NCBI GenBank assembly: GCA_000997385.1
Contig: LCBT01000003.1
Span: forward strand, 64,892-128,891
Reading direction: 5' to 3'
DNA length: 64,000 nt
Source of the DNA: Candidatus Daviesbacteria bacterium GW2011_GWA1_41_61
GTDB lineage: Bacteria; Patescibacteriota; Microgenomatia; Daviesbacterales; UBA10151
Part shown: positions 1-64,000 of the stretch, in pieces
Layout of the letters: every line of letters begins with the position of its first letter
Position numbering within the stretch: the stretch's first letter is position 1
Notes under the pieces: generated by a model
Databases searched by the model: none
Seen by the model: the letters and a program-made list of their open reading frames with translations, nothing else
What the model was told of the DNA's origin: nothing
Position numbers and translations under genes: made by a program

Positions 1-390
1 TTAGAGATGCCAGTGGATATTTTAATCCCAGCAGCTTTAGAAGGAGTAATCACTGAAGATAATGCTGATAAAATTCAAGCCAAGATAATTTTGGAGATGG
101 CCAACGGTCCAATAACTGCTGAGGCAGATGAGATCTTGGCTAAAAAAGGTGTTGTGGTAGTGCCGGATGTGCTAGCTAACTCCGGTGGGGTAACAGTTTC
201 TTACTTTGAATGGTATCAAAACATGCACTCTGAAAGTTGGACTAAAGAGAAGGTTAACACTAAATTAAAGGAAAAGATGGTTGGGGCTTTTGATGAAGTT
301 TGGAAGATTCATAAGGAGAAGGGTGTGGATTTAAGAACAGCAGCCTATGTTTTAGCTTTACAAAGATTAGTAGCTGCTAAGAAGATTTAA
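1..390 (+). CDS. gdhA: Glutamate dehydrogenase, C-terminal portion (5' end outside window)
   Basis: Open in-frame from nt 1. C-terminal Glu/Leu/Phe/Val dehydrogenase motifs are present ([35 protein letters not shown]). TAA stop at 388-390. Confidence 0.85.
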
Positions 391-426
391 ATCTTTTTAT
401 TTGCTATACTTGCCCATAAAATAGTT

Positions 427-1014
427 ATGAGTGAGCTAATAGTCAGTTTGGGGGAAGATTTTTTCCCAATAGATCCTCGGTTTCATCGTCAGAAACCGGT
501 GGCTTACAGTAAAGGATTCCGCATTGATTCAATTGAAGCACGAGGAGGTATTACGTGGCTGTCTTATAGATTACTACCTACACAATCTCCACTTATAAGG
601 TGGGGTGAGATCGAAACTGCATTAGAACAACGGCTAGGAAATTATGTCTATCCCTTTGTTTCTTTCTATTTAAGGGGCGATATGGTTTTAAATTTAGTAG
701 AGGGTGCAAGCCACCAATTAAGAGTTAAGTGTTTATTAGAAGACAAATCAAGGGGAGTGATTTACTGTGGAACCCCAAACAACCGTAATTTTTATGATGG
801 AGAGCTTTGGGATATAAAAAGGGTTGGTAGGGATTATTTGTTTGGATGGTTAATCGAGTATTGGCGAGCTATAGAAGACAACCCTTATCAATTAGAAGAA
901 GCATGGAAAAGAATAATGGGGGAAGACTATGAGTGGAAAGGTGAGGGAGGTACTTTACTAGTGCCAAAAAAGCCAGGTATTTGGGCTTTTTCCCGAATGA
1001 GGTTTGTTATTTAG
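427..1014 (+). CDS. Hypothetical protein (195 aa)
   Basis: Long ORF in a co-directional gene context. No recognisable motifs. Confidence 0.45.
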   Translation: MSELIVSLGEDFFPIDPRFHRQKPVAYSKGFRIDSIEARGGITWLSYRLLPTQSPLIRWGEIETALEQRLGNYVYPFVSFYLRGDMVLNLVEGASHQLRVKCLLEDKSRGVIYCGTPNNRNFYDGELWDIKRVGRDYLFGWLIEYWRAIEDNPYQLEEAWKRIMGEDYEWKGEGGTLLVPKKPGIWAFSRMRFVI

Positions 1015-1323
1015 TGATTAATCTTAAAAAGGACACCCCTGTAAGGCCAGGCCTTTTATGGTTAAATATTGTTTGTTATTTTAAGATGGTACTCCCCCTT
1101 GGTAACTCCAAAAAACTCTAGACTTTTTTGATCACTGATTGTCTTTTGCTCATCTGACATCTGTTGCCAGTTTTTCCAGATTCTTTTTTGCTCTTTTATA
1201 GTTGGTTCTTTGTGGATTAACTCTATTCCTGTTTCCGCTCTCTATCTGTGTACAGGATCTTTTAATAGAGTGGTTGCCTGAGTGGGATGAAATCTTTTAA
1301 TTTTTTCTACAGTGAATGGGGAT

Positions 1324-2034
1324 TTATACATAGTCAATAGTAATTGTTTCTATAGGTAATATTTCCTCAGCTTGTTCTACAAAAGCTTGGTAAGAAAGTT
1401 GATGATTGGTTTTAGAAAAATAGCTCAGTATATCTTCTGGATGAACCCACTCAGTTTTTTTCTGCCCTAAATATTCTGGCAAAGAGGATGGCTGAGAAAA
1501 ACAGGCACGCCAGACGACCTCTGGTGAGGCTGACTTTTTCTTTTGATTTTTTATTGGGTTTTGATGAATATATGAGGTAAGATAAAGCAGTTGTGGTTCT
1601 GAGTCAACCATGACCGCTTTATAAACGTCTTGGAATAAACGACCAACACGTTCGTATTTAGTGTTGAAAAATTTAGCATATCGCAAACAGAGAGAATTCA
1701 TAAATGTATCGATACTATTTGCCGAGTTCTGCTTGATCAGAAAATGAAAATGATTTGGCATTAAACAATAGGCATTTAGCATGATTTCACCATGAAAGTT
1801 ATTTAAACGTAATAGCCTTAAAATTTTATATTTCTCCTTGTAACTAGTATTTGGATCAGATAATTTCTTTCTTAGAGCCTCTTCATTTTTAGGTAATAAA
1901 TATTCTTTAAGATAAGAAAGAAAGACAGCATAGTCTTGATCGTCTTGAAAAATAGGACGTTTTTCAACACCTCGATTATAGAGGTGATAGTAGGTATTTT
2001 CAGAATATACTTTTATGGAATTTTTTGAGGCCAT
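1324..2034 (-). CDS. IS200/IS605-like HUH Y1 transposase (RAYT-like), 236 aa with long C-terminal extension
   Basis: HUH motif (MPNHFHFLI) and catalytic-Tyr region (LTSYIHQNP) in the spacing typical of Y1 transposases. No tnpB partner. Confidence 0.75.
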   Translation of the reverse strand: MASKNSIKVYSENTYYHLYNRGVEKRPIFQDDQDYAVFLSYLKEYLLPKNEEALRKKLSDPNTSYKEKYKILRLLRLNNFHGEIMLNAYCLMPNHFHFLIKQNSANSIDTFMNSLCLRYAKFFNTKYERVGRLFQDVYKAVMVDSEPQLLYLTSYIHQNPIKNQKKKSASPEVVWRACFSQPSSLPEYLGQKKTEWVHPEDILSYFSKTNHQLSYQAFVEQAEEILPIETITIDYV

Positions 2035-2057
2035 AAATTTAGTTTGCAGTACTAGAT

Positions 2058-2639
2058 TTAGACTGTCAATAATCTAGCCTCATCAGACGACCTCTGGTGA
2101 GGCTGGTGAGGATAAGAATTAAAGATTTTGGTTTTGAGCCAGGATTTGAGGAGCCAGACTAGGGAAACTGAGATGAAGCCTAAGGCAATGCCTCCTACAA
2201 TATCCAAAGGGTAATGAACTCCGACAAAAATTCTGGCAAAGCCTACCGAAACCATAAGAATTAAAAACAACAAAGTCCATTTGGATCTGTAAAAGTAGTA
2301 ACTGAAAGCTACTGTGGCCATAGCGGTGGTATGTTCTGAAGGGAATGAGGCATCAGGCAGGTGTTTTATGAGCGGCTCTAAGTTGTAAGTGACAAAGGGG
2401 CGGGGTTCAACGTAGAAAAGGTGGAAGATTTTTATAATAATCTCAGCAAAAATTAAGCTCAGAATAATCACTAATAAAGCCTTTTTTTCTTTGACTCCTC
2501 CTTTGATAGCCAGGATGAAGATGGAAGCAATTACAAAGTAGATAAGATACTGAGCTGTAAAAACCATTAGATTGTCTAAAAAAGGGAACTTCTGGCCTAA
2601 GCTGAAAATTTGAAAAAAAAGTTCAGTATTAAAAGGCAT
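2058..2639 (-). CDS. PAP2-family phosphatase (undecaprenyl-diphosphatase/PgpB-like), membrane
   Basis: PAP2 motifs are present: EPRP, PSEHT and FARIFVGVHYPLDIVGG. Multiple TM helices. Confidence 0.75.
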   Translation of the reverse strand: MPFNTELFFQIFSLGQKFPFLDNLMVFTAQYLIYFVIASIFILAIKGGVKEKKALLVIILSLIFAEIIIKIFHLFYVEPRPFVTYNLEPLIKHLPDASFPSEHTTAMATVAFSYYFYRSKWTLLFLILMVSVGFARIFVGVHYPLDIVGGIALGFISVSLVWLLKSWLKTKIFNSYPHQPHQRSSDEARLLTV

Positions 2640-2645
2640 GGCAGG

Positions 2646-3026
2646 TTAAACAAACATCGCTTTAAGGTAAGGCAGGAAGATGATCAGTCCGACAATAGCT
2701 GAAGCAATAATAACAATGACTACAGAACCAGCTGAGAAATCTTTAGCCAGTTTAGCCTTGGGGTGGACTTCTTCGGTAAAGGAGTCAACGATAGCTTCTA
2801 CAGCACTGTTTCCCAGTTCGGCGGATAATACTAGCCCGATGAGGATGATCACAATCATCCAATCAACTCGGGAGATTTGAAAATAGAATCCAGCTAAGAT
2901 GACCAAAAAAGCTTCTATTAAACCAATTTTCCAGTTGGTCTCTGTTTTGATGGCAGAGTACATTCCCTCAAAAGCAAATCTAAAAGAATGGAAAAGCTTT
3001 TTAGTAGGTTGAGTTACCGACTCCAT
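2646..3026 (-). CDS. dgkA: Diacylglycerol/undecaprenol kinase family protein (DgkA-like)
   Basis: Motifs FRFAFEG, ETNWKIGLIEAF, SAELGNSAVEAIVD. Start moved to the internal Met (MESVTQP) because the longer ORF overlaps dus and its N-terminus is non-protein-like. Confidence 0.7.
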   Translation of the reverse strand: MESVTQPTKKLFHSFRFAFEGMYSAIKTETNWKIGLIEAFLVILAGFYFQISRVDWMIVIILIGLVLSAELGNSAVEAIVDSFTEEVHPKAKLAKDFSAGSVVIVIIASAIVGLIIFLPYLKAMFV

Positions 3027-3120
3027 AAGTTTAGTATAACACTTCTTTAATCTTTGCCAATACAATATGAGGATAGTAAATTTGGCGTAAGAATCTTGTA
3101 TAATTCTCCTAAGGGAAATT

Positions 3121-4071
3121 ATGGCTAATTTTTGGCAGAAACTAAAAAAACCGTTTTTTGCCTTGGCTCCAATGGATGATGTTACAGACACTGTCTTTAG
3201 ACAGATTATAGTAAGCTGTGGCAAACCTGACGTTTTCTTTACCGAGTTTGTCAGCGCTGATGGTTTAATCTCCTCCGGACAGCAGAAACTGCTGCAAAAA
3301 TTTCAGTTTAGCGAAGCAGAAAGACCGATCGTGGCTCAAATCTGGGGTACTAAGCCTGAGACGATGTACCAGGCTGCCATGATAATTAAAGATTTAGGTT
3401 TTGATGGGATTGATATTAACATGGGCTGCCCGGACAGATCAGTGGTCAAAAGTGGGGCTGGTGGGGCATTGATTGATAATCCCACTTTGGCCCAAGAAGT
3501 TATTTTGGCTACTCAAGAGGGGGCAGGAGGACTGCCTTTAAGTGTTAAAACCAGGATTGGATTTAAAACTGTCCAAACTGAACAATGGATCAGTTTCCTG
3601 TTAAAATTTGACCTGGCAGCTTTAACTGTTCATGGCCGGACTGTGGCTGAACTTTCTAAGGTTCCTGCTCACTGGGAGGAAATTGGCCGGGCAGCAGCAG
3701 TTAGGGATCAACTGGGTGTTAAAATTTTACTTATCGGTAATGGTGATGTTACCACTTTCCATGATGGATTAAAAAAAGCCAAGCAGTTTAAAATAGATGG
3801 GATCATGATTGGGCGGGGGATTTTTAAAAGTCCTTGGATTTTTAATCCTCAGGTAGACACTTCCCAAGTTACTCCTCAAAAGAGGCTGCAGCTTTTATTG
3901 GAACATGCCCGGCTTTTTGATGAGGTCTGGCAGGGTTCTAAAAACTTTGCCATCTTAAAAAAGTTTTTTAATTCTTATGTTAGGGGTTTTAAAGGAGCCA
4001 GTGATTTAAGAATAAAACTGATGGAAACTAAAACTTTAGCGGATGTTGAACAGTTGGTGGGCAACCAGTAA
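3121..4071 (+). CDS. dus: tRNA-dihydrouridine synthase
   Basis: Dus TIM-barrel motifs: LAPMDDVTD, IWG..PE, DINMGCP, KSGAGGALI. Confidence 0.8.
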   Translation: MANFWQKLKKPFFALAPMDDVTDTVFRQIIVSCGKPDVFFTEFVSADGLISSGQQKLLQKFQFSEAERPIVAQIWGTKPETMYQAAMIIKDLGFDGIDINMGCPDRSVVKSGAGGALIDNPTLAQEVILATQEGAGGLPLSVKTRIGFKTVQTEQWISFLLKFDLAALTVHGRTVAELSKVPAHWEEIGRAAAVRDQLGVKILLIGNGDVTTFHDGLKKAKQFKIDGIMIGRGIFKSPWIFNPQVDTSQVTPQKRLQLLLEHARLFDEVWQGSKNFAILKKFFNSYVRGFKGASDLRIKLMETKTLADVEQLVGNQ

Positions 4072-4101
4072 TTTGGTATAGTTAAAATACACCTGCCCTC
4101 T

Positions 4102-6771
4102 TTGGATTTGGGAAGGTATCTTTCAATGATTGGAAACACCTTTGGATTATCTCAAGATGAGGTTCGTTTAAGACTTAAGGAGCACGGGCCTAATGAAATC
4201 AAAGGTACTCGTAAGACTCACCCGCTGCAAATTTTTTTAAGACAAACTAAAAAGAACCTAATTCTCTATCTGTTGCTTTTTGCCTCTTTGATCTCTTTTG
4301 TTGTCGGAGAAACTGTAACTGCCGTGACTATTGTATTGGTGGCTGCTATGGTTGTGACTGTCTCTTTTATCCAAGAATATCGGGCAGAGAAGGCTATCCA
4401 GGCTTTAAAACAAATGGTGGTACCGATATCGACGGCAATAAGAGGGGGGAAAGAGACGGAAGTGCTATCTTCCCAGCTTGTTCCGGGGGATATAGTGACT
4501 CTCCGCAGCGGAGAGAAAATTCCCGCCGATTGTTTGTTGATCGAAGAGAATAATTTAAGAGTTGATGAATCGGTTTTAACCGGAGAATCGCGGGAAATTT
4601 CTAAAAAAGCTGCCCGCAGTGAGCATTCTTACGGTGAAGAAAATATGATTTTTATGGGTACTTTTGTAATTGCTGGCCGTTGCCGGGCAAAAATCGTCCA
4701 CACCGGGATGAATACCAGGTTTGGAGCTATCGCTAGTATGATCTCGGAAACTGAGAAAAGTTTGCCTCTTCAACAAAAGCTTAATAAGATCGCCCGTTTT
4801 ATGGTGATAGTGGCAGTAGTGGCCTCTTTCTCAACCGGCCTTTTAATGCTTACTAGGGCTGAAGTTTTAAGCTACCAATCTTTAACTAATATCTTAATTT
4901 TAACCCTGGCCCTGGCTGTTTCTGCTTTTCCAGAAGGTTTACCGGCAGTTTTGATCACTACCTTGGCGGTAGGAGCCCGGCGGATGGCTAAGAAAAACGC
5001 TATTGTCAACCGTATGTCCATCATTGAGACACTGGGTGAAACGACAGTTATTTGTACCGATAAAACCGGCACTTTAACCAGTGGCGAGATGACAGTTAAA
5101 AAGATCTATCTTAATGGAAAGATGGTGCAGGTTTCAGGAAGCGGTTATGAGGCTGCGGGGGAATTTTCTGTGGCTGAAAGAAGCTTTGATCCTAAAAAAA
5201 ATCCAGGGCTTACTTTGTTGTTGAAGACAGCGGTTATCTGTAATGACAGCCGGATTAAAAGGACCGGTGAGGACCACCAATATAAGATTAGCGGTACCCC
5301 GACTGAAGGAGCCTTAATGATTTTAGCCGCCAAAGCCCATCTTTTCCGGGAGGACTTATCTTATCTTAGAGTAGAAGAGATCCCTTTTACTTCCGACAGA
5401 AAGATGATGTCAGTGCTATCTAAAGAAAAAGAGGGTAACTTTATCTATGCTAAAGGAGCTCCGGAAATTTTACTGGCTAAATGCCATTGTCAGCAGATTA
5501 ACGGTAAATGTGTCACTTTAAATGAAGCCCAAAAAGAGGAGATCCTTAAAGAAAATGCCCAGTTAAACCATCAGTCTTACCGAACTTTGGCTTTAGCCTA
5601 CAAAAAAGTTGAGCGGCTGGATAAAGATTACAGCGAGGACGGATTGATCTGGGCGGGATTAGTGGGGATGGAAGATCCTCCCCGGGAAGAAGTGGCCCAA
5701 GCCTTACAACTTTGCCAAAGCGCTGGTATCAGTGTCAAAATGGTTACCGGTGATCATCAAGAAACTGCTTTAGCCATCGCTTCCCAGATAGGCTTATCGG
5801 GGAAGGCCGTTGAGGGAACTGATTTAGATCAACTAACGGATGAGGAGTTAGCTAAGGTAGTAAACCAAATAACTATTTTTAGCCGGGTCAGACCGGAGCA
5901 TAAGCTGAGAATCGTTAAAGCTTTACAAGCTATCGGTGAGATAGTTACCATGACTGGTGATGGAGTCAATGATGCCCCAGCTTTAAAAGAGGCTCATATC
6001 GGGGTAGCAATGGGGAAAAACGGTACTGATGTCTCCCGATCTGTGGCTGATCTTACTTTAAAGGATGATAACTTTGCTACTATTGTCGAGGCAATTAAAG
6101 AGGGCAGATCTATTTTTAACAATATCAGGAAATTTGTAAGCTATCAGCTGGCATGCAATTGGGCGGAAATTTTAATACTTTTTATAGGGGTCTTGCTCTC
6201 TCCATTTTTAGGATGGCAGGCCCCGCTTCTTTTGGCCCTGCAAATCCTTTTTATGAATTTGGTGACAGATGATCTTCCGGCTATTACTTTAGGATTAAAC
6301 CGTACTTCCAAGGATGTAATGCGTATCAAACCCCGCCGGAAGGCTGAAATATTTAACAGACCGCTTTTTTATATGACCATTGGGGTAGGGGTATTAATGG
6401 CTTTTTTGACTTTAACATCCTTTTATATCTCCTTTAATATTTTAGGGCAGGGCTTGGAAGTAGCTAGAACGACTGCTTTGGTTACCTTAATTTTGTTGGA
6501 GATAGCCGGAGCTTTCAGCTACCGCTCCTTCAGGCAAAAGGTTTTAACCAGATCTCCTTTTGCCAATATTTATCTAGTTTATGCTTCTGTCATCTCCGTC
6601 ATCGCTACTTTAGTGATTGTTTATTCCCCTTTAAGTCATGTCTTTGAGACAACTTCTTTGGACAGTTTCAGTTGGTTTATAGCTTCTCTGGCAGCAATTA
6701 TACTGGTGATTATTTTAGATTTAGTGAAGAATCTTGATATTAGCAGAAGTGTTACTCAGACCACCTCTTGA
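4102..6771 (+). CDS. Cation-transporting P-type ATPase (Ca2+/Mg2+ type, P2)
   Basis: CTDKTGTLT phosphorylation motif, TGDGVNDAPALK, TGES actuator motif, about 10 TM segments. TGA stop. Confidence 0.9.
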   Translation: MDLGRYLSMIGNTFGLSQDEVRLRLKEHGPNEIKGTRKTHPLQIFLRQTKKNLILYLLLFASLISFVVGETVTAVTIVLVAAMVVTVSFIQEYRAEKAIQALKQMVVPISTAIRGGKETEVLSSQLVPGDIVTLRSGEKIPADCLLIEENNLRVDESVLTGESREISKKAARSEHSYGEENMIFMGTFVIAGRCRAKIVHTGMNTRFGAIASMISETEKSLPLQQKLNKIARFMVIVAVVASFSTGLLMLTRAEVLSYQSLTNILILTLALAVSAFPEGLPAVLITTLAVGARRMAKKNAIVNRMSIIETLGETTVICTDKTGTLTSGEMTVKKIYLNGKMVQVSGSGYEAAGEFSVAERSFDPKKNPGLTLLLKTAVICNDSRIKRTGEDHQYKISGTPTEGALMILAAKAHLFREDLSYLRVEEIPFTSDRKMMSVLSKEKEGNFIYAKGAPEILLAKCHCQQINGKCVTLNEAQKEEILKENAQLNHQSYRTLALAYKKVERLDKDYSEDGLIWAGLVGMEDPPREEVAQALQLCQSAGISVKMVTGDHQETALAIASQIGLSGKAVEGTDLDQLTDEELAKVVNQITIFSRVRPEHKLRIVKALQAIGEIVTMTGDGVNDAPALKEAHIGVAMGKNGTDVSRSVADLTLKDDNFATIVEAIKEGRSIFNNIRKFVSYQLACNWAEILILFIGVLLSPFLGWQAPLLLALQILFMNLVTDDLPAITLGLNRTSKDVMRIKPRRKAEIFNRPLFYMTIGVGVLMAFLTLTSFYISFNILGQGLEVARTTALVTLILLEIAGAFSYRSFRQKVLTRSPFANIYLVYASVISVIATLVIVYSPLSHVFETTSLDSFSWFIASLAAIILVIILDLVKNLDISRSVTQTTS

Positions 6772-6886
6772 GGAGATTCTTTCTACTGATTCGGGAGAAA
6801 TTTAGTTTGGGAGACTAATTTGAGGGAGAAGTAAACCGTAACTCACAATATCTTTCTTGTGAAGTACGAAGCAGGTCATTATAATA

Positions 6887-7375
6887 GTGGGGCTGATGTT
6901 TCGTTCGTCTTATTGGGCTATCATACCGCTGCTTATCATCGGGGGGATGTTGCTGTGGGGAGTTTTTATCTATGAGGCGGGGGATAAAAAAGAAATCAAA
7001 GTTGAACTTATACCAGTTACAGCAACCCCGATTCCTTCTTTAAGCCCGGTTCCCCAAGAGGCCTCACCTACCCCCCAGCTGGTTTTAAGCCAATATAAAA
7101 TTAAAGTTTTAAATGGCAGCGGCAGGAAAGGTGAAGCAGCTAAAACGGGAGAGATTTTAGAAGCGGCAGGCTTTAGCGTCTCAGCTATTGGTAATAATGA
7201 CACGAGCAATTACAAAACTACCTTGATCCAAGTTACTAAAGAGGTTCCTGAGGAGTTTATTACAAAGCTGGAAGAAGTTTTAGGTAAAGAGCTTGTTTTA
7301 GCTGCCAAGGTAGAAGTGGTCAGCGAAGTTGATAACCCGGTTACTGTCATAGTCGGCCGGGGAAAAAGGAGGTGA
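6887..7375 (+). CDS. LytR_C domain membrane protein
   Basis: N-terminal TM segment, Pro/Thr-rich linker, C-terminal VLNGSGRKGEAAKTGEILEAAGFSV..IGNND typical of the LytR C-terminal domain. Confidence 0.6.
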   Translation: MGLMFRSSYWAIIPLLIIGGMLLWGVFIYEAGDKKEIKVELIPVTATPIPSLSPVPQEASPTPQLVLSQYKIKVLNGSGRKGEAAKTGEILEAAGFSVSAIGNNDTSNYKTTLIQVTKEVPEEFITKLEEVLGKELVLAAKVEVVSEVDNPVTVIVGRGKRR

Positions 7376-7381
7376 GAAGTT

Positions 7382-7654
7382 ATGGATGATAAAAAAGATT
7401 CAGACCAAGGGATAGAGTTTAATTTGAATTTAGATACTACCCCTATTTTTTATACAGATTTTATTCAAATTGAAGCTAATGAAGATGGGGTGACATTAAA
7501 CATCTGTCAAAGAGTTGGTTCCCCCAAGAAACTGCGGATTGTTTCCAGGGTTGGGATGAGTAGGGAACATGCTAAAAAGTTTGTCAAAGCTTTAAAAGAT
7601 CTGTTAGAACTTTCTGGCGGTCAGATCCAAACAGGCAAAGCAGCCAGGGCTTAA
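7382..7654 (+). CDS. Hypothetical small protein (90 aa)
   Basis: ORF immediately follows the LytR_C gene. No recognised motifs. Confidence 0.4.
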   Translation: MDDKKDSDQGIEFNLNLDTTPIFYTDFIQIEANEDGVTLNICQRVGSPKKLRIVSRVGMSREHAKKFVKALKDLLELSGGQIQTGKAARA

Positions 7655-7743
7655 ATGTGCTTTCATACCAAAATTTTGCCTAATTTTCTTCTAAATTTCA
7701 TACTTTTTTATTAGCATATATGACTAGAAGGGGGTGAAGGATA

Positions 7744-7899
7744 ATGGAAGAGAAGATGTTTGAATGTGGTGATGATGACTTTATGGCCCGGGGTAGAAAT
7801 CTAGACGAGCTGATGGAGATTGCTAAGATGCATTCTGAGAAACAGCATGGTATGAAGATTTCTAATGAAGAGGCCAAAGCTAAAATTAAAGAGGTTTAA
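7744..7899 (+). CDS. DUF1059-like small protein (51 aa), not in the supplied ORF track
   Basis: ATG at 7744 is preceded by AAGGGGGTGAAGG. The translation MEEKMFECGDDDFMARGRNLDELMEIAKMHSEKQHGMKISNEEAKAKIKEV matches the DUF1059 pattern (F-C-D..G..eEL...H..HGM). Confidence 0.5.
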   Translation: MEEKMFECGDDDFMARGRNLDELMEIAKMHSEKQHGMKISNEEAKAKIKEV

Positions 7900-8080
7900 C
7901 CTGAGTAGGCTGAGATACATCGGTAACACTTCTAAGATAGAAGAACTATTCTTAGGAGGTGATTTTTATCTGTAATTTATCTTTCATAGCTCTTACCGTG
8001 TTTTAACCCTTAATATAAATTTGACTGCTAGGATAAGTAAGTTTATTGTTAGTAAATCTAATATACGAGGAGGTGAGAAT

Positions 8081-8482
8081 ATGCCAAATGGATATGGACC
8101 AATGATGGGGGGAGGACCGATGATGGGAGGTTTTCCAGCGACCTATGGGGGAGGAGTTCCTTATTGGTGGGGGGCACCATATGGCTGGACAGATCTAGAC
8201 CTGTATGATTATAATAATAACTTCGTTTTAGATGATGACGAGATTACAGCCTTAGTTCGGGATAATATTGAGGCTGATCCGTTTATTCCTCCTTTTGACC
8301 AGAATAATATTAAGGTTGAGGTTAAAAACAGAGTGGTGACCCTTGCGGGAACTGTCAAAACTCCCCGTTCCAAACCCTTAGCTTATGCCGATGCTTTCTG
8401 GAGCAGTGGGGTAGCGGACGTGGTCAGTAATATCGAAGTTACCCCACTGGAACGCAAGGAAGGCCAGAGAGGGAAAAAGTAA
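8081..8482 (+). CDS. BON-domain protein (OsmY-like) with Gly/Met/Pro-rich N-terminus
   Basis: Internal ATG with a GGAGGTGAG ribosome-binding site. BON domain runs DDEITALVRDNIEADP...IKVEVKNRVVTLAGTV...VADVVSNIEV. Confidence 0.65.
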   Translation: MPNGYGPMMGGGPMMGGFPATYGGGVPYWWGAPYGWTDLDLYDYNNNFVLDDDEITALVRDNIEADPFIPPFDQNNIKVEVKNRVVTLAGTVKTPRSKPLAYADAFWSSGVADVVSNIEVTPLERKEGQRGKK

Positions 8483-8560
8483 GCAGGTGGATGGTAAAAG
8501 AAAAGAACAAGAGATGATTGGTGAAAAGGCAGCATCTTTTCAAAGAAGGGTGGTGAAATT

Positions 8561-9004
8561 ATGGCAAGTTTAATTCCCAGAGATTTTTTAAGTTTTCCAC
8601 GCCTTCGCCTTCCTTTACTTTGGGATGAGTTGAGAGAAGATCTTGAGGAGATGAGGGTAGGGATGATGGTAGTACCTCGGGGCATGTCAATTTATGAGGA
8701 TGATAAAAACGTCTTTGTTGAAGCCACAGTTGCAGGAGTTGATCCCAAAGATGTTGAAGTAACCTTTGATAAAGATAACAGGACTTTGTGGATTAGGGCT
8801 GAGGTCAAGAAGGAAGAAGGAGAGGAGAAAAGGAAATATTACCATAGGCAGGTGCGAACCTATTCCTATCAGGTCATGCTTCCCAGTAGTGTGGATACAA
8901 GTAAAGACCCGGATGTAAGTTACAGGAATGGGTTGCTGGTAGCAAAATTTGCTAAATCACCGGCAATGCAACCCAAGAAAATTCCTGTTAAAATAGCAGG
9001 ATAA
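8561..9004 (+). CDS. Hsp20/alpha-crystallin family small heat-shock protein
   Basis: Alpha-crystallin domain (YEDDKNVFVEATVAGVDPKDVEVTFDKDNRTLWIRAEV...LLVAKFAK). Good ribosome-binding site. Confidence 0.8.
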   Translation: MASLIPRDFLSFPRLRLPLLWDELREDLEEMRVGMMVVPRGMSIYEDDKNVFVEATVAGVDPKDVEVTFDKDNRTLWIRAEVKKEEGEEKRKYYHRQVRTYSYQVMLPSSVDTSKDPDVSYRNGLLVAKFAKSPAMQPKKIPVKIAG

Positions 9005-9006
9005 AA

Positions 9007-9654
9007 ATGTTTTTTGAAAACCGTCAGGAAGCAGGGAAAAAGCTGGCCGGTGAACTTTTTAAATACCGCAGCGAAAATCCTTATGTTTTAGCCATGCCCC
9101 GGGGTGGAGTGCCCATAGGCTTTGAGGTAGCTGAGGTTTTACATGCCCCACTGTCAGTGATCGTGGTTCGTAAGATTGGCTTATCGGGTAACCGGGAATT
9201 TGGTATTGGGGCAATTGCTGAAGGTGGTGTAAAAGTATTGGATCAGACTACTATCGAAGTTTTAGCTATAGATGAGGAAGAGATAAAGGATACACTTCAG
9301 TTGGAAGAAGAGGAGTTAAAAAGAAGAGTTAAAACTTATCGGGGTAAGAAGCCTTTGCCAGATCTGACAGGCAGAACCGCTGTTTTAGTTGATGATGGTA
9401 TGGCCACAGGGATTACCGCTAAAGCAGCTATTGAATCGGTAAAAAAACTTAATCCCCAGAAAATTGTTTTAGCTATACCTGTTTGTGCTTTGGACACTGT
9501 TGAAGGTTTTAAAAAAATGGCTGATGAGGTTATTTGTTTGGCTGCCCCTGCCGAATTTATGGCAGTTGGGCTTTGGTATAAAAATTTTGCTCAAATTTCT
9601 GATGAAGAGGTGGTGGATTTACTGAAGAAGGCTGAAAATTTTAAGCGGGTATAA
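9007..9654 (+). CDS. Putative phosphoribosyltransferase (type I PRTase fold, COG1926-like)
   Basis: PRPP-binding loop VLVDDGMATGIT. Confidence 0.65.
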   Translation: MFFENRQEAGKKLAGELFKYRSENPYVLAMPRGGVPIGFEVAEVLHAPLSVIVVRKIGLSGNREFGIGAIAEGGVKVLDQTTIEVLAIDEEEIKDTLQLEEEELKRRVKTYRGKKPLPDLTGRTAVLVDDGMATGITAKAAIESVKKLNPQKIVLAIPVCALDTVEGFKKMADEVICLAAPAEFMAVGLWYKNFAQISDEEVVDLLKKAENFKRV

Positions 9655-9661
9655 CTAAAGT

Positions 9662-10321
9662 ATGGGGGAGCAAGATTTAAAACAGGAAATACAGATTAAT
9701 GCTGACGGGATAATAATAAATGGATCTTTGACTCTACCCCAGAAAGCCCGGGGGATAGTTGTCTTTGCTCATGGTAGCGGCAGCAGCAGGTTTAGTCCCA
9801 GAAATAAATTTGTGGCCTCTAAGCTTAATAAGACAGACATTGCCACCTTACTGATAGATTTATTAACAGAAGAGGAAGAAAGAGTTGATGAGGAAACCCG
9901 AGAATATCGTTTTAATATTGATCTTTTAGCCAGCCGTCTGGTTTATGCTACGCATTTTGTCAATCAATCCGTAAGCCCCAAGGGGTTAAAAGTGGGATAC
10001 TTTGGGGCCAGTACCGGGGCGGCAGCTGCCTTGGTAGCAGCAGCTCAACTTCCTGAAGGGACTTCGGCCATAGTCTCAAGAGGTGGCAGGCCTGATTTGG
10101 CCGGAGAAGCATTAGGCAGAGTAAAAGCTCCAGTTCTTTTACTGGTAGGCGGAGAAGATTATCAGGTGATTGATTTAAATAAACAAACTTTAAAAAAGTT
10201 AACTCAAGTTAAAAACAAAGAGTTGGTTATTATTCCAGGAGCAACTCATCTTTTTGAAGAACCGGGCAAGCTTGAAGATGTAGCAAGTTATGCTGCCTCC
10301 TGGTTTAAAAAGTATTTATGA
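9662..10321 (+). CDS. Dienelactone hydrolase-family alpha/beta hydrolase
   Basis: VVFAHGSGSS, nucleophile elbow GASTG, C-terminal GATHLF. Confidence 0.65.
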   Translation: MGEQDLKQEIQINADGIIINGSLTLPQKARGIVVFAHGSGSSRFSPRNKFVASKLNKTDIATLLIDLLTEEEERVDEETREYRFNIDLLASRLVYATHFVNQSVSPKGLKVGYFGASTGAAAALVAAAQLPEGTSAIVSRGGRPDLAGEALGRVKAPVLLLVGGEDYQVIDLNKQTLKKLTQVKNKELVIIPGATHLFEEPGKLEDVASYAASWFKKYL

Positions 10322-11220
10322 AAATTTTACTTGTTGGTGATGTGATGTTAGGAAGGTTAGTAAACGAGGTGTTAAAACATGAACCTCCTGGGTATCCTTG
10401 GGGTGATACTTCAGCTATTTTTAAAAAAGCAGACCTTCGAATCTGTAATTTAGAATGTGTCATTTCCGATAAAGGGCAACCTTGGACTATTACCCCCAAA
10501 ATTTCTTTGGCTAATAATCATGTCTTGGATTATGAAGAAGAGGCTTTATTAGATATGTTAGAGACCCTGGACCGTAATAATATTGAGTACGCTGGAGCAG
10601 GTATTAGTTTTGTAGAAGCATCATCTGTAGCAGTTTCTGATAAGATAGGGATGATCGCTTTTACTGATAACGAACCGGAATGGGAGATAGGAGATCAGCC
10701 GGGTGTTTTTTATGTCCCTATTGATCTAGAAGATAAGCGGGCGAAAGTTCTAATACATCAGATTAAAGAGGCTAAAAAAGATGTGGATTTTTTAATTGTT
10801 TCAGCTCACTGGGGTCCTAATTGGGGATATAGGCCACAGCCGGGCCATCTTCCCTTCGCTAAGGCTTTAATTGACGCCGGGGGAGATTTAATTTTTGGCC
10901 ATTCCTGTCATGTCTTTCAGGGTATAGAAATCTACAACAGCAAGCCCATCCTTTATTCAACGGGGAATTTTATTGATGATTATGCGGTTGATGAAGTTGA
11001 AAGAAATGATCAATCGTTTATCTTTTTAGTGGAAACTGAAGGGAGAAAAATAGTAAGGCTTAAACTTTACCCCACTGTCATCAGAAATATGCAGGCCTGC
11101 CTTGCTAAAGAACCAGAGCTTAAGGAGATTGTCTTTAAGATGATTGAGCTTTGTGATGAGTTTGGTACAAAAACAATTTGGCATGATAAAGATAGGTATC
11201 TTGAAATACAAATACGATGA
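10318..11220 (+). CDS. CapA/PgsA-family metallophosphatase
   Basis: N-terminal MKILLVGDVMLGR, NLECVISD, SAHWGPNWGY. Confidence 0.7.
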   Translation: MKILLVGDVMLGRLVNEVLKHEPPGYPWGDTSAIFKKADLRICNLECVISDKGQPWTITPKISLANNHVLDYEEEALLDMLETLDRNNIEYAGAGISFVEASSVAVSDKIGMIAFTDNEPEWEIGDQPGVFYVPIDLEDKRAKVLIHQIKEAKKDVDFLIVSAHWGPNWGYRPQPGHLPFAKALIDAGGDLIFGHSCHVFQGIEIYNSKPILYSTGNFIDDYAVDEVERNDQSFIFLVETEGRKIVRLKLYPTVIRNMQACLAKEPELKEIVFKMIELCDEFGTKTIWHDKDRYLEIQIR

Positions 11221-11485
11221 AAGAAAAAAGAAAATTACCTCCAGGGATTTGGGGATAGATTTGCAGTCTCAAAAAGAGCAAGAATTTTTTTAAGAGATTT
11301 AAAGAAAATAGGAAATTACCAAAAGTAAATCCCTTGCAGAAAGAGGCCAAGATATGTCTTTAAAAATAGGAATAGCGGGAACAGAACAAATCATATTGAG
11401 GCTAATTACATACCATTACCACCTAAATCCACCTTGTAAAGTTTCTATATTGCATTTTCTGGAGGAACTTCTTATTATTAAATGC

Positions 11486-11508
11486 AAGCTGCCGATGCAG
11501 CTTTTTTT
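11486..11508 (+). terminator. Intrinsic terminator-like hairpin in the purN leader
   Basis: 7 bp stem AAGCTGC/GCAGCTT with loop CGAT and a T-run after it. It ends 17 nt upstream of the purN start. Confidence 0.45.
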
Positions 11509-11524
11509 GTAAATTGAGATTAAG

Positions 11525-12253
11525 ATGAGAGAAAGATTAGCAACATTAATTTCTGGTAGTGGAACTACAACGCAAGAGATCATCAGAGCTTGCCAATCCG
11601 GAGAAATCCCCATGGATGTGGCTTTAGTTATCTCCAGTAACACTACAGCCGGTGGTATAGAAAAAGCCAGAAGATTAGGTATCCCAGATCATGACATTGT
11701 AGTTGTAAATCCTAATGATTTTCGTGGTGGAGATGGAAAGGTAGACCAAGAAGGTTTTGGTTTACAAATCCTTAAGAACGTAAAAGAACGAGGAGTAACT
11801 GTAGTAACCCAAAATGGTTGGTTGCCTCTTACTCCAAGGGTTGTTATAGATCAATATCCTGAAACAATGTTTAACCAACATCCTGGCCCAGTACCGGAAT
11901 TTGGCGGGAAAGGAGTGTATGGCAGACGGGTTCATGCTGCTAGATTGTTATTTACAAGACTCACCGGGAGAGATAACTGGACTGAAGCGATTGGCCAAAG
12001 AGTGCACAGCGAATATGACCAAGGTTTGGTTGTTAAAGCTACTCGGGTTGAAATTTTGCCAGAGGATACTGTAGATGACTTACAACAACGAGTCTTGCCT
12101 ATAGAACATAGGGTTCAAATAGATTTATTAAAAGATGTTGCTAAAGGAAATATAAGAGAGCTTACAGGAGGAGAAAAGCTAGTAAGACCAGGAGAGGAGC
12201 AGACTTTATCCTTGGCTAAGAAAATAGCAAGGTTAATGTATCCTCACGGATAA
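11525..12253 (+). CDS. purN: Phosphoribosylglycinamide formyltransferase-like (PurN family), unusually long
   Basis: N-terminal LISGSGTT..II pattern, formyltransferase NQHPGPVPEFGG segment. Heads a purN-purQ-purL cluster. Confidence 0.65.
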   Translation: MRERLATLISGSGTTTQEIIRACQSGEIPMDVALVISSNTTAGGIEKARRLGIPDHDIVVVNPNDFRGGDGKVDQEGFGLQILKNVKERGVTVVTQNGWLPLTPRVVIDQYPETMFNQHPGPVPEFGGKGVYGRRVHAARLLFTRLTGRDNWTEAIGQRVHSEYDQGLVVKATRVEILPEDTVDDLQQRVLPIEHRVQIDLLKDVAKGNIRELTGGEKLVRPGEEQTLSLAKKIARLMYPHG

Positions 12254-12260
12254 ATGTCTT

Positions 12261-13004
12261 ATGGCAATTCAAGAAGTTAGAGTGGGATTTATAGAAAAAG
12301 ATATAAGAGGCGGAGAGCAACCTTTGGAGGTGGTAGTAGTTCGATATCCAGGTTCAAATTGTGACTTTGATACTCTTAAGTTTTTCCATCGCGGAGGACA
12401 TAATGCTAGGTTCCTCTGGCATAAAGATACTATAGTGCCGAAGGCTGATTTATTGGTTTTGTGTGGCGGCTTTGCCTTTGGTGACCGTGAGTACGAAAGA
12501 GCAACCGGTGAGTATAGAATGAACCCGGGAGCCCGAGCTTTAAAAAGCCCAGTGATGGAAGTTATTGATCAATGGGCAAAAGACGAGCGACCAATTTTAG
12601 GAATCTGTAACGGATTTCAAATTCTTTGTCATGCGGGACTATTACCAGGAAAATTAGAGCACAATGAGAGAGGAAAATTTTTCTGTGATGATGTTGATGT
12701 AGCAGTGGAAGGTCGGTCTTTCTTTAATTCCCCTGATTTATCAGGGAATGTTTACCCGATTAATATTGCTCATGGTTATGGCCGGTATGAAGTTACCGCA
12801 GAAGAGTACGCTGGATTAATGGCTAACAAACAAGTCTTTTTGCGATATCAAGGTTTTAATCCTAACGGTTCAGTGGAAAATATTGCCGGTGTTTGTAATA
12901 AAGATGGCAATATCTGGGCAATGATGCCTCATCCAGAAAGAATTGTTAGTTTAGAAACTAAAAGAGTTTTTTTGGAGGCAATCAAAAAATATGTCAGAAG
13001 CTAA
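12261..13004 (+). CDS. purQ: Phosphoribosylformylglycinamidine synthase, glutaminase subunit
   Basis: Class I GATase triad context: LCGGFAFGD, GICNGFQIL, HPER. Confidence 0.85.
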   Translation: MAIQEVRVGFIEKDIRGGEQPLEVVVVRYPGSNCDFDTLKFFHRGGHNARFLWHKDTIVPKADLLVLCGGFAFGDREYERATGEYRMNPGARALKSPVMEVIDQWAKDERPILGICNGFQILCHAGLLPGKLEHNERGKFFCDDVDVAVEGRSFFNSPDLSGNVYPINIAHGYGRYEVTAEEYAGLMANKQVFLRYQGFNPNGSVENIAGVCNKDGNIWAMMPHPERIVSLETKRVFLEAIKKYVRS

Positions 13005-14556
13005 AACCAAATTTGCTGAGATGTCGATAGAGGAAGCTATACGGGATACTATGCACAGCGAACACTGCAGCTATAAAAGTACCCGTAAATTTTTGGCGGG
13101 ACTGCACACTACCGGCGAACACATTATCCAAGGACCAGGTGAGAATGCCGGAATATTGGATTTGGGGCAGGGGTTAGCTTTGGCTTTGAGAATTGAAAGT
13201 CATAACCATCCGTCGCATGTAAAACCTGCAGAAGGAGCAGCAACTGGTGTGGGTGGTATTATACGCGATATTTTTACCATGGGAGCTAGGCCAATTGCTC
13301 TGCTTGATAATTTAAGATTTGGAGCCGATCAGCGGGCTACCTGGCTCTTAAGGGGAGTAGCGGAAGGTATTTCCCGTTATGGCAATTGTATTGGGATTCC
13401 GGTCGTGGGGGGAGAAATTTTTTTTGACCGGACTTATAACGGCAACTGTTTGGTCAATGTTTGTTGTATGGGTTTAGTTCCACAGAAAAATATAATTTAT
13501 GGTAACGCTTTAACTACTGACAGTGATTTAATCTACGTCGGGGCGAGGACAGGACGTGATGGAATGGGGGGAGCTAGTTTTGCTTCCAAGACTTTTCAAG
13601 AAGACGCTCCGAGGGATGAAAAGGCGATTCAGGATGACGATCCTTTCTTGGAAAAATTATTATTGGAAGCTTGTGTTGAGTTGGCCGAAACTAACTGGTT
13701 GGAAGGGATGCAGGATATGGGAGCGGCAGGATTACTTTGTTCTACTACTGAAGTGATTCATCGCGGCCAGAAAAAGACAGGTTTACCGCTTGGCGCGATA
13801 GTTGATCTTGATCTTATACCGGCAAAAGCGGGGGGCATGACGCCGCCGGAATTTTTGTGTTCCGAGTCTCAAGAGAGAATGATGGTTGTTGGCAAAAGAC
13901 CTTACCGGGAAAGAATATTGGAAAAATTTACAAATTGGGATCTTGAAGCGGTGGTAGTGGGAGAAGTTACTTTGGACGGTAAATATACTTTGCTATATAC
14001 AGAAAATGGTCAACGAAAAGCTACGGCGATGAGTATTAAAGAAATTTGCGAGCCGATTGACCAGGAATGGCCACTGACTCCTTGGCGAACTCAAGGAGGG
14101 GAATATCGTAAGGCTTCTAAGTCAACGATAGCCTCGGTTTGGCATCAATACGACTGGCGGGTGGGAACCAGAACAATAAAGGGGCCAAACGAGCCAGGAC
14201 ATTTTGCAGTTTTGGATATCGATGAAATCGGTAAAGATTTAGTGGTTGCCTGGTCCTCCGATGAAGGAAGGTCGGATGTAAATCCTCGGATAGGTATAGA
14301 ATATGCTTTCCAAAAAGCTTACCGGCACATTAAAGATCAGGGTGCTAAACCATTAGGGCTAACTAATTGTTTAAACTTTGGATACCCAGCTGATTCAATG
14401 GGAGCTTTTGCCGAAACAGTGGAAGGATTGAGTAGTATTTGCCGGCAATATGAGGTTCCAGTAGTGAGTGGCAATGTTTCGCTTTATAACGGCACCGGAG
14501 AACACTCAATTAAACCAACGCCAATTTTGGTTATGGTTGGAATTAAGGATAAATAG
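12991..14556 (+). CDS. purL: Phosphoribosylformylglycinamidine synthase II (PurL), apparently 3'-truncated (521 aa)
   Basis: AIRS-domain motifs GENAGILDLG, ESHNHPS, GVGGIIRD. Second-repeat motifs TNCLNFGYP..VPVVSGNVSLYN. Stops right after PTPILVMVGI, where full-length PurL carries about 180 more residues. Confidence 0.75.
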   Translation: MSEAKTKFAEMSIEEAIRDTMHSEHCSYKSTRKFLAGLHTTGEHIIQGPGENAGILDLGQGLALALRIESHNHPSHVKPAEGAATGVGGIIRDIFTMGARPIALLDNLRFGADQRATWLLRGVAEGISRYGNCIGIPVVGGEIFFDRTYNGNCLVNVCCMGLVPQKNIIYGNALTTDSDLIYVGARTGRDGMGGASFASKTFQEDAPRDEKAIQDDDPFLEKLLLEACVELAETNWLEGMQDMGAAGLLCSTTEVIHRGQKKTGLPLGAIVDLDLIPAKAGGMTPPEFLCSESQERMMVVGKRPYRERILEKFTNWDLEAVVVGEVTLDGKYTLLYTENGQRKATAMSIKEICEPIDQEWPLTPWRTQGGEYRKASKSTIASVWHQYDWRVGTRTIKGPNEPGHFAVLDIDEIGKDLVVAWSSDEGRSDVNPRIGIEYAFQKAYRHIKDQGAKPLGLTNCLNFGYPADSMGAFAETVEGLSSICRQYEVPVVSGNVSLYNGTGEHSIKPTPILVMVGIKDK

Positions 14557-14706
14557 CCAATTGGTGATTGGAGATAAAATAAAGATATCAGTAAACCTCA
14601 AGGTTTACCTTTATTTGAAGGGATGGTATCTTATGCTAAAGGGAGTTGAGAATAGATGGAAAGAGTAAATAAACCACTTTTATCTATTCCTGATAGAATC
14701 TAAACC

Positions 14707-15807
14707 ATGTCGTCGGTCAAATGCGGAATAGTTGGACTTCCTAATGTGGGGAAAAGTACTTTATTTAATGCCCTTTTGAAAAAGAGGGTGGCGCTTAGTG
14801 CTAATTATCCTTTTGCTACTATCGAGCCTAATGTGGGGGTGGTGGTGGTGCCTGATCAGAAGCTAAATGAACTGGCAGAGCTAGTGAAAGATGAGGAGAA
14901 GATGGATTATTTGCCACCGCTTGTGCCAGCTGTTGTTGAATTTGTAGACATAGCCGGGCTGGTTAAAGGAGCTCATCAAGGAGCAGGTTTAGGAAATCAA
15001 TTTTTATCTCATATCAGGGAAGTAGATGCCATTATTCATGTTTTAAGAGATTTCCAGGATGAAGATGTGATCCGTGAGGGTTCAGAAAATCCCGATGCTG
15101 ATAAGTTAACCATAGAAACAGAGTTAGCTTTGGCAGATTTACAAACCCTGGAAAAGTTAGTAGCAGCCCAGGAAAAGGAAATTAGGGCTGCTAAAGATCC
15201 AATTGAACAGAAAAAACTGGAGATTCTAAATGTTATTAAAAAGAATCTGGAAGACGGAAAAGTTTTGGGCCATTACGAGATGGGAGATGAAAGGTTAAAA
15301 AGTTGGTTTGAACACTTACCGCTTTTAACTATTAAACCCATTCTTTATGTCTACAATGTTTCTGAAGGTGAATATAAAGAAAAAATTGATCAGGGAAATG
15401 TAAATGAAAATGAGATAGTTATCAGTGCCAAGCTTGAGGAAGAACTGGCTGATTATTCAGAAGAAGAAAGAAAAGAGTATTTGCATGAGCTGGGGATTGA
15501 AGAAACTGGTTTAGAAAGGCTTATTAAAAAAGCCTATGAACTTTTGGGACTTATTTCCTTTTTAACTGCTGGGAAAAAAGAGGTCCGGGCTTGGACTATT
15601 AAAAAAGGAACTAAAACTCCTCAGGCAGCAGGTGTGATTCACACTGATTTTGAGAAAGGTTTTATCAGAGCTCAGGTAATAGAATATGAAAAGCTAATAG
15701 AAGCTGGTTCTTATACTAAAGCCAAACAGCTAGGTTGGATCAGAACTGAAGGTAAGGGTTATGAGGTTAAAGATGGAGATGCTATTGAATTTTTGGTGAG
15801 TAGCTAG
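14707..15807 (+). CDS. ychF: Ribosome-binding ATPase YchF (Obg-family GTPase)
   Basis: G1 motif GIVGLPNVGKSTLFNAL, DIAGLV, C-terminal TGS domain. Confidence 0.9.
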   Translation: MSSVKCGIVGLPNVGKSTLFNALLKKRVALSANYPFATIEPNVGVVVVPDQKLNELAELVKDEEKMDYLPPLVPAVVEFVDIAGLVKGAHQGAGLGNQFLSHIREVDAIIHVLRDFQDEDVIREGSENPDADKLTIETELALADLQTLEKLVAAQEKEIRAAKDPIEQKKLEILNVIKKNLEDGKVLGHYEMGDERLKSWFEHLPLLTIKPILYVYNVSEGEYKEKIDQGNVNENEIVISAKLEEELADYSEEERKEYLHELGIEETGLERLIKKAYELLGLISFLTAGKKEVRAWTIKKGTKTPQAAGVIHTDFEKGFIRAQVIEYEKLIEAGSYTKAKQLGWIRTEGKGYEVKDGDAIEFLVSS

Positions 15808-16805
15808 TCTATTTGTTTATTTGATTCATACCACACTCCTTTAGTAGTACCTCTTTTTTTAACTAACCCTCGATCTGTTAAATGTTTTAAATCAAACCTT
15901 AAGGTTCTTTCGCTAACTGCTAAAAACCTTCTTCTAATGGTGTCAAAGTTAACTATTTTATGATCCTTAATGATGTTAAAAATTTCAGCCCGGCGAGGAA
16001 GTAGCAAATCTGTAACTTCAACCTTTTTCTTTTCCAAAACTTGAGTTTTGGCTTCCTCAGCTGTTTGAGATATCGCTTCCAACATAAACTCCAGATAATC
16101 TGTGACATCTTTCTCGGTAGCTTCTAGTGCTCGGTAATACTCACTCCGGTGGTTGTCCAGATATTCTTCTATTGAAAGTAAGCCTTTCATCCCATAACCT
16201 CCTTTTATTAAAACCATTTGTAAAAAAAGCCTGCCAACCCTCCCATTACCATCTAAAAAGGGATGGATTTTCTCAAAGATGTAATGGCCTAGGCAGGCTC
16301 TGGTTGGTACAAAGGATTCTTTATTACTGTTGGTAAGCTTAACTAAACGTTCCGTTAAAGGTAAAATCTTGTTTGGTTTGGGAGGGAGGTAAATGGCAAT
16401 GCCAGCACTATTAAAAATAGCTTCCAAGTTGGTTCTAAACTTGCCCAGATCTATTTTCTCCACTAGCCCTTCCATGACTATTTTATGTAGTTCAAGGATA
16501 TCTTTAACGGTTACATCCCGGTGTTTCCTTTGATGGATCCAATTTAGGGCCTTTAAAATGTTAAAAACTTCCATCTTCTTTTGGTCTTTAGAAGAAGACA
16601 TTTGTAGCTCATTTAAAGTTAGGGTATTACCCTCAATACGGGCAGAAAAAAGTGAACTTTTTAAAGTAGATGTTCTTCTGATATTTTGTTCAATTTCTGG
16701 AGGGATATCTACATAGTTGATCACTTCTTTACATGCTTCAATAGTCTGGAGAAATTGAGAAATTTTAGGAGTCAGGAAGTATTTTGGAGGGATTACCATA
16801 AACAT
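15804..16805 (-). CDS. Fic-family protein (AMPylase-like) with C-terminal wHTH
   Basis: Canonical Fic motif HPFLDGNGRVGR. Convergent with ychF, divergent from rpsF. Confidence 0.85.
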   Translation of the reverse strand: MFMVIPPKYFLTPKISQFLQTIEACKEVINYVDIPPEIEQNIRRTSTLKSSLFSARIEGNTLTLNELQMSSSKDQKKMEVFNILKALNWIHQRKHRDVTVKDILELHKIVMEGLVEKIDLGKFRTNLEAIFNSAGIAIYLPPKPNKILPLTERLVKLTNSNKESFVPTRACLGHYIFEKIHPFLDGNGRVGRLFLQMVLIKGGYGMKGLLSIEEYLDNHRSEYYRALEATEKDVTDYLEFMLEAISQTAEEAKTQVLEKKKVEVTDLLLPRRAEIFNIIKDHKIVNFDTIRRRFLAVSERTLRFDLKHLTDRGLVKKRGTTKGVWYESNKQID

Positions 16806-16872
16806 CCTAATATTACCAGATATTGCCTAATACCACCAGATATTACCAAGAATTATCAGACAAATTTGCTGG

Positions 16873-16901
16873 TTGAATATTTAACTTATTCCTAGTAAAA
16901 T
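16873..16901 (+). promoter_or_regulatory. Candidate sigma70-like promoter for rpsF-ssb-rpsR
   Basis: TTGAAT, a 17 bp spacer and TAAAAT sit just upstream of the rpsF start. The preceding intergenic region carries two ACCAGATATT direct repeats. Confidence 0.3.
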
Positions 16902-16909
16902 CTTATCTC

Positions 16910-17179
16910 GTGAACAATTATGCTTTAACATTGGTATTAAAACCTGATGTAGAGGAAAAAGCCCGCAAGGAGCTTTTAGAATCTATGGCTAAAAAAATGG
17001 GAAAGAAAGAAAAAGAAGAGGAGTGGGGAGTAAGGGACTTGGCTTATCCTATTAAACACCAGAGGAAAGGTTATTTTCTTCATTACCAATTTTGTGTTGA
17101 ACCTAAAGATATTGCCCCGCTTGACAAAGCACTTAAATTAGACGAAGATATTTTGAGATATTTATTGGTTAGGGTTTAA
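16910..17179 (+). CDS. rpsF: 30S ribosomal protein S6
   Basis: S6 family (YALTLVLKPDVEE...), GTG start. rpsF-ssb-rpsR order is conserved. Confidence 0.85.
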   Translation: MNNYALTLVLKPDVEEKARKELLESMAKKMGKKEKEEEWGVRDLAYPIKHQRKGYFLHYQFCVEPKDIAPLDKALKLDEDILRYLLVRV

Positions 17180-17182
17180 TGT

Positions 17183-17698
17183 ATGGCTTCAAGATCCTGG
17201 AACAGAGTAGAATTAATAGGTAATCTTACAAGAGACCCCGAACTTCGATATACCCCAAACGGTGCAGCTGTGGCTACTTTTGGTATAGCTACCAACCGGA
17301 CTTATGTAGTAGAAGGTGAAAGAAAAGAAGAGGTATATTTCCACCGTTTAGTAGCCTGGAACAAGCTCGCTGAACTGTGTACCCAGCTTTTAAAAAAAGG
17401 TACCCGGGCTTTTATCTCCGGAAGATTACAATACCGGGAATGGGAAACTCAAGACGGTCAAAAAAGAAGAGATGCGGAAATTGTGATGGAAGACCTGATT
17501 GTTTTAACCAGCAGAAACGGCAGTTTTGCCGATGAAGAGATGGAAACGGAGGGCGGTTTAGAAAGCCCATCTGAAACTGCTAAAGCTGAAACAGGGCCTG
17601 CCAAAGAAACCGCTGAGAAAAGTGAAGCTAAAGAAAAGCCTGCGCCTAAAGCTTCCGCTGATGAAACTGTTTCTCCAGACGAAGACTTGCCCTTCTAG
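17183..17698 (+). CDS. ssb: Single-stranded DNA-binding protein
   Basis: OB-fold motif NRVELIGNLTRDPELRYTPNGAAVA. Acidic tail ends DEDLPF. Confidence 0.9.
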   Translation: MASRSWNRVELIGNLTRDPELRYTPNGAAVATFGIATNRTYVVEGERKEEVYFHRLVAWNKLAELCTQLLKKGTRAFISGRLQYREWETQDGQKRRDAEIVMEDLIVLTSRNGSFADEEMETEGGLESPSETAKAETGPAKETAEKSEAKEKPAPKASADETVSPDEDLPF

Positions 17699-17724
17699 TA
17701 TTTTTTAGATATAATCCTAAAGTT

Positions 17725-18039
17725 ATGCCAGTAATAAAGAAAGTCCAATCTAAAGTATCTTTTCCTTTAAAGGCAGTTGAAGAGACTGAAAAAGACGGGA
17801 AAGCAGAAGAAAAAACCACAGAAATCTCTCGGCCTAAGAAGGTCTGCCAGTTTTGTAAGGGGAAAATTGAACCTAAATATTGGGATGTGGTAACTTTAAG
17901 AAGATTCTTAAATGACCGAGGCAGAATTGTTTCCCGGGGACGGGGTGGATGCTGCGCTAAACACCAAAGACGTATCAGCCGGGAAATTAAAAGAGCCAGA
18001 CACTTAGCCCTCCTTCCCTTTACTGTCAGTGTGAGATAG
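17725..18039 (+). CDS. rpsR: 30S ribosomal protein S18 (with N-terminal extension)
   Basis: CQFCKG..IDYKD-like region and RGRIVSRGRGG..CAKHQRRISREIKRARHLALLP. Confidence 0.85.
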   Translation: MPVIKKVQSKVSFPLKAVEETEKDGKAEEKTTEISRPKKVCQFCKGKIEPKYWDVVTLRRFLNDRGRIVSRGRGGCCAKHQRRISREIKRARHLALLPFTVSVR

Positions 18040-18084
18040 TTTTTGGACTATCTGGACATACCTTAATCTGCTAAACTATAGTTA

Positions 18085-18705
18085 ATGCCCAGTTTCAAAA
18101 GTCTACTTGAATATTTCCCCCAGCTGGAATCCATTTATCCCGAGAAAGTTATACAGTGGCTAAAAGGTCAGGGCAGCGGGCAAATTTTGGAAAATGAGAT
18201 GGGCAACAGAATACTTTATCCTCAAACAATCCCTTTAAGTGAAAGAGAGCTGTTTTTAGAGATGGCTATTTTAAGAGAGGCTCTAAAGGTTCAGCCGTCA
18301 AAATATTATAACCGCAACCTCAATAGATTATTTATTGATGTGGATTTCTTAGAAAGATTTCCGGATGCTTCCAGTTTAGTCCAAGCCTTTGTTGATGCTT
18401 TACAACCTGTAGGTTTAGTCTCTTTGATTTTAAGATCTGAAAATGTTGGTTCAAAGAGTGTGGGGACCCTGCTTCGGCCCCGGATTTTAAAACCGGAGGG
18501 CAAAGTCACTCTGTGGGTGGGCAACCAAAAATATGACATTGAAATAGGCAGCTTTATAACTATACCCAGCAGCTTAAACCATCTCACTATTAAATTTGAT
18601 TCTCCGGTAGCCAAGATTTTAGACCATCATAAGCTGGTTGCCGAAGTATCTGGAGGGAGGCTGGGAGTGGTGGTGGATACCCGTGGTAAAGAAGTGGAAG
18701 TTTAA
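18085..18705 (+). CDS. Hypothetical protein (206 aa)
   Basis: ORF in an operon-like arrangement upstream of ctpA. No motifs recognised. Confidence 0.45.
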   Translation: MPSFKSLLEYFPQLESIYPEKVIQWLKGQGSGQILENEMGNRILYPQTIPLSERELFLEMAILREALKVQPSKYYNRNLNRLFIDVDFLERFPDASSLVQAFVDALQPVGLVSLILRSENVGSKSVGTLLRPRILKPEGKVTLWVGNQKYDIEIGSFITIPSSLNHLTIKFDSPVAKILDHHKLVAEVSGGRLGVVVDTRGKEVEV

Positions 18706-18706
18706 G

Positions 18707-19867
18707 ATGAATCAACTGTTTGGATCTTACCGTCTCAGAATAGAAAAAAACAAAATTATTCATATCAGAAGGCGTTTGATTAATGCCAAGGGTCAAATTA
18801 AGGTGTCAGTAGGGCAGGAAGTTTGTCCTCAGGATGTGGTAGCAGAGGGACATACTTCTTCCGGTTTTAGGACTATTCATCTAGCTGCAGAACTGAAAGT
18901 CAGCCGCAAAAAAGCAGATGGGTATTTGATGCGTCAAATAGGCCAGAATATTTACCAGGGTGAGCTTTTAGCCATGAAAAAGGATTTTTTAGGTTTGAGT
19001 AAACAACTGATACTTTCACCGGTAGATGGGGTAATTGAGACTTATGACCACCAAAACGGCAACTTAAAGATTCAGTTAACCCCCAAAACTATCCGTCTAG
19101 TAAGTGGTGTTTATGGGATAGTTGATGCTATTGACGAGGTTACAGGGACAGTTTTAATCCGAACTATGGCCAATATGGTATATGGAGTTTTAGGTTCAGG
19201 GAAAGAGAGGGAGGGACTGTTAAAAATCCTCGGTCCATCTGATATGTTAACAAGTTCTAAACAAATTCCTTCCCAAGCTCAAGGCAGGATAGTGGTGGCC
19301 GGAGGACTGGTTTTTATGGCAGCTTTGGAGAAGGCTTTGGATGTCCGTTTAAACGGTATTATTAGCGGTGGTATTAACGCTTCCGACTACCGGTCCATGG
19401 CCGGGGGACAATGGAATATCTGGCATAAACATTGGTCTGATGTAGGATTATCTTTAATGGTGACTGAAGGCTTTGGAGCAGCTCCTATCGGCGAGGATAT
19501 TTTTTCTTTACTTCAAAATTACAACGAAAGTTTTGTGATGTTAGACGGCAACAGGTCAAGATTAATCTTGCCAATAAATGAACAAAACAGTATGATATAT
19601 ATTCGTAAAACGGGATTACCGACTAAGCTTCAAGCGGACCCTTCTCCTGAAGTTGGGCTGTGGCCTATCAGGGAGGGAGTCAGAGTCAGAATTGTCAGCA
19701 CTCCTTTTTTAGGGTTGCAAGGCAAGGTGGAGGCAATTGATCAAACTTTAACGAAACTTCCATCAGGGCTTGAGACTTATCTGGTAACAGTGGGAAGCGG
19801 ATCCCGGAAAATCAGGGTACCTTATTCTAATTTAGAAGTGATGGCTTTATGTGATGAAAGAAATTAA
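18707..19867 (+). CDS. Hypothetical protein (about 386 aa)
   Basis: Long ORF. Start placed at the ATG (MNQLFG) immediately after the previous stop. No motifs recognised. Confidence 0.45.
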   Translation: MNQLFGSYRLRIEKNKIIHIRRRLINAKGQIKVSVGQEVCPQDVVAEGHTSSGFRTIHLAAELKVSRKKADGYLMRQIGQNIYQGELLAMKKDFLGLSKQLILSPVDGVIETYDHQNGNLKIQLTPKTIRLVSGVYGIVDAIDEVTGTVLIRTMANMVYGVLGSGKEREGLLKILGPSDMLTSSKQIPSQAQGRIVVAGGLVFMAALEKALDVRLNGIISGGINASDYRSMAGGQWNIWHKHWSDVGLSLMVTEGFGAAPIGEDIFSLLQNYNESFVMLDGNRSRLILPINEQNSMIYIRKTGLPTKLQADPSPEVGLWPIREGVRVRIVSTPFLGLQGKVEAIDQTLTKLPSGLETYLVTVGSGSRKIRVPYSNLEVMALCDERN

Positions 19868-21140
19868 CCAACCAAGTGATAATCAAGCCTCATCAGGATG
19901 GAGAGGGGTTTTAAGTAAGCTCAATGCGGGCAGTTTAATAATTGTCCTGTTGGCTTTTGTTTTAGGTTGGCAACTGGGCCACCGCGATTATACCCTCTCT
20001 TTCCAAAGCTATAAACCAAAAATTACCGTCTTAAATGAGCAACCTCCGGCTCAAAATGTTAATCTTGATTTTAAGCTTTTCTGGCAGACCTGGGATTTAG
20101 TTTCCCAAAAATATATCGATAAAAAAGCTATTGACCCTCAAAAGCTTTACTATGGAGCTATCCAAGGGATGGTATCAGCAGTGGGTGATCCTTATACTGT
20201 TTTTTTACCCCCTCAGGCTCAAAAAACAGCTAAAGAACAGCTGGGAGGTTCTTTTGAAGGTGTGGGTATTCAGCTGGGCTATAACAAAGATAAAAGACTG
20301 GTGGTCATTGCTCCTTTAAAAGATACCCCGGCGGATAGGGCTGGAGTGAAGGCCGGGGATTTAATCTTGCAAGTTGATGGTAAAGATACCACCACTTTGT
20401 CTCTCCCTGAAGCAGTAGGGCTAATTAGAGGGCTTAAAGGGAGCACCGTTTCCTTAGAACTTTTGGGGGAAAAGGAACAAAAGTCCAAAGAGGTTAAATT
20501 AATCCGGGATACTATTATTGTCAAAACAGTTGAGTTTGAGGCCAAAAATACCAAAAATGGTCAGAAGGTAGGGTATTTACGGCTTTCCGGGTTTGGGGAA
20601 AAGACTAAAAGTGAATGGGATGAGGCTGTTTCCGGCCTTTTAGCTGCTTCAGTATCGGGGGTGATTGTTGATGTCCGTAACAACCCGGGAGGGTTTTTAG
20701 AGGCAGCTGTTTATATATCTTCAGAGTTTTTAGATGGAGGTAAGGTGGTTTTACAGGAGGATGCTAAAGGAGTAAGGCAGGAGCAGGGGGTGATCCGTTC
20801 CGGGAAAATTTTAAGATTACCGCTGGTGGTTTTAATCAATAAAGGTTCAGCTTCGGCTTCGGAGATTTTGGCTGGGGCGATCCAAGACCGGGGACGGGGG
20901 ACTTTGGTAGGAGAGCAATCTTTTGGTAAAGGAACTATTCAAACTGCTGAGGATTTGCCGCAAGAAACAGGTATTCATATCACCACAGCCAAGTGGCTGA
21001 CTCCGGGCGGTCGGTGGATTCATGACACCGGGCTAACCCCGGATACAGCAGTCAAGATGGAAGATGAGGAAGATGCTGCCACTGAGCAAAAAGACCCCCA
21101 ACTGGAAGCAGCCCTGGAAATTTTGGACCGAAAGATTTAA
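19851..21140 (+). CDS. ctpA: Carboxy-terminal processing protease (S41) with PDZ domain
   Basis: PDZ motif (GVGIQL...VIAPLKDTPADRAGVKAGDLILQVDG) and S41 catalytic region (NPGGFLEAA, SASASEILAGA, GKGT). Confidence 0.85.
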   Translation: MMKEINQPSDNQASSGWRGVLSKLNAGSLIIVLLAFVLGWQLGHRDYTLSFQSYKPKITVLNEQPPAQNVNLDFKLFWQTWDLVSQKYIDKKAIDPQKLYYGAIQGMVSAVGDPYTVFLPPQAQKTAKEQLGGSFEGVGIQLGYNKDKRLVVIAPLKDTPADRAGVKAGDLILQVDGKDTTTLSLPEAVGLIRGLKGSTVSLELLGEKEQKSKEVKLIRDTIIVKTVEFEAKNTKNGQKVGYLRLSGFGEKTKSEWDEAVSGLLAASVSGVIVDVRNNPGGFLEAAVYISSEFLDGGKVVLQEDAKGVRQEQGVIRSGKILRLPLVVLINKGSASASEILAGAIQDRGRGTLVGEQSFGKGTIQTAEDLPQETGIHITTAKWLTPGGRWIHDTGLTPDTAVKMEDEEDAATEQKDPQLEAALEILDRKI

Positions 21141-21153
21141 AATTAATCACACC

Positions 21154-22287
21154 ATGGAATCTAAAACTGCCAAACCATTTTCACTCTTTACCATTTTAGT
21201 GTTAGCAATAGTGTTAGGGTCTTTAGCCGGGGCAGCTATTTTCCAGGCTGCTTCCCAGGGATATCTGCCTTTTAAGACTAATTTACCTAAAATTTCCACA
21301 CCCTTAGAACAAAAAACCCAAACTATTTTGAATGAAGAAAATGCAGTCATTGATGTGGTGGATAAAACCTCCTCTTCAGTGGTGGCCATCGGGGCAACCA
21401 GAAAGGTTTTTAACCCCTTTGATCCTTTCTCGGTTCCCAGAAACCAAAGCAGCACCATTGGTACTGGTTTTGTGGTTTCTGACAAAGGGATTATCGTGAC
21501 TAACAAACATGTAGTTTCTGATTCTGATACCCGTTATACGGTTGTAACCCGCGATGGGAAAAGGTTTGATGTGCAAAAAATTTACCGGGATCCAATACTC
21601 GATCTGGCTTTGGTCCAAATAGACGGATCTGATTTTAAAGCTTTAGAGCTGGGGGATTCCTCCCAGTTGAAAGTAGGGCAAACAGTCATTGCTATTGGTA
21701 ATGCTTTGGGCAAGTTTACCAACACTGTAACTACCGGAGTAGTTTCCGGGTTAGGCAGAAGGGTGGTGGCAGGGGATCCTTTCTCAGGGTCAGCGGAAAG
21801 CTTGGATGATTTAGTACAAACAGATGCTGCCATCAACCCGGGAAATTCCGGAGGGCCGCTTTTAAATTCCGCCGGTCAGGTGATTGGCTTAAATGTGGCT
21901 ACTACCGAGGGAGCTCAAAACATTGGTTTTGCGATTCCTATAAACTCTGTTAAAAAGATTGTTGATGAGTTTGTGCAAAAAGGAACAGTTTCCAGGCCGT
22001 TTTTGGGGATTAGGTACAGGTTTATCTCTAAAGATTTAGCTATTTTAAATGAACTGCCTCAGGGAGCCTATATTCAAGAGGTAGTAGAAAACTCCTCAGC
22101 TTCCAAGGCTGGTGTACAAACTGGTGATATTATTACCAAAGTTGATGGGCAGGCAGTAGATTCAGAAACTAAAATTTCCGAAGTTATTGCCGGTAAGAAA
22201 ACCGGAGATAGGGTCGAGATGGTTATCTGGAATGATGGTAAGGAAAAAACAGTTACTGCTACTCTCCAAGAAAGCCCTAATCAGTAA
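21154..22287 (+). CDS. htrA: HtrA/DegP-family trypsin-like serine protease with PDZ domain
   Basis: Catalytic motifs TNKHVV, DLALV, GNSGGPLLN. C-terminal PDZ domain. N-terminal TM anchor. Confidence 0.85.
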   Translation: MESKTAKPFSLFTILVLAIVLGSLAGAAIFQAASQGYLPFKTNLPKISTPLEQKTQTILNEENAVIDVVDKTSSSVVAIGATRKVFNPFDPFSVPRNQSSTIGTGFVVSDKGIIVTNKHVVSDSDTRYTVVTRDGKRFDVQKIYRDPILDLALVQIDGSDFKALELGDSSQLKVGQTVIAIGNALGKFTNTVTTGVVSGLGRRVVAGDPFSGSAESLDDLVQTDAAINPGNSGGPLLNSAGQVIGLNVATTEGAQNIGFAIPINSVKKIVDEFVQKGTVSRPFLGIRYRFISKDLAILNELPQGAYIQEVVENSSASKAGVQTGDIITKVDGQAVDSETKISEVIAGKKTGDRVEMVIWNDGKEKTVTATLQESPNQ

Positions 22288-22306
22288 AAAGAAAAACACC
22301 CAACTA

Positions 22307-22987
22307 TTATTGATATTTAATAGTTAGTACCCTTTGAAGGTGAGTTAGATCTTTTTTAACCTCTACTGAGGCTTTGGGGAAGTATTTAGAAGCTTCCAGA
22401 TAAGCTAAATCTCCATGGGTATAATCTATTTCTCCTAAAATCAGCTTTGGTTTCCAGCCCTTGTCCCCAATTTGCTGAAATAGCTTTCTGTAAAGCTTGA
22501 AACCATCGTCTCCTCCATCTAAAGCTGCTAGAGGTTCATAGTCTTTGACAGAAGAGTCTAAATAAGGAATTCTGGCAGAAGGGATATAAGGTAAGTTAGT
22601 GACAATAATATCTGGATAAAATGTACAACCCCCGAGCTTGGACAAAAGATTGCTCTGGAGGAAAGTAATTTTATCTTCTACTCCATGAAGCTTAGCGTTT
22701 TGCCGGGCTACTTTAATGGCTTTTGGGGAGATATCAGTAGCAATAATTTGTGCGTCCACTTGAAGGGTGGACAGGCCTTTAGTAATAGAGATGGCGATAT
22801 TGCCGGAGCCAGTACCAAGGTCAAGAATGCAGAGTTCAGAGTAATGAGTTATGAATGCTTCTACCCATCTTAAAACTTCGTCTACTAAAAGTTCTGTTTC
22901 CGGACGGGGGATTAAGACATCAGGGGTAACTTTGAACCGGAGTTTGTAAAATTCAACCCAACCTCTTTGGTACTGTCTTGGCTGCAT
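22307..22987 (-). CDS. prmC: Release-factor glutamine N5-methyltransferase PrmC/HemK, methyltransferase domain only
   Basis: VLIPRPETE, LGTGSGNIAIS, NLPY substrate motif. Start placed at the Met 14 nt after the prfA stop. The longer ORF only adds a basic non-protein-like extension antisense to prfA. Confidence 0.7.
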   Translation of the reverse strand: MQPRQYQRGWVEFYKLRFKVTPDVLIPRPETELLVDEVLRWVEAFITHYSELCILDLGTGSGNIAISITKGLSTLQVDAQIIATDISPKAIKVARQNAKLHGVEDKITFLQSNLLSKLGGCTFYPDIIVTNLPYIPSARIPYLDSSVKDYEPLAALDGGDDGFKLYRKLFQQIGDKGWKPKLILGEIDYTHGDLAYLEASKYFPKASVEVKKDLTHLQRVLTIKYQ

Positions 22988-23000
22988 ATGACAAAGATTT

Positions 23001-23888
23001 TTAAACTTCTTCCTTACCTGCTTCTTCCCGGATAACTTCCAGCACCGGCTCAAGGTTCCCTTCCATGATTTTTTCCAGGTTGTACCAGGATTTACCAATC
23101 CGATGATCAGTGATCCTGTTTTGGGGAAAATTATAAGTCCTGATTTTTTCACTTCTGCCCCCTTCTCCTACAGAAAGTTTCCTTTGCTTTGATATGGAAT
23201 TGAGTCTTTCTTCTTCTTGTTTCTCCCACAGTTTAGCTCGAAGTAGGGCCATGGCATTTTCCCTGTTTTGTAGCTGGGATCTTTCCGTTTGACAGGTAAT
23301 AACAATACCAGAAGGTAAATGTTTTAATCTGACAGCGGTATTTACTTTATTAACATTTTTAATATAAACTTCTGCCTCAGGCACTTGGGGTAAAACTGCC
23401 ACAGTAGCTGTGGAGGTATGGATTCTGCCTGAGGCTTCGGTCTCCGGCACTCTTTGCACCCGGTGGACACCTGATTCATACTGCAGAGATTGATAGGCTC
23501 CCTGACCGGCTATTTTAATAACTACCTCCTTGATCTGGCCAATCTTGCCTTCAGACCGGTCTAACTCCTCAATTTTCCAGCCTTGGTTTTGGGAAAATCT
23601 GCTGTACATTCTGGTTAAGTCTCCGGCAAAAAGCCCTGCCTCATCACCTCCGGCAGCTGACCTGATTTCTAAGATAGCTATGTTAGGATTGACCCCCTCA
23701 CCTGATTCCTCTTCTCCCTCTTGGGACATAGGAGTAGCGGCAGAAGATTCAAGCTCCTCCTTCTGTCTTTTTAGATCTTCAATTTCCAAGCGTGCTAAAG
23801 CAGCTAGCTCTGGGTCGGAAAGCAGCTTTTGTGTGTCTTTGATTTTTTGATCTATTTGTTCTAGTTGTTGTTGAATATAATCGTCCAT
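23001..23888 (-). CDS. prfA: Peptide chain release factor 1 homologue lacking the GGQ motif (295 aa)
   Basis: RF1-type PxT tripeptide ([17 protein letters not shown]), [24 protein letters not shown]-terminal [21 protein letters not shown]. The segment expected to hold ..[13 protein letters not shown].. reads [16 protein letters not shown]. Confidence 0.8.
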
Positions 23889-23935
23889 AGGATAATTATA
23901 CTGCTGTCACTGGGAACTTGTCTCAGAATCTTAGA

Positions 23936-23952
23936 TCCCGAAACGATTTCGG
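23936..23952 (-). terminator. Hairpin between rpmE and prfA (weak terminator/attenuator candidate)
   Basis: CCCGAAA-CGA-TTTCGGG stem-loop 19 nt after the rpmE stop. The downstream U-tract is poor. Confidence 0.25.
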
Positions 23953-23970
23953 GTGACAAGTAGAAGGCAG

Positions 23971-24297
23971 CTAAGACGCAACGTTTTTTCTGGCTTGGAG
24001 GAGTAAGTCTTTGAGGCTTTTCTTCTCAGTAGTTTGCTTTTGGACTTTAGAAGCCCTGACCGCGGTAATTTTAGCTCTTTCCGCCTTTTTAACTTCAGCT
24101 AAAGCCCCTCTTTTACCGAATTTTTCTACCTGCCCTTGGGTATCAATATACTTCTGTTGGCCGGTAAAGAAAGGGTGGCACTTGGCACAAATTTCCACTT
24201 TAATTGCCTGCAGTGTAGAGCCGGTAACAAAGGTGTTGCCGCAAACGCAGGTAACTTTAGCATCATTATAATAAGTTGGATGAATACTAGCTTTCAT
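23971..24297 (-). CDS. rpmE: 50S ribosomal protein L31 (with C-terminal Lys/Ala-rich extension)
   Basis: L31 motifs IHP.Y, CxC..CxxCHPFFTG. Confidence 0.85.
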
Positions 24298-24364
24298 GAC
24301 TGGAGTAGTATAGCAAAATAAGCGACTAGAGTCCAGACTCAGAGTCTATGTCACTAGACTCTAA

Positions 24365-25351
24365 TTATACTCTGTGGGCTTTGTGGTGTTTATGCTGCTC
24401 TTTGGCTAAAGTGCTCCAGTAAACTCCCAGTCCTATTAATAAGGCTCCTATGACAAAAGTAAACCTGATCTGTTCCCCTAAGAGTAGTATTCCTAAAGTG
24501 ACAGCAATAACAGGCTCTATATATTGAAAAAGATCGGCTTTGACTACCCCCAGCTTCCCTAAACCCCATTCAAATAAAAAATAAGCTGAGGTAGAAGACA
24601 AAACAGCAATATAAATAATACCAAAGATTCCCAGGAAAGTCATTTTTAAGGGCCAGCTGGGGTTTTGGAAGTACTCTACAGCAGCAGGAAGGGCAAAGGT
24701 GATCATTCCTACCAAAAAGACAATGGCAGTAATAGTTAAGGTAGAGTATTTTGTAAGCATCTTTTTAGACAGGATAGCTCCAGCCACCCAGGATATAGAA
24801 GCTAGAATGATTAACAGGTTGCCTAAAATAGCCTCTGAAAATAGGGAAGTCCCCAAAATATAGACAGGCAAGCCGATAACCAAAGCTGCTCCCAGCAAAC
24901 CCAGTAAGATGCCAAAAAGGTTAAAGGTATAGATCTTCTCTTTAAAAATCCACCAGGCAGTTAAAACGGAAACTACCGGAATAGTCATGGTCAGTACTGA
25001 GGCGGTGGTGGCGGTAGTTCTGGCTATTCCCAGATAAAAAAGGGCAATGTTTAAAGTAGACATTAAAGCTCCAATAGCAATCAGTTGAGGCAGGTCTTTT
25101 TTGCTGATCTTTAATTTATCCCTTTCTATTAATAAAAAAGGCAGTAGAAGCAGAGTAGCCAGGGTAAAACGGACAAAAGCCAAAGACATGGGGGGAACTT
25201 CTTGTAAGGTAACTTTGGCTACTACAAAGTTAATCCCCCAAATAGTATGAGCTGCCAAAACAGCTGCATAAGGCCAGGCAACAGTTACTAAATTTCTACT
25301 GCCAAGGTTAAAGTTTAACAATTTTTGAATTTTTAATACTGCTGTAGTCAT
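24365..25351 (-). CDS. EamA/DMT-family transporter
   Basis: Ten predicted TM helices and duplicated EamA-like halves. 4-bp overlap with hisS. Confidence 0.7.
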   Translation of the reverse strand: MTTAVLKIQKLLNFNLGSRNLVTVAWPYAAVLAAHTIWGINFVVAKVTLQEVPPMSLAFVRFTLATLLLLPFLLIERDKLKISKKDLPQLIAIGALMSTLNIALFYLGIARTTATTASVLTMTIPVVSVLTAWWIFKEKIYTFNLFGILLGLLGAALVIGLPVYILGTSLFSEAILGNLLIILASISWVAGAILSKKMLTKYSTLTITAIVFLVGMITFALPAAVEYFQNPSWPLKMTFLGIFGIIYIAVLSSTSAYFLFEWGLGKLGVVKADLFQYIEPVIAVTLGILLLGEQIRFTFVIGALLIGLGVYWSTLAKEQHKHHKAHRV

Positions 25352-26556
25352 CTTGAGTTAGAGAGTTTATCAACAACTTCAGGAAAGGAAAGCAAGACCT
25401 GAGACTTCAAAGTTAAATCTTTCAAAGCTATTTTTCCTGAAGTTGCTTCGTCGGGGCCAATAATGACAACATAAGGGATGCTTTTTTGATCAGCATATTT
25501 TAACTGTTTGTCCAGTTTGGAATCAGCATCTAACCAGAGTTCAGTATTAATATTGTTGGCCCGTAGTTTTTCAGCTACTTTTAAAGAATTAGCAAGATAA
25601 GTAGGGGAAAAAATTGTCACCAGGACTGAAGCTGAGGAGGAAGTTTCAAGCAAAATCCCTTGCTCCTTCAATACCTCTACAGTTCTGTCAAAACCTAAAC
25701 CAAAACCTACTGCCGGTAAGTTTTGTCCGGTAAAATTACCAATAAGGTTGTCCCATCTTCCTCCACTGCAAATTGACCCTGTACTGCCCTCCGCTACAGT
25801 CTCAAAGATCATGCCGGTATAGTAATCTAACCCTCTGGCCAGTGTTGGTTCATATTTGATCTTTTCCATATCTGTTCCCATTTGTTTTAAATGATCTAGG
25901 ATTTGTTGAAGGTTGGCGGTAAGGGGTTTGTTTTGCAGCGTCTTTAAAGCTTCCTGGGCCTCTTTTTCAACCATACCTTTTTGTACCATCTCTGAAAGGA
26001 CACCGCTTTCACCAATTTTTTCTAATTTATCAATAGCTGCCACATATTTTTTCTCTAAGCCCTCAAAGTTTATCCGGTCATTTATTTTAATGGTGATATT
26101 TAATCCTAGATTTTGGTAAATGTTTAGAACCAGGTTTATTATCTCTGCATCAGCCAAAGGAGATGAGGCACCAACAATATCCGCATCACATTGTAAAAAT
26201 TCCCGGTAACGTCCTTTTTGAGGGCTTTCTCCTCTCCAAACCGGCTGAGTCTGGTATCTTTTAAAAGGCTTTGCTAAGTTATGGTAAGAGGCCAAAACCC
26301 GGGCTAATGGTACAGTTTGATCATATCTTAAGGCCACTTCATCTCCGCCTCTAGTTTTAAACTCATAAATTAACTTTTCTTCTTCCCCGTATTTACCTTT
26401 TAAAACTGAAGCGTATTCTAAAGCCGGCGTTTCTAAGGGTTCAAAGCCGAAAAGACGGAACGTGGAGACTATTTTTTCCAAAACGTATCTTCGGGTATTG
26501 GCTTGCTCCGGCAAAAAATCCCGAAATCCTTTAACCGCTTGTAAAGGTTGTCCCAT
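25348..26556 (-). CDS. hisS: Histidine--tRNA ligase
   Basis: Class II motifs: motif 1 region KGFRDFLPE, HisA motif RGESPQKGRYREFLQCD, motif 3 GGRWDNL. C-terminal anticodon-binding domain. Confidence 0.9.
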   Translation of the reverse strand: MGQPLQAVKGFRDFLPEQANTRRYVLEKIVSTFRLFGFEPLETPALEYASVLKGKYGEEEKLIYEFKTRGGDEVALRYDQTVPLARVLASYHNLAKPFKRYQTQPVWRGESPQKGRYREFLQCDADIVGASSPLADAEIINLVLNIYQNLGLNITIKINDRINFEGLEKKYVAAIDKLEKIGESGVLSEMVQKGMVEKEAQEALKTLQNKPLTANLQQILDHLKQMGTDMEKIKYEPTLARGLDYYTGMIFETVAEGSTGSICSGGRWDNLIGNFTGQNLPAVGFGLGFDRTVEVLKEQGILLETSSSASVLVTIFSPTYLANSLKVAEKLRANNINTELWLDADSKLDKQLKYADQKSIPYVVIIGPDEATSGKIALKDLTLKSQVLLSFPEVVDKLSNSR

Positions 26557-26646
26557 ACAACAAATATTATCTCACAAAAAATACCATTGAGGTAGTGCAG
26601 CCGGGTGTACACACTGTCCACCTGAAAGGTGGACGCATAAAGTATT

Positions 26647-27369
26647 TTAAGAGGATGTTGGATTTTGGCTAGGGGTAGGGGTAATGGTAGCGGGATCAGG
26701 GAAAAGGTAAATAAATCTGGCTTTAAATATTCCACCGAGACCTTTTATAAGGACGGCGGTAATTTTTTGTCCTGCTTTAAGATCCTTGGATGTGCCATTT
26801 TTGCCTGATATTTTGATTTTAGTTTTACTGTCAAAACTAAAGGTAATTTGTTGATCCTTTTTATCTTTAATAGCCAGGGTTTTTTTATCAGCCGAGATTA
26901 TTTGACCAAAAACAACTTGTCTATCATTAACCTTTAAAGCCTGGGTTTTAATGATCCTTTTGGCCAGTAAGGTTTCTTTATCATCAACATCTCCTAAAAC
27001 TACGACAAAATCACCTACAGCTAAATTTTTAAAGGTAAGTTTTCCCCCCCCTAAATAATCAGTGTAATCTTTAATCTCGATCTTTTTATCTCCCTTTTTG
27101 GTATTTAGAACAAAGGTATTATCCCCTTTAGAGCTGATGCTCCCCAGATAAACTTTATTTTGTAACTTTTTACCCATCTCAACTTTTAATTGATTAGCTT
27201 TGGAAGCAATCTCCTCCTGTAAAGCTTTTAGTTTGGCTTTAATATCAGCACTGACAGTGGAAGCAGGAGATGATTCCTGGGCTGAAACTTGAGAAGTTGA
27301 GGGTTGAAAGTGGAGAGTTGAAAGTAAAAAAATGATGACAAATATTTTCCAGTTGTAAATTATTTTCAT
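26647..27369 (-). CDS. Secreted hypothetical protein (signal peptide)
   Basis: N-terminal hydrophobic signal, Lys-rich beta-like repeats. Confidence 0.5.
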   Translation of the reverse strand: MKIIYNWKIFVIIFLLSTLHFQPSTSQVSAQESSPASTVSADIKAKLKALQEEIASKANQLKVEMGKKLQNKVYLGSISSKGDNTFVLNTKKGDKKIEIKDYTDYLGGGKLTFKNLAVGDFVVVLGDVDDKETLLAKRIIKTQALKVNDRQVVFGQIISADKKTLAIKDKKDQQITFSFDSKTKIKISGKNGTSKDLKAGQKITAVLIKGLGGIFKARFIYLFPDPATITPTPSQNPTSS

Positions 27370-27830
27370 AGTTTCTCCTTGGAATAGTACACCGTTCTTT
27401 CTTCCTGCTTGAGATCTCCATCTTTATTGATGGCAGTGACTGTAAACTGATTGACCCCTTCATCCATATAAACGGTAGTGGAGAACTCTCCGGAGGGAGA
27501 AGGCTCTAAAGCCAAATCGCTACTTTCAAAACTGATTAAGATCAAAGAACCCGGGGTGGTTTTGCCTTGCAGCAGTATGTTTTCATCAAAGACCAGCTGA
27601 TTATCATCCGGGCTGGAAAGGTTTAAGGTCATGCCTGAAGGCAGGGAGGTAATTGGCTTAAGAGGTAAGGATAAAAGAGTAAGAGGGGGAGGAGCAGCGG
27701 GGAAAGTTTTCTGAGACAGAAACTGTTTAAAGGTATTAAGATATCCTAGTCTCCAGGCTATGGTGGCTCCCATAATGAAAGCAACAATAGAGATAATGAT
27801 GACTGTCCAAATTAGAACTTTTTTCATCAA
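27366..27830 (-). CDS. Membrane-anchored hypothetical protein
   Basis: N-terminal TM helix. ATGA overlap with the downstream gene. Confidence 0.5.
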   Translation of the reverse strand: MMKKVLIWTVIIISIVAFIMGATIAWRLGYLNTFKQFLSQKTFPAAPPPLTLLSLPLKPITSLPSGMTLNLSSPDDNQLVFDENILLQGKTTPGSLILISFESSDLALEPSPSGEFSTTVYMDEGVNQFTVTAINKDGDLKQEERTVYYSKEKL

Positions 27831-27936
27831 ATTAGTTTATCAGAAGTTATACTATCATTTTTAAGAAAGAATTAGAAGTTGGTGATATATTTAGTCCATC
27901 TTGTTTGAAAGAGAAAAATTATGATAACATCTGGCC

Positions 27937-28578
27937 ATGGATATTTACTGGTATGGTCAATCCTGCTTTCGTATCAAGGGCAAAAGCACCACGGTTATTT
28001 TAGATCCTTTTGATCCTGAGTATACCGGTCTAAAGCTGCCTGTCAAAGAGATGGAAGCTCAAATAGTTTTATCGACCCATGATCACAAAGATCATAATAA
28101 TGTGGGAGTGGTCAGCGGGGATCCTTTAGTCATCACCGGTCCTGGTGAGTATGAGGTTAAGGGAGTAACTATTAATGGAGCCCAAGTTTATCATGATAAC
28201 TCCTCCGGCAGTGAGAGGGGAAGGAGCACAATCTACCACTTAGTGATTGATGGAGTAAATATTGTCCATGTTGGAGATTTGGGGCATATTTTAAATGAGG
28301 AGCAAATCAGCCAAATTGAGACTACAGATATTTTACTGGTGCCGGTAGGGGGGATTTATACTATTGACGGGGAAACGGCTGCCAAGGTGGTAGCTCAATT
28401 TGAGCCTAAGGTGGTTATCCCCATGCACTATAAAATCCCCGGGTTAAAGTTTGACCTTAAAGAGGTCGAACCATTTTTAAAGGAGATGGGAGCAGAAAAT
28501 GTTGAGCCGGTCAGTAAATTAACTATCACCCGCGATAAGCTGCCTGAAGAAACAACAGTAGTACTGCTTGGACTTTAA
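27937..28578 (+). CDS. MBL-fold metallo-hydrolase
   Basis: Zn-binding THDHKDHNN motif, HVGDLGH. Confidence 0.7.
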   Translation: MDIYWYGQSCFRIKGKSTTVILDPFDPEYTGLKLPVKEMEAQIVLSTHDHKDHNNVGVVSGDPLVITGPGEYEVKGVTINGAQVYHDNSSGSERGRSTIYHLVIDGVNIVHVGDLGHILNEEQISQIETTDILLVPVGGIYTIDGETAAKVVAQFEPKVVIPMHYKIPGLKFDLKEVEPFLKEMGAENVEPVSKLTITRDKLPEETTVVLLGL

Positions 28579-28582
28579 GATT

Positions 28583-29941
28583 ATGGCGCAGACCACTAAG
28601 CTTCCTCCGCAAAATATTGAAGCTGAACAATCCCTTTTGGGAGCACTGCTCATTGATAAAGACTCTATTGTCAGGATTGCTGAAACCTTGCACCCGACTC
28701 ATTTTTACCGCACTGAGCAGCACGGCAGAATCTTTGAAGCCATTTTAGATCTTTTTGACAAAAGAGAACCGGTGGATCTGGTGACTATCACCGAGAAACT
28801 GCGGCAAAAAGATTCTCTGGACTTAGTGGGAGGCCCGGCATACCTTACAACTTTGGTCAACACCGTCCCTACTTCAGCCCATATTGAATCTTATGCCCGG
28901 ATTATTAAAGAACATGCTATGCGGCGTAAACTGATCGCCGAGTGTACCAAATTGGTGGAATCAGCCTATGATGAATCAGTTCCGGTGGAGACGCTTTTGG
29001 ATGATGCTCAGCAAGGTGTCTTCGCCATTTCTCAACAAAACATCAAAAGGGATTTTGTCCCCTTAAAAGATTTACTGACTGTTTCTTTTGACCGTTTGGA
29101 TGAGCTGCAGAAAAATTCCGGCAAACTCCGTGGTGTGCCCACCGGTTTTAAAGATTTGGATAATAAATTGGCCGGGCTTCAAGAGTCAAATTTAATTATC
29201 TTTGCTGCCAGGCCCGGTCAGGGAAAAACCTCTTTCGTGTTGAATGTGGCTGAGTATGTGGCAGTGAAAACCGGCCTTCCGGTAGGCATTTTCTCTTTGG
29301 AGATGTCTCAAGAGGAGTTAGTAGACAGGATTATTGTTTCTAAAGCTGAGATTGATTCCTGGAAGTTAAAAACAGGCAAATTAGATGATGCTGATTTTGA
29401 CAAGATTTCGGCAGCTTATGGAGAGTTGGCTGAGGCTCCGCTTTTTATTGATGATACCCCCGGTTTGTCTTTGGCGGAGATTAGGACTAAAGCCAGGAGA
29501 CTGCAGATGGAGCATGGGTTAAAGCTTCTGATTGTGGACTATCTGCAGCTGATTCACGGGAGGAATCTGGAAAACCGGGTACAGGAAGTCTCAGAAATCT
29601 CCCAGGGCCTTAAAAATTTAGCCAGGGAGTTAAAGATTCCCGTTTTAGCAGTTTCTCAGCTTTCCCGGGCAGTGGAAAGTAGGGCAACCAGGAGGCCACA
29701 ACTGGCTGACCTTCGGGAATCCGGAGCTATTGAGCAGGATGCGGATGTGGTGATGTTTATTTACCGGGAGGATCCGGACAATATTTCTGATGTGACTTTG
29801 GATATCCAAAAACACAGAAATGGGGCTACCGGTGAAATTAAACTGGTGTTTATCGGGGAAAGAACCAAGTTTTACGGTATGGAAAAACATCGGGCTAAAC
29901 CAGCAGAAAAAAGTGAAGAAAAAGCTCCCACTGCAGCCTGA
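28583..29941 (+). CDS. dnaB: Replicative DNA helicase DnaB
   Basis: LPPQNIEAEQSLLGALL, Walker A GARPGQGKTSF, RecA-like domain. ATG at 28583 preferred over the upstream TTG at 28568. Confidence 0.9.
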   Translation: MAQTTKLPPQNIEAEQSLLGALLIDKDSIVRIAETLHPTHFYRTEQHGRIFEAILDLFDKREPVDLVTITEKLRQKDSLDLVGGPAYLTTLVNTVPTSAHIESYARIIKEHAMRRKLIAECTKLVESAYDESVPVETLLDDAQQGVFAISQQNIKRDFVPLKDLLTVSFDRLDELQKNSGKLRGVPTGFKDLDNKLAGLQESNLIIFAARPGQGKTSFVLNVAEYVAVKTGLPVGIFSLEMSQEELVDRIIVSKAEIDSWKLKTGKLDDADFDKISAAYGELAEAPLFIDDTPGLSLAEIRTKARRLQMEHGLKLLIVDYLQLIHGRNLENRVQEVSEISQGLKNLARELKIPVLAVSQLSRAVESRATRRPQLADLRESGAIEQDADVVMFIYREDPDNISDVTLDIQKHRNGATGEIKLVFIGERTKFYGMEKHRAKPAEKSEEKAPTAA

Positions 29942-29949
29942 AAGAAAAG

Positions 29950-30032
29950 TGCCGGGAGAGGGACTCGAACCCTCATGATTTTGCAACCAAAGGTTTTTGA
30001 GACCTTCGCGTCTACCATTTCGCCACCCCGGC
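29950..30032 (-). tRNA. tRNA-Leu (anticodon CAA), type II with long variable arm
   Basis: Hand-folded cloverleaf: 7 bp acceptor (GCCGGGG/TCCCGGC), GG-containing D-loop, anticodon stem AAGGT/ACCTT with loop CTCAAAA (U33, A37), long variable arm, T-arm GAGGG-TTCGAGT-CCCTC. CCA not encoded. Confidence 0.9.
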
Positions 30033-30107
30033 AGGGAAGATACATAGGTATTTTATCAGAATTTAAGGTTAGTTGACAATTTAAAGGTTGGTCAGTATAT
30101 TTACCAT

Positions 30108-30668
30108 ATGTTAAACGCTACAGATCTTCGAAACGGAGCTGTTTTTAAAGAAGATAACCAGATCCTCCAGGTGGTAAATTATGAACATATTAAGATGGGA
30201 CGGGGCAGCGGAACCATCAAGGTGAAGGTAAGAAATTTAAAAACAGGCTCAACTACAGAAAAATCATTTATCACCGGAGCCAGGGTGGAAGAAGCTGATG
30301 TGGAAAAAAGGAAAGCCCAGTTTTTATATATGGATAAGGGAGTTTATTACTTTATGGATTCTATAAGCTTTGAGCAGTTTCCCTTAAGTAAGGATATATT
30401 AGGTGAACAGGTAAGGTTTCTCAAAGAAGGTTTGGAAGTAGTGATTATTGTTTCAGAAGACCAAGCTTTAACCCTGGAGCTTCCCAATAGCCTGATATAT
30501 GAGATTAAAGATACCGGACCTGCTGAAAAAGGCAATACTGTTTCCAATGTTTTTAAATCAGCCACTTTGGAAAATGGTTTAGAGGTCAAAGTTCCGATGT
30601 TTGCCAAAGTTGGGGACAAAGTTAAGGTTGATACCAGAACAGGGCAATATATAGAAAGAGTCAAGTAA
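30108..30668 (+). CDS. efp: Elongation factor P
   Basis: KOW-like N-domain (GAVFKEDNQILQVVNYEHIKMGRGSG), OB domains. Confidence 0.9.
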   Translation: MLNATDLRNGAVFKEDNQILQVVNYEHIKMGRGSGTIKVKVRNLKTGSTTEKSFITGARVEEADVEKRKAQFLYMDKGVYYFMDSISFEQFPLSKDILGEQVRFLKEGLEVVIIVSEDQALTLELPNSLIYEIKDTGPAEKGNTVSNVFKSATLENGLEVKVPMFAKVGDKVKVDTRTGQYIERVK

Positions 30669-30682
30669 ATAATTTCTAGTGG

Positions 30683-31147
30683 CTAGAGTTTAGAGACTAG
30701 GAAAATAATGACCGCTACAGTTACTATCTGAGTTAAAATTCCCCATTTGGGTCCGGTTCTTCCCTGCATCCGGTGTTGTATTTGATAAGCCCAATAAAAA
30801 GGAGGAATCTTCCGTTTTAAAAACCAATAAGGAGCTTCCAAGAAATCCCACATAATGGAAGCTAAGATACAGGCTGCAAAATATCTTGGTTCCACCCCTT
30901 GGCTAAATAAGGCAGTGGTTAGGGTAACCCCGACGATGACATCTAAAGAGCTTTCAATAAACAGTTTGGTTTTGGGTTTATCCCGCCATCCCCGGGCAAA
31001 ATCCCAGTGGGGAATAACATCTACCAGGGGATGAGAAACAGCTGCCAAGGTGACTCCCAGGAGAGGATTAGAGACAGAAGCAGCAACAACTCCTCCGATT
31101 AAAGCATGCGCAGTAGCAACCATATAGGTATAAGTGACGCCAACCAT
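30683..31147 (-). CDS. Hypothetical integral membrane protein
   Basis: Four to five TM helices. No motifs recognised. Confidence 0.4.
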   Translation of the reverse strand: MVGVTYTYMVATAHALIGGVVAASVSNPLLGVTLAAVSHPLVDVIPHWDFARGWRDKPKTKLFIESSLDVIVGVTLTTALFSQGVEPRYFAACILASIMWDFLEAPYWFLKRKIPPFYWAYQIQHRMQGRTGPKWGILTQIVTVAVIIFLVSKL

Positions 31148-31197
31148 CAGTATAACAATAAAAGGAAGATTTAGTCAAAATTTGGTATTATAAATAT

Positions 31198-32139
31198 ATG
31201 TTACCGGTAATTTTTTCAGTAGGGACTCTTTCCATCTCCTCATTTGGAGTCTTTTTGGGATTGGCTTTTTTAGCCGCCATTTACGTCTGTTGGAAAATGG
31301 CCCGTCTTTATGAAATTGATGAAGAGAGGATCTTAGATTTGGGGATCCTGGCCTTTTTTGGGGGGATGATCGGTGCCAGGCTTTATTTTGTTTTAACTCA
31401 CCTTGCTTTGTTTGATAATCTGCAAAAGATTGTTCTTATCAGCCGTTATCCCGGGCTCTCTTTATGGGGAGGGCTGACGGGAGGGATTTTGGCCTTATGG
31501 TTTTTTTCCTCCCGCAGCAAATTAAATTTTTGGCAACTGGCTGATTTTGCTGCAGCAGGTCTGCTTTTGGCTTTAAGCTTGGGGGATTTGGGCTGTCTTT
31601 TAGGAGGCTGTTATTATGGCCAAGTATCCGGCTCTTTTTTGGCCACTTCAGTAGCGGGGGTGATCGGGAAAAGATTTCCTCTGGCTGCCTTAGAGAGCCT
31701 GACTCTATTATTAGCTTACTTTTGGGTGGGGAAACAGGTGGTAAGATATCACTTTGCTGGAAAAATAATCGCTGTAGTGTTGTTAATTTTAGGGTCAGTA
31801 AAATTTATTTTTGAATTCTTTAGAGGAGATGCGATTTATCTTGCTTCCATCGGCATTTCTGAGGGACATTTGTGGTCAATTGGATCTTTGGCGGTTGGCC
31901 TGGCCATCTTTTATAACCGTTCTAAAAGGTCATTTTTTGATGACAGTGCTGCTTTGGTTAACCTGCCTTTTTCTCCCAAGAAACGTAAAGCCGTGCTGTT
32001 GTATCTTCGGAAAAACTGGTATAATTTTGTAGTAGACTGGAGAATTAAAGGGGCAAAATTAGGAGAGTTTCTAAAGCTTGCTCCCAAGAATTTAAAAAGG
32101 AGACTGAATGTTAAATCTACCCCAAAAAACCTTAGCTAA
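31198..32139 (+). CDS. lgt: Prolipoprotein diacylglyceryl transferase-like
   Basis: Polytopic membrane protein. GARLYFVL and GGCYYGQ resemble the Lgt signature regions. Confidence 0.6.
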   Translation: MLPVIFSVGTLSISSFGVFLGLAFLAAIYVCWKMARLYEIDEERILDLGILAFFGGMIGARLYFVLTHLALFDNLQKIVLISRYPGLSLWGGLTGGILALWFFSSRSKLNFWQLADFAAAGLLLALSLGDLGCLLGGCYYGQVSGSFLATSVAGVIGKRFPLAALESLTLLLAYFWVGKQVVRYHFAGKIIAVVLLILGSVKFIFEFFRGDAIYLASIGISEGHLWSIGSLAVGLAIFYNRSKRSFFDDSAALVNLPFSPKKRKAVLLYLRKNWYNFVVDWRIKGAKLGEFLKLAPKNLKRRLNVKSTPKNLS

Positions 32140-32479
32140 AGTTCGAGATTTACTGCTTCGAAGACAGAAAGAAGTGGATCAGCAACTGAAGAGCCTGGAA
32201 AAAAGTGATCCGGTGCTCTTAGACGGAGTAGCTGAGGCTTCAGAGTCAGGCACAGAATCATGGCTGGCGGATACTCATCGAAGGCTGACGGCGGTTAAAA
32301 ATGATCTGCTGGATTTTTCCTCCAGGATTACCTCCTCCCTTTTAAGAATTAAAAAGGGCACTTATGGAAAGTGTGAGAGGTGTAAAATTGCTATTGAAAC
32401 TGAAAGGTTAAAAGTGATGCCCATGGCTACTTTGTGCCTTGCCTGCTCCCAGAAATTCGTTAACAGCAAGAAAAGATAA
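32108..32479 (+). CDS. DksA/TraR-family C4 zinc-finger protein
   Basis: C-terminal CxxC...CxxC (CERCKIAIETERLKVMPMATLCLAC). Confidence 0.7.
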   Translation: MLNLPQKTLAKVRDLLLRRQKEVDQQLKSLEKSDPVLLDGVAEASESGTESWLADTHRRLTAVKNDLLDFSSRITSSLLRIKKGTYGKCERCKIAIETERLKVMPMATLCLACSQKFVNSKKR

Positions 32480-32538
32480 GCTGCCAATCTTAAGATCCAC
32501 TTTACAGAAGTGGTGATTAGTGTTATACAATCTAGTAT

Positions 32539-32952
32539 ATGGCTATGTTTACTTCAACACCTACTTCTTCCCCGGGAAAGATTTTAATTGTCGACGATGA
32601 TGATGATATCAGAAATATCTACAAAGATTATTTAACTGCCAATGGGTTTAAGGTCGAGCTGGCAACAAATGGTCAGGAAGGACTGTCCAAGATTCTTCAA
32701 GGAGGATATGATCTGATACTTTTAGATATTATGATGCCCAAAATAGATGGGTTGGGGATTTTAAGAAGGTTAAAGGAAAAACCTTTAAATCAAAATGTTT
32801 ACAATGGTCCCATTGTGGTTTTATCAGCCTTAAGGCAGGATGAAGTTTACAATGAAGCTTTAAGGTTAGGGGCCAAGGGCTATATTGTTAAATCAGACAT
32901 TACCCCCAAAGATCTATTAGATAAAGTAGTAGAGCTCCTCAAAAAACCCTAA
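32539..32952 (+). CDS. Single-domain response regulator (CheY-like receiver)
   Basis: KILIVDDDDDI, phospho-acceptor Asp in LILLDIMMP, KGYIVK. Confidence 0.8.
   Translation: MAMFTSTPTSSPGKILIVDDDDDIRNIYKDYLTANGFKVELATNGQEGLSKILQGGYDLILLDIMMPKIDGLGILRRLKEKPLNQNVYNGPIVVLSALRQDEVYNEALRLGAKGYIVKSDITPKDLLDKVVELLKKP
32854..32952 (+). repeat. 99 bp direct repeat, copy 1 (last 99 nt of the response-regulator gene including the stop)
   Basis: Identical at every position to 37065..37163. Confidence 0.85.
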
Positions 32953-32983
32953 AACAATTCCTAACTCTTTTCGAGTCGTACAA

Positions 32984-34357
32984 TTATTGTGGAATAAATT
33001 TTGCACCCAGTTTTTTAGAGTACTCTTTAGCTTGTTCTCTGTTTCCATCTCCAACATAGACATTTACTCTTTTGCCCTCTCTCCTTAATTCTTCAGATGA
33101 GGAAAATAGCTTTATTATTTGCTTAGTGGTTTTGGGATTTGAGTGCAAAACACTGTCAACACCATTTTTGTCAGTCCAGTAATTCACAGAGAACTGTTTC
33201 TCTTTTGATTTGTTTAGTAAATTAAAAAACTCACTAACTCTTTCAAGTCCATATGCAAATCCAACGGCAGGAATTTGATATTCTTTCCCAGCTAAAAATT
33301 TGCTAACCAACTTATTGTACCTACCACCTCCAGCTACCTCCACGAAAACTTCTTTTCCAAATTTAAGATCAATTTCATATACTATTTCTGTATAATACTC
33401 ATGGCTTCTAATAACTGAGGGGTCTATGACACATTTTATACCTCGAGCCTGCAGAACCGAGGCAATGATATTTAAGTCGTTAACAGGTTTACTGTAACCA
33501 AGCAATTTTTCTGTTTGTTGGTCTAAAACGGTAACAAAAGTATTGCATACGATCTCCCACTTTTTCATTAGTTGATTAGAAGTATCAGTCCTTTTTATAA
33601 TTTCTATTACCTTATCAATCTCGGGTTGAAGTCTCTCCGGCTGTTTTCCTGCACGAGATTCGGCAATAGTGTCCAAACTGTTTTTAAGAACTAACCGTGT
33701 CCGTTCATCTATCTGTGATTCATCGCACAATAAATTAAAAAGTTCGACGCTACCTATTCGGACAGTAATTAATTCTCCAGGGACATTTATTGCTATAAAA
33801 CCTTCATAAAGTAAGAAAAGAATTTCTATATCCGAAAGCAGATTTGAAGTTCCTAGTATTTCGACCCCCACCTGGTTAAATTCTCTATTTTTCGTAACAG
33901 AAAGTTTAGAAATCAGTTCGTTTCTGAAACAAGGTGTTATATAGAAAACTTTGATTGGGAAAAAGTTTTTAACCTTCTTGTTTGTCGCAAGAACTTTAGC
34001 AAGCCACCGAGAAACAGAAATAGTTCCTTCCGGTATGAGGAGAGATGGAACCTGTTCAGGAATGATATTATAAGATTCATTGTAATCCTGAATATGCAAA
34101 TGAAACACCCCTCGCTTGTCCCATTCTGGCCACGGAGAACCACCGATCACTTGTTCACTAAAACTACTAGCTCTTTCGACTAGAGGGAAAACTATTTGCT
34201 CATAACTCCATTTTTGGAAAACCTCAGAGATTTTATGGGCAATAAAGTTTTTAACTCTCACCTCTTGTCCTACAATATCTCTAAAACCCCTTAACGGTTC
34301 ACGAATATTCTCGTCTTTAAATCGCTTATTCAACTTGATCCTATAGGCAGAATTCAC
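32984..34357 (-). CDS. HisRS-like class II aminoacyl-tRNA-synthetase paralogue 1 (457 aa), divergent motifs
   Basis: Motif 1-like LRGFRDIVG, motif 2 position CFRNE, motif 3 GGGRYNKL. Insertion domain and C-terminal anticodon-binding-like domain. Distinct from hisS at 25348..26556. Confidence 0.65.
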   Translation of the reverse strand: MNSAYRIKLNKRFKDENIREPLRGFRDIVGQEVRVKNFIAHKISEVFQKWSYEQIVFPLVERASSFSEQVIGGSPWPEWDKRGVFHLHIQDYNESYNIIPEQVPSLLIPEGTISVSRWLAKVLATNKKVKNFFPIKVFYITPCFRNELISKLSVTKNREFNQVGVEILGTSNLLSDIEILFLLYEGFIAINVPGELITVRIGSVELFNLLCDESQIDERTRLVLKNSLDTIAESRAGKQPERLQPEIDKVIEIIKRTDTSNQLMKKWEIVCNTFVTVLDQQTEKLLGYSKPVNDLNIIASVLQARGIKCVIDPSVIRSHEYYTEIVYEIDLKFGKEVFVEVAGGGRYNKLVSKFLAGKEYQIPAVGFAYGLERVSEFFNLLNKSKEKQFSVNYWTDKNGVDSVLHSNPKTTKQIIKLFSSSEELRREGKRVNVYVGDGNREQAKEYSKKLGAKFIPQ

Positions 34358-34426
34358 ATAGACAGCAGGCTCTTAACATGATATAGTAGGTCTCATTAAT
34401 AATCAATAAAGGAAAGTGATGAACTT

Positions 34427-35827
34427 ATGCATGAAAGAAAAGACGATATGAAAAGAAGATCAGATATACTTACCCCAGATGTATTAAGAAGGAAAGGGGT
34501 TATGAAGGGTTTTGAATACCTAACTCCCGAAAGGCGCGGGGCTGTTAGAGAGATGGAAAATAGATTCAAAATGGTAACTGAATCTTTTGGATTCAGAGAA
34601 GTAGAAGGACCATTACTCCAACCAATTGAATTCTATCAAGTCAAGTCAGGAGAAGAACTGTTAGCCCACACATATACCTTCGAAGATACAGATGGAAGTT
34701 TACTTGTTCTTAGGCCAGAACTTACTCCCACTGTCGCTTATATGATTGCAAAAGACGATGCCAGATTAAGCTTCCCTCTTAAGTGGTGGTCTAATCCTGA
34801 CTTATTTAGAAAAGAAAAACCTCAAAAAGGTAGAAAAAGGCAATTTAAACAGCTAAATGTTGACATTTTTGACCGTGCAGATTCGGGTAGAGATCGGTCT
34901 TTTGACGATGCCGAAGTTATTGCAGTGGCAATTTCCATATTTGAGTCCTTCGACCTAACAGAAAACGATATAGTGATGAGAATAAATAGCAGATCATTGG
35001 TTGAAAGACTGTTCGATATAGTAGATCTTGACAAGAATCGTAGATTTGACCTTTTATCTCTTATAGACAAATCAGCTAAAATTTCAGCTGAGGAATTTGG
35101 GACCAAAGTCGAAGAGATTGTTCCCCAAAAATTTTCTCGAGAGCTTTTGCAAAGATGGCTGTCAATAAAAAGTCTTGAGGAAGTTGCTGATAATAAACAG
35201 CTTAGTCCTCTAAGTCAGTCAAAAGAATATAAAGATCTAGCTAAGGTTTTTGAATTAATGAAGGCGTATGGGGTGTCAGAATACTGCGAGTTTTCTCCTT
35301 ATATCGTCAGAGGTCTTGGTTACTATACAGGATCAGTATTCGAAACATTTGATAGAAAACCAGAACATGGTTTTAGAAGAGCACTTATGGGTGGAGGAAG
35401 ATATGATAATCTTACGAAAGATGTAGGAGGAAGACTTGATATTACAGGGGTTGGTTTCGGGTTTGGAAATGTGCCTCTTGAAGAGATTCTATTATCGAGA
35501 AATATAGAGATTGTTCCCTCTGAATCTCGTGCAGATTATTGTATCGTTACACAGTCTGCCAACCAGCGAATCGATGCTATCACTCTTTCACAGAGATTAA
35601 GAAAGCAGGGTAAAAAAGTGATCTTGGATGATTCCATTTCTAAAGAGAAACCAGACAAGGTCTCAAAACAACTTTCTCGAGCCAATCAACTAAATTCTAA
35701 GTATTCTCTAATCATTTTTCCTGAAGAGTGGCAAGATAAAAAGGTGGTCATTAAAGATATGCAAAACGGAGAACAACAAATTATCGATATTAGTTCTTTA
35801 CTTGAAACCCAACCTAAATCTGACTAA
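34427..35827 (+). CDS. HisRS-like class II aminoacyl-tRNA-synthetase paralogue 2 (466 aa)
   Basis: Motif 1 MKGFEYLTPE, HisA-like FRKEKPQKGRKRQFKQLNVDIF, HisB-like GGGRYDNL, C-terminal anticodon-binding-like domain. Confidence 0.7.
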   Translation: MHERKDDMKRRSDILTPDVLRRKGVMKGFEYLTPERRGAVREMENRFKMVTESFGFREVEGPLLQPIEFYQVKSGEELLAHTYTFEDTDGSLLVLRPELTPTVAYMIAKDDARLSFPLKWWSNPDLFRKEKPQKGRKRQFKQLNVDIFDRADSGRDRSFDDAEVIAVAISIFESFDLTENDIVMRINSRSLVERLFDIVDLDKNRRFDLLSLIDKSAKISAEEFGTKVEEIVPQKFSRELLQRWLSIKSLEEVADNKQLSPLSQSKEYKDLAKVFELMKAYGVSEYCEFSPYIVRGLGYYTGSVFETFDRKPEHGFRRALMGGGRYDNLTKDVGGRLDITGVGFGFGNVPLEEILLSRNIEIVPSESRADYCIVTQSANQRIDAITLSQRLRKQGKKVILDDSISKEKPDKVSKQLSRANQLNSKYSLIIFPEEWQDKKVVIKDMQNGEQQIIDISSLLETQPKSD

Positions 35828-36856
35828 GTCATCTAAATACTCCCAAGAGTTAAAATTAATATCTTTCTTGTTTTTTTCTAAAATACCTAACGCCTGTATA
35901 CCCCTTTCTTTAAGCATTTTCTCACAATAAGAACGAGCACCAACCTTGGTAATTATTTCTCTTATAAGACTTGCTTCTTTTTGAGTCAAATCCGGCTTAC
36001 CTATATAATTTTTTAATATATTTTTTTCATCTTTATTAGCAAGCTCATAGCCTTTAACAACCAACAGGCTTTTAACCCCCATTCGCAAATCAACAATATT
36101 TGATTTCCCCGTAACCTTCTCGTTACCAAATACACCTTCTAAGTCGTCTTTCAATTGCGAAGCTGCACCCACAAGACGAGCGTATCTATTAAGACTGTTC
36201 ATAAGTTTTTGTGGAAGTCCTCCTAGAATAGCACCAACAGTGAGTGGTAATGAGTAGCAATATAGGGCCGCTTTATTTGTATACATCTCCCAAACCTGTT
36301 CATTTTTCATTTTTCCAAGTTCCCTCATTACAAAATCGAGGTCTGTCACCTGACCAATATTAGTTAGCTCATTAGTTTTAGATATAATGTTTAATGCTTC
36401 GATTTTTCTTTTTTGGGGATACGGAGAGTTCAGTATCATTTCAATTGCCCAAGACCACAGGAAGTCGCCAGCCAAAATAGCCAAATCATTGCCCATCTTC
36501 TCACTCTTGTTGAATTTTCTACTTTGAATATGAATAGTTGGTACATCGTTTTTGATATCATCCTGATCAATAATGTCATCATGAATAGCTAAATATTTGG
36601 TGAAAAAAGTTGTAAAGATTGAAGTATTAATTATGTTCTCTGTGATTTTATTCCCGGCAGCCATATATCCTACCAAAACTAGGGCAGGTCGGGGTTGTGT
36701 AATTTCTGCCAAGGTATATTTCCTAAGGAATTTAATTATTTCGGGTGTAATACCAAATTTTTTCCCTTGATATTGTTCTAGCTTGTGGTTGAAATAGGAC
36801 TCTAAAGCAATTCTAACTTGTGGACTATACTTTTCAATCACTTCCTTTACTTTCAT
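35798..36856 (-). CDS. trans-Isoprenyl diphosphate synthase-family protein (polyprenyl synthetase fold)
   Basis: First Asp-rich motif LAIHDDIIDQDD. Second motif region GAASQLKDDLEG is slightly degenerate. Confidence 0.7.
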   Translation of the reverse strand: MKVKEVIEKYSPQVRIALESYFNHKLEQYQGKKFGITPEIIKFLRKYTLAEITQPRPALVLVGYMAAGNKITENIINTSIFTTFFTKYLAIHDDIIDQDDIKNDVPTIHIQSRKFNKSEKMGNDLAILAGDFLWSWAIEMILNSPYPQKRKIEALNIISKTNELTNIGQVTDLDFVMRELGKMKNEQVWEMYTNKAALYCYSLPLTVGAILGGLPQKLMNSLNRYARLVGAASQLKDDLEGVFGNEKVTGKSNIVDLRMGVKSLLVVKGYELANKDEKNILKNYIGKPDLTQKEASLIREIITKVGARSYCEKMLKERGIQALGILEKNKKDINFNSWEYLDDLVRFRLGFK

Positions 36857-37064
36857 GGACCCATTTTACATTATAGTGGTGAAAATATAAATATTAGAGG
36901 TTTTATTTAAAGACTAATTAACCTCATCAAAAACAGTACTGCTCCAATTTTGTGTCAAGCGCCCCTTTTTATACTGATTTTGCAAACGAGAAGTGGTTAA
37001 AAATGTAGCCTAAATTGAGCTGGAGATTTTTTAAGGTGTTACGGTATGATCTATTTAGATTGAA

Positions 37065-37163
37065 GAAGCTTTAAGGTTAGGGGCCAAGGGCTATATTGTT
37101 AAATCAGACATTACCCCCAAAGATCTATTAGATAAAGTAGTAGAGCTCCTCAAAAAACCCTAA
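37065..37163 (+). repeat. 99 bp direct repeat, copy 2 (orphan copy of the response-regulator 3' end)
   Basis: Identical to 32854..32952. Not attached to a receiver-domain ORF. Confidence 0.85.
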
Positions 37164-37354
37164 GTTTACGTAGAGGCAGAAGATGTAATTTGTGCCAGTA
37201 TTTTTTCACCTCGGAGAGCTTAATTTTATGGTTGTCTCCTGGACCATAATTTATCATCCGCTCCAGTAGGAGTATTCTGCCTGCTTCACTTTTTTGCAGT
37301 TTTTTTTGGGTCGTAGTCCCAGACAAACATACTTCAACTATTATACAACATAGT

Positions 37355-37843
37355 TTAAGTATTAATCCTTATTCCAATCCTTATAAATAAATATCTTATT
37401 ACAACTGTTGGGTGTTTAAAAAATTCGTTAAAAATAACCTTTTTACTGATAGGGGGAACCTCTTTTTTGATAATTTGTTTATCTTGAGAGCGGGTGTCGT
37501 TAAGCAGTGTTAAGAGCTGTGGATCATGTAGTTTAGGGAGATTATTTGGGTAAAAGAAGGCCACGTCTTTTGATTCATTACTTGTTTGGGCAGATCCTGA
37601 GATAATTTGGCATTCAAAAAGATGATTAATCCTTTTAGAATTGTGATAACAATATTCCCCAACCTTTCTTTTTACTTTAGTTTGAAAACCGGATTCTTCC
37701 CAAACTTCTCTGACTACAGCTTGCTGGGGAGATTCTGATTTTTCTATCCTTCCTCCGGGTAAGACCCAAATAGGCACATCACGTCTTTTTACCATCAGGA
37801 CCTTTTTATCTTTATCAAAAACTATACCTATAGCTCCATCCAT
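37355..37843 (-). CDS. Nudix hydrolase
   Basis: Nudix box GGRIEKSESPQQAVVREVWEESGF. Confidence 0.75.
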   Translation of the reverse strand: MDGAIGIVFDKDKKVLMVKRRDVPIWVLPGGRIEKSESPQQAVVREVWEESGFQTKVKRKVGEYCYHNSKRINHLFECQIISGSAQTSNESKDVAFFYPNNLPKLHDPQLLTLLNDTRSQDKQIIKKEVPPISKKVIFNEFFKHPTVVIRYLFIRIGIRINT

Positions 37844-37857
37844 ATTATTATATCCCT

Positions 37858-38365
37858 ATGGACTTAAAGTCTTTCCAAATAGCCCAAGATTACCTAGGGA
37901 AAACAGTTAAAGTTAAAATAGATAGGCCTTTAGGGAGTAAACATCCTAAATGGGGTTTTTGAATATCCTTTAAACTATGGTTTTATTGAAGGAGTTTTAG
38001 CCCCAGATGGGGAAGAGTTTGATGTTTATGTTTTAAAAGTTAAGAAACATTTAGAGGAATTTACAGGAAAAGTGGTGGCTATAGTTCACCGTTTAGAAGA
38101 TGATGATGACAAGTTAGTGGTAATTCCAGAAGATTTAGATATCAAAGATACAGAGATAGAGAAAAGGTGGATTTTCAGGAAAAATGGACAAGTATACTTT
38201 GAATTTATTGATTATTATAAACCAACAAAGTTAAATTTAATTGAAATAGAAGGTCCAAATAATAAAATTATACAAACTTTAATTGATGAATTAGGGGATG
38301 AGGTTAAAGTTGTAGGTGAGGAAATTTTTTCTGTATTTGACAAGAAGAGGCTCAAAAAACCTTAA
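37858..38365 (+). pseudogene. ppa: Family I inorganic pyrophosphatase with a +1 frameshift in a T5 homopolymer (37956..37960)
   Basis: Frame A gives ..KIDRPLGSKHPKWGF* and frame B gives YPLNYGFIEGVLAPDGEEFDVYVL...LEDDDDKLVVIPED. Removing one T joins them into a full-length PPase of about 168 aa. Confidence 0.65.
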
Positions 38366-38394
38366 GATATTAACTGCTATAATGCCTTCAGGAT

Positions 38395-39369
38395 ATGTTT
38401 ATGGCAGAAAGTTCCTACAAAAAATTATTAGAAGTTTCCAGGATAGTTGGGTTACCGATAAAAAAGATTCTGGATATTCTCTATTATCTTGGCAGTGGTA
38501 AGAGGATATTAAATAACAACTTATTGCAAACAGTAGGAGTGTCTAGAAATGTTTTAAATCAGGTTAAACAACAGCTAGAAGAATTTTTTATCCAGAAGAG
38601 CCAATTTACTGTGTTATCTAATCAAGCTACTACTATAGCTAAAAAAATATTAGGGGAAAGTTATACCCCGGAAGAGAAATTGATAAACATATCTTTAGCT
38701 AAAAATACTCAGCTTTTATCACTCATATCCCATTCTCAACCTCAGCCTATCAGGGGATATGATCAATTCTTAGCCGATTCTGAGACGGTGGTTAAAAGAG
38801 CTGCTTTAATGGATTTTTTTGCTGATATTGAAGGGAAAAGAATCCTGTTTTTAGGAGATGATGATTTTACCTCTGTTGCTATTGCTTTTTATAGAAAAGC
38901 TCAGACAATTACTGTAGTAGATATCGATAAGAAAATTTTAGATGGTATTCAAGAAATTTCAGACAGCTCATCTTATCAAATTACGACCAAGCCGTATGAT
39001 GCTAGAGAAAAATTATCTCCAGAGTTGTCAGGAAAATATGACATTGTTTTTACTGATCCTCCTTATACGAGAGAAGGTATAAGCCTATTTTTATCTCGGG
39101 CTGTGCAGGCTTTAGATCCTACTAATCAGGCTGGGAGGATTTATTTTTGTTATGGTAACAGTGACAGAGCTAAGGAAAGATATTTACCCATTTATGAAGT
39201 TATTATTTCTTCAGGACTGATGATCAGATGGGTTTTTGATAAATTCAACCGTTACAGTGGGGCAGAGTCCATAGGCAGTGCCAGCAGTTTATTTATTTGT
39301 GATGTTACCCCCAAGACAAAACCAAAAATTACAGGAGAATATAAAGGAAATATTTATACAGAAAGGTAA
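38395..39369 (+). CDS. DUF43/BpsA C-terminal-domain-like protein (putative aminopropyl-/methyl-transferase) with N-terminal wHTH
   Basis: RILFLGDDDFTSVA, DIVFTDPPYT motif. Confidence 0.55.
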   Translation: MFMAESSYKKLLEVSRIVGLPIKKILDILYYLGSGKRILNNNLLQTVGVSRNVLNQVKQQLEEFFIQKSQFTVLSNQATTIAKKILGESYTPEEKLINISLAKNTQLLSLISHSQPQPIRGYDQFLADSETVVKRAALMDFFADIEGKRILFLGDDDFTSVAIAFYRKAQTITVVDIDKKILDGIQEISDSSSYQITTKPYDAREKLSPELSGKYDIVFTDPPYTREGISLFLSRAVQALDPTNQAGRIYFCYGNSDRAKERYLPIYEVIISSGLMIRWVFDKFNRYSGAESIGSASSLFICDVTPKTKPKITGEYKGNIYTER

Positions 39370-39371
39370 TG

Positions 39372-39500
39372 CTTTTTTAAAGATCTGATTTCTTGAAGTG
39401 TACCATACATTAATACTTGGTGGACAGTATCCGGTGATCTAATATCTGCTGTGGTTGAATACCACATACGCAGGTGGTTTTGTACCTCACAGCAGAGTAG
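39372..39500 (+). repeat. Repeat R2 (99 bp) fused to an XRE-tail remnant, copy 1
   Basis: 39372..39470 is identical to 51823..51921. 39471..39500 encodes QVVLYLTAE*, matching the 3' end of the XRE gene at 43941..43970. Confidence 0.75.
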
Positions 39501-39576
39501 GATCTAAAATATACATCTGTTAAGTATCCGATAGTGATATGTTGACAACTGATGTAGAATAAACTTATCTTAAGAT

Positions 39577-40698
39577 ATGGTTGAGAGTTATACTGACACT
39601 CCAATTTCATTGTCTCCAGTCATAAAAGCAGTCTCTGGTGGTTGTAACTTACGCTGTAATTACTGCTTTTATTCTGGTAATCAGCCAGAAATAAAAAGGA
39701 TGAGTGTTGACACCCTAGAAGCTCTTACTAAACATTTATTAGAGTCTCCATCGAAACATTTTAATTTTATTTGGCATGGCGGTGAGCCAATGCTATTAGG
39801 AATAGAATTTTATGAGAAAGCGTTAGAAGCACAAACGAGGTACAAAAGATCAGATCAAGATATCCGTAATTCTCTCCAAACGAATGCTACTCTTATCAAT
39901 CAGGGATGGGTAGACTTTTTTAAAAGAAATAGTTTTGGTGTAGGAGTAAGTATTGATGGTCCTGCTGAGCTTCATGATTTAGTGAGGGTACAGACCGATG
40001 GAAGGGGGTCTTATGATCAAGTGGTATCAGGAATCAATCAATTGAAGGCAGCTAATATTTCCTTTGGTGGGATAGCGGTCGTAAATAGGATAACTGTCAA
40101 CCATCCAGAGACTATGTTTGCTTTTATCAAAGATGGAGGAATACCAATGGCTTTAAATCGGTGTAATGCTAACACTGATGATCCGGAAGAGGTTAGAAAA
40201 TTAGCGGTTGGTCCAGCTGAGTATAACGCATTTTTATTAAAGATATTTGATCTATGGATCAATGAAAATAATCCAGCGATCAAAATCCGTCCTCTTGATG
40301 AATTAGTTAGGGCAACCTTAGGCTATCATACAGAGAGTTGTAGCTTTTTAGGCCAGTGCGAAAGATATTTTACAGTTGATTTTAATGGCGATGTGTATCC
40401 TTGTGATGAGTTCCTTAATGATAGGTATCTATTGGGGAATATTAAAAGACAGGCAGTAAATGAGCTTTGGCAAGGTGGGGATTTTAGAAGATACTATTTA
40501 GGAAGGCGTGGTGTAATTATTAACTGTGAGGGGTGTGAGTGGATGGATGTGTGCAATGGCGGATGTATAAGAGATTGGGAAGGATCTAAAGGTATGTTTA
40601 ACCCGAAAGAAATTAGCTTTTGTGAAGCAAAAAGGTCGTTATTTCAAACTATAAAATTAAGATTGTCAGAGTTGGGATATACTAGAGGTATAATCTAA
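39577..40698 (+). CDS. Radical SAM/SPASM-domain enzyme (anSME-like peptide-modifying maturase), cassette 1
   Basis: CNLRCNYC radical SAM cluster motif, GGEP. C-terminal SPASM cysteines (CSFLGQC..CDEF...CEGCEWMDVCNGGC). Confidence 0.85.
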   Translation: MVESYTDTPISLSPVIKAVSGGCNLRCNYCFYSGNQPEIKRMSVDTLEALTKHLLESPSKHFNFIWHGGEPMLLGIEFYEKALEAQTRYKRSDQDIRNSLQTNATLINQGWVDFFKRNSFGVGVSIDGPAELHDLVRVQTDGRGSYDQVVSGINQLKAANISFGGIAVVNRITVNHPETMFAFIKDGGIPMALNRCNANTDDPEEVRKLAVGPAEYNAFLLKIFDLWINENNPAIKIRPLDELVRATLGYHTESCSFLGQCERYFTVDFNGDVYPCDEFLNDRYLLGNIKRQAVNELWQGGDFRRYYLGRRGVIINCEGCEWMDVCNGGCIRDWEGSKGMFNPKEISFCEAKRSLFQTIKLRLSELGYTRGII

Positions 40699-40723
40699 TT
40701 ATAAAAGAAAGAAGGTGAAAAAT

Positions 40724-40957
40724 ATGCTAAGAGAAGCAGAAACGGCAGCATCTACTGACGCAGAAACATTAGATCTAACAGCTGTTGTACCTGTTGAACC
40801 GGTAGAGCGAAGTGTCAGAGAACCAAACTTGGTCATTGAAGAGGTGCTAAAAGGATCTAAGAAGCTTATTACACTTTGGTCGGGAGATCATAGCGATCAT
40901 GTAGATGTTAACTTTCCTTATGGTGACTATGCTGATAGATGGAGTGATAAAGCTTAA
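40724..40957 (+). CDS. Small acidic precursor-like peptide (77 aa), cassette 1
   Basis: GAAGGTG ribosome-binding site. Helical acidic N-terminal region. C-terminal core WSGDHSDHVDVNFPYGDYADRWSDKA with repeated aromatic/His-x-Asp triplets. Confidence 0.5.
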   Translation: MLREAETAASTDAETLDLTAVVPVEPVERSVREPNLVIEEVLKGSKKLITLWSGDHSDHVDVNFPYGDYADRWSDKA

Positions 40958-41046
40958 AACTTTATCAATATTATATAATCAGTATTAAAGTATTTAGCAT
41001 CTTAGGGTATTATATATTTTCATAAAACGGAAGTTTATTTTGAGTA

Positions 41047-42033
41047 ATGACTATTAAATTTCAGATTTCTGAAACAGCTAATTTTTGGCATTTTGTGTCA
41101 AACTTAGTTAGTTGGCATGATAGTGTCAGGCTCTATTATAGAGATTATTGGTTAGATCAAACAGGTGATTTTACAGAAATAGAGGAAAAATGTTTAGAAA
41201 AGTTGAAAGACTTTTTCAAAAAGTATACATATGGGGAGAATTACTGGGGCAAAGTTTTTTTACTAGGAAATAATAATGTTTGGGAAAAAGCCGGGCAAAA
41301 ATTTACTGCATCTGAGATTGAATTATTAAAAGAGGCTTCGGAAGTTTTTTACCGTCGTTTTAGAAAAATTTGGGATATTGATCAGCATTTATTGAAAGTT
41401 TGGAAAATACGTTTAGAAAAGACTAGTAAAAGGTTTGTGACAGAGTCCCTTATTCAGGATTTGGATGTATTTTTTAATTACAAACAACCCCTAAAAAGCG
41501 TCACAGTTTTTCTTCTAATGTGTGAGAAAAGAAATGATCCGGCAGGGGGAGGAGCAAATTTAGGTAAAGGATATCTTACTTTGGAGGTCTCAAGAGCTGA
41601 TTATGATGCTATAAGGCCAGCCTGGCTACTATTTTGGCATGAACTGACACACAACCTCTGGCAGGAAGATAGCTCTACCTACCAACAATTAAGAAGAGAC
41701 TTCTCTGATCAAATGAAGAATGAAGGTTTAGACGGGAAAATTCTGCAAATACCTACTTCCAGGATTATTAATGAGGTAGTGGTTGATTCACTTTTCCCTA
41801 AGGGTTATCTTGCCAAGAAACATTTCGACTTTCCAGTTGAGTTAATTTTTAATCGTTTCGGGGAAGGTTCTAAAAAGCGGTTTAAGGTGGAGGATTGGCA
41901 TTACTATTTTGCCTATACTTTAAAGGATTTAGCTAAAGATTATATAGAAAATGGGAAGGCTATTGATATGGATTTTTTTAAAGAGATAAAAAAACAATAC
42001 ATAAGATTTTCTAAAGATTTCAGGAGAAGCTAA
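41047..42033 (+). CDS. HExxH-motif protein (putative Zn metallopeptidase), cassette 1
   Basis: WHELTHNLW. No other recognised domains. Confidence 0.45.
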   Translation: MTIKFQISETANFWHFVSNLVSWHDSVRLYYRDYWLDQTGDFTEIEEKCLEKLKDFFKKYTYGENYWGKVFLLGNNNVWEKAGQKFTASEIELLKEASEVFYRRFRKIWDIDQHLLKVWKIRLEKTSKRFVTESLIQDLDVFFNYKQPLKSVTVFLLMCEKRNDPAGGGANLGKGYLTLEVSRADYDAIRPAWLLFWHELTHNLWQEDSSTYQQLRRDFSDQMKNEGLDGKILQIPTSRIINEVVVDSLFPKGYLAKKHFDFPVELIFNRFGEGSKKRFKVEDWHYYFAYTLKDLAKDYIENGKAIDMDFFKEIKKQYIRFSKDFRRS

Positions 42034-42262
42034 TAAATCTTTAAAATTTTAACTATCACTGGTCCTCCTGGGGAGAGGTATTCTATTTCTTCACCAACTT
42101 TATGGAAAAGGATAGCTTGAGCTAGGGGAGCTTGAGGTGAGATATAAGTTACATCTTTTTTTAAAGGTTGATCAGTTTTTAAGCGATACAAATTTTTAAA
42201 GCAACACAGAAGCAATTTATTATCCATGAAAAAAGTTTATCAACTGGGGAAGCATCTGTGAC

Positions 42263-42751
42263 ATGAAAGTAACAAGTGTTTATATAATTGTTCAAAATAA
42301 GTTAAACAAGATATTACTTTCTAAAAGAGCAGATATTCCTCTTTGGGTTCTTCCAGGTGGGCATGTAGAGGAAAATGAGCTAGCTGAAGTTGCTGCCTTA
42401 AGGGAGTTTCATGAAGAAACAGGTTTGAAGACAAGAATAAAAACAACTATAGCATGTTACAAAAATATAGGGAGTAGGAGTAGGAAATATCTCTTTTTAG
42501 GAGAACTAACTGGAGGGAAAAAAACTCTTTCAAACGAGACTGTTGCCTTAAAGTGGGTAGATCTAAACCACTTACCTTCCCCTATGACGATTTATGAAAG
42601 AAGGAAGATCGAGGACTTTATTAATTACAGAAACAAAATTATTATAAGGGAGGACAAAATTAATATGATAGGGGAAATTTTAAGCCAGATTAAAAATCCT
42701 ATTATATTCGGATATCTGCTTTATCGGTTAATAAAATTGTTAATTTTTTAA
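42263..42751 (+). CDS. Nudix hydrolase
   Basis: Nudix box LPGGHVEENELAEVAALREFHEETGL. Confidence 0.75.
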   Translation: MKVTSVYIIVQNKLNKILLSKRADIPLWVLPGGHVEENELAEVAALREFHEETGLKTRIKTTIACYKNIGSRSRKYLFLGELTGGKKTLSNETVALKWVDLNHLPSPMTIYERRKIEDFINYRNKIIIREDKINMIGEILSQIKNPIIFGYLLYRLIKLLIF

Positions 42752-42782
42752 AAAAATACGTTTAAATTTAAAGTTTAAAAAT

Positions 42783-43148
42783 ATGAGTAATCATTGTCCG
42801 GAACGAATGTTAGAATACTATACTGCCGCACAAAATGCTTACAGTAATTGGGGTAGAGATCTAAAAAGACCTGCTCTATATGCTCTTCATAGTGGTTTTT
42901 TGCCAGAAGGACAAAATCTATCACATTTTTCTGTGCAAAACTACATGGAGATGGCTTTCTCTGATAAAGTTTTTGATCGAATTATTTTTTGTGAGAGTTT
43001 TTCCCATGCAACTAATAAGCCAAGGACGATATCGGAAGCGAGGAGGTTGTTAAAAAATGGCGGAATGATGATTATTGCTGACTGTTTTGTCAGTAGGGGG
43101 GATTTAACCAATGATCAACTATTACAAGTGAGGCGAATGGAGGTTTAG
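42783..43148 (+). pseudogene. C-terminal fragment of a class I SAM-dependent methyltransferase
   Basis: Has post-motif-I elements (DRIIFCESFSHA, LLKNGGMMIIADCF) but no GxGxG SAM-binding N-terminus. Confidence 0.45.
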
Positions 43149-43163
43149 TATATTATTTTGTGA

Positions 43164-43970
43164 GTGCAGAGAGAGTGTAATACACTTTTTAGCCAATTTA
43201 TGTTAACAGCTACTTTAGGAAGGTTAATTAAAGATCATAGATTAAGAAAAAGGCTTTCACAGCTGGAAATTTCTTTAAGGATAGGTTGGAGGGATACCAC
43301 CAGGTTATCTAAGATAGAGCAGGGAAGGGTGGGGAAACCTCTTAGGAAGACAGTAGATAAGATCATGGAGGCTCTAGATTTAAATAAGCAGGAAAGAGGA
43401 GAGTTTTTACTAGTTGGAGGATATCTACCCACAGATGAGGAAATTAAAAAGGTTATCAAACTGGTAAAAGAAAGAATAAACACTTGGCCTTACCCAGCCT
43501 ATTTGTTAGATTTCTCCTGGAGAGTTCTGTGTCTTAATCAACATACTATTGATATCTTTAAGTTACCTTCTGCTCTAAAGAGCATTTCTTTTAAAAAAGC
43601 TCCAAATCTACTGGAATTCCTTTTTTCTCCCAAGGAGGTTCTACCGGTTAAAATAGAAAAAGGTGATGATGACAAATCAGTCCAACCTTTCCCGATAGCA
43701 CAAGTTGCTCAATTTAAAGTAGAGCAAAATGGCAGGGATAATGAGAAGTGGTATAAAGATTTAATCAAAAAGTTGATGCAAAATGAGCAATTCCGTCAGG
43801 TTTGGCCCAAAGTAGATCCCAAACAGTATCACAAAAAGTTGTTAGATTATGAATATAAAGTAATTACTTGGCCAGACAAAAGTCACAAAACCTTTAGGTT
43901 TCATATTTTCACCTCCAGATTAATCCAAGACCAAAGGTTCCAGGTGGTATTATACCTCACAGCAGAGTAG
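43164..43970 (+). CDS. XRE-family HTH regulator with C-terminal domain
   Basis: HTH LSQLEISLRIGWRDTTRLSKIEQG. Its last about 29 codons (43884..43970) form the gene-tail repeat found at four other sites. Confidence 0.65.
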   Translation: MQRECNTLFSQFMLTATLGRLIKDHRLRKRLSQLEISLRIGWRDTTRLSKIEQGRVGKPLRKTVDKIMEALDLNKQERGEFLLVGGYLPTDEEIKKVIKLVKERINTWPYPAYLLDFSWRVLCLNQHTIDIFKLPSALKSISFKKAPNLLEFLFSPKEVLPVKIEKGDDDKSVQPFPIAQVAQFKVEQNGRDNEKWYKDLIKKLMQNEQFRQVWPKVDPKQYHKKLLDYEYKVITWPDKSHKTFRFHIFTSRLIQDQRFQVVLYLTAE

Positions 43971-44144
43971 AGTATTAAAATTTAACGTCAAATATTTGAT
44001 AGAAGAATCTTGCTAAATCATTCAAGAGAGATAAAAGGGGATAAAATTCCCATTAAAATCTTAACACTCTATCATATAGGGACTATAAACATTTCAAGTG
44101 CTTAATGTATGTCTGTATACCCAACTAACTCCAGTTTGCAACTT

Positions 44145-44654
44145 TTAGGTGGAAATGAGTTGAAAACTATCAGTTAAAAGTGTACTCATCTCTTTCTGGT
44201 AAAGGTAGATGTTTTCAAAGAAGTTTAAACAGGATTCTTTGAATTTAGGGAAAGTGTCATAGTATTGGTTGTAGGTAACTTTCTGATGAAACAGTCTCCA
44301 TAACCTCTCAATCAAGTTTAAATTGGGTGAATATGGTGGCAGGAATTTAGGGATTAACCTTGGATGGTATCTTAGATAGTTTTGGACCTGTCTTGAGTAG
44401 TAATACCTGGCATTGTCCCAAATCAGATAAATCCTGCCTGTTGGGTGCTTTTCTAATAGTTGGTCCAGCAGATTGATGGTGGAAGTTGAGTTAATCCTTA
44501 AATCTTCCCTGATGATTACATCATGGGTTTTAGCATTTAAGGCCCCATTTAAGTTTAACCTGTCCCTGCCTGTATTAGACTTAATTAGTTTATCAGTCCC
44601 CTTTAGTATCCAACCATACGAAGGTCTGGTATTATGCTGGGGATGAGTTTGCAT
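44145..44654 (-). CDS. IS630-family transposase DDE-domain ORF (+1 frame relative to orfA)
   Basis: LIWDNARYYYS, LPPYSPNLNLIERLW. 23 nt overlap with orfA. Confidence 0.7.
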   Translation of the reverse strand: MQTHPQHNTRPSYGWILKGTDKLIKSNTGRDRLNLNGALNAKTHDVIIREDLRINSTSTINLLDQLLEKHPTGRIYLIWDNARYYYSRQVQNYLRYHPRLIPKFLPPYSPNLNLIERLWRLFHQKVTYNQYYDTFPKFKESCLNFFENIYLYQKEMSTLLTDSFQLIST

Positions 44655-45174
44655 CCAGGAAGTAGATCTGGTCAGCTGCTTCTAACTGATTTTTAAGTTT
44701 TAAGTACTCATCTAAAAAGGCTCGCTGTTTGTCTAAATCAGCTTTGGCTGGTACAAGCTTGGGTTTCTTGTAGACAAAGCCTAACCTGTGGAGGAGTTTA
44801 GTCATACCAATAACTGAGTATTTAATGTGATATGTGGATTTAATATACCGGGCTACTTCTTTAGCTGTTAAGTAAATATGCTCACCTTCTGCTAAATGGT
44901 TTTTGAGTTCCAGCTCTTGGGTTTTGGTAAGTCTTGGATGACCACCAGTGTAGTGGAACTGCAATAATCCACTCAGTCCCTCTTGCTTAAAACTTTTAAC
45001 ATATCTCCTGATGGTTGTCTCGTCTAAAAGCAGTGCAGCAATTATCTGGGGATATGTGAAGCCTCTATGAACCATGAGTATGGCTTTGATTCTATCAGCC
45101 AACCTTTTGTCTCTTACCTGTTTATGTGCCTTTCTCAAAACCAGCACTTCTTCTTCAGTTAAAATTTCGGGCAT
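44632..45174 (-). CDS. IS630-family transposase N-terminal (HTH) ORF
   Basis: Helix-turn-helix region and HYTGGHPRL. Confidence 0.7.
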   Translation of the reverse strand: MPEILTEEEVLVLRKAHKQVRDKRLADRIKAILMVHRGFTYPQIIAALLLDETTIRRYVKSFKQEGLSGLLQFHYTGGHPRLTKTQELELKNHLAEGEHIYLTAKEVARYIKSTYHIKYSVIGMTKLLHRLGFVYKKPKLVPAKADLDKQRAFLDEYLKLKNQLEAADQIYFLDANSSPA

Positions 45175-45255
45175 TAACTATTATGGGATCACACTTTTAC
45201 CCTACTTGTCAAATTTTAGGTTGCAAACTCATTGAAGATTGGTATATGTACTCCT

Positions 45256-45528
45256 TTAGGTACATACAATGACACAATTGCAGTTACAATTAAAACAGCC
45301 AGCATCACAATCACAGCTGCCTGCATAATCTATACCTCTATCTGTTCTTCCCAGTGCCTGGACGAATGGTTGAGTAAAAATAGATTCAAATTCCATAGTT
45401 CGTCTCTGACTTTGCAATTGGGTTTGTTCCGCTAACAGTTGGTTAGCTGCAAATTCATATTTTGGTGTTAACTGCTCATTTTGCAATTGGGCTTGTTCCA
45501 AAGATTCGTTCTCGACTTCCCGCAACAT
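45256..45528 (-). CDS. Cys/Asp/Asn-rich precursor-like peptide (90 aa), cassette 2
   Basis: GGAAGGAGG ribosome-binding site 8 nt before the ATG. N-terminus MLREVE.. resembles cassette 1 peptide (MLREAE..). C-terminal core GSCDCDAGCFNCNCNCVIVCT. Confidence 0.6.
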   Translation of the reverse strand: MLREVENESLEQAQLQNEQLTPKYEFAANQLLAEQTQLQSQRRTMEFESIFTQPFVQALGRTDRGIDYAGSCDCDAGCFNCNCNCVIVCT

Positions 45529-45564
45529 TAAAATCACCTCCTTCCGATATTATTATCTTAGCAT

Positions 45565-46287
45565 TTAGTTAATTTGCTTTATAACTTCTAGAAAATCCTT
45601 GTTGTAGACATGCCTAAATTTTTTATAAAAGATTATATTATTACATCTATCACCCAGTGACGACAGAAAATATAAAAGTTGAAGTTTGCCATATTTTTTA
45701 ATTAAGTAACTTACTGCTCTCCAACTGTGCCAATAGCCCTGTATAGATGGTTTGGCTACATTCTTACTCCATTGTTTTGATGTTCCTAGCAAGAAAATCG
45801 TCCGGGGGTTAAAATTGATACTAAAGTTACTAGCTAAGTTTATCTGGCCAGCAACAAAACAGGCCAAACCCTCATCAAACCATTGCGGTCTATAACCTTT
45901 ATGTATTGCACTGGTAAATAAGTGGGCAATCTCATGGCAAAGGATCTTTTTAAACTCATTTTTATTATGATTACTCACTTTCTCAAATACTTCCGGGCTA
46001 AATATACAAATCTGGCTTTGGGTCGATGGGTCAGCACGACCTACCAGCCAGGGTGGAGTTTTATGGCCAGATAGATCATCCATTTCTTGGCGTGTATATA
46101 ATAAAACCAAATCGACTCCATCAATTTCCCTTTTGAAGAACTTCACATTTCTTCTGTAACATTGCTGCAACATTTTTTTTACTTCACCTATAAAATTGTC
46201 ATCAAATGAATAATAGATTGTACCTTTGGCGGTAGTACTTAAGCTGAAAAGCTCTCTTTTTTTGTTTTTAATCATTAATTGTCTCAT
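45565..46287 (-). CDS. HExxH-motif protein (putative Zn metallopeptidase), cassette 2
   Basis: CHEIAHLF. Lies between the radical SAM gene and the peptide. Confidence 0.5.
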   Translation of the reverse strand: MRQLMIKNKKRELFSLSTTAKGTIYYSFDDNFIGEVKKMLQQCYRRNVKFFKREIDGVDLVLLYTRQEMDDLSGHKTPPWLVGRADPSTQSQICIFSPEVFEKVSNHNKNEFKKILCHEIAHLFTSAIHKGYRPQWFDEGLACFVAGQINLASNFSINFNPRTIFLLGTSKQWSKNVAKPSIQGYWHSWRAVSYLIKKYGKLQLLYFLSSLGDRCNNIIFYKKFRHVYNKDFLEVIKQIN

Positions 46288-47647
46288 TAACTGGTTGAAT
46301 AAAGCCTAGTTTGAATAGTCTAAAGAAAAATTCATTCGGGGCTTCTGTCAAACTAAATTGGTCTTGTATTTCCTTAATTGTAAACGGTCTCTCCCAAAAT
46401 CTTACTTCTTTTAAAGCGATATAACCTAACTTGTCAAGAAACAGGGAAGCTCTAGGACCGTTAGAGACAATACCTCCAAAATCCTCTGACCTAAATTTTA
46501 TCTTCTTCCCCAACACAAGTTTTCTATCCAGAAGATCCATAGGAGAAAAAGTCTCAGACTGATTTTGTGGCTGATTATAGACACCCTCTGGGCTTGTTGC
46601 CAAAGGATCCATACCATCAATCCCGTTACAATATTTTGCATTCATACGGCAACCGGCTCTACAGCTAGGAAAATATTCGCATTCAGATAAACATCCTTTT
46701 GGAATACGGGAACCGTCTCTCCAATCCGTCATTCTCTTCCAGATATCTTCAAGAGTTTCATTAAATATATTTCCATAAACTTCATCGGCGACAGTACAAG
46801 GCCTAACATTTCCTTCAGCGGAAATCGCACAAGTTGCAACTCCAGCAGCACACTTTCTCTCAATAAATTTTCGATAATACCCCCAATTCCCAAGAGCACA
46901 TAAGGGATATGAGATTAAGCTGTCGACATGCATTCCCTCCTCCGCTTCTAGAAACAATAAATCGTCTAACATTTTCTTATAATCTTCCTTATTCAAATCA
47001 ATTTCATCAAAGTTGATACCACCCATACATGGAGAAACTTTAGTTGCCGAAAATGAAGAGACTCCCTTACTTTTTACTAACCTACCAGTATCTAGCACTT
47101 GATCCTTATTTAAAGCGGAGACTACCATATTTGCAGTGATATCTAAGCCTTCTCCTACACAAATATCAATTCCTCTAACGGTTTGTTTAAAAGATCCTTT
47201 TCTTTGTGTTATCGTATCATGTAAGGTGCTATTACTTGCATGCAGAGAGGCAAGTATTGAGTCTACCCCGGAAATTTTTAATTCTCTGGCTAATTCAGGA
47301 GTTATTAGAGTTAGATTACTATTTATTGAGCATGCAATATCGTATTGTTTAGCTAATTTTATTCCTTCTAATAATTTTCTGCTTTTAAGTAACGGCTCTC
47401 CTCCTGTGAAGGTAAGTGCTATAATTTGATGCTGAGCAAGATACCTGATGGTGGTTTCAAGTCCAGTCAGGGATAAGGAGGAATTAGAGTAATCCTTATT
47501 CAAGTCCCGAAATTTGTCCCCCCTCCAGTAGTTGTAGCAATGTACGCAATAATTGTTACACCTAGAGGTTAACTCAATCTGAGCGTCAAGTGGCCCGCTA
47601 AGAGTTTTATACACATCTAGCGAGGGAACTAGAGGATTTCTTTCCAT
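46268..47647 (-). CDS. Radical SAM/SPASM-domain enzyme, cassette 2
   Basis: CNNYCVHCYNYW radical SAM motif, SPASM cysteines (CAAGVATC...C..CEYFPSCRAGC). Start at the internal Met with an AGGAAAAG ribosome-binding site. Confidence 0.85.
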   Translation of the reverse strand: MERNPLVPSLDVYKTLSGPLDAQIELTSRCNNYCVHCYNYWRGDKFRDLNKDYSNSSLSLTGLETTIRYLAQHQIIALTFTGGEPLLKSRKLLEGIKLAKQYDIACSINSNLTLITPELARELKISGVDSILASLHASNSTLHDTITQRKGSFKQTVRGIDICVGEGLDITANMVVSALNKDQVLDTGRLVKSKGVSSFSATKVSPCMGGINFDEIDLNKEDYKKMLDDLLFLEAEEGMHVDSLISYPLCALGNWGYYRKFIERKCAAGVATCAISAEGNVRPCTVADEVYGNIFNETLEDIWKRMTDWRDGSRIPKGCLSECEYFPSCRAGCRMNAKYCNGIDGMDPLATSPEGVYNQPQNQSETFSPMDLLDRKLVLGKKIKFRSEDFGGIVSNGPRASLFLDKLGYIALKEVRFWERPFTIKEIQDQFSLTEAPNEFFFRLFKLGFIQPVNETIND

Positions 47648-47864
47648 AATCTTTTCCTGGGCTTCTACGCGAATACTATCATTAATAAATGGTACTGTCA
47701 AAAATTTTGGTTTAACACCAGCAGGGGACAATACCAGAAATTATCAGCAGCAATGAATGGTATTTGATAGTTGTATTTTGACAAACATGGAGATGTTATG
47801 TTATTAGTAAGGATGTAATTTAAGAAGGAAGAAAGAGTAGCTAATTTGATGTTAATTTAAAAAG

Positions 47865-49244
47865 ATGGGCATTGAAAACACTAAAGTAAATGTAGATAGC
47901 TTACCGAATGCCCCCAAACAGATATACAAAACTCTTTCCGCTCCAGTTACAGCTCAATGGGAATTAACAGATTGGTGTAACCAACGATGCTTCCATTGTT
48001 ATAATTATTGGCGAAATGATAATCCAGAAACTGTTGAGCCTTCCGATAGTGTGGGGCAGATTCATCATACAATAGCAAGGGAAATTGTGGCTAATCATGT
48101 TTTTAGCGTGACAATTACAGGTGGAGAACCACTACCTTTTATCAAAAAATATGCTGAGTCAATCGGATTACTCAGAGATGCAGACGTTGATTTAAAGGTT
48201 AATTCTAACTTAACTTTGTTTGACCGAGAGTATGGCCATATTCTTAAGGATTTGGGTATTACTTCGTTACTAACATCTGTAATATCTTATAACCCTAATA
48301 CTCACGATCGTTTATGCTGTAGTCCTGGAAGTCATAAAAAAATAAGCGATAATATCAGAAGAGCTTTGGATATGGGATTTAGAGTTAGCCCAAATATGGT
48401 TGTAAGTAAACTAAATTTAGGTGATATCGAGGGAACTGCAAAGTATGTAAAAAGCCTGGGACTAACTTCTTTCTTGGCAACCAAAGCGACTGCCCCTCCG
48501 AATTGTCCAGATTTTAGCCAATATTCATTATCACTAGAAGAATTAAAGATTATGTTTAATTTGTTGAAGAAAGCAGAAGCAGAGTATGGCGTATCTGTTG
48601 ATTCACTTGAGCCTTACCCTATGTGTCATTTTCAAGACCACGATCAATTAAAGGCCTTTGGGCAACGTGTTTGTGGGGCAGGTAAATCAATATGTACAAT
48701 TGGATTTGACGGAGCTGTAAGGCCTTGTTCTCACGCAGATCAAGTTAGTGGAATAATATCGGATCAAAACAGCTTTAAAGAGTTATGGTTGAAGCTACGG
48801 CCATGGCGTACTGATGAATATTTGCCTGAAGAATGTAGTAAATGTAGTATAAGAAATGTATGTTACGGTGGATGTAGAGTTGAAGCTTGCGTAGTTAATG
48901 GAGATTTAAAGTCTAGGAATCCCTATTGTGATCCAGAAAATATTCCAAATATTAACTCCTTGGAGCTAACATGGAAAAACGATGATGTTAAATTTAATCC
49001 GGGAAGTGCTTTCCAATTTAACCCACATTTAAAATATAGAGGGGAAGAGTTTGGGGGTATACTATTTTTATCTCCTAAAGCATGGGTGGGAGTTAATGAA
49101 TATATACTGACTTTCTACAAGAAAAGAAAAGACTCACCCTTTGTTGTTAAAGACTTATCTGATGATATTGGTGTTGAAAGAGGAAGTTTGGTTGAAACGA
49201 TGCATTTGTTATACAAAAAAAATATAATTGAAGAAAGGAGGTGA
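47865..49244 (+). CDS. Radical SAM/SPASM-domain enzyme, cassette 3 (paralogue of cassette 2 enzyme)
   Basis: CNQRCFHCYNYW motif, SPASM cysteines (CGAGKSIC...CSKCSIRNVCYGGC). Confidence 0.85.
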   Translation: MGIENTKVNVDSLPNAPKQIYKTLSAPVTAQWELTDWCNQRCFHCYNYWRNDNPETVEPSDSVGQIHHTIAREIVANHVFSVTITGGEPLPFIKKYAESIGLLRDADVDLKVNSNLTLFDREYGHILKDLGITSLLTSVISYNPNTHDRLCCSPGSHKKISDNIRRALDMGFRVSPNMVVSKLNLGDIEGTAKYVKSLGLTSFLATKATAPPNCPDFSQYSLSLEELKIMFNLLKKAEAEYGVSVDSLEPYPMCHFQDHDQLKAFGQRVCGAGKSICTIGFDGAVRPCSHADQVSGIISDQNSFKELWLKLRPWRTDEYLPEECSKCSIRNVCYGGCRVEACVVNGDLKSRNPYCDPENIPNINSLELTWKNDDVKFNPGSAFQFNPHLKYRGEEFGGILFLSPKAWVGVNEYILTFYKKRKDSPFVVKDLSDDIGVERGSLVETMHLLYKKNIIEERR

Positions 49245-49248
49245 TATT

Positions 49249-49464
49249 GTGAGCAAAGAAAACTCAGTTGGTTTATTAGATATACAAGTTGTTGCTGAGA
49301 GTGAGATGACTGCACCTAAGCAAGTGGATACCACTAAGGCTTATGGAATAGTTCCTATGTTTAATAATGTGGGTGGTGCGGTTGAAGGTGATATATTCCA
49401 GTATGATGATGGTGGTTGTTATGATGGCCCAGAATGCGATGAATGCGATCCTTCTCCGTTGTAA
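49249..49464 (+). CDS. Cys/Asp-rich precursor-like peptide (71 aa), cassette 3
   Basis: GTG start with an AGGAGG ribosome-binding site at a 7 nt spacer. C-terminal core DIFQYDDGGCYDGPECDECDPSPL. Confidence 0.55.
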   Translation: MSKENSVGLLDIQVVAESEMTAPKQVDTTKAYGIVPMFNNVGGAVEGDIFQYDDGGCYDGPECDECDPSPL

Positions 49465-49618
49465 AAGGATTATTTTGGTCTATAGATTTCATCTATGGGA
49501 ATCGAAGCTCCGGGGGTTTAAACTCTCGGTTGCTTTTTAAAAGATTTTATCTGTGATAGAACTAGACTTGAGTTTTTCAATAGGTTAATCTGAGTTTAGG
49601 AGCAAATACAACTAATTA

Positions 49619-50281
49619 ATGATTAATATCAAAGTTGCTTACAATAGGGGTCGTGATGTTCAAGTGTATCTGAATTATCTGTATCAATTTAAGTCATACA
49701 AACATGGTCGAAATAATATCAGAGAAGAATTATTAAACTCATACCCTGAAGAGTTTAGGATCGCCCTGAATAATGCCCCTAATAGGTTAGAGGCAGCCAG
49801 AGTTGCAAAAAACTATCTAAAAGATAGATACATAGGTAAAAGATCCTATTTCAGAAAAGTTGCTTTAATGTTAGAAGAGGCTTGGATCAAACAAAGAGCA
49901 GATATTGAAAGACAATTGGCCGATCTTTACGGTCAAAAAGTTCCTTTTCAAATGATATGGGTTTATTATACAACTACCCCAATTTGTCCATATAATTTTA
50001 GAAAAAGAGAAATTATTGTCTCTTATAAGCGTCCGATTGATGTTCAAATAAATATTTTGAAACACGAGCTCAATCATTTTATGTTTTATAATTATTTTCC
50101 AGAACTATTAGAAGAATTTGGTAAAGAAAAGTTTGAATCATTAAAAGAAGCATTAACAGTTCTAACCAATCCAGAGGAGAAAGGGTACCCCGCTCAACAA
50201 AAACTTCGTCAATGGTTAAAAAAACAGCAGGGTACAATCCCTGAGATTATTACACAGGATAAATGGAAGAAATATCTTTAA
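49619..50281 (+). CDS. HExxH-motif protein (putative Zn metallopeptidase), cassette 3
   Basis: KHELNHFMF. Confidence 0.45.
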   Translation: MINIKVAYNRGRDVQVYLNYLYQFKSYKHGRNNIREELLNSYPEEFRIALNNAPNRLEAARVAKNYLKDRYIGKRSYFRKVALMLEEAWIKQRADIERQLADLYGQKVPFQMIWVYYTTTPICPYNFRKREIIVSYKRPIDVQINILKHELNHFMFYNYFPELLEEFGKEKFESLKEALTVLTNPEEKGYPAQQKLRQWLKKQQGTIPEIITQDKWKKYL

Positions 50282-50326
50282 AGAGGTAAAAATACTTGAT
50301 GTTCTCAAACTGAGTGTTTATTTAAC

Positions 50327-50413
50327 CACAAAACCTTAAGGTTCCATATCTTTACTTCTAGATTAATCCAAGACCAAAGATTTCAGGTGGTGCTATGTTT
50401 GCCAGCAAGGTAA
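50327..50413 (+). repeat. XRE gene-tail repeat, copy B (orphan 3' fragment)
   Basis: Encodes HKTLRFHIFTSRLIQDQRFQVVLCLPAR*. Homologous to 43884..43970 with mostly synonymous differences. Confidence 0.65.
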
Positions 50414-50442
50414 GTGATCTAGAGTTATGATATAATTAGCTC

Positions 50443-50760
50443 ATGACTCAAGTGCAAATTCAGGATCAAATAGACTCTATTAAAAATCAACTCATAGAAA
50501 AGTACAAACCACAGAAGATTTTTTTGTTTGGTTCCTCTGTAACCGGAAAGATGACCGAAGATTCTGATTTAGATTTTTTAATCATCAAAGATGATAAAAA
50601 AGATCCATACAACCGGATAGTAGAAGTTTACCATCTAATAGAAAAAGATATTGCTGCGGATTTCCTGGTCTACACACCGCAGGAATTTAGTGAAAGGTTA
50701 AAACTAGGTGATCCTTTTGTAACTTCAATACCGTCAGAGGGAAAAGTCCTTTATGGTTGA
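50443..50760 (+). CDS. Nucleotidyltransferase (MNT-type, Pol-beta superfamily)
   Basis: LFGSSVTG....DSDLDFLI motif. Confidence 0.7.
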   Translation: MTQVQIQDQIDSIKNQLIEKYKPQKIFLFGSSVTGKMTEDSDLDFLIIKDDKKDPYNRIVEVYHLIEKDIAADFLVYTPQEFSERLKLGDPFVTSIPSEGKVLYG

Positions 50761-50945
50761 AAATATGTACAGAACATGACTTGGAGTTTAATAAATTTAG
50801 TGAAGCTTCCAAACTTTTAAATCCATTTTACATTGTAACCCGCTATCCAGACTTTGTTATCTCAGTTAATAAATCTGACGCTGAAAACGCTCTCAAGATA
50901 GCAGAAGAAATTGCTGATCTAGTTAAATTGAAACTCTCTGCTTGA
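50757..50945 (+). CDS. HEPN-like C-terminal fragment, partner of the MNT gene
   Basis: Only 62 aa with a TRYPD-like motif and a TTG start. Probably degenerate. Confidence 0.35.
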   Translation: MKICTEHDLEFNKFSEASKLLNPFYIVTRYPDFVISVNKSDAENALKIAEEIADLVKLKLSA

Positions 50946-51062
50946 TCTTCTTCTAAACTGGCTGTTTCTAAAAACTCAACAGATTGTTTCAGGTATTAGC
51001 TTCTAGGTAATTTTATCCCAAGAATTGGGACAAACTTGTTTATATTTGCCAGTAGAGTAAAA

Positions 51063-51710
51063 CTAGATATGGGATTTAACCAACTTGGTAAAGAATCGTT
51101 TTATTTCCTTTGGGTCGGCAGGTGTAGTCAAAGGAGCAGGTACTATATCAAAATTTGATAAATCTCCAAAATAGACTAATTGTTCTAAAAAGATTTTTTC
51201 ATCAAAAATACTGCCGTAAACACTTTTGGCTACCGAAATGATCTGTTTAAGATCCGTATAATCATGTTTTAAAATGGTGTATAGGTCAAAATAATCCCGG
51301 TATTCACCTCTTCTGCCAATGGTATATGCCTTCTGTACAGCAATTTCTTGTACAGGGAATAAAGATAAGCCATCTTCTAACTCCAGGATCTTAAAGTGTG
51401 GTTTAAAAGGGTAATAAAGAAAGGTAATTTTGATATTGTCCTTTGTAAAAAAGGTTAGCTCGTCGGGGGTATCAACAGCAATATTGTTAATTGGAAAACT
51501 TTGGGAAAGTTTCTCCAATAGTTTTTTGGGGATCTGTGAGGTGCTGAAAAAATCAAAATCAAAAGATTTACGGTGGACAAGTTGTAAGGCAAGTGCAGTC
51601 CCCCCACTCAGTACAAAACCTTTGGTTAGAGGAAGTAGTGTCTGTAACAACTCCCTCCTTTTATTATCTAATATATCGAGGTGTAGTTTTAAGGTATTTT
51701 TGTTCATCAA
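51063..51710 (-). CDS. AbiEii/DUF1814-like nucleotidyltransferase toxin-family protein
   Basis: GFVLSGGTALAL..HRKSFDFDF motif. Confidence 0.55.
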   Translation of the reverse strand: MMNKNTLKLHLDILDNKRRELLQTLLPLTKGFVLSGGTALALQLVHRKSFDFDFFSTSQIPKKLLEKLSQSFPINNIAVDTPDELTFFTKDNIKITFLYYPFKPHFKILELEDGLSLFPVQEIAVQKAYTIGRRGEYRDYFDLYTILKHDYTDLKQIISVAKSVYGSIFDEKIFLEQLVYFGDLSNFDIVPAPLTTPADPKEIKRFFTKLVKSHI

Positions 51711-51822
51711 TTGAACTGTTGATATCTAGCACAAAATTTTTGATGAAATTGAGTGCTGGTTTTGTGTAGATCTTTTTGGGATAGTGCAGAAAAAGCTCCT
51801 TTAGCCATTTTTCTCCTAGTGT

Positions 51823-51978
51823 CTTTTTTAAAGATCTGATTTCTTGAAGTGTACCATACATTAATACTTGGTGGACAGTATCCGGTGATCTAATATCTGC
51901 TGTGGTTGAATACCACATACGTCTAGATTAATCCAAGACCAAAGATTCCAGGTGGTTTTGTATTTACCAGCAGAGTAG
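51823..51978 (+). repeat. Repeat R2 (99 bp) fused to an XRE-tail remnant, copy 2
   Basis: 51823..51921 is identical to 39372..39470. 51922..51978 encodes SRLIQDQRFQVVLYLPAE*. Confidence 0.75.
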
Positions 51979-51993
51979 TTTTAAAAAGCTCTT

Positions 51994-52785
51994 TTAAGTG
52001 GTATGGTTATTTGCTAGTTGATGAACAAGTAAGTCATCTGGATATTCAATAGCTGTTTCTATTATCTGTCTAATAGTCTCTTGGGTTAAGATAAACGGAT
52101 TACCAGTGATTCTAGCAACAAGATAAGCCTTTAAGAAAAGATCATGCAAGAAGCAAAGTTTCTTCTCCAGATATTTTTCAAAACAATTATCAATAACTAA
52201 AAGCTCATCGATTTCTTGTGAGTGTTTAAAATCTCGTTCTAACAAGAAGTATATTTTTGCGATAGTTTGAGCGCGAATTTGATCTTCAATATCACTTAAT
52301 CTGTCCTCAGACGGAAAAGGTTTATCAGCGTTTTTATATCTTCCCCAGCAAGTTTGAAAATATTGTTCATCGTTATTAAAGTACAGTTTTAATAGTCTAC
52401 TTTTCAGGGGATTTATATCTTCGTCTAAAGAAGTATGATAGTATCTTCCCATATCAATTGCGAACCTTAGATAAGCCGGAGGTGAGGAGGTAGTCAATAA
52501 AGTTTGACGATCTTGAGGAGAGAGGTAGGCTAAAGAGCCGTTTAAATAGCATTCAATAAAATCCTTAATTCTTGCTCCTGCTGCAAAGTAGATCGGCTCT
52601 ATGGTCAAAGATTGTCTATATAGATTTGCCCCTTCATCCAGGCTATCTTGTTCTGTTGCTGTTCCAAAACGAGTAACATTTTGCAAACAGATGGAGGCCC
52701 TGAATTTAAGGCTGAATTTAAAGCTAATGTATTCAAATATGCAGATAGATTCAGAGTAGCCAGGCCATACAAAAAGAATGAACAA
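51994..52785 (-). CDS. Hypothetical protein, start uncertain
   Basis: Long ORF whose N-terminal third is antisense to the transposase fragment. The real start is probably an internal Met near 52452. Confidence 0.3.
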   Translation of the reverse strand: MFILFVWPGYSESICIFEYISFKFSLKFRASICLQNVTRFGTATEQDSLDEGANLYRQSLTIEPIYFAAGARIKDFIECYLNGSLAYLSPQDRQTLLTTSSPPAYLRFAIDMGRYYHTSLDEDINPLKSRLLKLYFNNDEQYFQTCWGRYKNADKPFPSEDRLSDIEDQIRAQTIAKIYFLLERDFKHSQEIDELLVIDNCFEKYLEKKLCFLHDLFLKAYLVARITGNPFILTQETIRQIIETAIEYPDDLLVHQLANNHTT

Positions 52786-52980
52786 AGCTACATTGAGAGT
52801 TTTAACAGATCACTCAGAAAAGAGTGTTTAGGCTGGAGTAAGTATAGAGCTGATCAACTGTCAAGCCTAACTAGAGAACTAACAGATTATTTAGTGTATT
52901 ATCATACTAAGAGGCCTCATATGAGTTTAGGTATGAAGACACCAGAAAGGTTTTTAAAAGAACTAGTGTCGGATATTTAA
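52648..52980 (+). pseudogene. C-terminal fragment of an rve (integrase-core) DDE transposase (IS481/IS3-like)
   Basis: TDGGPEF and YYHTKRPHMSLGMKTPERF. N-terminal two-thirds are missing. Confidence 0.6.
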
Positions 52981-53142
52981 GTGTACATACCGGATTGGGC
53001 GTTGAAAGTAATATTTCAGAGTCCTTGACACGATTTCGTCATTGCGAGCGTAGCGAAGCAATCTCTGACATGTTTTGATACACTTTTGTCAACAAGACTG
53101 AAATATTACCGTTGAAATTAAGACACAGAAGATAAAAAATTA

Positions 53143-53685
53143 TCAACTGTATTGTGATATTAAGTTGCTAAGTTTTTCGATATCATCATACTTATGTTCA
53201 TTGCCAGAAAATTTTGTTATCTGGTAACTTTTGATTTGAGTTTGTGTTAAAAATTCTGTTAACTGATGAAAGGGGATAGCTGGATCATTGGAATTTTGAA
53301 TAAATAAAGTAGGGACTTCATAATTTTTGAATAATGAATTTAAATCAATGTTTTGGAGTTTTGCCCAAGAAAAAGCCATGCCTGCAAAAATACATTTTGA
53401 AGGTTTGAGTTTTTTAAGTTTTTTATCTGAAATTGCTTTCAAGGCAAGGATAACTCCTACAGATTTAGCAAAAATAATATAATCCTTAAAATTACTGGTA
53501 AAATCAGCTAGAGTATTGAGCTCATATTCTAGATTAAGGAACTTCTCATCAGTGCCCCAGTGGTGGTAGTTTTGAATGTATATAGAGTCGAAGTGGGATT
53601 TTAATGATGATTTTAAAGATTCTGCCCACTGCTTATTAGAAAGACTATTACCAGGTAAGATAATAAGATCCATGATTGTAAACAA
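53143..53685 (-). CDS. Putative alpha/beta-fold serine hydrolase (YdeN/RBBP9-like)
   Basis: Size and a FAKSVGV nucleophile-elbow-like motif. Weak assignment. Confidence 0.45.
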   Translation of the reverse strand: MFTIMDLIILPGNSLSNKQWAESLKSSLKSHFDSIYIQNYHHWGTDEKFLNLEYELNTLADFTSNFKDYIIFAKSVGVILALKAISDKKLKKLKPSKCIFAGMAFSWAKLQNIDLNSLFKNYEVPTLFIQNSNDPAIPFHQLTEFLTQTQIKSYQITKFSGNEHKYDDIEKLSNLISQYS

Positions 53686-53724
53686 ATAATAACCTAGATT
53701 TTCTTAAAAAGCTATTCTGAACTA

Positions 53725-53772
53725 GTTTCAGACCAAAGGTTCCAGGTAGTATTATATTTGCCAGCAGAGTAA
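53725..53772 (+). repeat. XRE gene-tail repeat, copy D (orphan)
   Basis: Encodes VSDQRFQVVLYLPAE*. Confidence 0.6.
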
Positions 53773-53832
53773 TCATTTTCCACAAAAAATCCTCAAGACA
53801 GAGGGTCTTTTGCTACATAAAATATATGTGAA

Positions 53833-54162
53833 TTAGTCTTTGTGCCAAGGCAAACGGGCATTGGGTCTCCCAAATAACCAGGCAGCGGTAATTGCTACAG
53901 CTATGGCTCCTGCTAAATATGCCCAGAAATTAGATCCTGTAAGACCTGCATCCCAAGGTAAAGCAAAACCTCCTGTTCCTGCAGCGATACCTAAAACATA
54001 AAGTCCAATGATTAAGTTTATAAATCCCCACACCACATTTAGCATAGGAGATGAAACTCTCTTAAAGGGTGTCATATGTGTTTGACCCATGATACCGGGA
54101 ACTAAATGGGGAATAGAATTCCATGTAAAGAATCCTGCTAAGAAATACCAGAGTAATTCCAT
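53833..54162 (-). CDS. Small integral membrane protein
   Basis: Three TM helices. No motifs. Confidence 0.4.
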   Translation of the reverse strand: MELLWYFLAGFFTWNSIPHLVPGIMGQTHMTPFKRVSSPMLNVVWGFINLIIGLYVLGIAAGTGGFALPWDAGLTGSNFWAYLAGAIAVAITAAWLFGRPNARLPWHKD

Positions 54163-54284
54163 ATTCTCACCCCCTTACTTACTCAGATTTTTCTTAACTT
54201 TTGGAAACTCCTGAGCTGTTACGAACTTTGGTATTGACAGAAGAGCATCTATAAGATTAGTATCGAAACAAGAGGAGGTGAATT

Positions 54285-54683
54285 ATGGATTTTTCTAAAG
54301 CTAAAAAAGTTATAGAAGCAGCAGAGGCAAAAGCAGAAGAGTTGGGGATTGCAATCTCCACCGCTATAGTTGATGAATATGGTGATTTAGTAGCATTCTC
54401 ACGGATGAAAGGAGCTATTAAAATTAGCCCCAAGTTTGCGCTTGCCAAAGCCTATACAGCTGGAACGATTGGTATGGCTACAGTAGATATGGCTCCCTAT
54501 GCAGTTCCTGGTAAGCCTTATTATGGTATGGACGCATTATTTGGGGGGGAATTAACCACGATAGCAGGTGGTTTACCTATCAAAGCGGGAGATAAATTAA
54601 TTGGCGGAATAGGAGTAGGTGGTTCAGCAGATGTGACTCAAGATGTGGAATGCGCTCAAGCTGCACTGAAGGCTCTTGAATGA
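54285..54683 (+). CDS. GlcG/HbpS-like (DUF336) putative heme-binding protein
   Basis: AAEELGIAISTAIVDEYGDLVAFSRMKGA...GGLPIKAGDKLIGGIGVGG pattern. Confidence 0.7.
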   Translation: MDFSKAKKVIEAAEAKAEELGIAISTAIVDEYGDLVAFSRMKGAIKISPKFALAKAYTAGTIGMATVDMAPYAVPGKPYYGMDALFGGELTTIAGGLPIKAGDKLIGGIGVGGSADVTQDVECAQAALKALE

Positions 54684-54864
54684 GCTTTTGGCCGACTTGA
54701 ATAGCGACGAGCTTTTTGGTAAGGGGGAATTTCTATAAAGATTCGGTTAAAGTCCTCACCTGCTCGAACAGTGGTACATCGTCCTCCCATCCACTGGAGA
54801 GCTTCGCAAAATTGCCACTAAGTTTCATTTATTGGAGGAGAGATTGTCTTTTGTCAAGAACAAC

Positions 54865-56754
54865 CTAGAGTTTGTTCGGAAAAATAATTCTACCTGCTAC
54901 TGCACTGGCTGCAACCACAGCTGGATTTGCTAGATAAACATCTCCTTGGCCCATTCTGCCTGGGAAATTTCTATTTGTTGCGGAGATTCCCACTTCACCT
55001 TTACTTACAGATCCTGGTCCAAAATTAACACATGCTCCGCATGCAGAAGGAACTATGATAGCCCCTGCTTCACTGAGTATTTTTATGATGCCTTCTCGAG
55101 AGAGTCTTTCGTAGATAGATCTAGAGCTGGCTGAAACATGAAGTTGTACGCTCGGATATACTTTTTTCCCTTCCAAAACTCTGGCTGCCGCGACTAAATC
55201 TTCATATTTTCCACCAGTGCAGGATCCAATAAAGGCTTTATTAATTTGTACGGTTTCATTATTTTCTTCTAATAATTGAGATAGAGGTATGCCATTACGA
55301 GGATCCCCAGGCGTTGCAACATATGGTTCTAGTTTTGAGGTGTCAATAAGGAATTTATTCTCATAGACTGCATCTGGATCACTGTATACTGACAGTTCAG
55401 ATATTTCTGAAGCAGATAAATGATGTCTTTCCATGAAATATTCTGCTAACATCCTGTTCATCTCGACGTAACCTGTATACCCCCCACCTTCTACAGTCAT
55501 ATTAGAAAAAACAAATTGTTCGTCAACCGGTAATATATCTAATGTTGTCCCACTGAACAAAAAGATTCTTCCAATGCCGCCACCACTGCGAATTGTGTCA
55601 CGAGAAAGTATATAGAGCATGATATCTTTGGCCATAGTACCAGATGGAGGTAATCCTCTTAGTTCAAAGTTTATTGTTGGGGGAACACTCATACGTATCT
55701 TTTTTGCCCAAAGTGCAGCTCCCCATTCCGTAGAACCCACACCGACTGGTAAAGCACCGAGCCCAAGGCTGCAAGTGTGAGAATCAGTGCCTGTACTTAC
55801 ATCTCCAGGCTTTAAGTATCTTTCTAGCATTACTGTGTGACAGATGCCTTCTGTTCCCTGTTCACGGTTTCCATCGTAGAGTGTAAATCCTTCCTTGCGA
55901 GCTATCGAGCGCATCTGTTGGGCCAAGGAATATGCATCGGGAGAACTATCAAGGAGAGAGTGGTCATAAAACAGATAAACAGAGTCTGGATCTTTAATGA
56001 CAGCATTTGAGATTTGTTTTTGCAGGATGGAGTAACTCATTGGGAAAAAGATTTCGTAAGAATAGCGATGATCCACATCTATAAACCCTAAATCTCCTGG
56101 TTTTACATAGAGTATTCCCATATGTTTAGCAATAATTTTTTCCGGAGCTGTCATTGGACGAGTTCCTGTCTCGGGTTTGGGAATTATCCCAGGATTATCT
56201 TGATATTGTCTTAGGAAAGGAAAAAGTCCTCCTGCCGAGACAATGGCAGCAGAAATTGGGTCTAATCCTCGTGTCGCTTCTGATAAAGGAAGAACTCCTT
56301 CGTTTACAAGCCTCGTTGCGTATAAATAGGGATTACCTTCTATATAAGGTAGCCCAATATTTTGACAATTTTGAGCGCAAATTCTTTCTACAGAGGAGGC
56401 AATGATAACTTTAATTCCTGCAGCTTTTAAAGACCAAGGAAAATGTTCACGGGAAGAACCACTTCCAAAGGAACGACCTGCTACAATACCTCCGAAATTC
56501 CCCCTTCTTATTGCATCATCAGGAATAGGACTACTATTACTAAGGCGAAGGCCAGTGAGTGCTTTACTTGCCATATACTCTTCGTCAAAACGAAAACAAG
56601 CCTTTGTGGGGTAAGCATCTGTTGAGACTCGGTCTAAAAGAGAATCTTCATTGACTGGCTCGATATCTTCTCCCGCCAATTGTCGCTCTATTAAAATGGG
56701 GTTTTTCGTTAAATATAAGATTCGCTTACCTTCAATGTTTATTGTTTCTAACAT
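54865..56754 (-). CDS. Aconitase-family hydro-lyase with fused LeuD-like (N-terminal) and LeuC-like (C-terminal) domains
   Basis: N-terminal swivel-domain motif GRSFGSGSSREHFPW. C-terminal catalytic cysteines (DSHTCSLG, GSCTGG, ACGACVNFGPG). Confidence 0.8.
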   Translation of the reverse strand: MLETINIEGKRILYLTKNPILIERQLAGEDIEPVNEDSLLDRVSTDAYPTKACFRFDEEYMASKALTGLRLSNSSPIPDDAIRRGNFGGIVAGRSFGSGSSREHFPWSLKAAGIKVIIASSVERICAQNCQNIGLPYIEGNPYLYATRLVNEGVLPLSEATRGLDPISAAIVSAGGLFPFLRQYQDNPGIIPKPETGTRPMTAPEKIIAKHMGILYVKPGDLGFIDVDHRYSYEIFFPMSYSILQKQISNAVIKDPDSVYLFYDHSLLDSSPDAYSLAQQMRSIARKEGFTLYDGNREQGTEGICHTVMLERYLKPGDVSTGTDSHTCSLGLGALPVGVGSTEWGAALWAKKIRMSVPPTINFELRGLPPSGTMAKDIMLYILSRDTIRSGGGIGRIFLFSGTTLDILPVDEQFVFSNMTVEGGGYTGYVEMNRMLAEYFMERHHLSASEISELSVYSDPDAVYENKFLIDTSKLEPYVATPGDPRNGIPLSQLLEENNETVQINKAFIGSCTGGKYEDLVAAARVLEGKKVYPSVQLHVSASSRSIYERLSREGIIKILSEAGAIIVPSACGACVNFGPGSVSKGEVGISATNRNFPGRMGQGDVYLANPAVVAASAVAGRIIFPNKL

Positions 56755-56873
56755 GGTATTTGCATTATACTATAAGTTATTGTATAATTCAACTATATTT
56801 GTTAACAGTATAATATAACATTATAATAAGTGTAATATATATTATTGCAAAAATGTTAACATAAAATAAAATT

Positions 56874-58133
56874 ATGACTATTAATGAAAATGAAATTGAA
56901 AACCATAATTGGGGAGATTATGATTTTTCAAAGACTGATGTTGAGGTTTTAGATACCTCTTTAAGAGATGGATTACAAGATTCTGATATCAGGCACCCTA
57001 ATTTAGAGGAAAAACTAGAACTTATAGATAAGCTTGTTAAGGTAGGTATTGATGCTATTGATCTTGCTATTCCTGTTGCGAGAGGCCCCCATTTAAAGGA
57101 TGCTATCCAGATTGCTAGAAGAGTGCCTTCTAACGTCATAGTAGCATGCTTGGCAAGAACTCATGAGGTTGATATCAAAGCTGCTCTTGAATTAGCCCAA
57201 GGGGCGGGTAGAAATATTGAAGGAATTATTTTTGTAGGCTCAAGTCCCTTACGTAGGTTCGTTGAAGGTTGGGAGCTTAATTATATGAAAAAATGGATGG
57301 AAGAAAATGTAGCTTTGGCTGCTCAAGAGGGAATTATACCAGTAGTTGCAACTGAACATACAACCGAAACGGAACCTGCGGTTATAAAGCTGCTGTATAG
57401 GGTTGGGCTTGAAAATGGAGGTAAAAAGGTCTGTATCGCTGATACAACAGGTACTGCTACACCGAGGGGTGTTCAAAGATTAATAACTTTCTTTAAAAAA
57501 GAAGTCCTAGTTGGATTTGATGGCGTCACTATTGATTGGCATGGCCATAATGATAGAGATTTAGCTGTAGTTAATAGTATGGAAGCATTTGATAGTGGTG
57601 CTAAGAGGGTTCATGTTTCAGTTTTGGGAATAGGCGAAAGGGCAGGGAATACAAGACTAGAGTCTATATTAACTAATCTTAAAATTGTTGGAGATCCCAA
57701 AAGACAAGATTTAACAAAAATACTTGAGTTATCAGAATTTGCTTCTAATATATATAGAGTAGATATACCTTCTAATACCCCAGCTATTGGTGATAAAGCA
57801 GGAAGAACAGCTTCGGGAATTCATGGTTCTGCTGAATGGAAAATGCGTCTGCTTAGCCGACAAGGCAAATTATCTTTAAAGAATAGGAGATCTCCATATT
57901 CAGCAATAGATCAGCGTTGGTTTGGGAAAGACCCTGAGGTTCTTGTAGGGCCATTAGCTGGAGAGGATAGTGTTCTGTGTGTTTTAGATGAGCTGGGAAT
58001 CGAACCATCTCCCAAAATGGTGCAGAGAATACTAAATTCTGCAGTTATCCAGCAAGAAGTCTTAACTAAAGAAAAAGTTCGTAATATCGCTCGAAGTATG
58101 GAGGATAACGGTCAGAATGGCTATAGTAAATAA
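56874..58133 (+). CDS. LeuA/CimA/NifV-family (DRE-TIM) 2-oxoacid:acetyl-CoA synthase-like
   Basis: VLDTSLRDGLQ near the N-terminus, HGHNDRDLAV. Divergent from the aconitase-family gene. Confidence 0.7.
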   Translation: MTINENEIENHNWGDYDFSKTDVEVLDTSLRDGLQDSDIRHPNLEEKLELIDKLVKVGIDAIDLAIPVARGPHLKDAIQIARRVPSNVIVACLARTHEVDIKAALELAQGAGRNIEGIIFVGSSPLRRFVEGWELNYMKKWMEENVALAAQEGIIPVVATEHTTETEPAVIKLLYRVGLENGGKKVCIADTTGTATPRGVQRLITFFKKEVLVGFDGVTIDWHGHNDRDLAVVNSMEAFDSGAKRVHVSVLGIGERAGNTRLESILTNLKIVGDPKRQDLTKILELSEFASNIYRVDIPSNTPAIGDKAGRTASGIHGSAEWKMRLLSRQGKLSLKNRRSPYSAIDQRWFGKDPEVLVGPLAGEDSVLCVLDELGIEPSPKMVQRILNSAVIQQEVLTKEKVRNIARSMEDNGQNGYSK

Positions 58134-59148
58134 AGAAACTCTTGAAGTAGCGCATGAAGTCCCTCCGCTGATTCCTTTTCCAAGGGGGAGTCGTTTTGAG
58201 TATCTAGAATTACCAGATGGGCGCACACATCGCTTACATATTGTTTCTTTTAGAGATCCTCGACATACTGACGTAGTAGTAAGCGCATTAGCACGCGATG
58301 AGGCAATTGCTTTTCATGGATGGGGAGTGTCAGGTATGGGTTGCCGTGCTGATAATGCTTCTGATAGCCGAAAGTTTTGGCTGTATAAGGAAGGAAGACC
58401 CTTAGGCGCAAAAGTTCCTCTACTTGAGCCTCCCAAGTATGCTGTTGAGCATATTGATTGGCAGAGTGTTCATAAACAATTTCGACATCTACAGGATCCC
58501 AGGTTACTAAAAGAATTATGGGAAAACCCAATTTTGCCTTACCATCTAATTTTCCCTTATAGAAGTGAAGGTCGTACTTTAAATGAGGCAGTAGTAACTC
58601 CAGCCCATGATAAAGAAGTCGCTTCCGATGTTCCGGTGCCTACAATCTGCCTTTTCTGGACTGGGGATCCTGCCATCGATCATTTAGTAAGAAAAGTGAA
58701 GAAAGCTTGTCCAGAGGCTCAGATTGCAGTTTCTTCTTTGAACGATTCTGGTGAAACACCCTCCTTTACTACACCAGAATTGATAGCTTATTTTCAACAA
58801 AAGGGGAAAACTCACTGGACTATTATTGTAGAAGATCCTCTGTTAGAACCTTTAGACATTGCTAGTTCTCACTCTCAATTTATTGTTCCTCTAGCTGACG
58901 AAGAACCAGTCTTTGGTATTAAGCGTATAGGTAGTTTATCTCCAGGAGGATTTAGTGAGCATATTGGTTTGAAAGTTAAAATTCCAGAGAAGGTAAAAAT
59001 AGCTTCTCGTCGTGTCCCTGATGATGTAATTTTGGATGAAAAACTGTATCAAGCTGATGCATTAATACACTCTTGGCAAAAAGGGCTTTTATGGCAAGTT
59101 GCAGGAAGCTATTTTGAAGATTTGAAAGAACGCTTGCATTTAGTGTAG
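58117..59148 (+). CDS. Hypothetical protein (343 aa)
   Basis: Long ORF with a 17 nt overlap onto the previous gene. No motifs. Confidence 0.45.
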   Translation: MAIVNKETLEVAHEVPPLIPFPRGSRFEYLELPDGRTHRLHIVSFRDPRHTDVVVSALARDEAIAFHGWGVSGMGCRADNASDSRKFWLYKEGRPLGAKVPLLEPPKYAVEHIDWQSVHKQFRHLQDPRLLKELWENPILPYHLIFPYRSEGRTLNEAVVTPAHDKEVASDVPVPTICLFWTGDPAIDHLVRKVKKACPEAQIAVSSLNDSGETPSFTTPELIAYFQQKGKTHWTIIVEDPLLEPLDIASSHSQFIVPLADEEPVFGIKRIGSLSPGGFSEHIGLKVKIPEKVKIASRRVPDDVILDEKLYQADALIHSWQKGLLWQVAGSYFEDLKERLHLV

Positions 59149-59160
59149 ACTAAATGCAGG

Positions 59161-60627
59161 ATGCATCTGCCTTTTTTAGGAAAAAACCCTTTACTAAAAG
59201 TAACAGTTTCAACGTCTGGAATTCGAATCCCCGTTAAAAAAGAATCCCTGGAAACACTTTGGCGTCTGGTCCAAGTAATGCTGGTTAATTTAGAATTTGA
59301 AAACGTAGCAGGAAAAGTTGTAAATAGTGCTCTTGATGAATTTGGATATTTAAAATTAGGTTATCGAATAATTGTTCTTACATTATTCAACGAATCAACT
59401 GGATTTCTTGAAAGAGTTGCAATCTCCTCGACCCCTGAAGCAAAAAAAGCATTAGAGTTAACTCCCGTAGCCTTTAAAGATATTAAAATTCCAATTCATA
59501 ACTTTGATAATCTGTGTATTAAAGCGATGAAAGATAAACAAATTTATAGGACTTACGACTGGTATGATATACTTCGCCCAGTCTACACGAAGGAGCAAGC
59601 TGAAATTGTCCAAAAAGCTGTAGGGATAAAATCAAGTATGGTTTATCCTCTTATTTTTCAAGGTAGACCCATTGGTGTGCTTATTTTTAGCATGATAAAG
59701 GATTTTAATGATGTAACAGAAGATGAGAAAGATCTTTTGAGTGGTTTTGCTGATCTAGTAGGTTTGGCAGTACGTAACTCGATATTATTTACATCGTTAA
59801 AAACGACAACAAGCCAACTCCAAGTAGCTAATACCAAACTTCAGGAGCTTGATCAGCTGAAAGATGATTTTGTGTCTGTGGCTTCCCATGAACTGAGGAC
59901 TCCTATGACTGCTATTAAATCTTACCTTTGGATGGCCTTAAAAAGGCCAGATGCTCCTTTATCTGAAAAGATGAATAAGTATTTAGATAGAGCTTATATC
60001 TCTACTGAAAGGTTAATTAATCTGGTTAATGATATGTTGAATGTTTCCCGGATTGAAGCTGGAAGTATTGAAATCAGGCCTTCTGCCTTTGCCTTGGATA
60101 AATTAACAGATGATGTTTTGGCTGAGGTTAATGCTAAAGCCTCCGAGAAATCTGTCAGCCTCCATGTCCTTCAAAGTCAAATCCCTCAAGTCTTTGCAGA
60201 CCAGGATAAAGTCCACCAGGTTTTACTTAACTTAGTTGGGAATTCTTTAAAGTTTACCCCGGAAGGGGGGTCTATCACCATCAGCTTTTTTTCCGATGGT
60301 AAAACAGTGGAAACTTCTATTAAAGACAGCGGGGTAGGGATGTCCAAAGATGATCTGTCCAGGTTATTCCAAAAGTTTGGCAGGTTGGATAACTCTTATG
60401 TGGCTGCTGCTACCTCTGGCGGTACAGGGCTGGGACTTTTTATCTCCAAAAGTTTGGTAGAGTTGATGGGGGGTAAAATCTGGGCTAGATCAGAAGGAGT
60501 TGGCAAGGGATCTACTTTTACCTTCTCCCTGCCTGTAGCTACCCCTGAAGTTTTATCTAAAGCAGAACAGTTCACCAAAAAAGTTACTCCAGGTGAGGTA
60601 AAAACCCTGGAACCAGTAGCTATTTAA
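59161..60627 (+). CDS. Cytoplasmic sensor histidine kinase with GAF-like N-terminal domain
   Basis: H-box FVSVASHELRTPMTAI, N/G boxes GGTGLGLFISKSLVELMGGKIW. No TM segments. Confidence 0.8.
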   Translation: MHLPFLGKNPLLKVTVSTSGIRIPVKKESLETLWRLVQVMLVNLEFENVAGKVVNSALDEFGYLKLGYRIIVLTLFNESTGFLERVAISSTPEAKKALELTPVAFKDIKIPIHNFDNLCIKAMKDKQIYRTYDWYDILRPVYTKEQAEIVQKAVGIKSSMVYPLIFQGRPIGVLIFSMIKDFNDVTEDEKDLLSGFADLVGLAVRNSILFTSLKTTTSQLQVANTKLQELDQLKDDFVSVASHELRTPMTAIKSYLWMALKRPDAPLSEKMNKYLDRAYISTERLINLVNDMLNVSRIEAGSIEIRPSAFALDKLTDDVLAEVNAKASEKSVSLHVLQSQIPQVFADQDKVHQVLLNLVGNSLKFTPEGGSITISFFSDGKTVETSIKDSGVGMSKDDLSRLFQKFGRLDNSYVAAATSGGTGLGLFISKSLVELMGGKIWARSEGVGKGSTFTFSLPVATPEVLSKAEQFTKKVTPGEVKTLEPVAI

Positions 60628-60645
60628 AAATGGTATAATATATAT

Positions 60646-60834
60646 ATGACAGTTAATCAAGTAGTTCATCAAGAAAAAGGACTAGTTAAAGCCTTTAAAC
60701 GCTACCAAAAGCGTTATCTTTCTGTGGGCAAAAAACCAGATGTAGAAAAAATGCTTTCCGAAGATCTTTATTCCACTCTGCGTCTTGAAGGAGAAAAGAT
60801 CACTAAAAAGCAGGCTCGGGATCTTTTTAAATAA
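60646..60834 (+). CDS. Hypothetical small protein (62 aa)
   Basis: ORF preceded by a TGGTATAAT -10-like element. No motifs. Confidence 0.3.
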   Translation: MTVNQVVHQEKGLVKAFKRYQKRYLSVGKKPDVEKMLSEDLYSTLRLEGEKITKKQARDLFK

Positions 60835-61038
60835 ATCCCTTCTCAAATCTAGTGGCTAAATCAACCAGACCTAAATCTACAACATCGTATAAAGAAACTG
60901 CCTTAGGTATTATTCCACGATCCAAACTGGTTATTTTAGAAAGGGAGGGTGTAAAGAGGGCTCAGCAATATATTCTCAATTGGAAAAGCTGATCGCTCAA
61001 GCTCTTAAAGAAAGTTTGGAGAAAGTATAATCTCTAAG

Positions 61039-61623
61039 ATGGATATTGAATTTGAAGCCACATTTACCAATATAGATAAAGATAAAATAAGGAAAATTTT
61101 AACCTCTATTGGGGCAAAACTTATCAGAAGTGAGTATTTGCAAAGGAGAATTGTGCTAAGTCTACCAAAAGGTCATGAGATTAAAGGGGGTTGGCTAAGA
61201 GTACGTGATGAGGGAGATAAAATCACCCTTACTTTTAAAATCGTAGACGGAGATCAAATTGAGAACCAAAAAGAGGTTTATTTGAAAATAGACGATTTCG
61301 AAAAAGCAGAGCAACTGCTTGATTTAATTGGATGTAGAAAAAGAGCTTATCAGGAAAGTAAACGAGAACTTTGGCAATTGGGGGGTGTTGAAATTACCAT
61401 TGATGAATGGCCCTTCTTAGAGCCTTATGTTGAGATTGAGGGCAAGTCAAAAGAGTCTGTGGAAGAAGTAGCAAGTAAAATGGAGTTGGATTTTAGTAAG
61501 GCACTATTTTGTGCTGTAGACAAGTTATATGCTCTAAGATATAACATCTCGGAAGACGTAATAAATAATCAAGTTCCAGAGTTAAAATTTGACAGCAAGA
61601 ACCCTTTTTTAAAAGAAGACTAA
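61039..61623 (+). CDS. CYTH-domain protein (CyaB/thiamine-triphosphatase-like fold)
   Basis: N-terminal IEFEATF, WLRVRDEGDKITLTFK, LGGVEITIDEWPFLEPYVEIEG. Confidence 0.55.
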   Translation: MDIEFEATFTNIDKDKIRKILTSIGAKLIRSEYLQRRIVLSLPKGHEIKGGWLRVRDEGDKITLTFKIVDGDQIENQKEVYLKIDDFEKAEQLLDLIGCRKRAYQESKRELWQLGGVEITIDEWPFLEPYVEIEGKSKESVEEVASKMELDFSKALFCAVDKLYALRYNISEDVINNQVPELKFDSKNPFLKED

Positions 61624-62278
61624 ACTTAAGTCAGCAGTTTTATAATGGGATGATGGAAGAGCCATGGAAAATATTGTTATACAAGACTTCAGAAGGTGGT
61701 GAGGTTGTTGCATTTTCAAGATTGTGATAAGTTTTAAATATGAGCAAAAAAGCATTTATCATTATCCTGATATTAAGTATTGCCGTATTTATAACCTCTG
61801 GCTTAATATAATTTATAAGTTCATTTAATATTTATGATACGTGTATGTATACAGGTCTTCCGCTTAACCTATGCTTAGATCAAACTCTAAGTTTTAAAGC
61901 AATATTAATAACCATCATCAATATTGCTTTTTGGTTTGCAATTATTTTTCTTCTATGGAAAGTAATCTTAAAACTATTAAAAAAACCTGCTAAACAATAA
62001 TTAATTTTTTTGGTCGTGGGCCACTAAGACCATCTTTTCCATTGTCCCAATATTACCAGCATTATCCTCTGCTATAGCCTTGATTTTATATGTCCTCCCA
62101 TCAGTATCATTACCATTCCTCCAGGCTTCCAAAGGAACAACTTGATTAAAATCATTAAAGGTGAAGTTAAAAATGTTGTATTCATCATTAACCAGTAAAC
62201 TTTTAGTGGCTATTCCTGAAATGGTGTCACTAGAGCTCCCAGAGGTGGTGTTAATAAATAGAAGTTCTTAAAAACAAC

Positions 62279-62905
62279 TTATTCCTCATAGAATTGTTTA
62301 TCTAATGTTACCTGGCCAGTTTTATCATCATATTTGTATCTTTTACCACTAAATTCACTTTTTAACGGGTTAGTAATTTCTACAAAAATATACTCGTCTG
62401 AACCAGACCAATAATTAGAATCGGTAACCTTGGGGTCTATAGAAACATTTTTTGCAATTAATCGTGCTACTTTGATGCTTTGGTTTTTATTATCAAAGAT
62501 ATAGACTCCTCTTGGTTTAAAATCCTCTTCTTGGTAAGCACCTCCACCTCGACCCACCAGCTCAAGTAAAAAAGCTAGTTTATTACAATCTTTTGTCCAT
62601 GCAAGAGGAGAAAGATCGTAAGTAGCTTCACCTGGTGGTACCACACCTTTTTTATAAGTTTCTTTTTTAAGATTTTCTGGGAGGAATGACCAGAGGTCCA
62701 GATCTTTATTGCATTTAGCTAAAATTGGATCAATGTCCTCTTTTGGTGTAGAAACAGTAGGGGTAACAAGCACCTCTTTTGTCTTATTTGTAGAGGGAAC
62801 ACCAAGGGTTTGAGGTTTATAAAAATAGTACACACTACCGATTGCTCCAGTTAAGATTACTAGTCCAACAATAAGTAACAGATAAGTAAAACCTTTTTGA
62901 TTCAT
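62279..62905 (-). CDS. Secreted/membrane-anchored hypothetical protein
   Basis: N-terminal TM/signal segment. Confidence 0.45.
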   Translation of the reverse strand: MNQKGFTYLLLIVGLVILTGAIGSVYYFYKPQTLGVPSTNKTKEVLVTPTVSTPKEDIDPILAKCNKDLDLWSFLPENLKKETYKKGVVPPGEATYDLSPLAWTKDCNKLAFLLELVGRGGGAYQEEDFKPRGVYIFDNKNQSIKVARLIAKNVSIDPKVTDSNYWSGSDEYIFVEITNPLKSEFSGKRYKYDDKTGQVTLDKQFYEE

Positions 62906-62927
62906 CTTTAATTAATAGATCTTTTGC

Positions 62928-63152
62928 CTATCTTTTATCCTCATCATGAGGGACTACAACAGTCACAACTCCTTTTTTAATATTACCTTCCAGATTTTGG
63001 GTTAGTGTTTTAATTGTATACTGTCTGCCATCCAAATCGCTACCATCTCTTTTGGCTTGCAAGCTGATAACCTGCCTAAAATCACTTAAAACAGGTTCAA
63101 TTAAATGATATTCATCTTCTATCTTAAAGTATCTTAGAAGTAGGTTCTCCAA
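62928..63152 (-). CDS. Hypothetical small protein (74 aa)
   Basis: ORF between the GT2 gene and the secreted protein. No motifs. Confidence 0.3.
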   Translation of the reverse strand: MENLLLRYFKIEDEYHLIEPVLSDFRQVISLQAKRDGSDLDGRQYTIKTLTQNLEGNIKKGVVTVVVPHDEDKR

Positions 63153-63154
63153 AA

Positions 63155-64000
63155 TTATCTAGTACCCCAGTGTGTTCTATTAATAGTTAGTATTGCCCAA
63201 ACCCTATTTGGGATTAAAAGAAATATATGCATCAATGCATATATCGGGAAGATAAAGAACTCCCTATTTCCGGTACGATAATATCCGTATAATGACCGAA
63301 GAAAGGCTACCCCTAGAAGTAAAGACATATAATTCAAGATTAGATGTGTCTCTCCTAAAATTATTACCTGGTAAAGCATTACTAAAAGAGCAAAAGTTAG
63401 TAAAAAGGGTAAAATAGCTGAAATTATTAGGTCGTAAGCCATAAATGGATGGTGTTTAGGGAGATATTTTATGGTCCAGAAAAACTCCCTGTAAAAACTT
63501 TTATTCCATCGGTTTTGCTGTTTTAAATATCTTTTTAATGTGTTGGGGACATGGGTATAGGACTTTGCATGTTTGTTAAAAACAACTTTATAGCCCTGTT
63601 CTAAAATTAAATTAGTAAGGTGCCTATCGTCTCCAAAGGTGCAACTCTTCCCTAGAAAACACTGTGAGACGTATTTTTCTTTCACATTTTCAATCAGGCT
63701 TTTCCGGTAAGCAGCAAAGGGACCAGAACAACACATTACAACTCCAAAAAAACTTTGAGCTGCTCTTTCTTGATGAAAGGCTGTCCAATATCTTAGTTCA
63801 ATTAATTTCGTGAGAATATTGTCATAACGATTTATTACAGTTACATTTCCTGTTGCTGCTCCTATTGTCGGATCCTTAAATGATTCCACTAAATTTTTTA
63901 CGCCATAAGGAACATCTATAACTGTATCTGAATCAACAGTAACAACAATCTCTCCGTGACACTGATCAAAACCAATCTTTTGGACGTGACGTTTACCTAC
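63155..64000 (-). CDS. Family 2 processive glycosyltransferase, C-terminal part (5' end beyond window)
   Basis: Q(Q)xRW motif in LKQQNRWNKSF, C-terminal TM helices. The reading frame stays open to nt 64000 (..VDSDTVIDVPYGV..). Confidence 0.75.
   Translation of the reverse strand, partial: VGKRHVQKIGFDQCHGEIVVTVDSDTVIDVPYGVKNLVESFKDPTIGAATGNVTVINRYDNILTKLIELRYWTAFHQERAAQSFFGVVMCCSGPFAAYRKSLIENVKEKYVSQCFLGKSCTFGDDRHLTNLILEQGYKVVFNKHAKSYTHVPNTLKRYLKQQNRWNKSFYREFFWTIKYLPKHHPFMAYDLIISAILPFLLTFALLVMLYQVIILGETHLILNYMSLLLGVAFLRSLYGYYRTGNREFFIFPIYALMHIFLLIPNRVWAILTINRTHWGTR

Follow-up and report, generated by a model that had tools for sequence, protein, structure and literature searches.

The locus lies within a 64,000-nucleotide stretch of DNA (the window) from a groundwater CPR bacterium, Candidatus Daviesbacteria. 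A stand-alone response-regulator receiver gene (RR; 32539..32952, plus strand, 137 aa; PF00072, 92 bits) and a Nudix hydrolase gene (37355..37843, minus strand; PF00293, 61.6 bits) enclose a segment bordered by direct repeats at 32854..32952 and 37065..37163, both on the plus strand. As the first-pass annotation had described, two divergent genes of the HisRS family and the gene of a PF00348 protein are found between the repeat copies. Gene A (paralogue 1; 32984..34357, minus strand, 457 aa; PF13393, 115 bits) is HisRS derived, and gene B (paralogue 2; 34427..35827, plus strand, 466 aa; PF03129, 31.8 bits) is assigned to HisRS. The divergent spacer between them (34358..34426, 69 nt, assigned to neither strand) presents no enrichment of promoter-like hexamers over chance. 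Gene PS (35798..36856, minus strand; PF00348, 122 bits) encodes a polyprenyl-synthase-fold protein of 352 aa. Separate from this cassette, the gene at 25348..26556 (minus strand, 402 aa) scores 392 bits against TIGR00442 (cutoff, 286.75), in line with its earlier identification as the bona fide, bacterial-type housekeeping hisS.

True extent of the direct repeat

The left copy is made up of the final 99 nt of the 137-aa RR gene, as read previously, and the right copy is an orphan 3' fragment of the same gene. Upstream of the right copy, no similarity to the RR gene was detected (alignment score of −20, versus −17.5 ± 6.4 for shuffles). The two copies are identical at 99/99 positions with a spacing of 4211 nt, and the chance expectation of such a pair in 64 kb is effectively zero. 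The exact identity and the coordinates of what had been called perfect 99-bp repeats were thus reproduced, but not their length. Independent assemblies of the same population (L002, a 228-kb JGI contig; L003-L006; and L016-L018) revealed that the true repeat, R, is a perfect 157 nt, composed of 99 nt of the RR 3' end and 58 nt downstream. In L002, the copies at 8346-8502 and 12639-12795 are identical at 157/157 positions.

Each copy in the window corresponds to the first 99 nt of R. In comparison with the independent assemblies, 82 nt are missing after each copy, at 32952/32953 and 37163/37164, and those missing after the left copy are the 58 nt of R and 24 unique nt. The sister NCBI assembly (L001) retains the last 99 nt of R at both junctions. 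For these Rifle samples, 150-bp reads were assembled using IDBA-UD with -maxk 100 (PMC4736985), so that k−1 equals 99, and clipping at this length, with the loss of 82 nt, explains why only 99 nt per copy are present in the window. Another exact 99-nt pair without relation to this one (39372-39470 and 51823-51921) likewise precedes a window-specific gap of 113 nt; the deletions of the window with respect to other assemblies measure 82, 82, 113, and 50 nt. The 99-nt length is technical, and the repeats are assembler-clipped stumps of a real 157-nt duplication.

Without the 3' end that the repeat provides, the RR gene would not be intact. Both junctions are read through in L002, L003, L005, L020, and L022. 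Because reads of 150 bp are too short for the 157-nt repeat, consensus collapse could account for part of the 157/157 identity between the copies. One further contig (L008) is circularly permuted with a terminal overlap of 127 nt, and this circle could be an assembler path through the repeat.

The cassette and its three proteins across phyla

As a unit, the cassette is found in six or more bacterial phyla, with hosts that include CPR, Actinobacteria, Firmicutes, Planctomycetota, and Acidobacteria. Rarity marks the A family, for which 185,579 species genomes yielded only 37 loci. Of these 37, 26 have B no more than 3 kb from A, 16 have PS, and 10 have an APH-type kinase gene at that distance, and four loci carry A without B (L042, L054, L065, and L068). 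PS, the APH-type kinase, and a DDAH-like gene are the frequent extra partners of the A-B pair, whose head-to-head arrangement is also seen in L029, L030, L039, L076, and L077. In Actinobacteria, the stop and start codons of A and PS overlap. The Carnobacterium and Carbonactinospora loci contain A-PS-B with extra genes, and related cassettes are located on a Streptomyces plasmid and at a Rep_trans-linked Carnobacterium locus. Elsewhere, the neighbours of the cassette suggest tailoring, export, and envelope functions (B12-rSAM, ATP-grasp, AMP-binding, GT2, NeuB/CMP-transferase, ABC, and MFS). Histidine-ammonia-lyase-family genes lie near the cassette in L039 and L077, and tRNA-His lies beside it in L033, L041, and L039.

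A scores 181 against TIGR00442 (cutoff, 287) and 142 against the HisZ model TIGR00443 (cutoff, 272). The family alignment shows that the PEGT, FRNE...REFNQ.G.E, GGGRY, and GFAYGLER motifs are kept, that a SPWPEW segment is invariant, and that the C-terminal anticodon-binding-like domain is shortened. Across phyla, 64 columns are invariant, including the motif 2 Arg, GGGRY, and the motif 3 GxER. The sole motif changed is HisA, where RGLDYY is replaced by RSHEYY, which could mean a different amino acid. The earlier description of paralogue 1 as divergent at its catalytic positions is therefore largely wrong. The AF2 model of A has a pLDDT of 88.8, and its top Foldseek matches are HisRS structures. 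Some family members are fused to an N-terminal PP-binding domain with a GLDS motif (P0081 and P0097) and others to a methyltransferase (P0086, P0103, and P0109). A literature search retrieved no published paper on the A family. Judged from its sequence, A belongs to an undescribed and uncharacterised HisRS-derived family with intact class II catalytic motifs.

B has 1wu7 as its best PDB match (E value of 5e-58) and scores 281.7 against TIGR00442, where the cutoff is 286.75. It is an archaeal/eukaryote-type HisRS with a full catalytic core and an anticodon-binding domain (PF03129); the first-pass annotation had recognised HisA/HisB motifs and an anticodon-binding-like domain in paralogue 2. The cassette-linked B proteins make up a small clade of their own, in which the motifs are intact, comprising ∼30 clusters at 39% identity or more, followed by a sharp fall to ordinary HisRS. 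B is always a HisRS, of the bacterial type in most phyla and with an archaeal-type replacement in the lineage of the window. In the CPR loci with A and B only (L030, L033/L041, L043, and L047), B may simply be the housekeeping HisRS, and its interpretation as an immunity factor is weakened accordingly.

PS scores far below the cutoff of every specific NCBIfam equivalog, and in sequence it is closest to the type I GGPP synthases of CPR and archaea (∼33% identity). Alignments to 1wy0, 3lk5, and cassette and non-cassette relatives show that the first DDxxD motif is retained and that the IPP-binding residues are replaced (GGKRxRP to ..TQPRP, RRG/RHG to KND, KT to KA, and FQ to SQ). The two PS clades have common derived substitutions that are absent from the nearest non-cassette GGPPS-like relatives. 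The designation of PS as a trans-isoprenyl diphosphate synthase is appropriate to its PF00348 fold, but with the IPP-site residues replaced the protein is not an ordinary member. PS is an atypical polyprenyl-synthase-fold protein of a cassette-linked subfamily.

Origin of the insert

The 4.1- to 4.3-kb segment between the RR and Nudix genes is a horizontally acquired accessory cassette of A, B, and PS. In L029 and L076, A-B-PS has 75 to 80% protein identity to the window genes and different flanks, and in L039, 59 to 67% protein identity and a different neighbourhood. In L029, the Nudix gene that adjoins the cassette is not orthologous to that of the window (tblastn, 36% over 50 aa only). Neighbours in the relatives' loci include tRNA genes, a sigma factor, and an IS element; the L077 locus has a large serine recombinase. 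In unrelated contexts, relatives carry a five-gene cluster, PS-B-A-DDAH-APH, of which the window has the first three genes. Nucleotide homology to L029/L076 begins exactly at the A stop codon, where the cassette breaks off without DDAH and APH, and ends ∼83 nt upstream of PS. It is in truncated form that this larger cluster is represented in the insert.

The GC content of the insert does not stand out (0.36, versus 0.355 for the ∼15 kb on its right), and none of the 33 contigs carrying the RR or Nudix gene presents an empty site, that is, RR joined directly to Nudix. None of the genes of the insert is a recombinase, as also noted previously, and no integrase was found within or beside it. With neither an empty site nor an integrase, the mechanism of insertion is conjecture, and the site-specific integration at a gene 3' end that had been proposed is unproven. 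Single-crossover homologous recombination would account for the perfect 157-nt duplicate equally well or better. The route that we deem most likely would be a single-crossover (Campbell-type) recombination of a circular intermediate carrying one 157-nt copy; alternatively, att-type recombination could have used an integrase encoded elsewhere. Either route would duplicate the segment and keep the RR gene intact, and the reverse reaction would release a 4.29-kb circle, which is exactly the circular permutation of L008.

A decayed or helper-dependent island, in which a tyrosine-integrase-type element entered the RR 3' end site-specifically, bringing a substitute 3' end with it, and its integrase was lost or acts in trans, would make the repeats attL and attR. 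This would account for direct repeats formed by a gene 3' end and downstream sequence, for the intact target gene, and for the circularly permuted L008, and the cassette is indeed mobile on evolutionary timescales, lying by tRNA genes (L029 and L039), a serine recombinase (L077), and an IS (L029). The insert also resembles 3'-end genomic islands in being imported DNA between direct repeats derived from a gene that stays intact. Nevertheless, it differs from them in having no integrase or demonstrated empty site and in being a gene-cluster fragment and not a self-contained element; its perfect 157-nt block is long for an att core, and the only transposase genes, 7 to 15 kb away, are of the IS630/rve types, which do not make such repeats. 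We consider such an island unlikely. That the assembler created the duplication, and perhaps also the chromosomal location of the insert, by threading either a strain variant or a separate element of 4.3 kb through a shared repeat is very improbable. The window assembly is demonstrably faulty at the repeat junctions and elsewhere, many contigs end exactly at the repeat, 150-bp reads are too short to span it, and the de Bruijn graph is identical for an integrated cassette and for a chromosome plus circle. However, five or more contigs, obtained with different pipelines and from different samples, cross RR-R-A...PS-R-Nudix (L002, L003, L005, L020, and L022), three paired-end-free megahit contigs (L016-L018) give RR-R-A directly, and in no contig is RR joined directly to Nudix.

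The gene content could also be read as ordinary histidine paralogues, with A a HisZ-like regulator, B a redundant or stress-specific HisRS, and PS adjacent by chance. NCBI names A-family members "ATP phosphoribosyltransferase regulatory subunit," HisZ models match with an E value of 1e-41, and the HisZ structure 3od1 is among the fold matches. The paralogues nevertheless score only 142 and 153 against TIGR00443, far below its cutoff of 272, A retains catalytic residues that are absent in HisZ (PMC9437257), and no hisG was found in the window or in ∼45 related loci examined through called genes and tblastn maps. On these grounds, the HisZ identity of A was rejected. The linkage of A and PS in about 20 loci, the shared derived substitutions of PS, and the overlapping A-PS stop and start codons of Actinobacteria also argue against chance adjacency, which leaves this reading scarcely credible. 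A toxin/immunity or anti-phage role, in which A (with PS) would make a toxic aminoacyl-nucleotide-like product or deplete His-tRNA on infection and B would rescue translation, appears improbable. The cassette does border a region that varies between strains and contains AbiEii, HipA (variant L021), IS elements, and a Nudix gene matching the PADLOC candidate PDC-S07, and type I R-M genes adjoin it in Carbonactinospora and NACHT/Mrr genes in L077. Against this, A, B, and PS have no PADLOC matches, the cassette was not found on viral contigs, and many loci appear biosynthetic or envelope related and not defensive.

Related systems and proposed function

HisZ, the only HisRS paralogue listed in a 2022 review (PMC9437257), resembles A in deriving from the HisRS catalytic fold, in its PF13393 match, in an anticodon-binding domain that is not fully canonical, and in acting with a second, unrelated enzyme encoded alongside. 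However, adenylation activity has been lost in HisZ, whose partner is always HisG, whereas A keeps all adenylation motifs, never has a neighbouring hisG, and is paired with a HisRS and a prenyl-synthase-fold protein. Aminoacyl-tRNA synthetase (aaRS)-derived ligases with non-tRNA acceptors provide a second comparison. These include the SerRS/GlyRS-like amino acid:carrier-protein ligases, MshC (a CysRS-like Cys:GlcN-Ins ligase), EpmA/PoxA, and AsnA, whose cores still form an aminoacyl-adenylate, with a carrier-protein thiol, an amino sugar, or a protein as the recipient of the amino acid. The PP-binding fusions of some A-family members parallel the pairing of such ligases with carrier proteins, but none of these ligases is HisRS derived or linked to a second aaRS copy or a prenyl-synthase-fold enzyme.

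Extra aaRS copies in biosynthetic clusters serve self-resistance (mupirocin IleRS2, albomycin SerRS, and agrocin LeuRS) or as a dedicated supplier (the valanimycin SerRS VlmL). B is similarly divergent, catalytically intact, and found across phyla with biosynthetic-looking genes, and the genome here also has a normal hisS; in contrast with those clusters, the cassette is much smaller, and B may be the sole HisRS in several small CPR genomes. PS, for its part, is comparable to ComQ-type and other non-elongating trans-isoprenyl diphosphate synthases in its PF00348 fold, in the Asp-rich Mg2+/diphosphate motif that is kept, and in altered IPP-condensation residues, which together suggest prenyl transfer to a non-IPP acceptor. 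Unlike ComQ, it has no ComX-like peptide and no specific sequence relationship to ComQ.

Our best guess, of low certainty, is that the cassette specifies an ATP-dependent amino-acid ligase pathway, probably for histidine and a non-tRNA acceptor. The 64 invariant columns and the confidently predicted HisRS fold argue for the catalytic competence of A. The histidine link is suggested by B, which is always a HisRS, and by the nearby histidine-ammonia-lyase-family genes and adjacent tRNA-His, while a non-tRNA acceptor is suggested by the PP-binding and methyltransferase fusions and by the tailoring, export, and envelope neighbours elsewhere. The small-molecule or lipid pathway dependent on an aminoacyl-adenylate that was hinted at previously fits the linkage of A with PS (and the kinase) and the carrier-protein and methyltransferase fusions.

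The window cassette itself contains no acceptor, carrier protein, kinase, or exporter, and for this reason it may be a non-functional remnant. It also lacks DDAH and APH, and in one population variant (L020) B carries a 22-nt frameshifting deletion.

We give about even chances to the whole account, an imported cassette that entered by recombination and encodes an amino-acid ligase pathway. Having kept all class II blocks for aminoacyl-adenylate formation, with a changed amino-acid pocket motif and a truncated anticodon-binding domain, A would activate histidine or a close analogue with ATP and transfer it to a non-tRNA acceptor, possibly a carrier-protein thiol, as in the Carnobacterium fusion, and elsewhere a small molecule or a lipid-linked acceptor. 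PS, with its IPP-site residues lost and its Mg2+/diphosphate motifs kept, would probably supply or attach a prenyl group and not elongate chains. B would have one of two roles: as a dedicated source of His-tRNA(His) or His-AMP, or as a self-protecting copy of HisRS, should that enzyme be the target of the product.

The genes between the repeats

The first-pass annotation had described two divergently transcribed HisRS-family genes and a prenyl-synthase-family gene between direct repeats, without a recombinase, and this arrangement holds in the window. The hisS gene at 25348-26556, which it had set apart from these paralogues, is indeed the genuine housekeeping gene, with 392.1 bits on the HisRS equivalog model TIGR00442 (cutoff, 286.75). 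The first HisRS-like gene (A; 32984-34357, minus strand, 457 amino acids [aa]) reaches 180.9 bits on this model and, judged by the curated cutoff, is not a HisRS. When both paralogues were compared with the HisZ model TIGR00443 (cutoff, 271.65), A scored 141.6 bits and the second gene, B, 153.1 bits. A HisZ identity of A is excluded, as A falls below this cutoff, keeps the catalytic residues for adenylation, unlike HisZ, and has no hisG nearby. The first reading had seen no hisG in the window, and none was found among the genes annotated in the window region and in the neighborhoods of the related loci.

Paralogue 1 had been thought to have diverged at its catalytic positions. This is true of the HisA motif only, which reads RSHEYY instead of RGLDYY, whereas motif 2, GGGRY, and motif 3 are intact and GLER is kept; the HisRS motif set (motifs 2 and 3, HisA, and HisB) is present in part. 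The motif 2 Arg, GGGRY, and the motif 3 Arg are invariant in 18 sequences from at least five phyla. The A family as a whole comprises 172 database clusters from CPR, Actinobacteria, Firmicutes, Planctomycetota, and Acidobacteria, and its alignment has 64 invariant columns, which include SPWPEW, PEGT, motif 2 (R..E....K.R.F.Q.G.E), RSHEYYT, GGGRY, and motif 3 (GFA.G.R). The AlphaFold (AF2) model of A (pLDDT, 88.8) has the two domains of the HisRS fold, and the C-terminal one, a beta-alpha-beta-alpha-beta unit at residues 402 to 456, is shortened. This region has no Pfam match, and the TIGR00442 match to A stops at profile position 378 of 406. Several homologues of A carry an additional N-terminal domain, which is a phosphopantetheine carrier in P0081 (Carnobacterium) and P0097 and a methyltransferase in P0086, P0103, and P0109.

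B (34427-35827, plus strand, 466 aa), which is transcribed divergently from A, scores 281.7 bits on TIGR00442, just under the cutoff, and from its sequence is best described as a borderline HisRS. It carries the full HisRS motif set (FRKEKPQKGRKRQF, RGLGYY, and GGGRYD) and an anticodon-binding domain (PF03129, 31.8 bits; cutoff, 21), and it is nearest to HisRS of the archaeal/eukaryote type (PDB 1wu7, E value of 5e-58). The clade of B consists of about 30 clusters at 39% identity or more, beyond which similarity drops sharply to ordinary HisRS, and the contigs of this clade match those of the close relatives of A. Outside the Daviesbacteria lineage, the B partners form a bacterial-type clade of their own with intact catalytic motifs and a shortened C-terminal domain; they score 270 to 460 bits with one another, about 190 bits with a housekeeping HisRS, and 301 to 321 bits on the hisS model. 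The Daviesbacteria lineage has the archaeal-type HisRS in place of this partner, and such a swap suggests that HisRS-type activity in itself is what the cassette would need from B. A 22-nt deletion (nucleotides 449 to 470 of B) frameshifts the archaeal-type HisRS in one population variant (L020, JGI 3300025012), and B appears to be dispensable in the Daviesbacteria host.

The third gene (PS; 35798-36856, minus strand, 352 aa) scores 122 bits on PF00348 (cutoff, 27) and keeps the first Asp-rich motif (AIHDDIID, DDxxD). Among proteins of solved structure, GGPP synthases (1wy0 and 3lk5) are closest to it, and its best scores on the synthase equivalog models, 111 to 154 bits, lie far below all of the cutoffs (450 to 500). 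The nearest relatives outside the cassette are CPR "type I GGPP synthases" of about 33% identity. Relative to these proteins, which keep all four positions, PS has GGKRxRP replaced by ..TQPRP, R(H/R)G by KND, KT by KA, and FQ by SQ, while DDxxD and the downstream Lys residues are kept. All cassette-linked PS proteins have these four positions replaced; those found together with A in Firmicutes, Actinobacteria, and Acidobacteria, though otherwise distant, share the same substitutions. From published FPPS and GGPPS structures, we take the four positions to contact IPP or to stabilize condensation, and with these residues replaced, PS is probably not a chain-elongating synthase. On these grounds, PS classifies as a trans-IPPS member at the Pfam level that falls short of the equivalog cutoffs and lacks the expected IPP-site residues. 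Its second Asp-rich motif, DDxxG, was at one point regarded as aberrant; this was withdrawn, since the motif is also present in canonical GGPP synthases of CPR and Actinobacteria, PDB 3lk5 among them.

The repeat, the insertion, and the region to its right

Positions 32854-32952 and 37065-37163 of the window are direct repeats, identical at 99 of 99 nucleotides. A gene for a stand-alone response-regulator receiver domain (RR; 32539-32952, 137 aa, PF00072) ends in the left copy, which includes its stop codon. The same proteins are found on many contigs from independent assemblies of one population, the Candidatus Daviesbacteria of Rifle groundwater (NCBI MAGs GW2011_GWA1_41_61, GWA2_40_9, and GWC1_40_9). 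In the 228-kb JGI contig L002, as in L003 to L006 and L016 to L018, 58 more identical nucleotides follow each copy, and the true repeat in L002 and other independent assemblies is a perfect 157 nt, with copies spaced 4293 nt. Compared with the independent assemblies, the window is missing the 82 nt directly after each copy, between 32952 and 32953 and between 37163 and 37164. The defect is mirrored in the sister NCBI assembly (L001), where precisely the final 99 nt of the 157-nt repeat are retained at either junction. Sequencing of the Rifle samples produced 150-bp reads, which IDBA-UD assembled at -maxk 100 (PMC4736985), so that no read spans 157 nt and contig ends at the repeat share k-1 = 99 nt. 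The repeat-flanked three-gene insert of the first-pass annotation is therefore real in its repeat and in its genes, whereas the length of 99 nt and the apparent perfection in the window were set by the assembler, and the adjacent sequence is missing. The 157-nt repeat has sharp borders, and upstream of the right copy, resemblance to RR is no better than chance; a degraded RR pseudogene at this place was rejected, as the alignment was at shuffle level and the frame full of stops.

The window contains a second, unrelated pair of exact 99-nt direct repeats (39372-39470 and 51823-51921) and, relative to L002, is missing 113 nt after the first copy of this pair. Exact repeats of k-1 length in short-read metagenome assemblies, here 99 nt, reflect the limit of the assembler and not biology, and the sequence beside them may be missing. 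At position 23359, compared with contigs L011 to L013, there is in addition a 50-nt deletion in the gene for peptide-chain release factor 1, which splits it into two open reading frames on the minus strand (22307-23152 and 23001-23888). The missing piece encodes the GGQ region, and the deletion is most likely another local error of the window assembly.

The order RR, repeat, A, B, PS, repeat, and the Nudix gene to the right is read through in at least five contigs from different pipelines (L002, L003, L005, L020, and L022), and the junction from RR through the repeat to A is read in three megahit contigs. Because both junctions are traversed by contigs of different pipelines, a pure assembly artifact is unlikely, and integration of the insert between RR and Nudix is supported. 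Of the contigs read, 10 carry RR and 23 carry Nudix, and none shows an empty site with RR joined directly to Nudix. A search of JGI metagenome contigs for the empty junction (an RR-unique 17-mer, 157 N, and a right-tail 16-mer) gave 0 matches, a result of little weight, since that collection may not contain the Daviesbacteria population; with the RR protein as query, the matches listed from it were only generic receivers of at most 45% identity. Rfam gave no match, T-box, or leader in positions 32000-38500, and promoter and terminator scans gave counts not above those of shuffled sequences.

Duplication of the end of the RR gene had been read as the mark of site-specific integration. The flanking direct repeats (157 nt in L002 and 99 nt in the window) agree with that reading, but only A, B, and PS lie between them, with RR and Nudix at the flanks, so that an integrase is absent both from the insert and beside it, and with no empty site among the contigs read, site-specific integration stays unproven. 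Integrase-mediated att recombination is a possible origin of the 157-nt duplication. The duplication would also follow from a single crossover of a circle that carried one copy of the repeat, and this fits the long perfect identity as well as contig L008. The latter is a circular permutation, running from the insert through the repeat to the start of the insert with a terminal overlap of 127 nt. Excision as a circle or a tandem copy would account for it, and it could also be a path of the assembler. Base composition was dropped as a mark of foreign DNA: the GC content of the insert (0.360) differs from that of the left flank (0.409) but matches that of the right-hand ~15 kb (0.355), and the comparison of insert with flanks that the first pass had looked to thus fails to set the insert apart.

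The strongest evidence for import of the cassette comes from comparison with relatives. Two loci (L029 and L076) have PS-B-A at 75 to 80% protein identity within wholly different flanks, and their nucleotide homology to the insert has one border precisely at the A stop codon and the other some 83 nt upstream of PS. In these loci and in L039, the cluster runs on as PS-B-A-DDAH-APH, from which it follows that the window holds a truncated, three-gene version. A further relative (L077) has B-A-DDAH near a large serine recombinase, and tRNA genes lie at the edge of the cassette in L029 and L039. Of the earlier proposal of imported DNA with an adenylate-dependent pathway, the import is therefore shown by relatives with other flanks, and the pathway is plausible. 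The repeat-flanked insertion is in itself ordinary.

A hotspot of variation among strains lies to the right of the cassette. A 12.4-kb segment bracketed by the second 99-nt pair is missing in L020 and L024, a real presence/absence polymorphism, and L020 combines this loss with the frameshift in B. The segment encodes a radical-SAM/SPASM protein, a second Nudix protein, a methyltransferase, an MmyB-like regulator, an IS630-like transposase, and two more radical-SAM proteins. The three radical-SAM/SPASM maturase-like genes (39577-40957, 46268-47731, and 47865-49244), one of them followed by an 80-aa open reading frame (40715-40957), look like RiPP-type biosynthesis in a CPR genome. The IS630-family transposase (44145-45174, minus strand) is split into an HTH frame (44632-45174) and a DDE_3 frame (44145-44654) that overlap by 23 nt, and it could be a frameshifted gene or a case of programmed frameshifting. 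A repeat of about 86 nt with the common core TCTAGATTAATCCAAGACCAAAGRTTCCAGGTGGT occurs in four copies that are 63 to 80% identical (43884-43969, 50327-50412, 51892-51977, and 53686-53771). One copy abuts the transposase, and one overlaps the second 99-nt repeat; the four copies may represent ends of an IS or MITE-like elements. A gene for an AbiEii-family nucleotidyltransferase toxin of a type IV toxin-antitoxin system (51063-51710, minus strand) lies at the distal edge of this variable region. Nearer to the cassette, the Nudix gene (37355-37843) matches the PADLOC candidate PDC-S07 (E value of 9e-15), and a BpsA_C-like protein of methyltransferase fold (38395-39369) has a weak match to PADLOC mad2 (E value of 1e-8). 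In L021 (ENA ERZ4902915), HTH, HipA_C, MFS, and SLT genes, which start directly after a 96-aa open reading frame, replace the BpsA_C-like gene and its neighbors from window position 38395 onward.

The cassette in other phyla

A scan with the A-family alignment and two motif patterns, covering one genome for each of 185,579 species, retrieved 37 A loci; the scan is not exhaustive, as the species of the window itself was not returned. Neighborhoods were mapped by tblastn, since clustering of open reading frames gave spurious antisense frames in high-GC Actinobacteria. In 26 of the 37 loci, a HisRS-like B gene is at most 3 kb away from A; among the 11 others, 7 are fragments or contig ends and 4 have A without B. 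PS is present in 16 loci, and an APH-family kinase in 10, all from Actinobacteria and in the order A-PS-APH-B. Carbonactinospora has this order with the stop codon of A overlapping the start of PS. A DDAH-like gene directly follows A in L039 and L040 and likewise in L029, L076, and L077. The combination of A and B, with PS, kinase, and DDAH in part of the loci, is thus a rare, colocalized cassette that crosses phyla.

The other neighbors are heterogeneous and lean toward biosynthetic or envelope-related functions. In Carnobacterium maltaromaticum, two AMP-binding genes, a fusion of PCP with A, PS, B, and an ABC exporter lie near a Rep_trans gene. Elsewhere, the neighbors are B12-radical-SAM genes (L042 and L055), ATP-grasp and MFS genes (L062), a GT2 gene between A and B (L051), UDP-GlcNAc 2-epimerase, CMP-transferase, and NeuB genes around A-PS-B (L046), and genes of the histidine ammonia-lyase family (L039 and L077). 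A tRNA-His(GTG) gene lies 100 to 115 nt upstream of A/B or PS/B/A in three CPR loci (L033, 8816-8888; L041, 7825-7897; L039, 1510-1585), and the two tRNAs inspected, from L033 and L039, are ordinary: G-1 is encoded, and the discriminator is C73. The positive correlations of A-A identities with B-B and PS-PS identities (r of 0.63 to 0.74) were dropped as evidence of cotransfer, because any two genes of the same genomes would correlate. A tblastn search of a plasmid collection with A gave no match at 1e-30, and one Streptomyces plasmid in GTDB (L068) carries an A-family member of 30% identity. Viral contigs contained no relatives of A, the HMMs of PADLOC-DB v2 did not match A, B, or PS, and a literature search retrieved no paper describing this combination of genes.

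A proposed accessory pathway

As judged from their residues, the adenylation motifs of A and B are intact, and PS has lost those of its IPP site. By analogy with amino acid:carrier protein ligases and MshC, A would activate histidine or a close analogue with ATP and pass it to an acceptor other than tRNA, and PS, like ComQ of the same fold, might supply or attach a prenyl group. B could feed the pathway in the manner of VlmL, the dedicated SerRS of valanimycin biosynthesis, or, if the product mimics His-AMP, guard the translation of the producer, as would the resistant aaRS copies that occur in mupirocin, albomycin, and agrocin clusters. The carrier protein expected of an amino acid:carrier protein ligase, fused to A in P0081 and P0097, is absent from the window cassette in either fused or adjacent form. 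DDAH, APH, and an exporter are likewise missing from it, and, together with the frameshift of B in L020, this indicates that the Daviesbacteria copy may be a decaying remnant. These functional analogies, which are not claims of membership, draw in part on a 2022 review that lists HisZ as the only HisRS-derived paralogue (PMC9437257).

We rate the cassette as an accessory pathway based on an aaRS paralogue, with an extra aaRS copy. The more specific proposal is tentative, and we consider it rather unlikely: A would be a third functional HisRS-derived lineage after HisRS and HisZ, an active ligase that forms aminoacyl-adenylate and works with the cotransferred PS toward a histidyl (or His-analogue) isoprenoid or nucleotide-like product, with B as immunity or supplier. 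If true, this would be a compact, horizontally mobile module for an antibiotic plus immunity or for envelope aminoacylation, common to CPR episymbionts, Actinobacteria, Firmicutes, Planctomycetota, and Acidobacteria. A conserved, catalytically intact HisRS-like family found across phyla would enlarge the set of aaRS-derived enzymes by a new one and would probably mean a new metabolite or a new modification of the envelope, and its members in culturable hosts (Carnobacterium maltaromaticum, Nocardiopsis, and Sphaerisporangium) make direct testing possible. For CPR biology, the cassette would be one of the few examples of a minimal genome with an imported accessory pathway.

Follow-up and report, generated by a model that had tools for sequence, protein, structure and literature searches.

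An accessory full-length histidyl-tRNA synthetase beside a rare HisRS-like protein in Candidatus Daviesbacteria

In a 2022 review of duplicated synthetases, no functional duplicate of histidyl-tRNA synthetase (HisRS) is listed, and HisZ is given as the sole HisRS paralogue (PMC9437257). HisZ itself has no adenylation activity and works together with HisG (PMC9437257). In lactobacilli, an extra hisS gene (hisRS2) is carried in a mobile histidine decarboxylase cluster, where it has been proposed to guard the His-tRNA pool (PMC4122935, PMC5313534), and this hdc-cluster hisS was the only case found in our literature searches for other functional HisRS duplicates. Among synthetases of other specificities, IleRS2 is a cluster-encoded, resistant second copy in the case of mupirocin, and the SerRS-like amino acid:carrier-protein ligases, PoxA and MshC are synthetase paralogues that use non-tRNA acceptors (PMC9437257).

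The locus described here lies in a stretch of 64,000 nucleotides from Candidatus Daviesbacteria bacterium GW2011_GWA1_41_61 (contig LCBT01000003.1), which is referred to in its entirety as the window. It encodes an accessory HisRS, P1, and a HisRS-like paralogue, P2, in addition to the housekeeping enzyme, P3. P1 is similar to the lactobacillal hisRS2 in that both are second HisRS copies with apparently intact catalytic residues on what is, or in our case would be, a horizontally acquired island; the lactobacillal host is a histidine auxotroph, and the pathway neighbouring its extra copy consumes histidine. The two differ in their neighbours, which are hdcA, hdcB and hdcP in lactobacilli versus P2 and a polyprenyl-synthase-like gene at P1, and the organisms are unrelated. 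Furthermore, the lactobacillal hisS has a His T-box leader, whereas an Rfam search of the window returned tRNA-Leu only, with no T-box or other leader RNA, and the intergenic region upstream of P1 is very short.

HisZ is, like P1 and P2, a paralogue of HisRS, but both P1 and P2 retain the catalytic residues and score under every HisZ cutoff, and no hisG lies near them. P1 also shares with copies of the IleRS2 type the feature of being a second synthetase encoded among accessory or biosynthetic genes. The SerRS-like ligases, PoxA and MshC are the closest analogues for P2 rather than for P1, as in P2 the adenylation site appears intact and acceptor recognition altered; P2 differs from them in being derived from HisRS and in lying nearly always beside a second HisRS-family gene.

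The Locus and Its HisRS-Family Genes

The open reading frame of P1 is present exactly as it had been given in a preliminary description of this DNA, and all three of the strings quoted there occur in it. An AGGAAAG sequence resembling a Shine-Dalgarno element lies 10 nt upstream of the ATG. Features of the locus are collected in Table 1. A promoter scan of the intergenic region between P2 and P1 gave promoter-like matches no commoner than chance. At the other end, the gene for the divergent polyprenyl-synthase-like protein overlaps the 3' end of P1 by 30 bp; the second Asp-rich motif of this protein is DDxxG, and its score is under every NCBIfam cutoff for FPPS and GGPPS (at best 154 against 450). 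The preliminary description was silent on the head-to-head P2 gene, on this overlap and on the canonical hisS located 8 kb upstream.

Table 1. Coordinates of the features discussed, in positions of the window
Feature	Position	Strand	Remarks
P3, canonical housekeeping hisS	25348..26556	-	402 aa; TIGR00442 392.1 bits vs cutoff 286.75; outside the module
P2, HisRS-like paralogue	32984..34357	-	457 aa; divergently transcribed from P1
Low-GC stretch	33000..54000		GC 0.32-0.385 vs flanks 0.40-0.45; boundaries approximate
Intergenic region shared by P2 and P1	34358..34426		69 bp between start codons; presumed divergent promoters
P1, accessory full-length HisRS	34427..35827	+	466 aa; ATG start; archaeal/trypanosomal-like subtype
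P1 class II motif 1, FGFREVEGPLLQPIE	34586..34630	+	aa 54-68; Pro62 invariant in alignments
P1 motif 2 and loop, FRKEKPQKGRKRQFKQLNVDIF	34805..34870	+	aa 127-148
P1 histidine-pocket motifs HisA (VRGLGYYTG) and HisB (GGGRYDNL)	35306..35413	+	aa 294-302 and aa 322-329
P1 motif 3, GVGFGFGNVPLEE	35447..35485	+	aa 341-353; Pro350 where the class II motif-3 Arg stands
P1 C-terminal alpha/beta anticodon-binding domain	35522..35809	+	~aa 366-461; PF03129; model pLDDT above 90
Divergent polyprenyl-synthase-like gene	35798..36856	-	352 aa; PF00348 122 bits; convergent with P1

P3 shares 60-82% identity with HisRS annotated in Candidatus Daviesbacteria and Levybacteria, falls within the dense clade formed by the HisRS of these groups and is located in the higher-GC backbone. 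Because P3 is the canonical hisS of the same window, P1 is an extra copy; the designation of P1 as a HisRS paralogue was therefore apt, the two proteins being only 27% identical. For the same reason, namely that P3 is a canonical hisS of the Daviesbacteria type, the idea that P1 is the genome's housekeeping HisRS was rejected. In a syntenic relative (L003), the P2/P1 pair sits in the position that P3 has in the window, and thus P1-type enzymes may be the sole HisRS in some genomes.

Besides P2, P1 and the polyprenyl synthase, the low-GC stretch contains two NUDIX genes, three radical SAM/SPASM genes and a BpsA_C-like gene, as well as an IS630-type transposase and an MmyB-like regulator, and we infer that it is a horizontally acquired island. 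None of the PADLOC models of defence systems matched P1, P2 or the polyprenyl synthase. In addition, tblastn searches of the window and of 53 related loci (752 kb in total) with HisG and HisD of E. coli gave no hisG or hisD.

Fold, Motifs and Catalytic Residues of P1

By its modelled fold and its residue conservation, P1 is a complete class IIa HisRS. In Pfam it matches tRNA-synt_His (PF13393; E = 1.3e-35, 123.6 bits, cutoff 25) and HGTP_anticodon (PF03129; E = 1.7e-07, 31.8 bits, cutoff 21). On the NCBIfam hisS model TIGR00442 it scores 281.7 bits (E = 9.6e-84), short of the cutoff of 286.75 by 5 bits; its L003 orthologue scores 279.7 bits, and the main clade of P2 partners from other genomes scores 307-324 bits. 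As far as can be judged from the sequence, this shortfall reflects divergence with no loss of the HisRS features tested. An AlphaFold (AF2) model with a pLDDT of 91.2 was obtained, and the comparison with HisRS that the preliminary description had suggested was thereby carried out: the model superposes over its full length on Trypanosoma cruzi HisRS with histidyl-AMP bound (3HRK), with TM scores of 0.81/0.91, and its best 50 structural matches are all HisRS, with no HisZ chain among them.

The enzymes of Thermoplasma acidophilum (1WU7) and T. cruzi (3HRK) are the best sequence and structural matches of P1 (5e-58 for 1WU7, the top PDB sequence match, and 1e-54 for 3HRK; TM at most 0.91 over ~434 columns). 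They share with P1 the LRPE-TPT segment, the motif-2 loop, HisA, HisB and a motif 3 in which GFGxG is followed by a residue other than Arg. However, identity in the structural alignment is only 28-32%, and P1 differs from both in its N-terminal extension, in having GFEY in place of G-x-RD and in its insertions; moreover, P1 is not the only HisRS of its cell but an additional one that is coupled to P2. The insertions, at aa 153-157 and 401-405, are specific to the P1 clade, in which the N-terminal GTRD signature has likewise been changed to GFEY.

Motif names and E. coli residue numbers follow the HisRS literature; the E. coli sequence behind the numbering was checked against 1KMM, and conservation was counted over 17 P1-clade sequences. 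The string KGFEYLTPE (aa 27-35), which had been taken for motif 1, is instead the N-terminal HisRS signature, motif 1 being FGFREVEGPLLQPIE. The string FRKEKPQKGRKRQF (aa 127-140) is indeed motif 2, as had been proposed, but does not contain HisA, which lies much further downstream (Table 1). Similarly, GGGRYDNL was rightly recognized as HisB, but motif 3 is the separate, non-canonical segment GVGFGFGNVPLEE, with Pro for Arg.

In motif 2, the residues that correspond to E. coli R113, E115, Q118, R121, R123, Q127 and E131 (the last as Asp) are found in 17/17 members of the clade, as are those of E83 and T85, and R128 and E130 of P1 are invariant in alignments. Asp at position 131 is shared with all of the non-E. 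coli groups examined. The HisA and HisB equivalents R259, Y263, Y264, G286, R287 and Y288 are also present in every one of the 17 sequences. Within the motif-2 loop, K/R occupies position 116 in 14/17 and the Q, R, R set is complete in 17/17; the equivalent residues of Thermus thermophilus HisRS contact G-1, C74 and A76 (PMC4357726). The motif-3 position of E. coli Arg311 is Pro throughout the clade (17/17) and Val or Pro in the nearest ordinary HisRS group, and the solved 1WU7 (GFGMGD) and 3HRK (GFGFGD) likewise have no Arg there. Since these solved relatives share it, absence of the motif-3 Arg appears to be a trait of the subtype, and its loss was not taken as a mark of an inactive P1.

The C-terminal anticodon-binding-like domain noted previously is real, given the PF03129 match and the confident model. 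It includes the hairpin PEEWQDKKVVIKDMQNGEQ (aa 432-450) and the residues K443 and Q450, which are invariant in the alignment and correspond to T. thermophilus K397 and Q404, the readers of G36 and U35. Proteins of the P1 type have 108-126 residues after motif 3, hairpin included, like canonical HisRS, in contrast to the main partner clade, which mostly has 59-95 residues and no hairpin. The domain of P1 is thus full length in the model and retains the Lys and Gln that would read GUG.

Taken as a histidine-activating enzyme, P1 is probably catalytically competent. The proposal that it is a second, non-HisZ enzyme of this kind agrees with the adenylate-site residues, which are retained in 17/17. 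The catalytic Arg and Glu residues, the loss of which had been named as an argument against this proposal, are kept in all 17 clade members; clustering with HisZ, named likewise, was not observed, given a score of 153.1 bits on the HisZ model TIGR00443 (cutoff 271.65), scores far under the cutoffs of the NF0089xx subfamily models and the absence of HisZ from the 50 best structural matches.

The P2 Family and Its Genomic Partners

P2 is assigned by its sequence to a rare HisRS-like family for which we found no description: literature searches on the P2 family, on HisRS-like biosynthetic enzymes and on HisRS self-resistance gave only GCN2, HisZ and the hdc-cluster hisS as relevant. Invariant residues of the family are E110, T112, R145, Q162, E166, R317, Y321/322, GGGR(Y) and R373, and it is further characterized by an SPWPEW signature, a remodelled motif-2 loop and a small C-terminal domain. 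The predicted histidine-adenylation site is thus intact, and the putative tRNA-binding elements are remodelled. Fusions of P2 to PP-binding, to GNAT plus ATP-grasp and to methyltransferase domains are seen, and the domain joined to P2 in Carnobacterium is a phosphopantetheine carrier; no free-standing carrier proteins were found near P2 genes in the other loci. From the invariant adenylation site and the domain fusions, we infer that P2 consumes histidine. The NCBI annotation pipeline names proteins of this family HisZ, a label that, judging from these residues, is a mis-annotation. Hosts of P2 belong to the CPR, with their reduced genomes, and to the Actinomycetota, Bacillota and Planctomycetota; P2 clusters are found, for instance, in Nocardiopsis, on Streptomyces plasmids, in Carnobacterium maltaromaticum and in Risungbinella massiliensis.

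A full-length HisRS-family partner adjoins the P2 gene, within ~3 kb, in 30/34 contexts across phyla, and a homologue of the polyprenyl synthase is a neighbour of P2 in 18 of the 34. By contrast, none of 80 ordinary HisRS loci has a P2 neighbour or a polyprenyl synthase; this set, which serves as a negative control only, was drawn from a metagenome scan that started from a P1-clade alignment but ran on generic HisRS patterns, and it consists of 79 ordinary HisRS and one solo member of the P1 clade. A linked HisRS is not obligatory for P2, because at four loci with an intact P2 no partner lies within 6 kb. The divergent P2/P1 arrangement of the window recurs in three other loci (L003, L015 and L016), and the pair is kept in no fewer than four sequenced loci, with identities of 51-80%; about 12 more pairs are presumed from contigs of identical length. 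Carriers of the pair include the metagenome-assembled genome GCA_040961345.1 and the contigs CAYHWU010000022 and Ga0438315_0001025. In other phyla, the genes of P2 and its partner overlap in a way that suggests translational coupling (in L014, for instance, at 11127/11130). In L010 and L016, the module lies directly beside a tRNA-His gene that encodes G-1:C73. Recurring neighbours of P2 are ABC and MFS exporters, kinases of the APH type and HIT proteins, and the module is found in mobile settings, with an integrase and a Rep region in Carnobacterium and on a plasmid in Streptomyces. Overall, P2, HisRS and polyprenyl synthase make up a rare module that moves between phyla, and the locus described here has one version of it.

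Distances of P2 and of its partner co-vary (r = 0.96), and co-divergence with P2 is also seen for the main partner clade (r = 0.82). In a tree built by neighbour-joining only, the main partner clade has a bootstrap value of 96, and the P1 clade is separate from it (bootstrap 100) and sits inside an ordinary archaeal-like HisRS group (bootstrap 100). On this sequence evidence, P1 is an independent recruit into the role of P2 partner and not an orthologue of the main clade. Such independent recruitment would mean that P2 appears to need HisRS chemistry nearby and not one specific protein. Distant members of the P1 clade are solo and lie beside genes for SerRS, Lys/AspRS or TyrRS, which suggests that the clade arose from a HisRS lineage serving translation.

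Possible Roles of P1 and Its Module

The preliminary description had offered an antibiotic-resistance copy, tRNA-dependent biosynthesis and carrier or lipid aminoacylation as candidate roles of P1, and these are possible, the genomic context having given them a more concrete form. Our leading reading, to which we give about an even chance of being right, is that P1 is a module-dedicated His-tRNA(His) synthetase encoded as an accessory copy. P1 would bind histidine and ATP, form histidyl-adenylate and transfer histidine onto tRNA(His), with the G-1:C73 acceptor end being read by the motif-2 loop and the GUG anticodon by the C-terminal domain. It would be inherited as a unit with P2 and the divergent polyprenyl synthase, and most likely would supply the module's own His-tRNA(His) synthesis. 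This supply would either feed the pathway of the module or keep translation going while P2 draws histidine in a host that, as a CPR organism, is presumed to be a histidine auxotroph; the second of these is what has been proposed for the extra hisS of lactobacilli. Against our reading stand the score just short of the hisS cutoff, the missing motif-3 Arg (although the solved relatives also lack it), the changes specific to the P1 clade and the four P2 loci with no partner. As for the truncated partners of other phyla, they would suit a specialised role in biosynthesis, as a subunit, better than that of a reserve for translation, and P1 and these proteins may have different jobs.

Cluster-encoded synthetases such as IleRS2/MupM protect producers from cognate inhibitors, and P1 could in the same way be an insensitive HisRS that accompanies a HisRS-targeting, for example histidyl-adenylate-like, compound made by the P2 module. 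A full-length and apparently catalytically intact enzyme beside a housekeeping HisRS is what such self-resistance would call for, and the mobile DNA on which the module is found (with a transposase in the window itself), the recurring exporters, kinases and HIT proteins, the use of differing HisRS lineages as partner, and the substitutions that mark the P1 clade close to its N-terminal signature and behind motif 2 all agree with it. To our knowledge, however, there is no HisRS-directed natural product and no natural HisRS inhibitor of the histidyl-adenylate-like kind, and none turned up in our literature searches; most partners elsewhere, with their truncated anticodon domains, would be poor rescuers of translation, and the four clusters with no partner also speak against this role, which we regard as unlikely.

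Class II synthetases are obligate dimers, and P1 might therefore pair with P2 and bring tRNA(His), or an acceptor, to the P2 active site, ordinary charging not being its main job. This would account for the tight adjacency of the genes and their overlaps in other phyla, for a monophyletic main partner clade that has co-diverged with P2 and lost the anticodon hairpin while retaining the acceptor-binding motif-2 loop, and for the tRNA-His genes abutting two modules. Nevertheless, P1 is not the orthologue of the main partners, so that a specific interface would have needed to evolve twice; P1 retains every feature of a stand-alone HisRS, and some P2 genes have no partner. A heteromer with P2 as the main function of P1 is thus, in our view, rather improbable.

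Plain redundancy, in which P1 is an acquired spare or the true main HisRS and its adjacency to P2 is meaningless, would fit the solo members of the clade in housekeeping contexts and a low-GC stretch full of unrelated genes, but we think it very unlikely, as the P2/P1 pair is conserved and moves as a pair between genomic slots, and as P2 is paired with a HisRS-family gene in most of its contexts and ordinary HisRS in none of the controls. That P1 is a non-catalytic histidine sensor, acting for instance on the polyprenyl synthase as HisZ does on HisG, is hardly credible despite its weak similarity to HisZ models (TIGR00443 as above; PF21996, 17 bits) and its adjacency to a diphosphate-using enzyme, for P1 is under all HisZ cutoffs, has the catalytic arginines, motif-2 loop and full anticodon domain that HisZ lacks (PMC9437257), has HisRS alone among its best structural matches and occurs with no HisG or HisD homologue in the window or the related loci. 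A HisZ identity of P1 was rejected on these model scores, conserved residues and fold matches and on the absence of hisG/hisD from the window and the 53 related loci.

Beyond the dedicated synthetase that we favour for P1 itself, we would suggest only tentatively that P2 and the polyprenyl synthase, together with the HisRS that accompanies P2 (P1 in our case), form a new kind of tRNA(His)-linked biosynthetic machine made from synthetase paralogues. In it, a HisRS-derived pair, possibly a heterodimer, would draw on activated histidine or His-tRNA(His) to histidylate a non-tRNA acceptor. If this is true, the acceptor might for example be polyprenyl-linked, a peptide or carrier-bound, and the product would be a class of histidine-containing metabolite or envelope modification that has spread horizontally from CPR to actinomycetes.

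The locus adds a distinct clade of accessory HisRS and, with P1 as a module-dedicated enzyme, would be a second example of a dedicated synthetase coupled to a pathway in competition with it for the same amino acid. More important is the rare P2 family, with its seemingly intact adenylation site, which is currently named HisZ. This family suggests that there is a pathway, so far uncharacterised, with histidine activation as its basis, and its cultivable hosts would give direct experimental access to it.

P1 resembles a working HisRS in fold, residues and domains

The gene under study, P1, belongs unambiguously to the HisRS family, and its ORF is confirmed at the coordinates given in the preliminary description. 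Its protein matches the Pfam families tRNA-synt_His (E = 1.3e-35) and HGTP_anticodon (E = 1.7e-07), and scores 281.7 bits on the NCBIfam hisS model TIGR00442, slightly below the curated cutoff of 286.75, compared with 153 bits on the model for HisZ, the ATP phosphoribosyltransferase regulatory subunit. The closest solved structures by sequence are the HisRSs of Thermoplasma acidophilum (1wu7, 5e-58) and Trypanosoma cruzi (3hrk, 1e-54), the match to E. coli HisRS being much weaker (2e-27). The three peptide strings quoted earlier are all found in P1, but they had been mislabeled: KGFEYLTPE is not motif 1, FRKEKPQKGRKRQF is not HisA, and GGGRYDNL is not motif 3. We take KGFEYLTPE to be the N-terminal HisRS signature, FRKEKPQKGRKRQF to be motif 2, VRGLGYYTG to be HisA, GGGRYDNL to be HisB, and GVGFGFGNVPLEE to be the true motif 3.

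No catalytic Arg or Glu has been lost in motif 2 or HisA. In an alignment of 67 sequences, with E. coli HisRS (identical to 1KMM) as the reference, E83, T85, R113, E115, Q118, R121, R123, Q127, R259, Y263, Y264, G286, R287, and Y288 (E. coli numbering) are invariant in the 17 proteins of the P1 clade. All aligned groups except E. coli, the P1 clade included, have Asp at position 131. The residues touching G-1, C74, and A76 have been defined in the T. thermophilus HisRS-tRNA complex, and P1 retains their equivalents (PMC4357726). The single departure is in motif 3, where Pro350 replaces E. coli R311. Because Val or Pro is also found at this position in the closest group of ordinary HisRSs, and the Thermoplasma and T. 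cruzi structures likewise have no Arg there, its absence appears to be a trait of the subtype.

The C-terminal domain, which had been described only as resembling an anticodon-binding domain, is complete, with 108-126 residues past motif 3, and its clade-invariant K443 and Q450 correspond to the Lys and Gln with which the T. thermophilus enzyme reads the GUG anticodon. An AlphaFold model built from a 64-sequence alignment (pLDDT 91.2, pTM 0.85) has the full HisRS fold and superposes on histidyl-adenylate-bound T. cruzi HisRS with TM-scores of 0.81/0.91 at 2.7 Å. The fold, residues, and domains of P1 are thus those of a working HisRS, and activity is predicted.

P1 does not cluster with HisZ: all of the best 50 structural matches to its model are HisRSs and none is HisZ, and neither the window nor any of 53 related loci contains a HisG or HisD homologue. 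P1 also scores below the HisZ cutoffs and retains the catalytic residues, and together these results effectively rule out a regulatory role like that of HisZ.

Three HisRS-family genes, the P1 clade and the P2 family

When P1 was used as the tblastn query, the window yielded two additional HisRS-family copies, P2 and P3. P3 is 60-82% identical to annotated HisRSs of Candidatus Daviesbacteria and Levybacteria and therefore, given also its hisS score, is the inherited housekeeping HisRS, which places the organism among Daviesbacteria-like members of the CPR. P2 is far more divergent: its closest PDB entry matches at only 4e-14, and it has no Pfam anticodon-domain match. P1 shares 27% identity with P3 and 26% with P2. 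Because P3 and P2 are also present in the window, P1 is a genuine extra copy; the preliminary description was right to call it a paralogue, but overlooked both the neighboring P2 and the canonical P3.

The P1 clade is small, comprising about 31 clusters at 90% identity (347-831 bits), below which the score falls sharply to ordinary HisRSs (264 bits or less). In a neighbor-joining tree it is monophyletic (bootstrap 100) and nested in an ordinary archaeal-like HisRS group (bootstrap 100). Unlike in ordinary HisRS, the N-terminal signature of clade members reads GFEY rather than GTRD, the N terminus is extended, and residues are inserted at aa 153-157 and aa 401-405. Members no more than 54% identical to P1 stand alone, some of them adjoining SerRS, Lys/AspRS, or TyrRS in housekeeping contexts, and members at least about 51% identical with a P2 homologue on the same contig are paired with it. 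This pairing is seen directly in three loci (L003, L015, and L016), and contigs of identical length in the P1 and P2 match lists imply about 12 further pairs.

The P2 family is rare: of 1.84 billion clusters at 50% identity, only 64 representatives match at E <= 1e-30, and 185,579 GTDB species yielded only 37 loci. Its hosts include several CPR lineages, many Actinomycetota (Nocardiopsis, Sphaerisporangium, Frankia, Kitasatospora, and a Streptomyces plasmid), Bacillota (Carnobacterium and Risungbinella), Planctomycetota, and Acidobacteriota. All HisRS adenylation residues are invariant in the family, including the motif-2 and motif-3 arginines; the motif-2 loop is longer than and different from that of HisRS, and the family has an SPWPEW signature, conserved insertion-domain residues, and a small C-terminal domain. 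The P2 model (pLDDT 92.9) matches HisRS cores, with different packing of the C-terminal domain. The usual NCBI name, "ATP phosphoribosyltransferase regulatory subunit", looks like a misannotation. P2-type domains are also fused to a phosphopantetheine carrier (PP-binding), to GNAT and ATP-grasp domains, and to SAM methyltransferases (proteins P0201, P0362, P0371, and P0372, the last two of 1116-1118 aa). Such domains are typical components of small-molecule assembly pathways, and the fusions suggest that the P2 family helps to assemble small molecules or peptides. The searchable literature yielded no description of the P2 family or the paired module, and HisZ is the only HisRS paralogue listed in a 2022 review, which includes no functional HisRS duplicate.

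P1 is genetically coupled to P2 and a polyprenyl synthase

Among 34 non-redundant contexts with an intact P2 gene, of which five Nocardiopsis loci come from related species and are not independent, P2 lies within ~3 kb of a full-length HisRS-family gene in 30 and is accompanied by a homologue of the window's polyprenyl synthase in 18. Control loci around ordinary HisRS (n = 80, 504 kb) contain neither P2-like nor polyprenyl-synthase neighbors. The window's polyprenyl synthase falls under every curated FPPS/GGPPS cutoff, and its second Asp-rich motif is DDxxG, not DDxxD, as in the Carnobacterium copy. Other neighbors vary and include methyltransferases, radical SAM enzymes, APH kinases, MFS and ABC exporters, GNATs, amidohydrolases, AMP-binding enzymes, and HIT proteins. 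P1 is thus coupled to P2 and the polyprenyl synthase, and the three make up one form of a module that is rare yet widely distributed.

Twenty-one partners of P2, from every phylum other than Microgenomates, group in a clade of their own (bootstrap 96), apart from P1. This main clade retains every catalytic residue and the acceptor-binding motif-2 loop and passes the hisS cutoff (307-324 bits), with C-terminal domains truncated to mostly 59-95 residues without the anticodon hairpin; in Parcubacteria, P2 is paired with a full-length canonical-type HisRS. Given this separate clade and the nesting of P1 elsewhere, P1 is, phylogenetically, an independent, non-orthologous recruit to the place beside P2. 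Distances of P2 and partner correlate (r = 0.82 in the main clade, r = 0.96 in the P1 subclade; Mantel p <= 5e-4 each), which fits inheritance as a unit. In two CPR loci (L010 and L016), a tRNA-His(GUG) gene with G-1 and C73 lies ~100 nt from the module. This proximity could reflect a functional link to the module or the site where an island integrated; it is only suggestive, because islands frequently integrate at tRNA genes.

In the CPR relatives L015 and L016 a DDAH-like (pentein-fold) gene lies directly 3' of P2, apparently in the same operon, and in L015 a histidine/phenylalanine ammonia-lyase-type gene (Lyase_aromatic, 624 bits) lies three genes away; neither type occurs in the window.

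The module lies within a low-GC stretch at ~33-54 kb (0.32-0.385 GC; flanks 0.40-0.45), which we infer from composition and gene content to be an acquired island. Besides the module, it carries two NUDIX genes, which among NCBIfam models come closest to MutT-like Nudix hydrolases (every score below cutoff), a BpsA_C-like gene, an MmyB-like regulator, an IS630-type transposase, and three radical SAM/SPASM maturase-like genes, which may be part of a RiPP-type pathway; the first of these reaches 316 bits with the model for anaerobic sulfatase maturases (cutoff 349). DDE_3/HTH ORFs similar to those of the transposase flank the Planctomycetota module L014.

The 21-kb locus L003 is syntenic with the window (backbone genes 42-61% identical; P2 63%, P1 61%). 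Because its P2/P1 pair occupies the slot held by P3 in the window, and no P3 homologue was seen in that locus, P1-type enzymes may be the sole HisRS in some genomes. Relative to its L003 homologue (…HASSQGGQNVQKVSTAVRL…), the window's RF1-like ORF has an in-frame deletion of ~18 aa spanning the GGQ loop. The window has no second release-factor homologue. The ORF may encode a genuinely degenerate RF1, or the deletion may have arisen in assembly.

Features of the window and of related loci
Feature	Position	Strand	Remarks
RF1-like ORF	23001-23888	-	295 aa; PET tripeptide; without GGQ motif
Slot of the L003 pair, holding P3	24365-27830		RF1/L31 to lactamase_B/DnaB
P3	25348..26556	-	hisS model 392 bits
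P2	32984..34357	-	head-to-head with P1, 69-bp spacer; 181 bits on hisS
P1	34427..35827	+	466 aa; ATG start; Shine-Dalgarno-like AGGAAAG 10 nt upstream
Polyprenyl-synthase-like gene	35798-36856	-	divergent; overlaps P1 3' end by 30 bp
NUDIX hydrolase gene	37355-37843	-	just past polyprenyl synthase
Radical SAM/SPASM maturase-like gene	39577-40698	+	
NUDIX hydrolase gene	42263-42751	+	
IS630-type transposase	44145-45174	-	split between an HTH ORF and a DDE_3 ORF that overlap
Radical SAM/SPASM maturase-like gene	46268-47731	-	
Radical SAM/SPASM maturase-like gene	47865-49244	+	
P2/P1 pair	L003 8548-11353		between RF1/L31 and lactamase_B/DnaB
tRNA-His	L010 7816-7888		upstream of P2
Region of the DDAH-like gene, 3' of P2, and the ammonia-lyase-type gene	L015 5315-8579		
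tRNA-His	L016 1510-1585		upstream of polyprenyl synthase
DDAH-like gene, 3' of P2	L016 5553-6341		

Possible roles of the accessory enzyme

P1 is predicted to charge tRNA(His). A serious alternative is that it acts directly in a heteromer with P2, because the truncated partners in other phyla argue for a specialized pathway component rather than a translation back-up, at least there. P1 could also be an immunity copy against a HisRS-directed product of the pathway, or its presence beside P2 could be coincidental redundancy.

The closest precedent found is the extra hisS in a mobile histidine decarboxylase island of lactobacilli, proposed to keep the His-tRNA pool full during histidine drain in an auxotroph (PMC4122935, PMC5313534). 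P1 may be retained because activated histidine is required by the P2 pathway or is an object of competition with it.

Follow-up and report, generated by a model that had tools for sequence, protein, structure and literature searches.

Triceptides are RiPPs with three-residue cyclophanes, and their 3-CyFE radical SAM/SPASM enzymes include XyeB, GrrM/OscB, YhhB, HaaB, HtkB and ChlB; PapB and QhpD join a Cys to an acidic residue, Asp or Glu. The aromatic position is taken by His, Tyr and Trp alike in the Yhh, Haa and Htk systems (PMC11499958). Characterised examples already exist of αKG-HExxH domains that are fused to a cyclophane synthase or encoded next to one (PMC12636437 and PMC13060819, which cite Morishita et al. 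2024). HExxH partners of radical SAM RiPP enzymes are thus not unprecedented, and an earlier note on this DNA overstated this point.

In the present study we have analysed a window of 64,000 nucleotides from the groundwater CPR bacterium Candidatus Daviesbacteria bacterium GW2011_GWA1_41_61 (contig LCBT01000003.1, positions 64,892 to 128,891, forward strand). We read positions 39,372 to 50,413 of this window, with a probability of about 0.65, as three RiPP-type cassettes that are independent of one another and fall into two kinds. In this reading every cassette pairs a radical SAM/SPASM maturase with a leader-core precursor and adds a metalloprotease that is cytoplasmic and of zincin type. The observations behind it are which genes are present and conserved, how they co-vary, the statistics of their motifs and the protein folds. 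The product of each cassette is probably a crosslinked ribosomal peptide.

Results

An ORF check of the sequence places all nine ORFs claimed in the earlier note (enzyme, peptide and HExxH protein in each of three cassettes) at or near the positions where it had put them. The core sequences of the three peptides and the motifs HELTH, HEIAH and HELNH match its quotations, and the MLRE[AV]E N-terminus common to peptides 1 and 2 is real; pairwise BLAST detected no similarity among the three peptides. Strong Shine-Dalgarno sites lie upstream of all three peptide ORFs. The three enzymes are radical SAM/SPASM proteins as claimed, each matching both Pfam Radical_SAM and SPASM above threshold and each carrying CxxxCxxC and the full SPASM cysteine set. 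In the profile search proposed in the note, all three enzymes scored below the curated cutoffs of the named maturase families among the NCBIfam models. In many further genomes the homologues of these radical SAM genes are likewise accompanied by conserved peptides, a result whose opposite the note had named as grounds for rejection. From sequence comparison, these data support real genes organised as RiPP-type peptide-modification cassettes.

In cassette 1 the proposed maturase of peptide 1, rSAM1 (39577..40698, forward strand; Radical_SAM 72 bits, SPASM 40 bits), is anSME-like, as had been noted, scoring 316 bits against the anSME model TIGR03942 (cutoff 349). The best named relatives after anSME are the cyclophane and ether formers DynA, DarW, GrrM/OscB, YhhB and AmcB, with sub-cutoff NCBIfam scores of 238 for DynA, 210 for DarW and 181 for GrrM/OscB, and the nearest solved structures are anSME (4e-59) and the radical SAM domain of ChlB (9e-25). 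The enzyme is only distantly related to rSAM2 and rSAM3. The precursor pep1 (40724..40957, forward strand; 77 aa) likely starts at ATG 40724, 7 nt downstream of the Shine-Dalgarno sequence GAAGGTG, with an alternative GTG start at 40715. Its core, LWSGDHSDHVDVNFPYGDYADRWSDKA, contains five aromatic-X-Asp motifs; the last 35 residues hold these 5 against 1.1 in shuffles, and at least 5 occurred in 1 of 5000 shuffles. The whole trio recurs in four other metagenomic lineages (L017, L020, L101 and L103, hex1 identity 38-69%), in each of which an rSAM1 orthologue adjoins a homologous peptide. Peptide cores there retain 5-8 aromatic-X-Asp motifs (8 in L020, 7 in L103) while the distal leader diverges; in L017 both the core and the adjacent leader are conserved. 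That rSAM1 might be an ordinary anaerobic sulfatase-maturating enzyme beside chance reading frames is suggested by its best NCBIfam and PDB matches, both to anSME. We consider this very improbable, given the score under the anSME cutoff, the Shine-Dalgarno site of pep1, the lack of a sulfatase gene in the neighbourhood, and the adjacent peptide ORF, which five lineages conserve together with its repeated motif. Cassette 1 instead looks triceptide-like.

Cassettes 2 and 3 are of a second kind. Their enzymes, rSAM2 (46268..47647, reverse strand; Radical_SAM 79 bits, SPASM 27 bits; alternative TTG start at 47731, the one used by gene callers) and rSAM3 (47865..49244, forward strand), are divergently transcribed paralogues (34% identity, E=6e-76) that share the signature C-x3-C-x-H-C-Y-N-Y-W-R, as the earlier reading had it. 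Each ends in a winged-helix, RRE-like domain: the C-terminal 85 aa give profile matches to winged-helix folds and no PqqD/RRE Pfam match. The nearest solved structures to rSAM3 are SkfB (7e-11) and PqqE. With 395 rSAM3 homologues at E≤1e-10, and 220 rSAM2/3-family loci in species-representative genomes, mostly CPR, the two cassettes belong to a large uncurated family across tiny-genome CPR bacteria.

The precursor pep2 (45256..45528, reverse strand; 90 aa; core GSCDCDAGCFNCNCNCVIVCT) likely starts at ATG 45528, with a perfect Shine-Dalgarno sequence, GGAAGGAGGTGA, 7 nt upstream and an alternative GTG start at 45537; five of its seven Cys are followed, one or two residues later, by Asp or Asn. 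The order enzyme, precursor, HExxH protein had been ascribed to all three cassettes. In cassette 2 this is wrong, as the HExxH gene (45565-46287) stands between the enzyme and the peptide, an arrangement conserved in its subfamily (L042, L046, L056 and L058). In cassette 3, pep3 (49249..49464, forward strand; 71 aa; core QYDDGGCYDGPECDECDPSPL) likely starts at GTG 49249, 6 nt after the Shine-Dalgarno sequence AAGGAGGAG; the longest ORF begins at TTG 49228, and the 71-aa product is the one called in L006. Its leader shares the motif GIVPM with the peptides of hex3-type loci. Between pep3 and hex3 lies a terminator-like hairpin (49510..49529, forward strand; 8-bp stem, 5 GC pairs, T-rich tail), a possible attenuator in a hairpin scan that overall gave no more than expected from shuffles.

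A Cys-rich ORF of 30-110 aa is found at the enzyme stop in 64 of 77 rSAM2/3-family loci, against a background of 7.1% among 3966 control small ORFs. In the family peptides Asp or Asn occupies Cys+1 in 167 of 358 cases, compared with 90.8 +/- 7.0 after shuffling, a statistic that overstates independence because the peptides across loci are phylogenetically related. The leaders of many of these peptides contain a motif resembling G-[FI]-x-[ST]-L-L, the cores are highly variable between subfamilies, and across the loci the subfamily of the peptide varies together with the HExxH family and with the orientation of the genes. Some family peptides, such as that of L012, consist of (GCDx)n repeats.

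The HExxH proteins had been taken for a single partner family with HExxH as its only recognisable feature. Neither holds, and there are two families. The first comprises hex1 (41047..42033, forward strand; 328 aa, WHELTH) and hex3 (49619..50281, forward strand; 220 aa, HELNHFMF), zincin-fold proteins that match no Pfam or NCBIfam family. The second is hex2 (45565..46287, reverse strand; 240 aa, HEIAH), which overlaps the rSAM2 stop codon and is a Peptidase_MA_2 metalloprotease (PF13485; 35.3 bits, gathering score 32.4). The pairwise alignment suggested in the note gave no BLAST similarity among the three, but hhalign identifies hex1 and hex3 as remote homologues (97%). A hex2-like or hex3-like protein is encoded in 58 of 80 rSAM2/3-family loci, with HExxH intact in 61/61 such proteins; none is seen in the other 22, many of which are truncated. 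Homologues of hex2 account for 35 ORFs in 34 of the 80 loci, the closest (E 1e-48 to 8e-58) being those of the four subfamily loci that share the cassette 2 order. Distant members of the hex1 family (23-29% identity) are not adjacent to radical SAM genes, and L104, a strain 96% identical to L103, keeps a hex1-like gene while the enzyme and peptide genes are missing; therefore the hex1 family is not strictly cassette-bound.

A downstream Glu is invariant in each HExxH family and, together with a conserved Tyr in hex1, fits the gluzincin pattern; both modelled HExxH proteins adopt a gluzincin fold with M1 peptidases nearest. We regard hex1 and hex3 as members of a new family of gluzincin-like proteins, and the proximity to M1 peptidases makes leader peptidase the likeliest role of the HExxH proteins. 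Two zincin families in one cassette slot also point to a shared zincin activity, namely peptide-bond hydrolysis. These proteins, hex1 especially, might otherwise be tailoring oxygenases that either beta-hydroxylate Asp or His on a pre-formed cyclophane (as ChlBH) or cleave the backbone oxidatively (as PflC), since the αKG-dependent HExxH enzymes, whose fold is zincin-like and which were initially annotated in error as peptidases, work as partners of radical SAM enzymes that form cyclophanes (PMC12636437, PMC13060819), and since Asp and His, the residues they are known to target, are abundant in peptide 1. This we regard as unlikely: the TIGR04267/IPR026337 model gave no match even at E≤10, M1 and M30 peptidases outscore ChlH for both structural models, the conserved residues fit the gluzincin pattern, hex2-type partners are Peptidase_MA_2, and a step requiring O2 and αKG would be less expected in groundwater CPR hosts with oxygen-sensitive radical SAM enzymes.

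Between cassettes 1 and 2 lies an XRE/MLTR-type regulator gene (43164..43970, forward strand; HTH_31/MLTR_LBD), the 3' end of which is repeated at the borders. A remnant upstream of cassette 1 (39471..39509, forward strand) is 85% identical to 43941-43979, with 0 chance matches expected, and an 86-nt remnant downstream of cassette 3 (50327..50412, forward strand; translation HKTLRFHIFTSRLIQDQRFQVVLCLPAR*) is 80% identical to 43884-43969. A regulator homologue directly follows hex1 in L017 and none occurs in the 80 rSAM2/3-family loci; the regulator is possibly linked to cassette 1. The three cassettes would lie together because the low-GC stretch is a patchwork of accessory modules, with the repeated 3' end of this single regulator gene marking the borders between them, and the clustering probably reflects serial insertion.

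Discussion

We propose that rSAM1 would abstract hydrogen from the beta-carbon of Asp in every aromatic-X-Asp motif and then bond this carbon to the ring of the Trp, Tyr or His that precedes the Asp by two residues, so that modified pep1 would be a string of three-residue cyclophanes, as in triceptides. The cyclophane likeness suggested earlier is thus sustained by the anSME/DynA/GrrM-like enzyme and the repeated motifs, while the chemistry itself stays a prediction. In cassettes 2 and 3 the leader would dock on the C-terminal winged-helix domain, and rSAM2 or rSAM3 would then form intramolecular thioethers from Cys sulfur to a neighbouring Asp, Asn or Glu, in a manner resembling ranthipeptides and QhpD with shorter spacing. 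For the ranthipeptide-like thioethers previously proposed, the Asp/Asn enrichment after Cys is compatible with Cys-Asp/Asn links, but the bond would likewise be a putative one. The HExxH protein would most likely remove the leader.

The final function of the peptides is likewise deduced. Rather than being secreted, they might give rise to molecules that bind metal or carry out redox reactions inside the cell, as the PQQ and mycofactocin precursors do. In those two systems, too, a small peptide is encoded together with a radical SAM/SPASM enzyme, a domain that binds the peptide, and a peptidase. Neighbourhood annotation found no transporter in the three cassettes, most related loci equally lack an exporter, and none of the HExxH sequences has a signal peptide. 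The cores consist almost wholly of the metal ligands Cys, His and Asp, rSAM2 and rSAM3 match MftC, PqqE and NirJ/AhbD-type models about as well as peptide maturases, and their family is widespread in tiny genomes. Cofactor-precursor cores, however, are fixed, whereas these vary strongly between subfamilies; the cassettes are accessory, with presence and absence between strains in a mobile low-GC patchwork, and further cofactor-pathway genes are absent nearby. A cofactor role therefore seems doubtful to us, and we favour RiPP-type cassettes.

Cassette 1 resembles the triceptide systems in its SPASM-type, anSME-related enzyme lacking a separate RRE, in a core of repeated aromatic-X-X3 motifs with His, Tyr and Trp at the aromatic position, and in having an HExxH protein encoded alongside, a feature also of the Chl and Fxs systems. 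It differs in that X3 is Asp in all motifs, with 5-8 motifs per peptide, that rSAM1 matches anSME better than it does the curated triceptide models (all sub-cutoff), that the HExxH partner is of an unrelated, undescribed gluzincin-like family and not IPR026337, and that the host is a CPR bacterium.

The αKG-HExxH oxygenases (ChlH/ChlBH, BpmH, PflC, PesO; IPR026337/TIGR04267) share HExxH on a zincin-like fold, are encoded beside or fused to RiPP radical SAM enzymes and have Asp and His among their substrates; in contrast, the proteins described here lack a sequence-model match, score structurally closer to true peptidases and, in hex1 and hex3, keep the gluzincin-type downstream Glu. In the ACGX-repeat system (TIGR04340) the radical SAM/SPASM enzyme similarly has a partner peptide built of short tandem repeats that contain Cys, but scores against TIGR04340 are only 59-72 bits where the cutoff is 400, its repeat unit is a different one and, to our knowledge, no zincin partner has been described for it.

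With the ranthipeptides, sactipeptides and QhpD (PapB/freyrasin, CteB, SCIFF maturase, SkfB) cassettes 2 and 3 share a radical SAM/SPASM enzyme that bears a winged-helix domain for peptide binding, and a core rich in Cys whose likely acceptors are acidic or amide residues, the sactisynthase SkfB being the closest solved structure to rSAM3. Scores against the PapB, SCIFF and CteB models are far under cutoff (PapB 66 vs 340). The winged-helix domain is C-terminal rather than N-terminal, Asp or Asn stands at Cys +1 or +2 instead of in CxxxD spacing, and a dedicated zincin gene is the conserved third component of these cassettes.

Organization of the three cassettes

The nine genes assigned to the three cassettes in the earlier note are all present in the list of open reading frames. 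In cassette 1 the radical SAM/SPASM enzyme rSAM1 (39577-40698, + strand, 373 aa) is followed by the putative precursor peptide pep1 (40715 or 40724 to 40957, +, alternative starts) and by the HExxH protein hex1 (41047-42033, +, 328 aa, WHELTH). Cassette 2 lies on the - strand and is formed by rSAM2 (46268-47647, or to 47731 with an alternative start), by hex2 (45565-46287, 240 aa, HEIAH), which overlaps the rSAM2 stop codon, and by pep2 (45256 to 45528 or 45537, alternative starts). Cassette 3, on the + strand, contains rSAM3 (47865-49244, 459 aa), pep3 (49228 or 49249 to 49464, alternative starts) and hex3 (49619-50281, 220 aa, HELNH). The order enzyme, peptide and HExxH protein, which had been taken as common to the three, is that of cassettes 1 and 3 only; in cassette 2, hex2 precedes pep2.

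Strong Shine-Dalgarno sites are located 6-7 nt 5' of ATG 40724, ATG 45528 and GTG 49249, and their positions indicate likely lengths of 77, 90 and 71 aa for pep1, pep2 and pep3; independent gene calls on other assemblies concur with these starts and lengths. Proteins identical to the cassette products are found in NCBI LBZY01000003.1 (GCA_000994095.1) and in several groundwater metagenome contigs; the organism carrying them belongs to the CPR (Patescibacteria). A common N-terminus of pep1 and pep2 had also been pointed out correctly (MLREAE, 40724-40741, and MLREVE, 45511-45528), and it is shared although the enzymes, the cores and the remaining leaders are unrelated; the orthologue in the related locus L017 starts with MLQEAE. 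As the DNA of the two N-termini is not identical, they are not a recent copy. The search for RNA families over the whole window, riboswitches included, matched only a tRNA, and the promoter and terminator scans gave no excess over shuffle expectation. Phage carriage of the cassettes was discarded, with no relative among viral contigs.

The radical SAM/SPASM enzymes

The three enzymes pass both Pfam domains expected from their description as radical SAM/SPASM proteins. Radical_SAM (PF04055) is matched with 72, 79 and 68 bits by rSAM1, rSAM2 and rSAM3, with the CxxxCxxC cluster motifs CNLRCNYC, CNNYCVHC and CNQRCFHC respectively, and SPASM (PF13186) lies over its gathering score in all of them. 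rSAM2 and rSAM3 share 34% identity (E=6e-76) and rSAM1 is only distantly related to both; the former two are old paralogues of different subfamilies and not the result of a recent duplication.

The best NCBIfam match of rSAM1 is anSME (TIGR03942, 316.4 bits, below the cutoff of 349.45). The next matches, also below cutoff, are the peptide crosslinkers DynA, DarW, GrrM/OscB, DarE, YhhB, AmcB, FxsB and XyeB, and those other than DarE range from E=1e-70 to 4e-27, far below the curated cutoffs. Among solved structures rSAM1 is matched by anSME (4e-59) and by the radical SAM domain of ChlB (9e-25). We rejected the reading of rSAM1 as an anSME because the score is below the cutoff and the synteny with the peptide is conserved. 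No sulfatase is encoded among the genes of the neighbourhood.

rSAM3 has 395 homologues at E<=1e-10, the closest named one from Candidatus Daviesbacteria bacterium GW2011_GWA2_40_9, and a scan of one genome per species located 220 loci of the rSAM2/3 family in which the enzyme has the motif CxHCYN[YF]W. Among the 80 best loci, at least 45 bear the label of a CPR lineage, and a few DPANN archaea and others are also represented. rSAM2 and rSAM3 stay below the cutoff of every NCBIfam model, the best being NirJ2 (128 against 500) and GeoRSP (95 against 400). Membership in the curated thioether families (PapB, SCIFF, CteB, AlbA, SkfB) was rejected on scores far below the cutoffs, such as 66.5 against 340 for PapB and 43.7 against 300 for SkfB with rSAM3, and 66 against 850 for AlbA with rSAM2. 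The closest solved structures to rSAM3 are SkfB and PqqE. In the family alignment the SPASM cysteines C254, C270, C288, C324, C327, C333 and C337 show no variation, and C277 has a conservation of at least 90%.

A conserved domain, marked by the motif FRxExFGG...W..D..LY, makes up the last ~85 residues of rSAM2 and rSAM3. Its profile matches the winged-helix proteins eS25 (1e-4) and IclR (6e-3) and has a weak match to the N-terminal region of SuiB; a Pfam match of this region to PqqD/RRE was not found. To judge from its sequence profile, the domain may be RRE-like and bind the leader. Besides a family enzyme, a locus of the candidate division WWE3 (L014/L015, 5001-9741) encodes a Cys/Asp/Glu peptide of 49 aa, two Peptidase_MA_2-like HExxH proteins in tandem and a second radical SAM/SPASM enzyme with an N-terminal PqqD-like segment; multi-cassette loci therefore occur elsewhere in CPR too.

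The proposed precursor peptides

The core of pep1 contains the aromatic-X-Asp motifs HSD, HVD, YGD, YAD and WSD, and the orthologous peptides carry 5-8 such motifs each. In L017 (69% identity to hex1) the orthologue of rSAM1 precedes a peptide of 81 aa with the core WSGDHSDHIDVNFPYGDYADAWSDKA, whose core-adjacent leader EPNLVIEE-LKGS is conserved with pep1 and whose N-terminal leader has diverged. The peptide of L020 (41% identity to hex1), MSLLIEAIKEEVAKETVSVQPSYPDYSDWGDYSDTHGWGDNWNDSTQHTDSWDDSR, contains eight motifs. Two further relatives, L101 and L103, came from the metagenome scan, the latter with an enzyme 47% identical to rSAM1 and a peptide with seven motifs. In the last 35 residues shuffled sequences average 1.0-2.2 aromatic-X-Asp motifs, and at most 1 in 5000 shuffles attains the observed counts. 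Triceptide systems are recognised by repeated aromatic-X-X3 motifs adjoining a SPASM enzyme related to anSME, and ~3900 putative pathways have been counted (PMC11499958). It is possible that the product of cassette 1 is an all-Asp triceptide; no statement on all-Asp X3 motifs came to our notice in the literature that we covered. Just upstream of the cassette, at 38395-39369 (+), lies a gene for a BpsA_C protein (branched-chain polyamine synthase C-terminal domain, PF01861, 150 bits), which is not conserved beside the cassette in L017.

For the rSAM2/3 family, 64 of the 77 loci having enough downstream sequence show a Cys-rich ORF after the enzyme (30-110 aa, at least 3 Cys in the last 30 residues, start between -60 and +200 nt of the enzyme stop), against 7.1% of 3966 other small ORFs satisfying the same Cys criterion. 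In eight more loci such a peptide is encoded elsewhere: 3' of the HExxH gene, 5' of the enzyme gene, or past an enzyme gene with a frameshift. The cores of pep2 and pep3 contain 7 and 3 Cys. Asp or Asn directly follows Cys in 167 of 358 cases in the family cores (90.8 +/- 7.0 in shuffles) and lies within two residues downstream in 221 (154 +/- 8.6 in shuffles), figures that overstate independence because the peptides are related to one another; despite this kinship, the pattern is present in several distinct peptide subfamilies. In the window it involves 5 of the 7 Cys of pep2 and all 3 of pep3.

The peptides are thus conserved beside homologous radical SAM genes, and the RiPP reading stands up to the comparison that the earlier note had itself named as able to refute it.

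The HExxH partners

The HExxH motif had been described as the only recognisable feature of the three partners. In Pfam and NCBIfam this stands for hex1 and hex3, for which neither library gives a match at E<=10, but not for hex2, which passes Peptidase_MA_2 (PF13485) with 35.3 bits against a gathering threshold of 32.4 and whose only NCBIfam match, a weak one, is flagellinolysin. BLAST detects no similarity among the three HExxH proteins, nor among the three peptides. Profile-profile comparison of hex1 and hex3 with hhalign gave a probability of 0.8% with a shallow hex1 alignment and 97.1% with widened alignments (E=5e-11, 199 columns), over the whole length and with E243 of hex1 aligned with E177 of hex3. 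The relation of hex2 to hex1 covers only the region of the sheet and the HExxH helix (82%), and that to hex3 is marginal (40%).

Across the best 80 family loci a homology search identified hex2-like genes in 34 and hex3-like genes in 25, together covering 58 loci, and HExxH is intact in all 61 of these proteins. The family of the HExxH partner varies together with the orientation of the genes and with the peptide subfamily. Peptides with a GIVSL-type leader and a CDxCD core occur with same-strand hex3-like genes, as in cassette 3, those with a GFETLL leader and a CDCYDCDYNCEECD core with convergent hex3-like genes, and those with an FFVNP..VINR leader and a GCQCVSCRSCDNxCNK core with hex2-like genes. 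In the subfamily nearest cassette 2, PPPPC-repeat peptides are located after an overlapping hex2-like gene.

Homologues of hex3 number 53, all unannotated, and in them HELNH, E173 and E177 are invariant. For hex1 a word-indexed search returned five homologues and an exhaustive one 330 cluster representatives, with H198, E199, H202, E243 and Y299 invariant in the family. Distant members of this family stand alone, and L104, a strain 96% identical to L103, has the hex1-like gene and lacks the enzyme and peptide genes; both facts loosen the tie between hex1 and the cassette. The ~96% identity between L103 (Ga0101944_10004089) and L104 (Ga0272448_1000372) spans the hex1-like gene and the downstream region. 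In the Candidatus Azambacteria locus L057 an rSAM2/3-type cassette with its own hex3-like gene has, at a distance of 2.6 kb, a gene for a hex1-family protein (7948-8967, -; E=6e-89 against the family profile).

The modelled partners hex1 and hex3 show the gluzincin (clan MA(E)) features of HExxH with a conserved downstream Glu in a thermolysin/M1-like catalytic fold. Because two zincin families share one cassette slot, both with the gluzincin-type Glu, hydrolysis of a peptide bond for leader removal is the most economical role. The alternative that they are oxygenases of the αKG-HExxH type deserves weight, since such enzymes, long mis-annotated as peptidases, are Asp and His hydroxylases that partner with cyclophane synthases (PMC12636437, PMC13060819). 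In the fold comparison, M30 lugdulysin and Wss1 score above the αKG-HExxH oxygenases ChlH and SjiH (6.3 and 5.8 for hex3; 5.4 and 4.7 for hex1). On sequence models, the assignment of hex1 and hex3 to the αKG-HExxH family (IPR026337/TIGR04267) was rejected, with no NCBIfam match at E<=10. A profile search of PDB sequences weakly related hex1 to Wss1 and proabylysin and gave nothing meaningful for hex3.

The accessory region

The GC content is 34-37% at ~32-54 kb (32000-54000) and 39-45% in the first 32 kb. Such a drop fits an accessory or horizontally acquired region. Also located in the low-GC stretch are an IS630 element, AbiE genes, an MNT/HEPN pair and a fragment of an integrase. Between cassettes 1 and 2 lies an XRE/MLTR regulator gene (43164-43970, +), whose last 19-28 codons and stop recur as direct remnants at 39471-39509, 50324-50412, 51919-51975 and 53716-53769 (+), the regulator's own copy being 43884-43970. 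They mark the borders of cassette 1, of IS630 with cassettes 2 and 3, of MNT/HEPN with AbiE, and of further ORFs, and look like an att-like hot spot of repeated insertion or recombination at the regulator 3' end. If the remnants are read in this way, the tripling results from accreted accessory modules and does not represent one coordinated system. The regulator as a general cassette component was rejected, with no homologue in the 80 family loci.

The IS630-family element (44145-45174, -) is split by a frameshift into an HTH ORF of 180 aa and a DDE_3 ORF of 169 aa, has imperfect inverted repeats at 44116-44142 and 45220-45246, and lies within ~80 nt of the pep2 3' end. Directly downstream of cassette 3, the nucleotidyltransferase/HEPN pair (50443-50945) and the AbiEii/AbiEi-like genes (51063-51918) are toxin-antitoxin or abortive-infection modules.

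Discussion

To our knowledge CPR bacteria (Patescibacteria) have tiny genomes, for which hardly any biosynthetic gene clusters are usually reported, and one radical SAM/SPASM cassette family in at least 220 species-level genomes contrasts with that poverty. The cassettes are probably radical SAM/SPASM RiPP systems with a putative protease, known in kind. No Pfam or NCBIfam model exists for the rSAM2/3 enzyme subfamily, the peptides or the hex1/hex3 family, and the literature that we covered on CPR ranthipeptides or radical SAM RiPPs, which is incomplete so that an earlier description is possible, contains no description of the system. The CPR-wide enzyme subfamily with its C-terminal winged helix, the Cys-Asp/Asn peptides, the all-Asp aromatic-X-Asp peptides and the hex1/hex3 zincin family are thus without a curated model or a description that we could find.

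The specific crosslink chemistries, from aromatic carbon to C-beta in cassette 1 and as S-to-C thioethers in cassettes 2 and 3, are plausible inferences. It is improbable, in our estimation, that the CPR-wide cassette makes an undescribed crosslink of very small rings, joining Cys or aromatic residues to Asp/Asn at +1 or +2, with both enzyme types acting via an Asp beta-carbon radical, hex1 and hex3 being a new metal-dependent tailoring enzyme on the Asp-derived rings instead of a plain leader peptidase, and the products serving as intracellular metal-binding or signalling molecules of episymbiotic CPR.

The three compact three-gene systems, of 2.5-3 kb each, are directly expressible for RiPP chemists, and may give access to an all-Asp triceptide and to a Cys-Asp/Asn crosslinking family that is unexplored. 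hex1 and hex3 represent a clean test case for a new zincin family as leader peptidase or oxygenase, and the peptides are candidates for the dealings of episymbionts with hosts or competitors. Among known systems, cassette 1 resembles those of triceptides (3-CyFE) in its precursor core with aromatic-X-X motifs, and cassettes 2 and 3 resemble ranthipeptide/sactipeptide systems in the Cys-rich precursor adjoining the enzyme.
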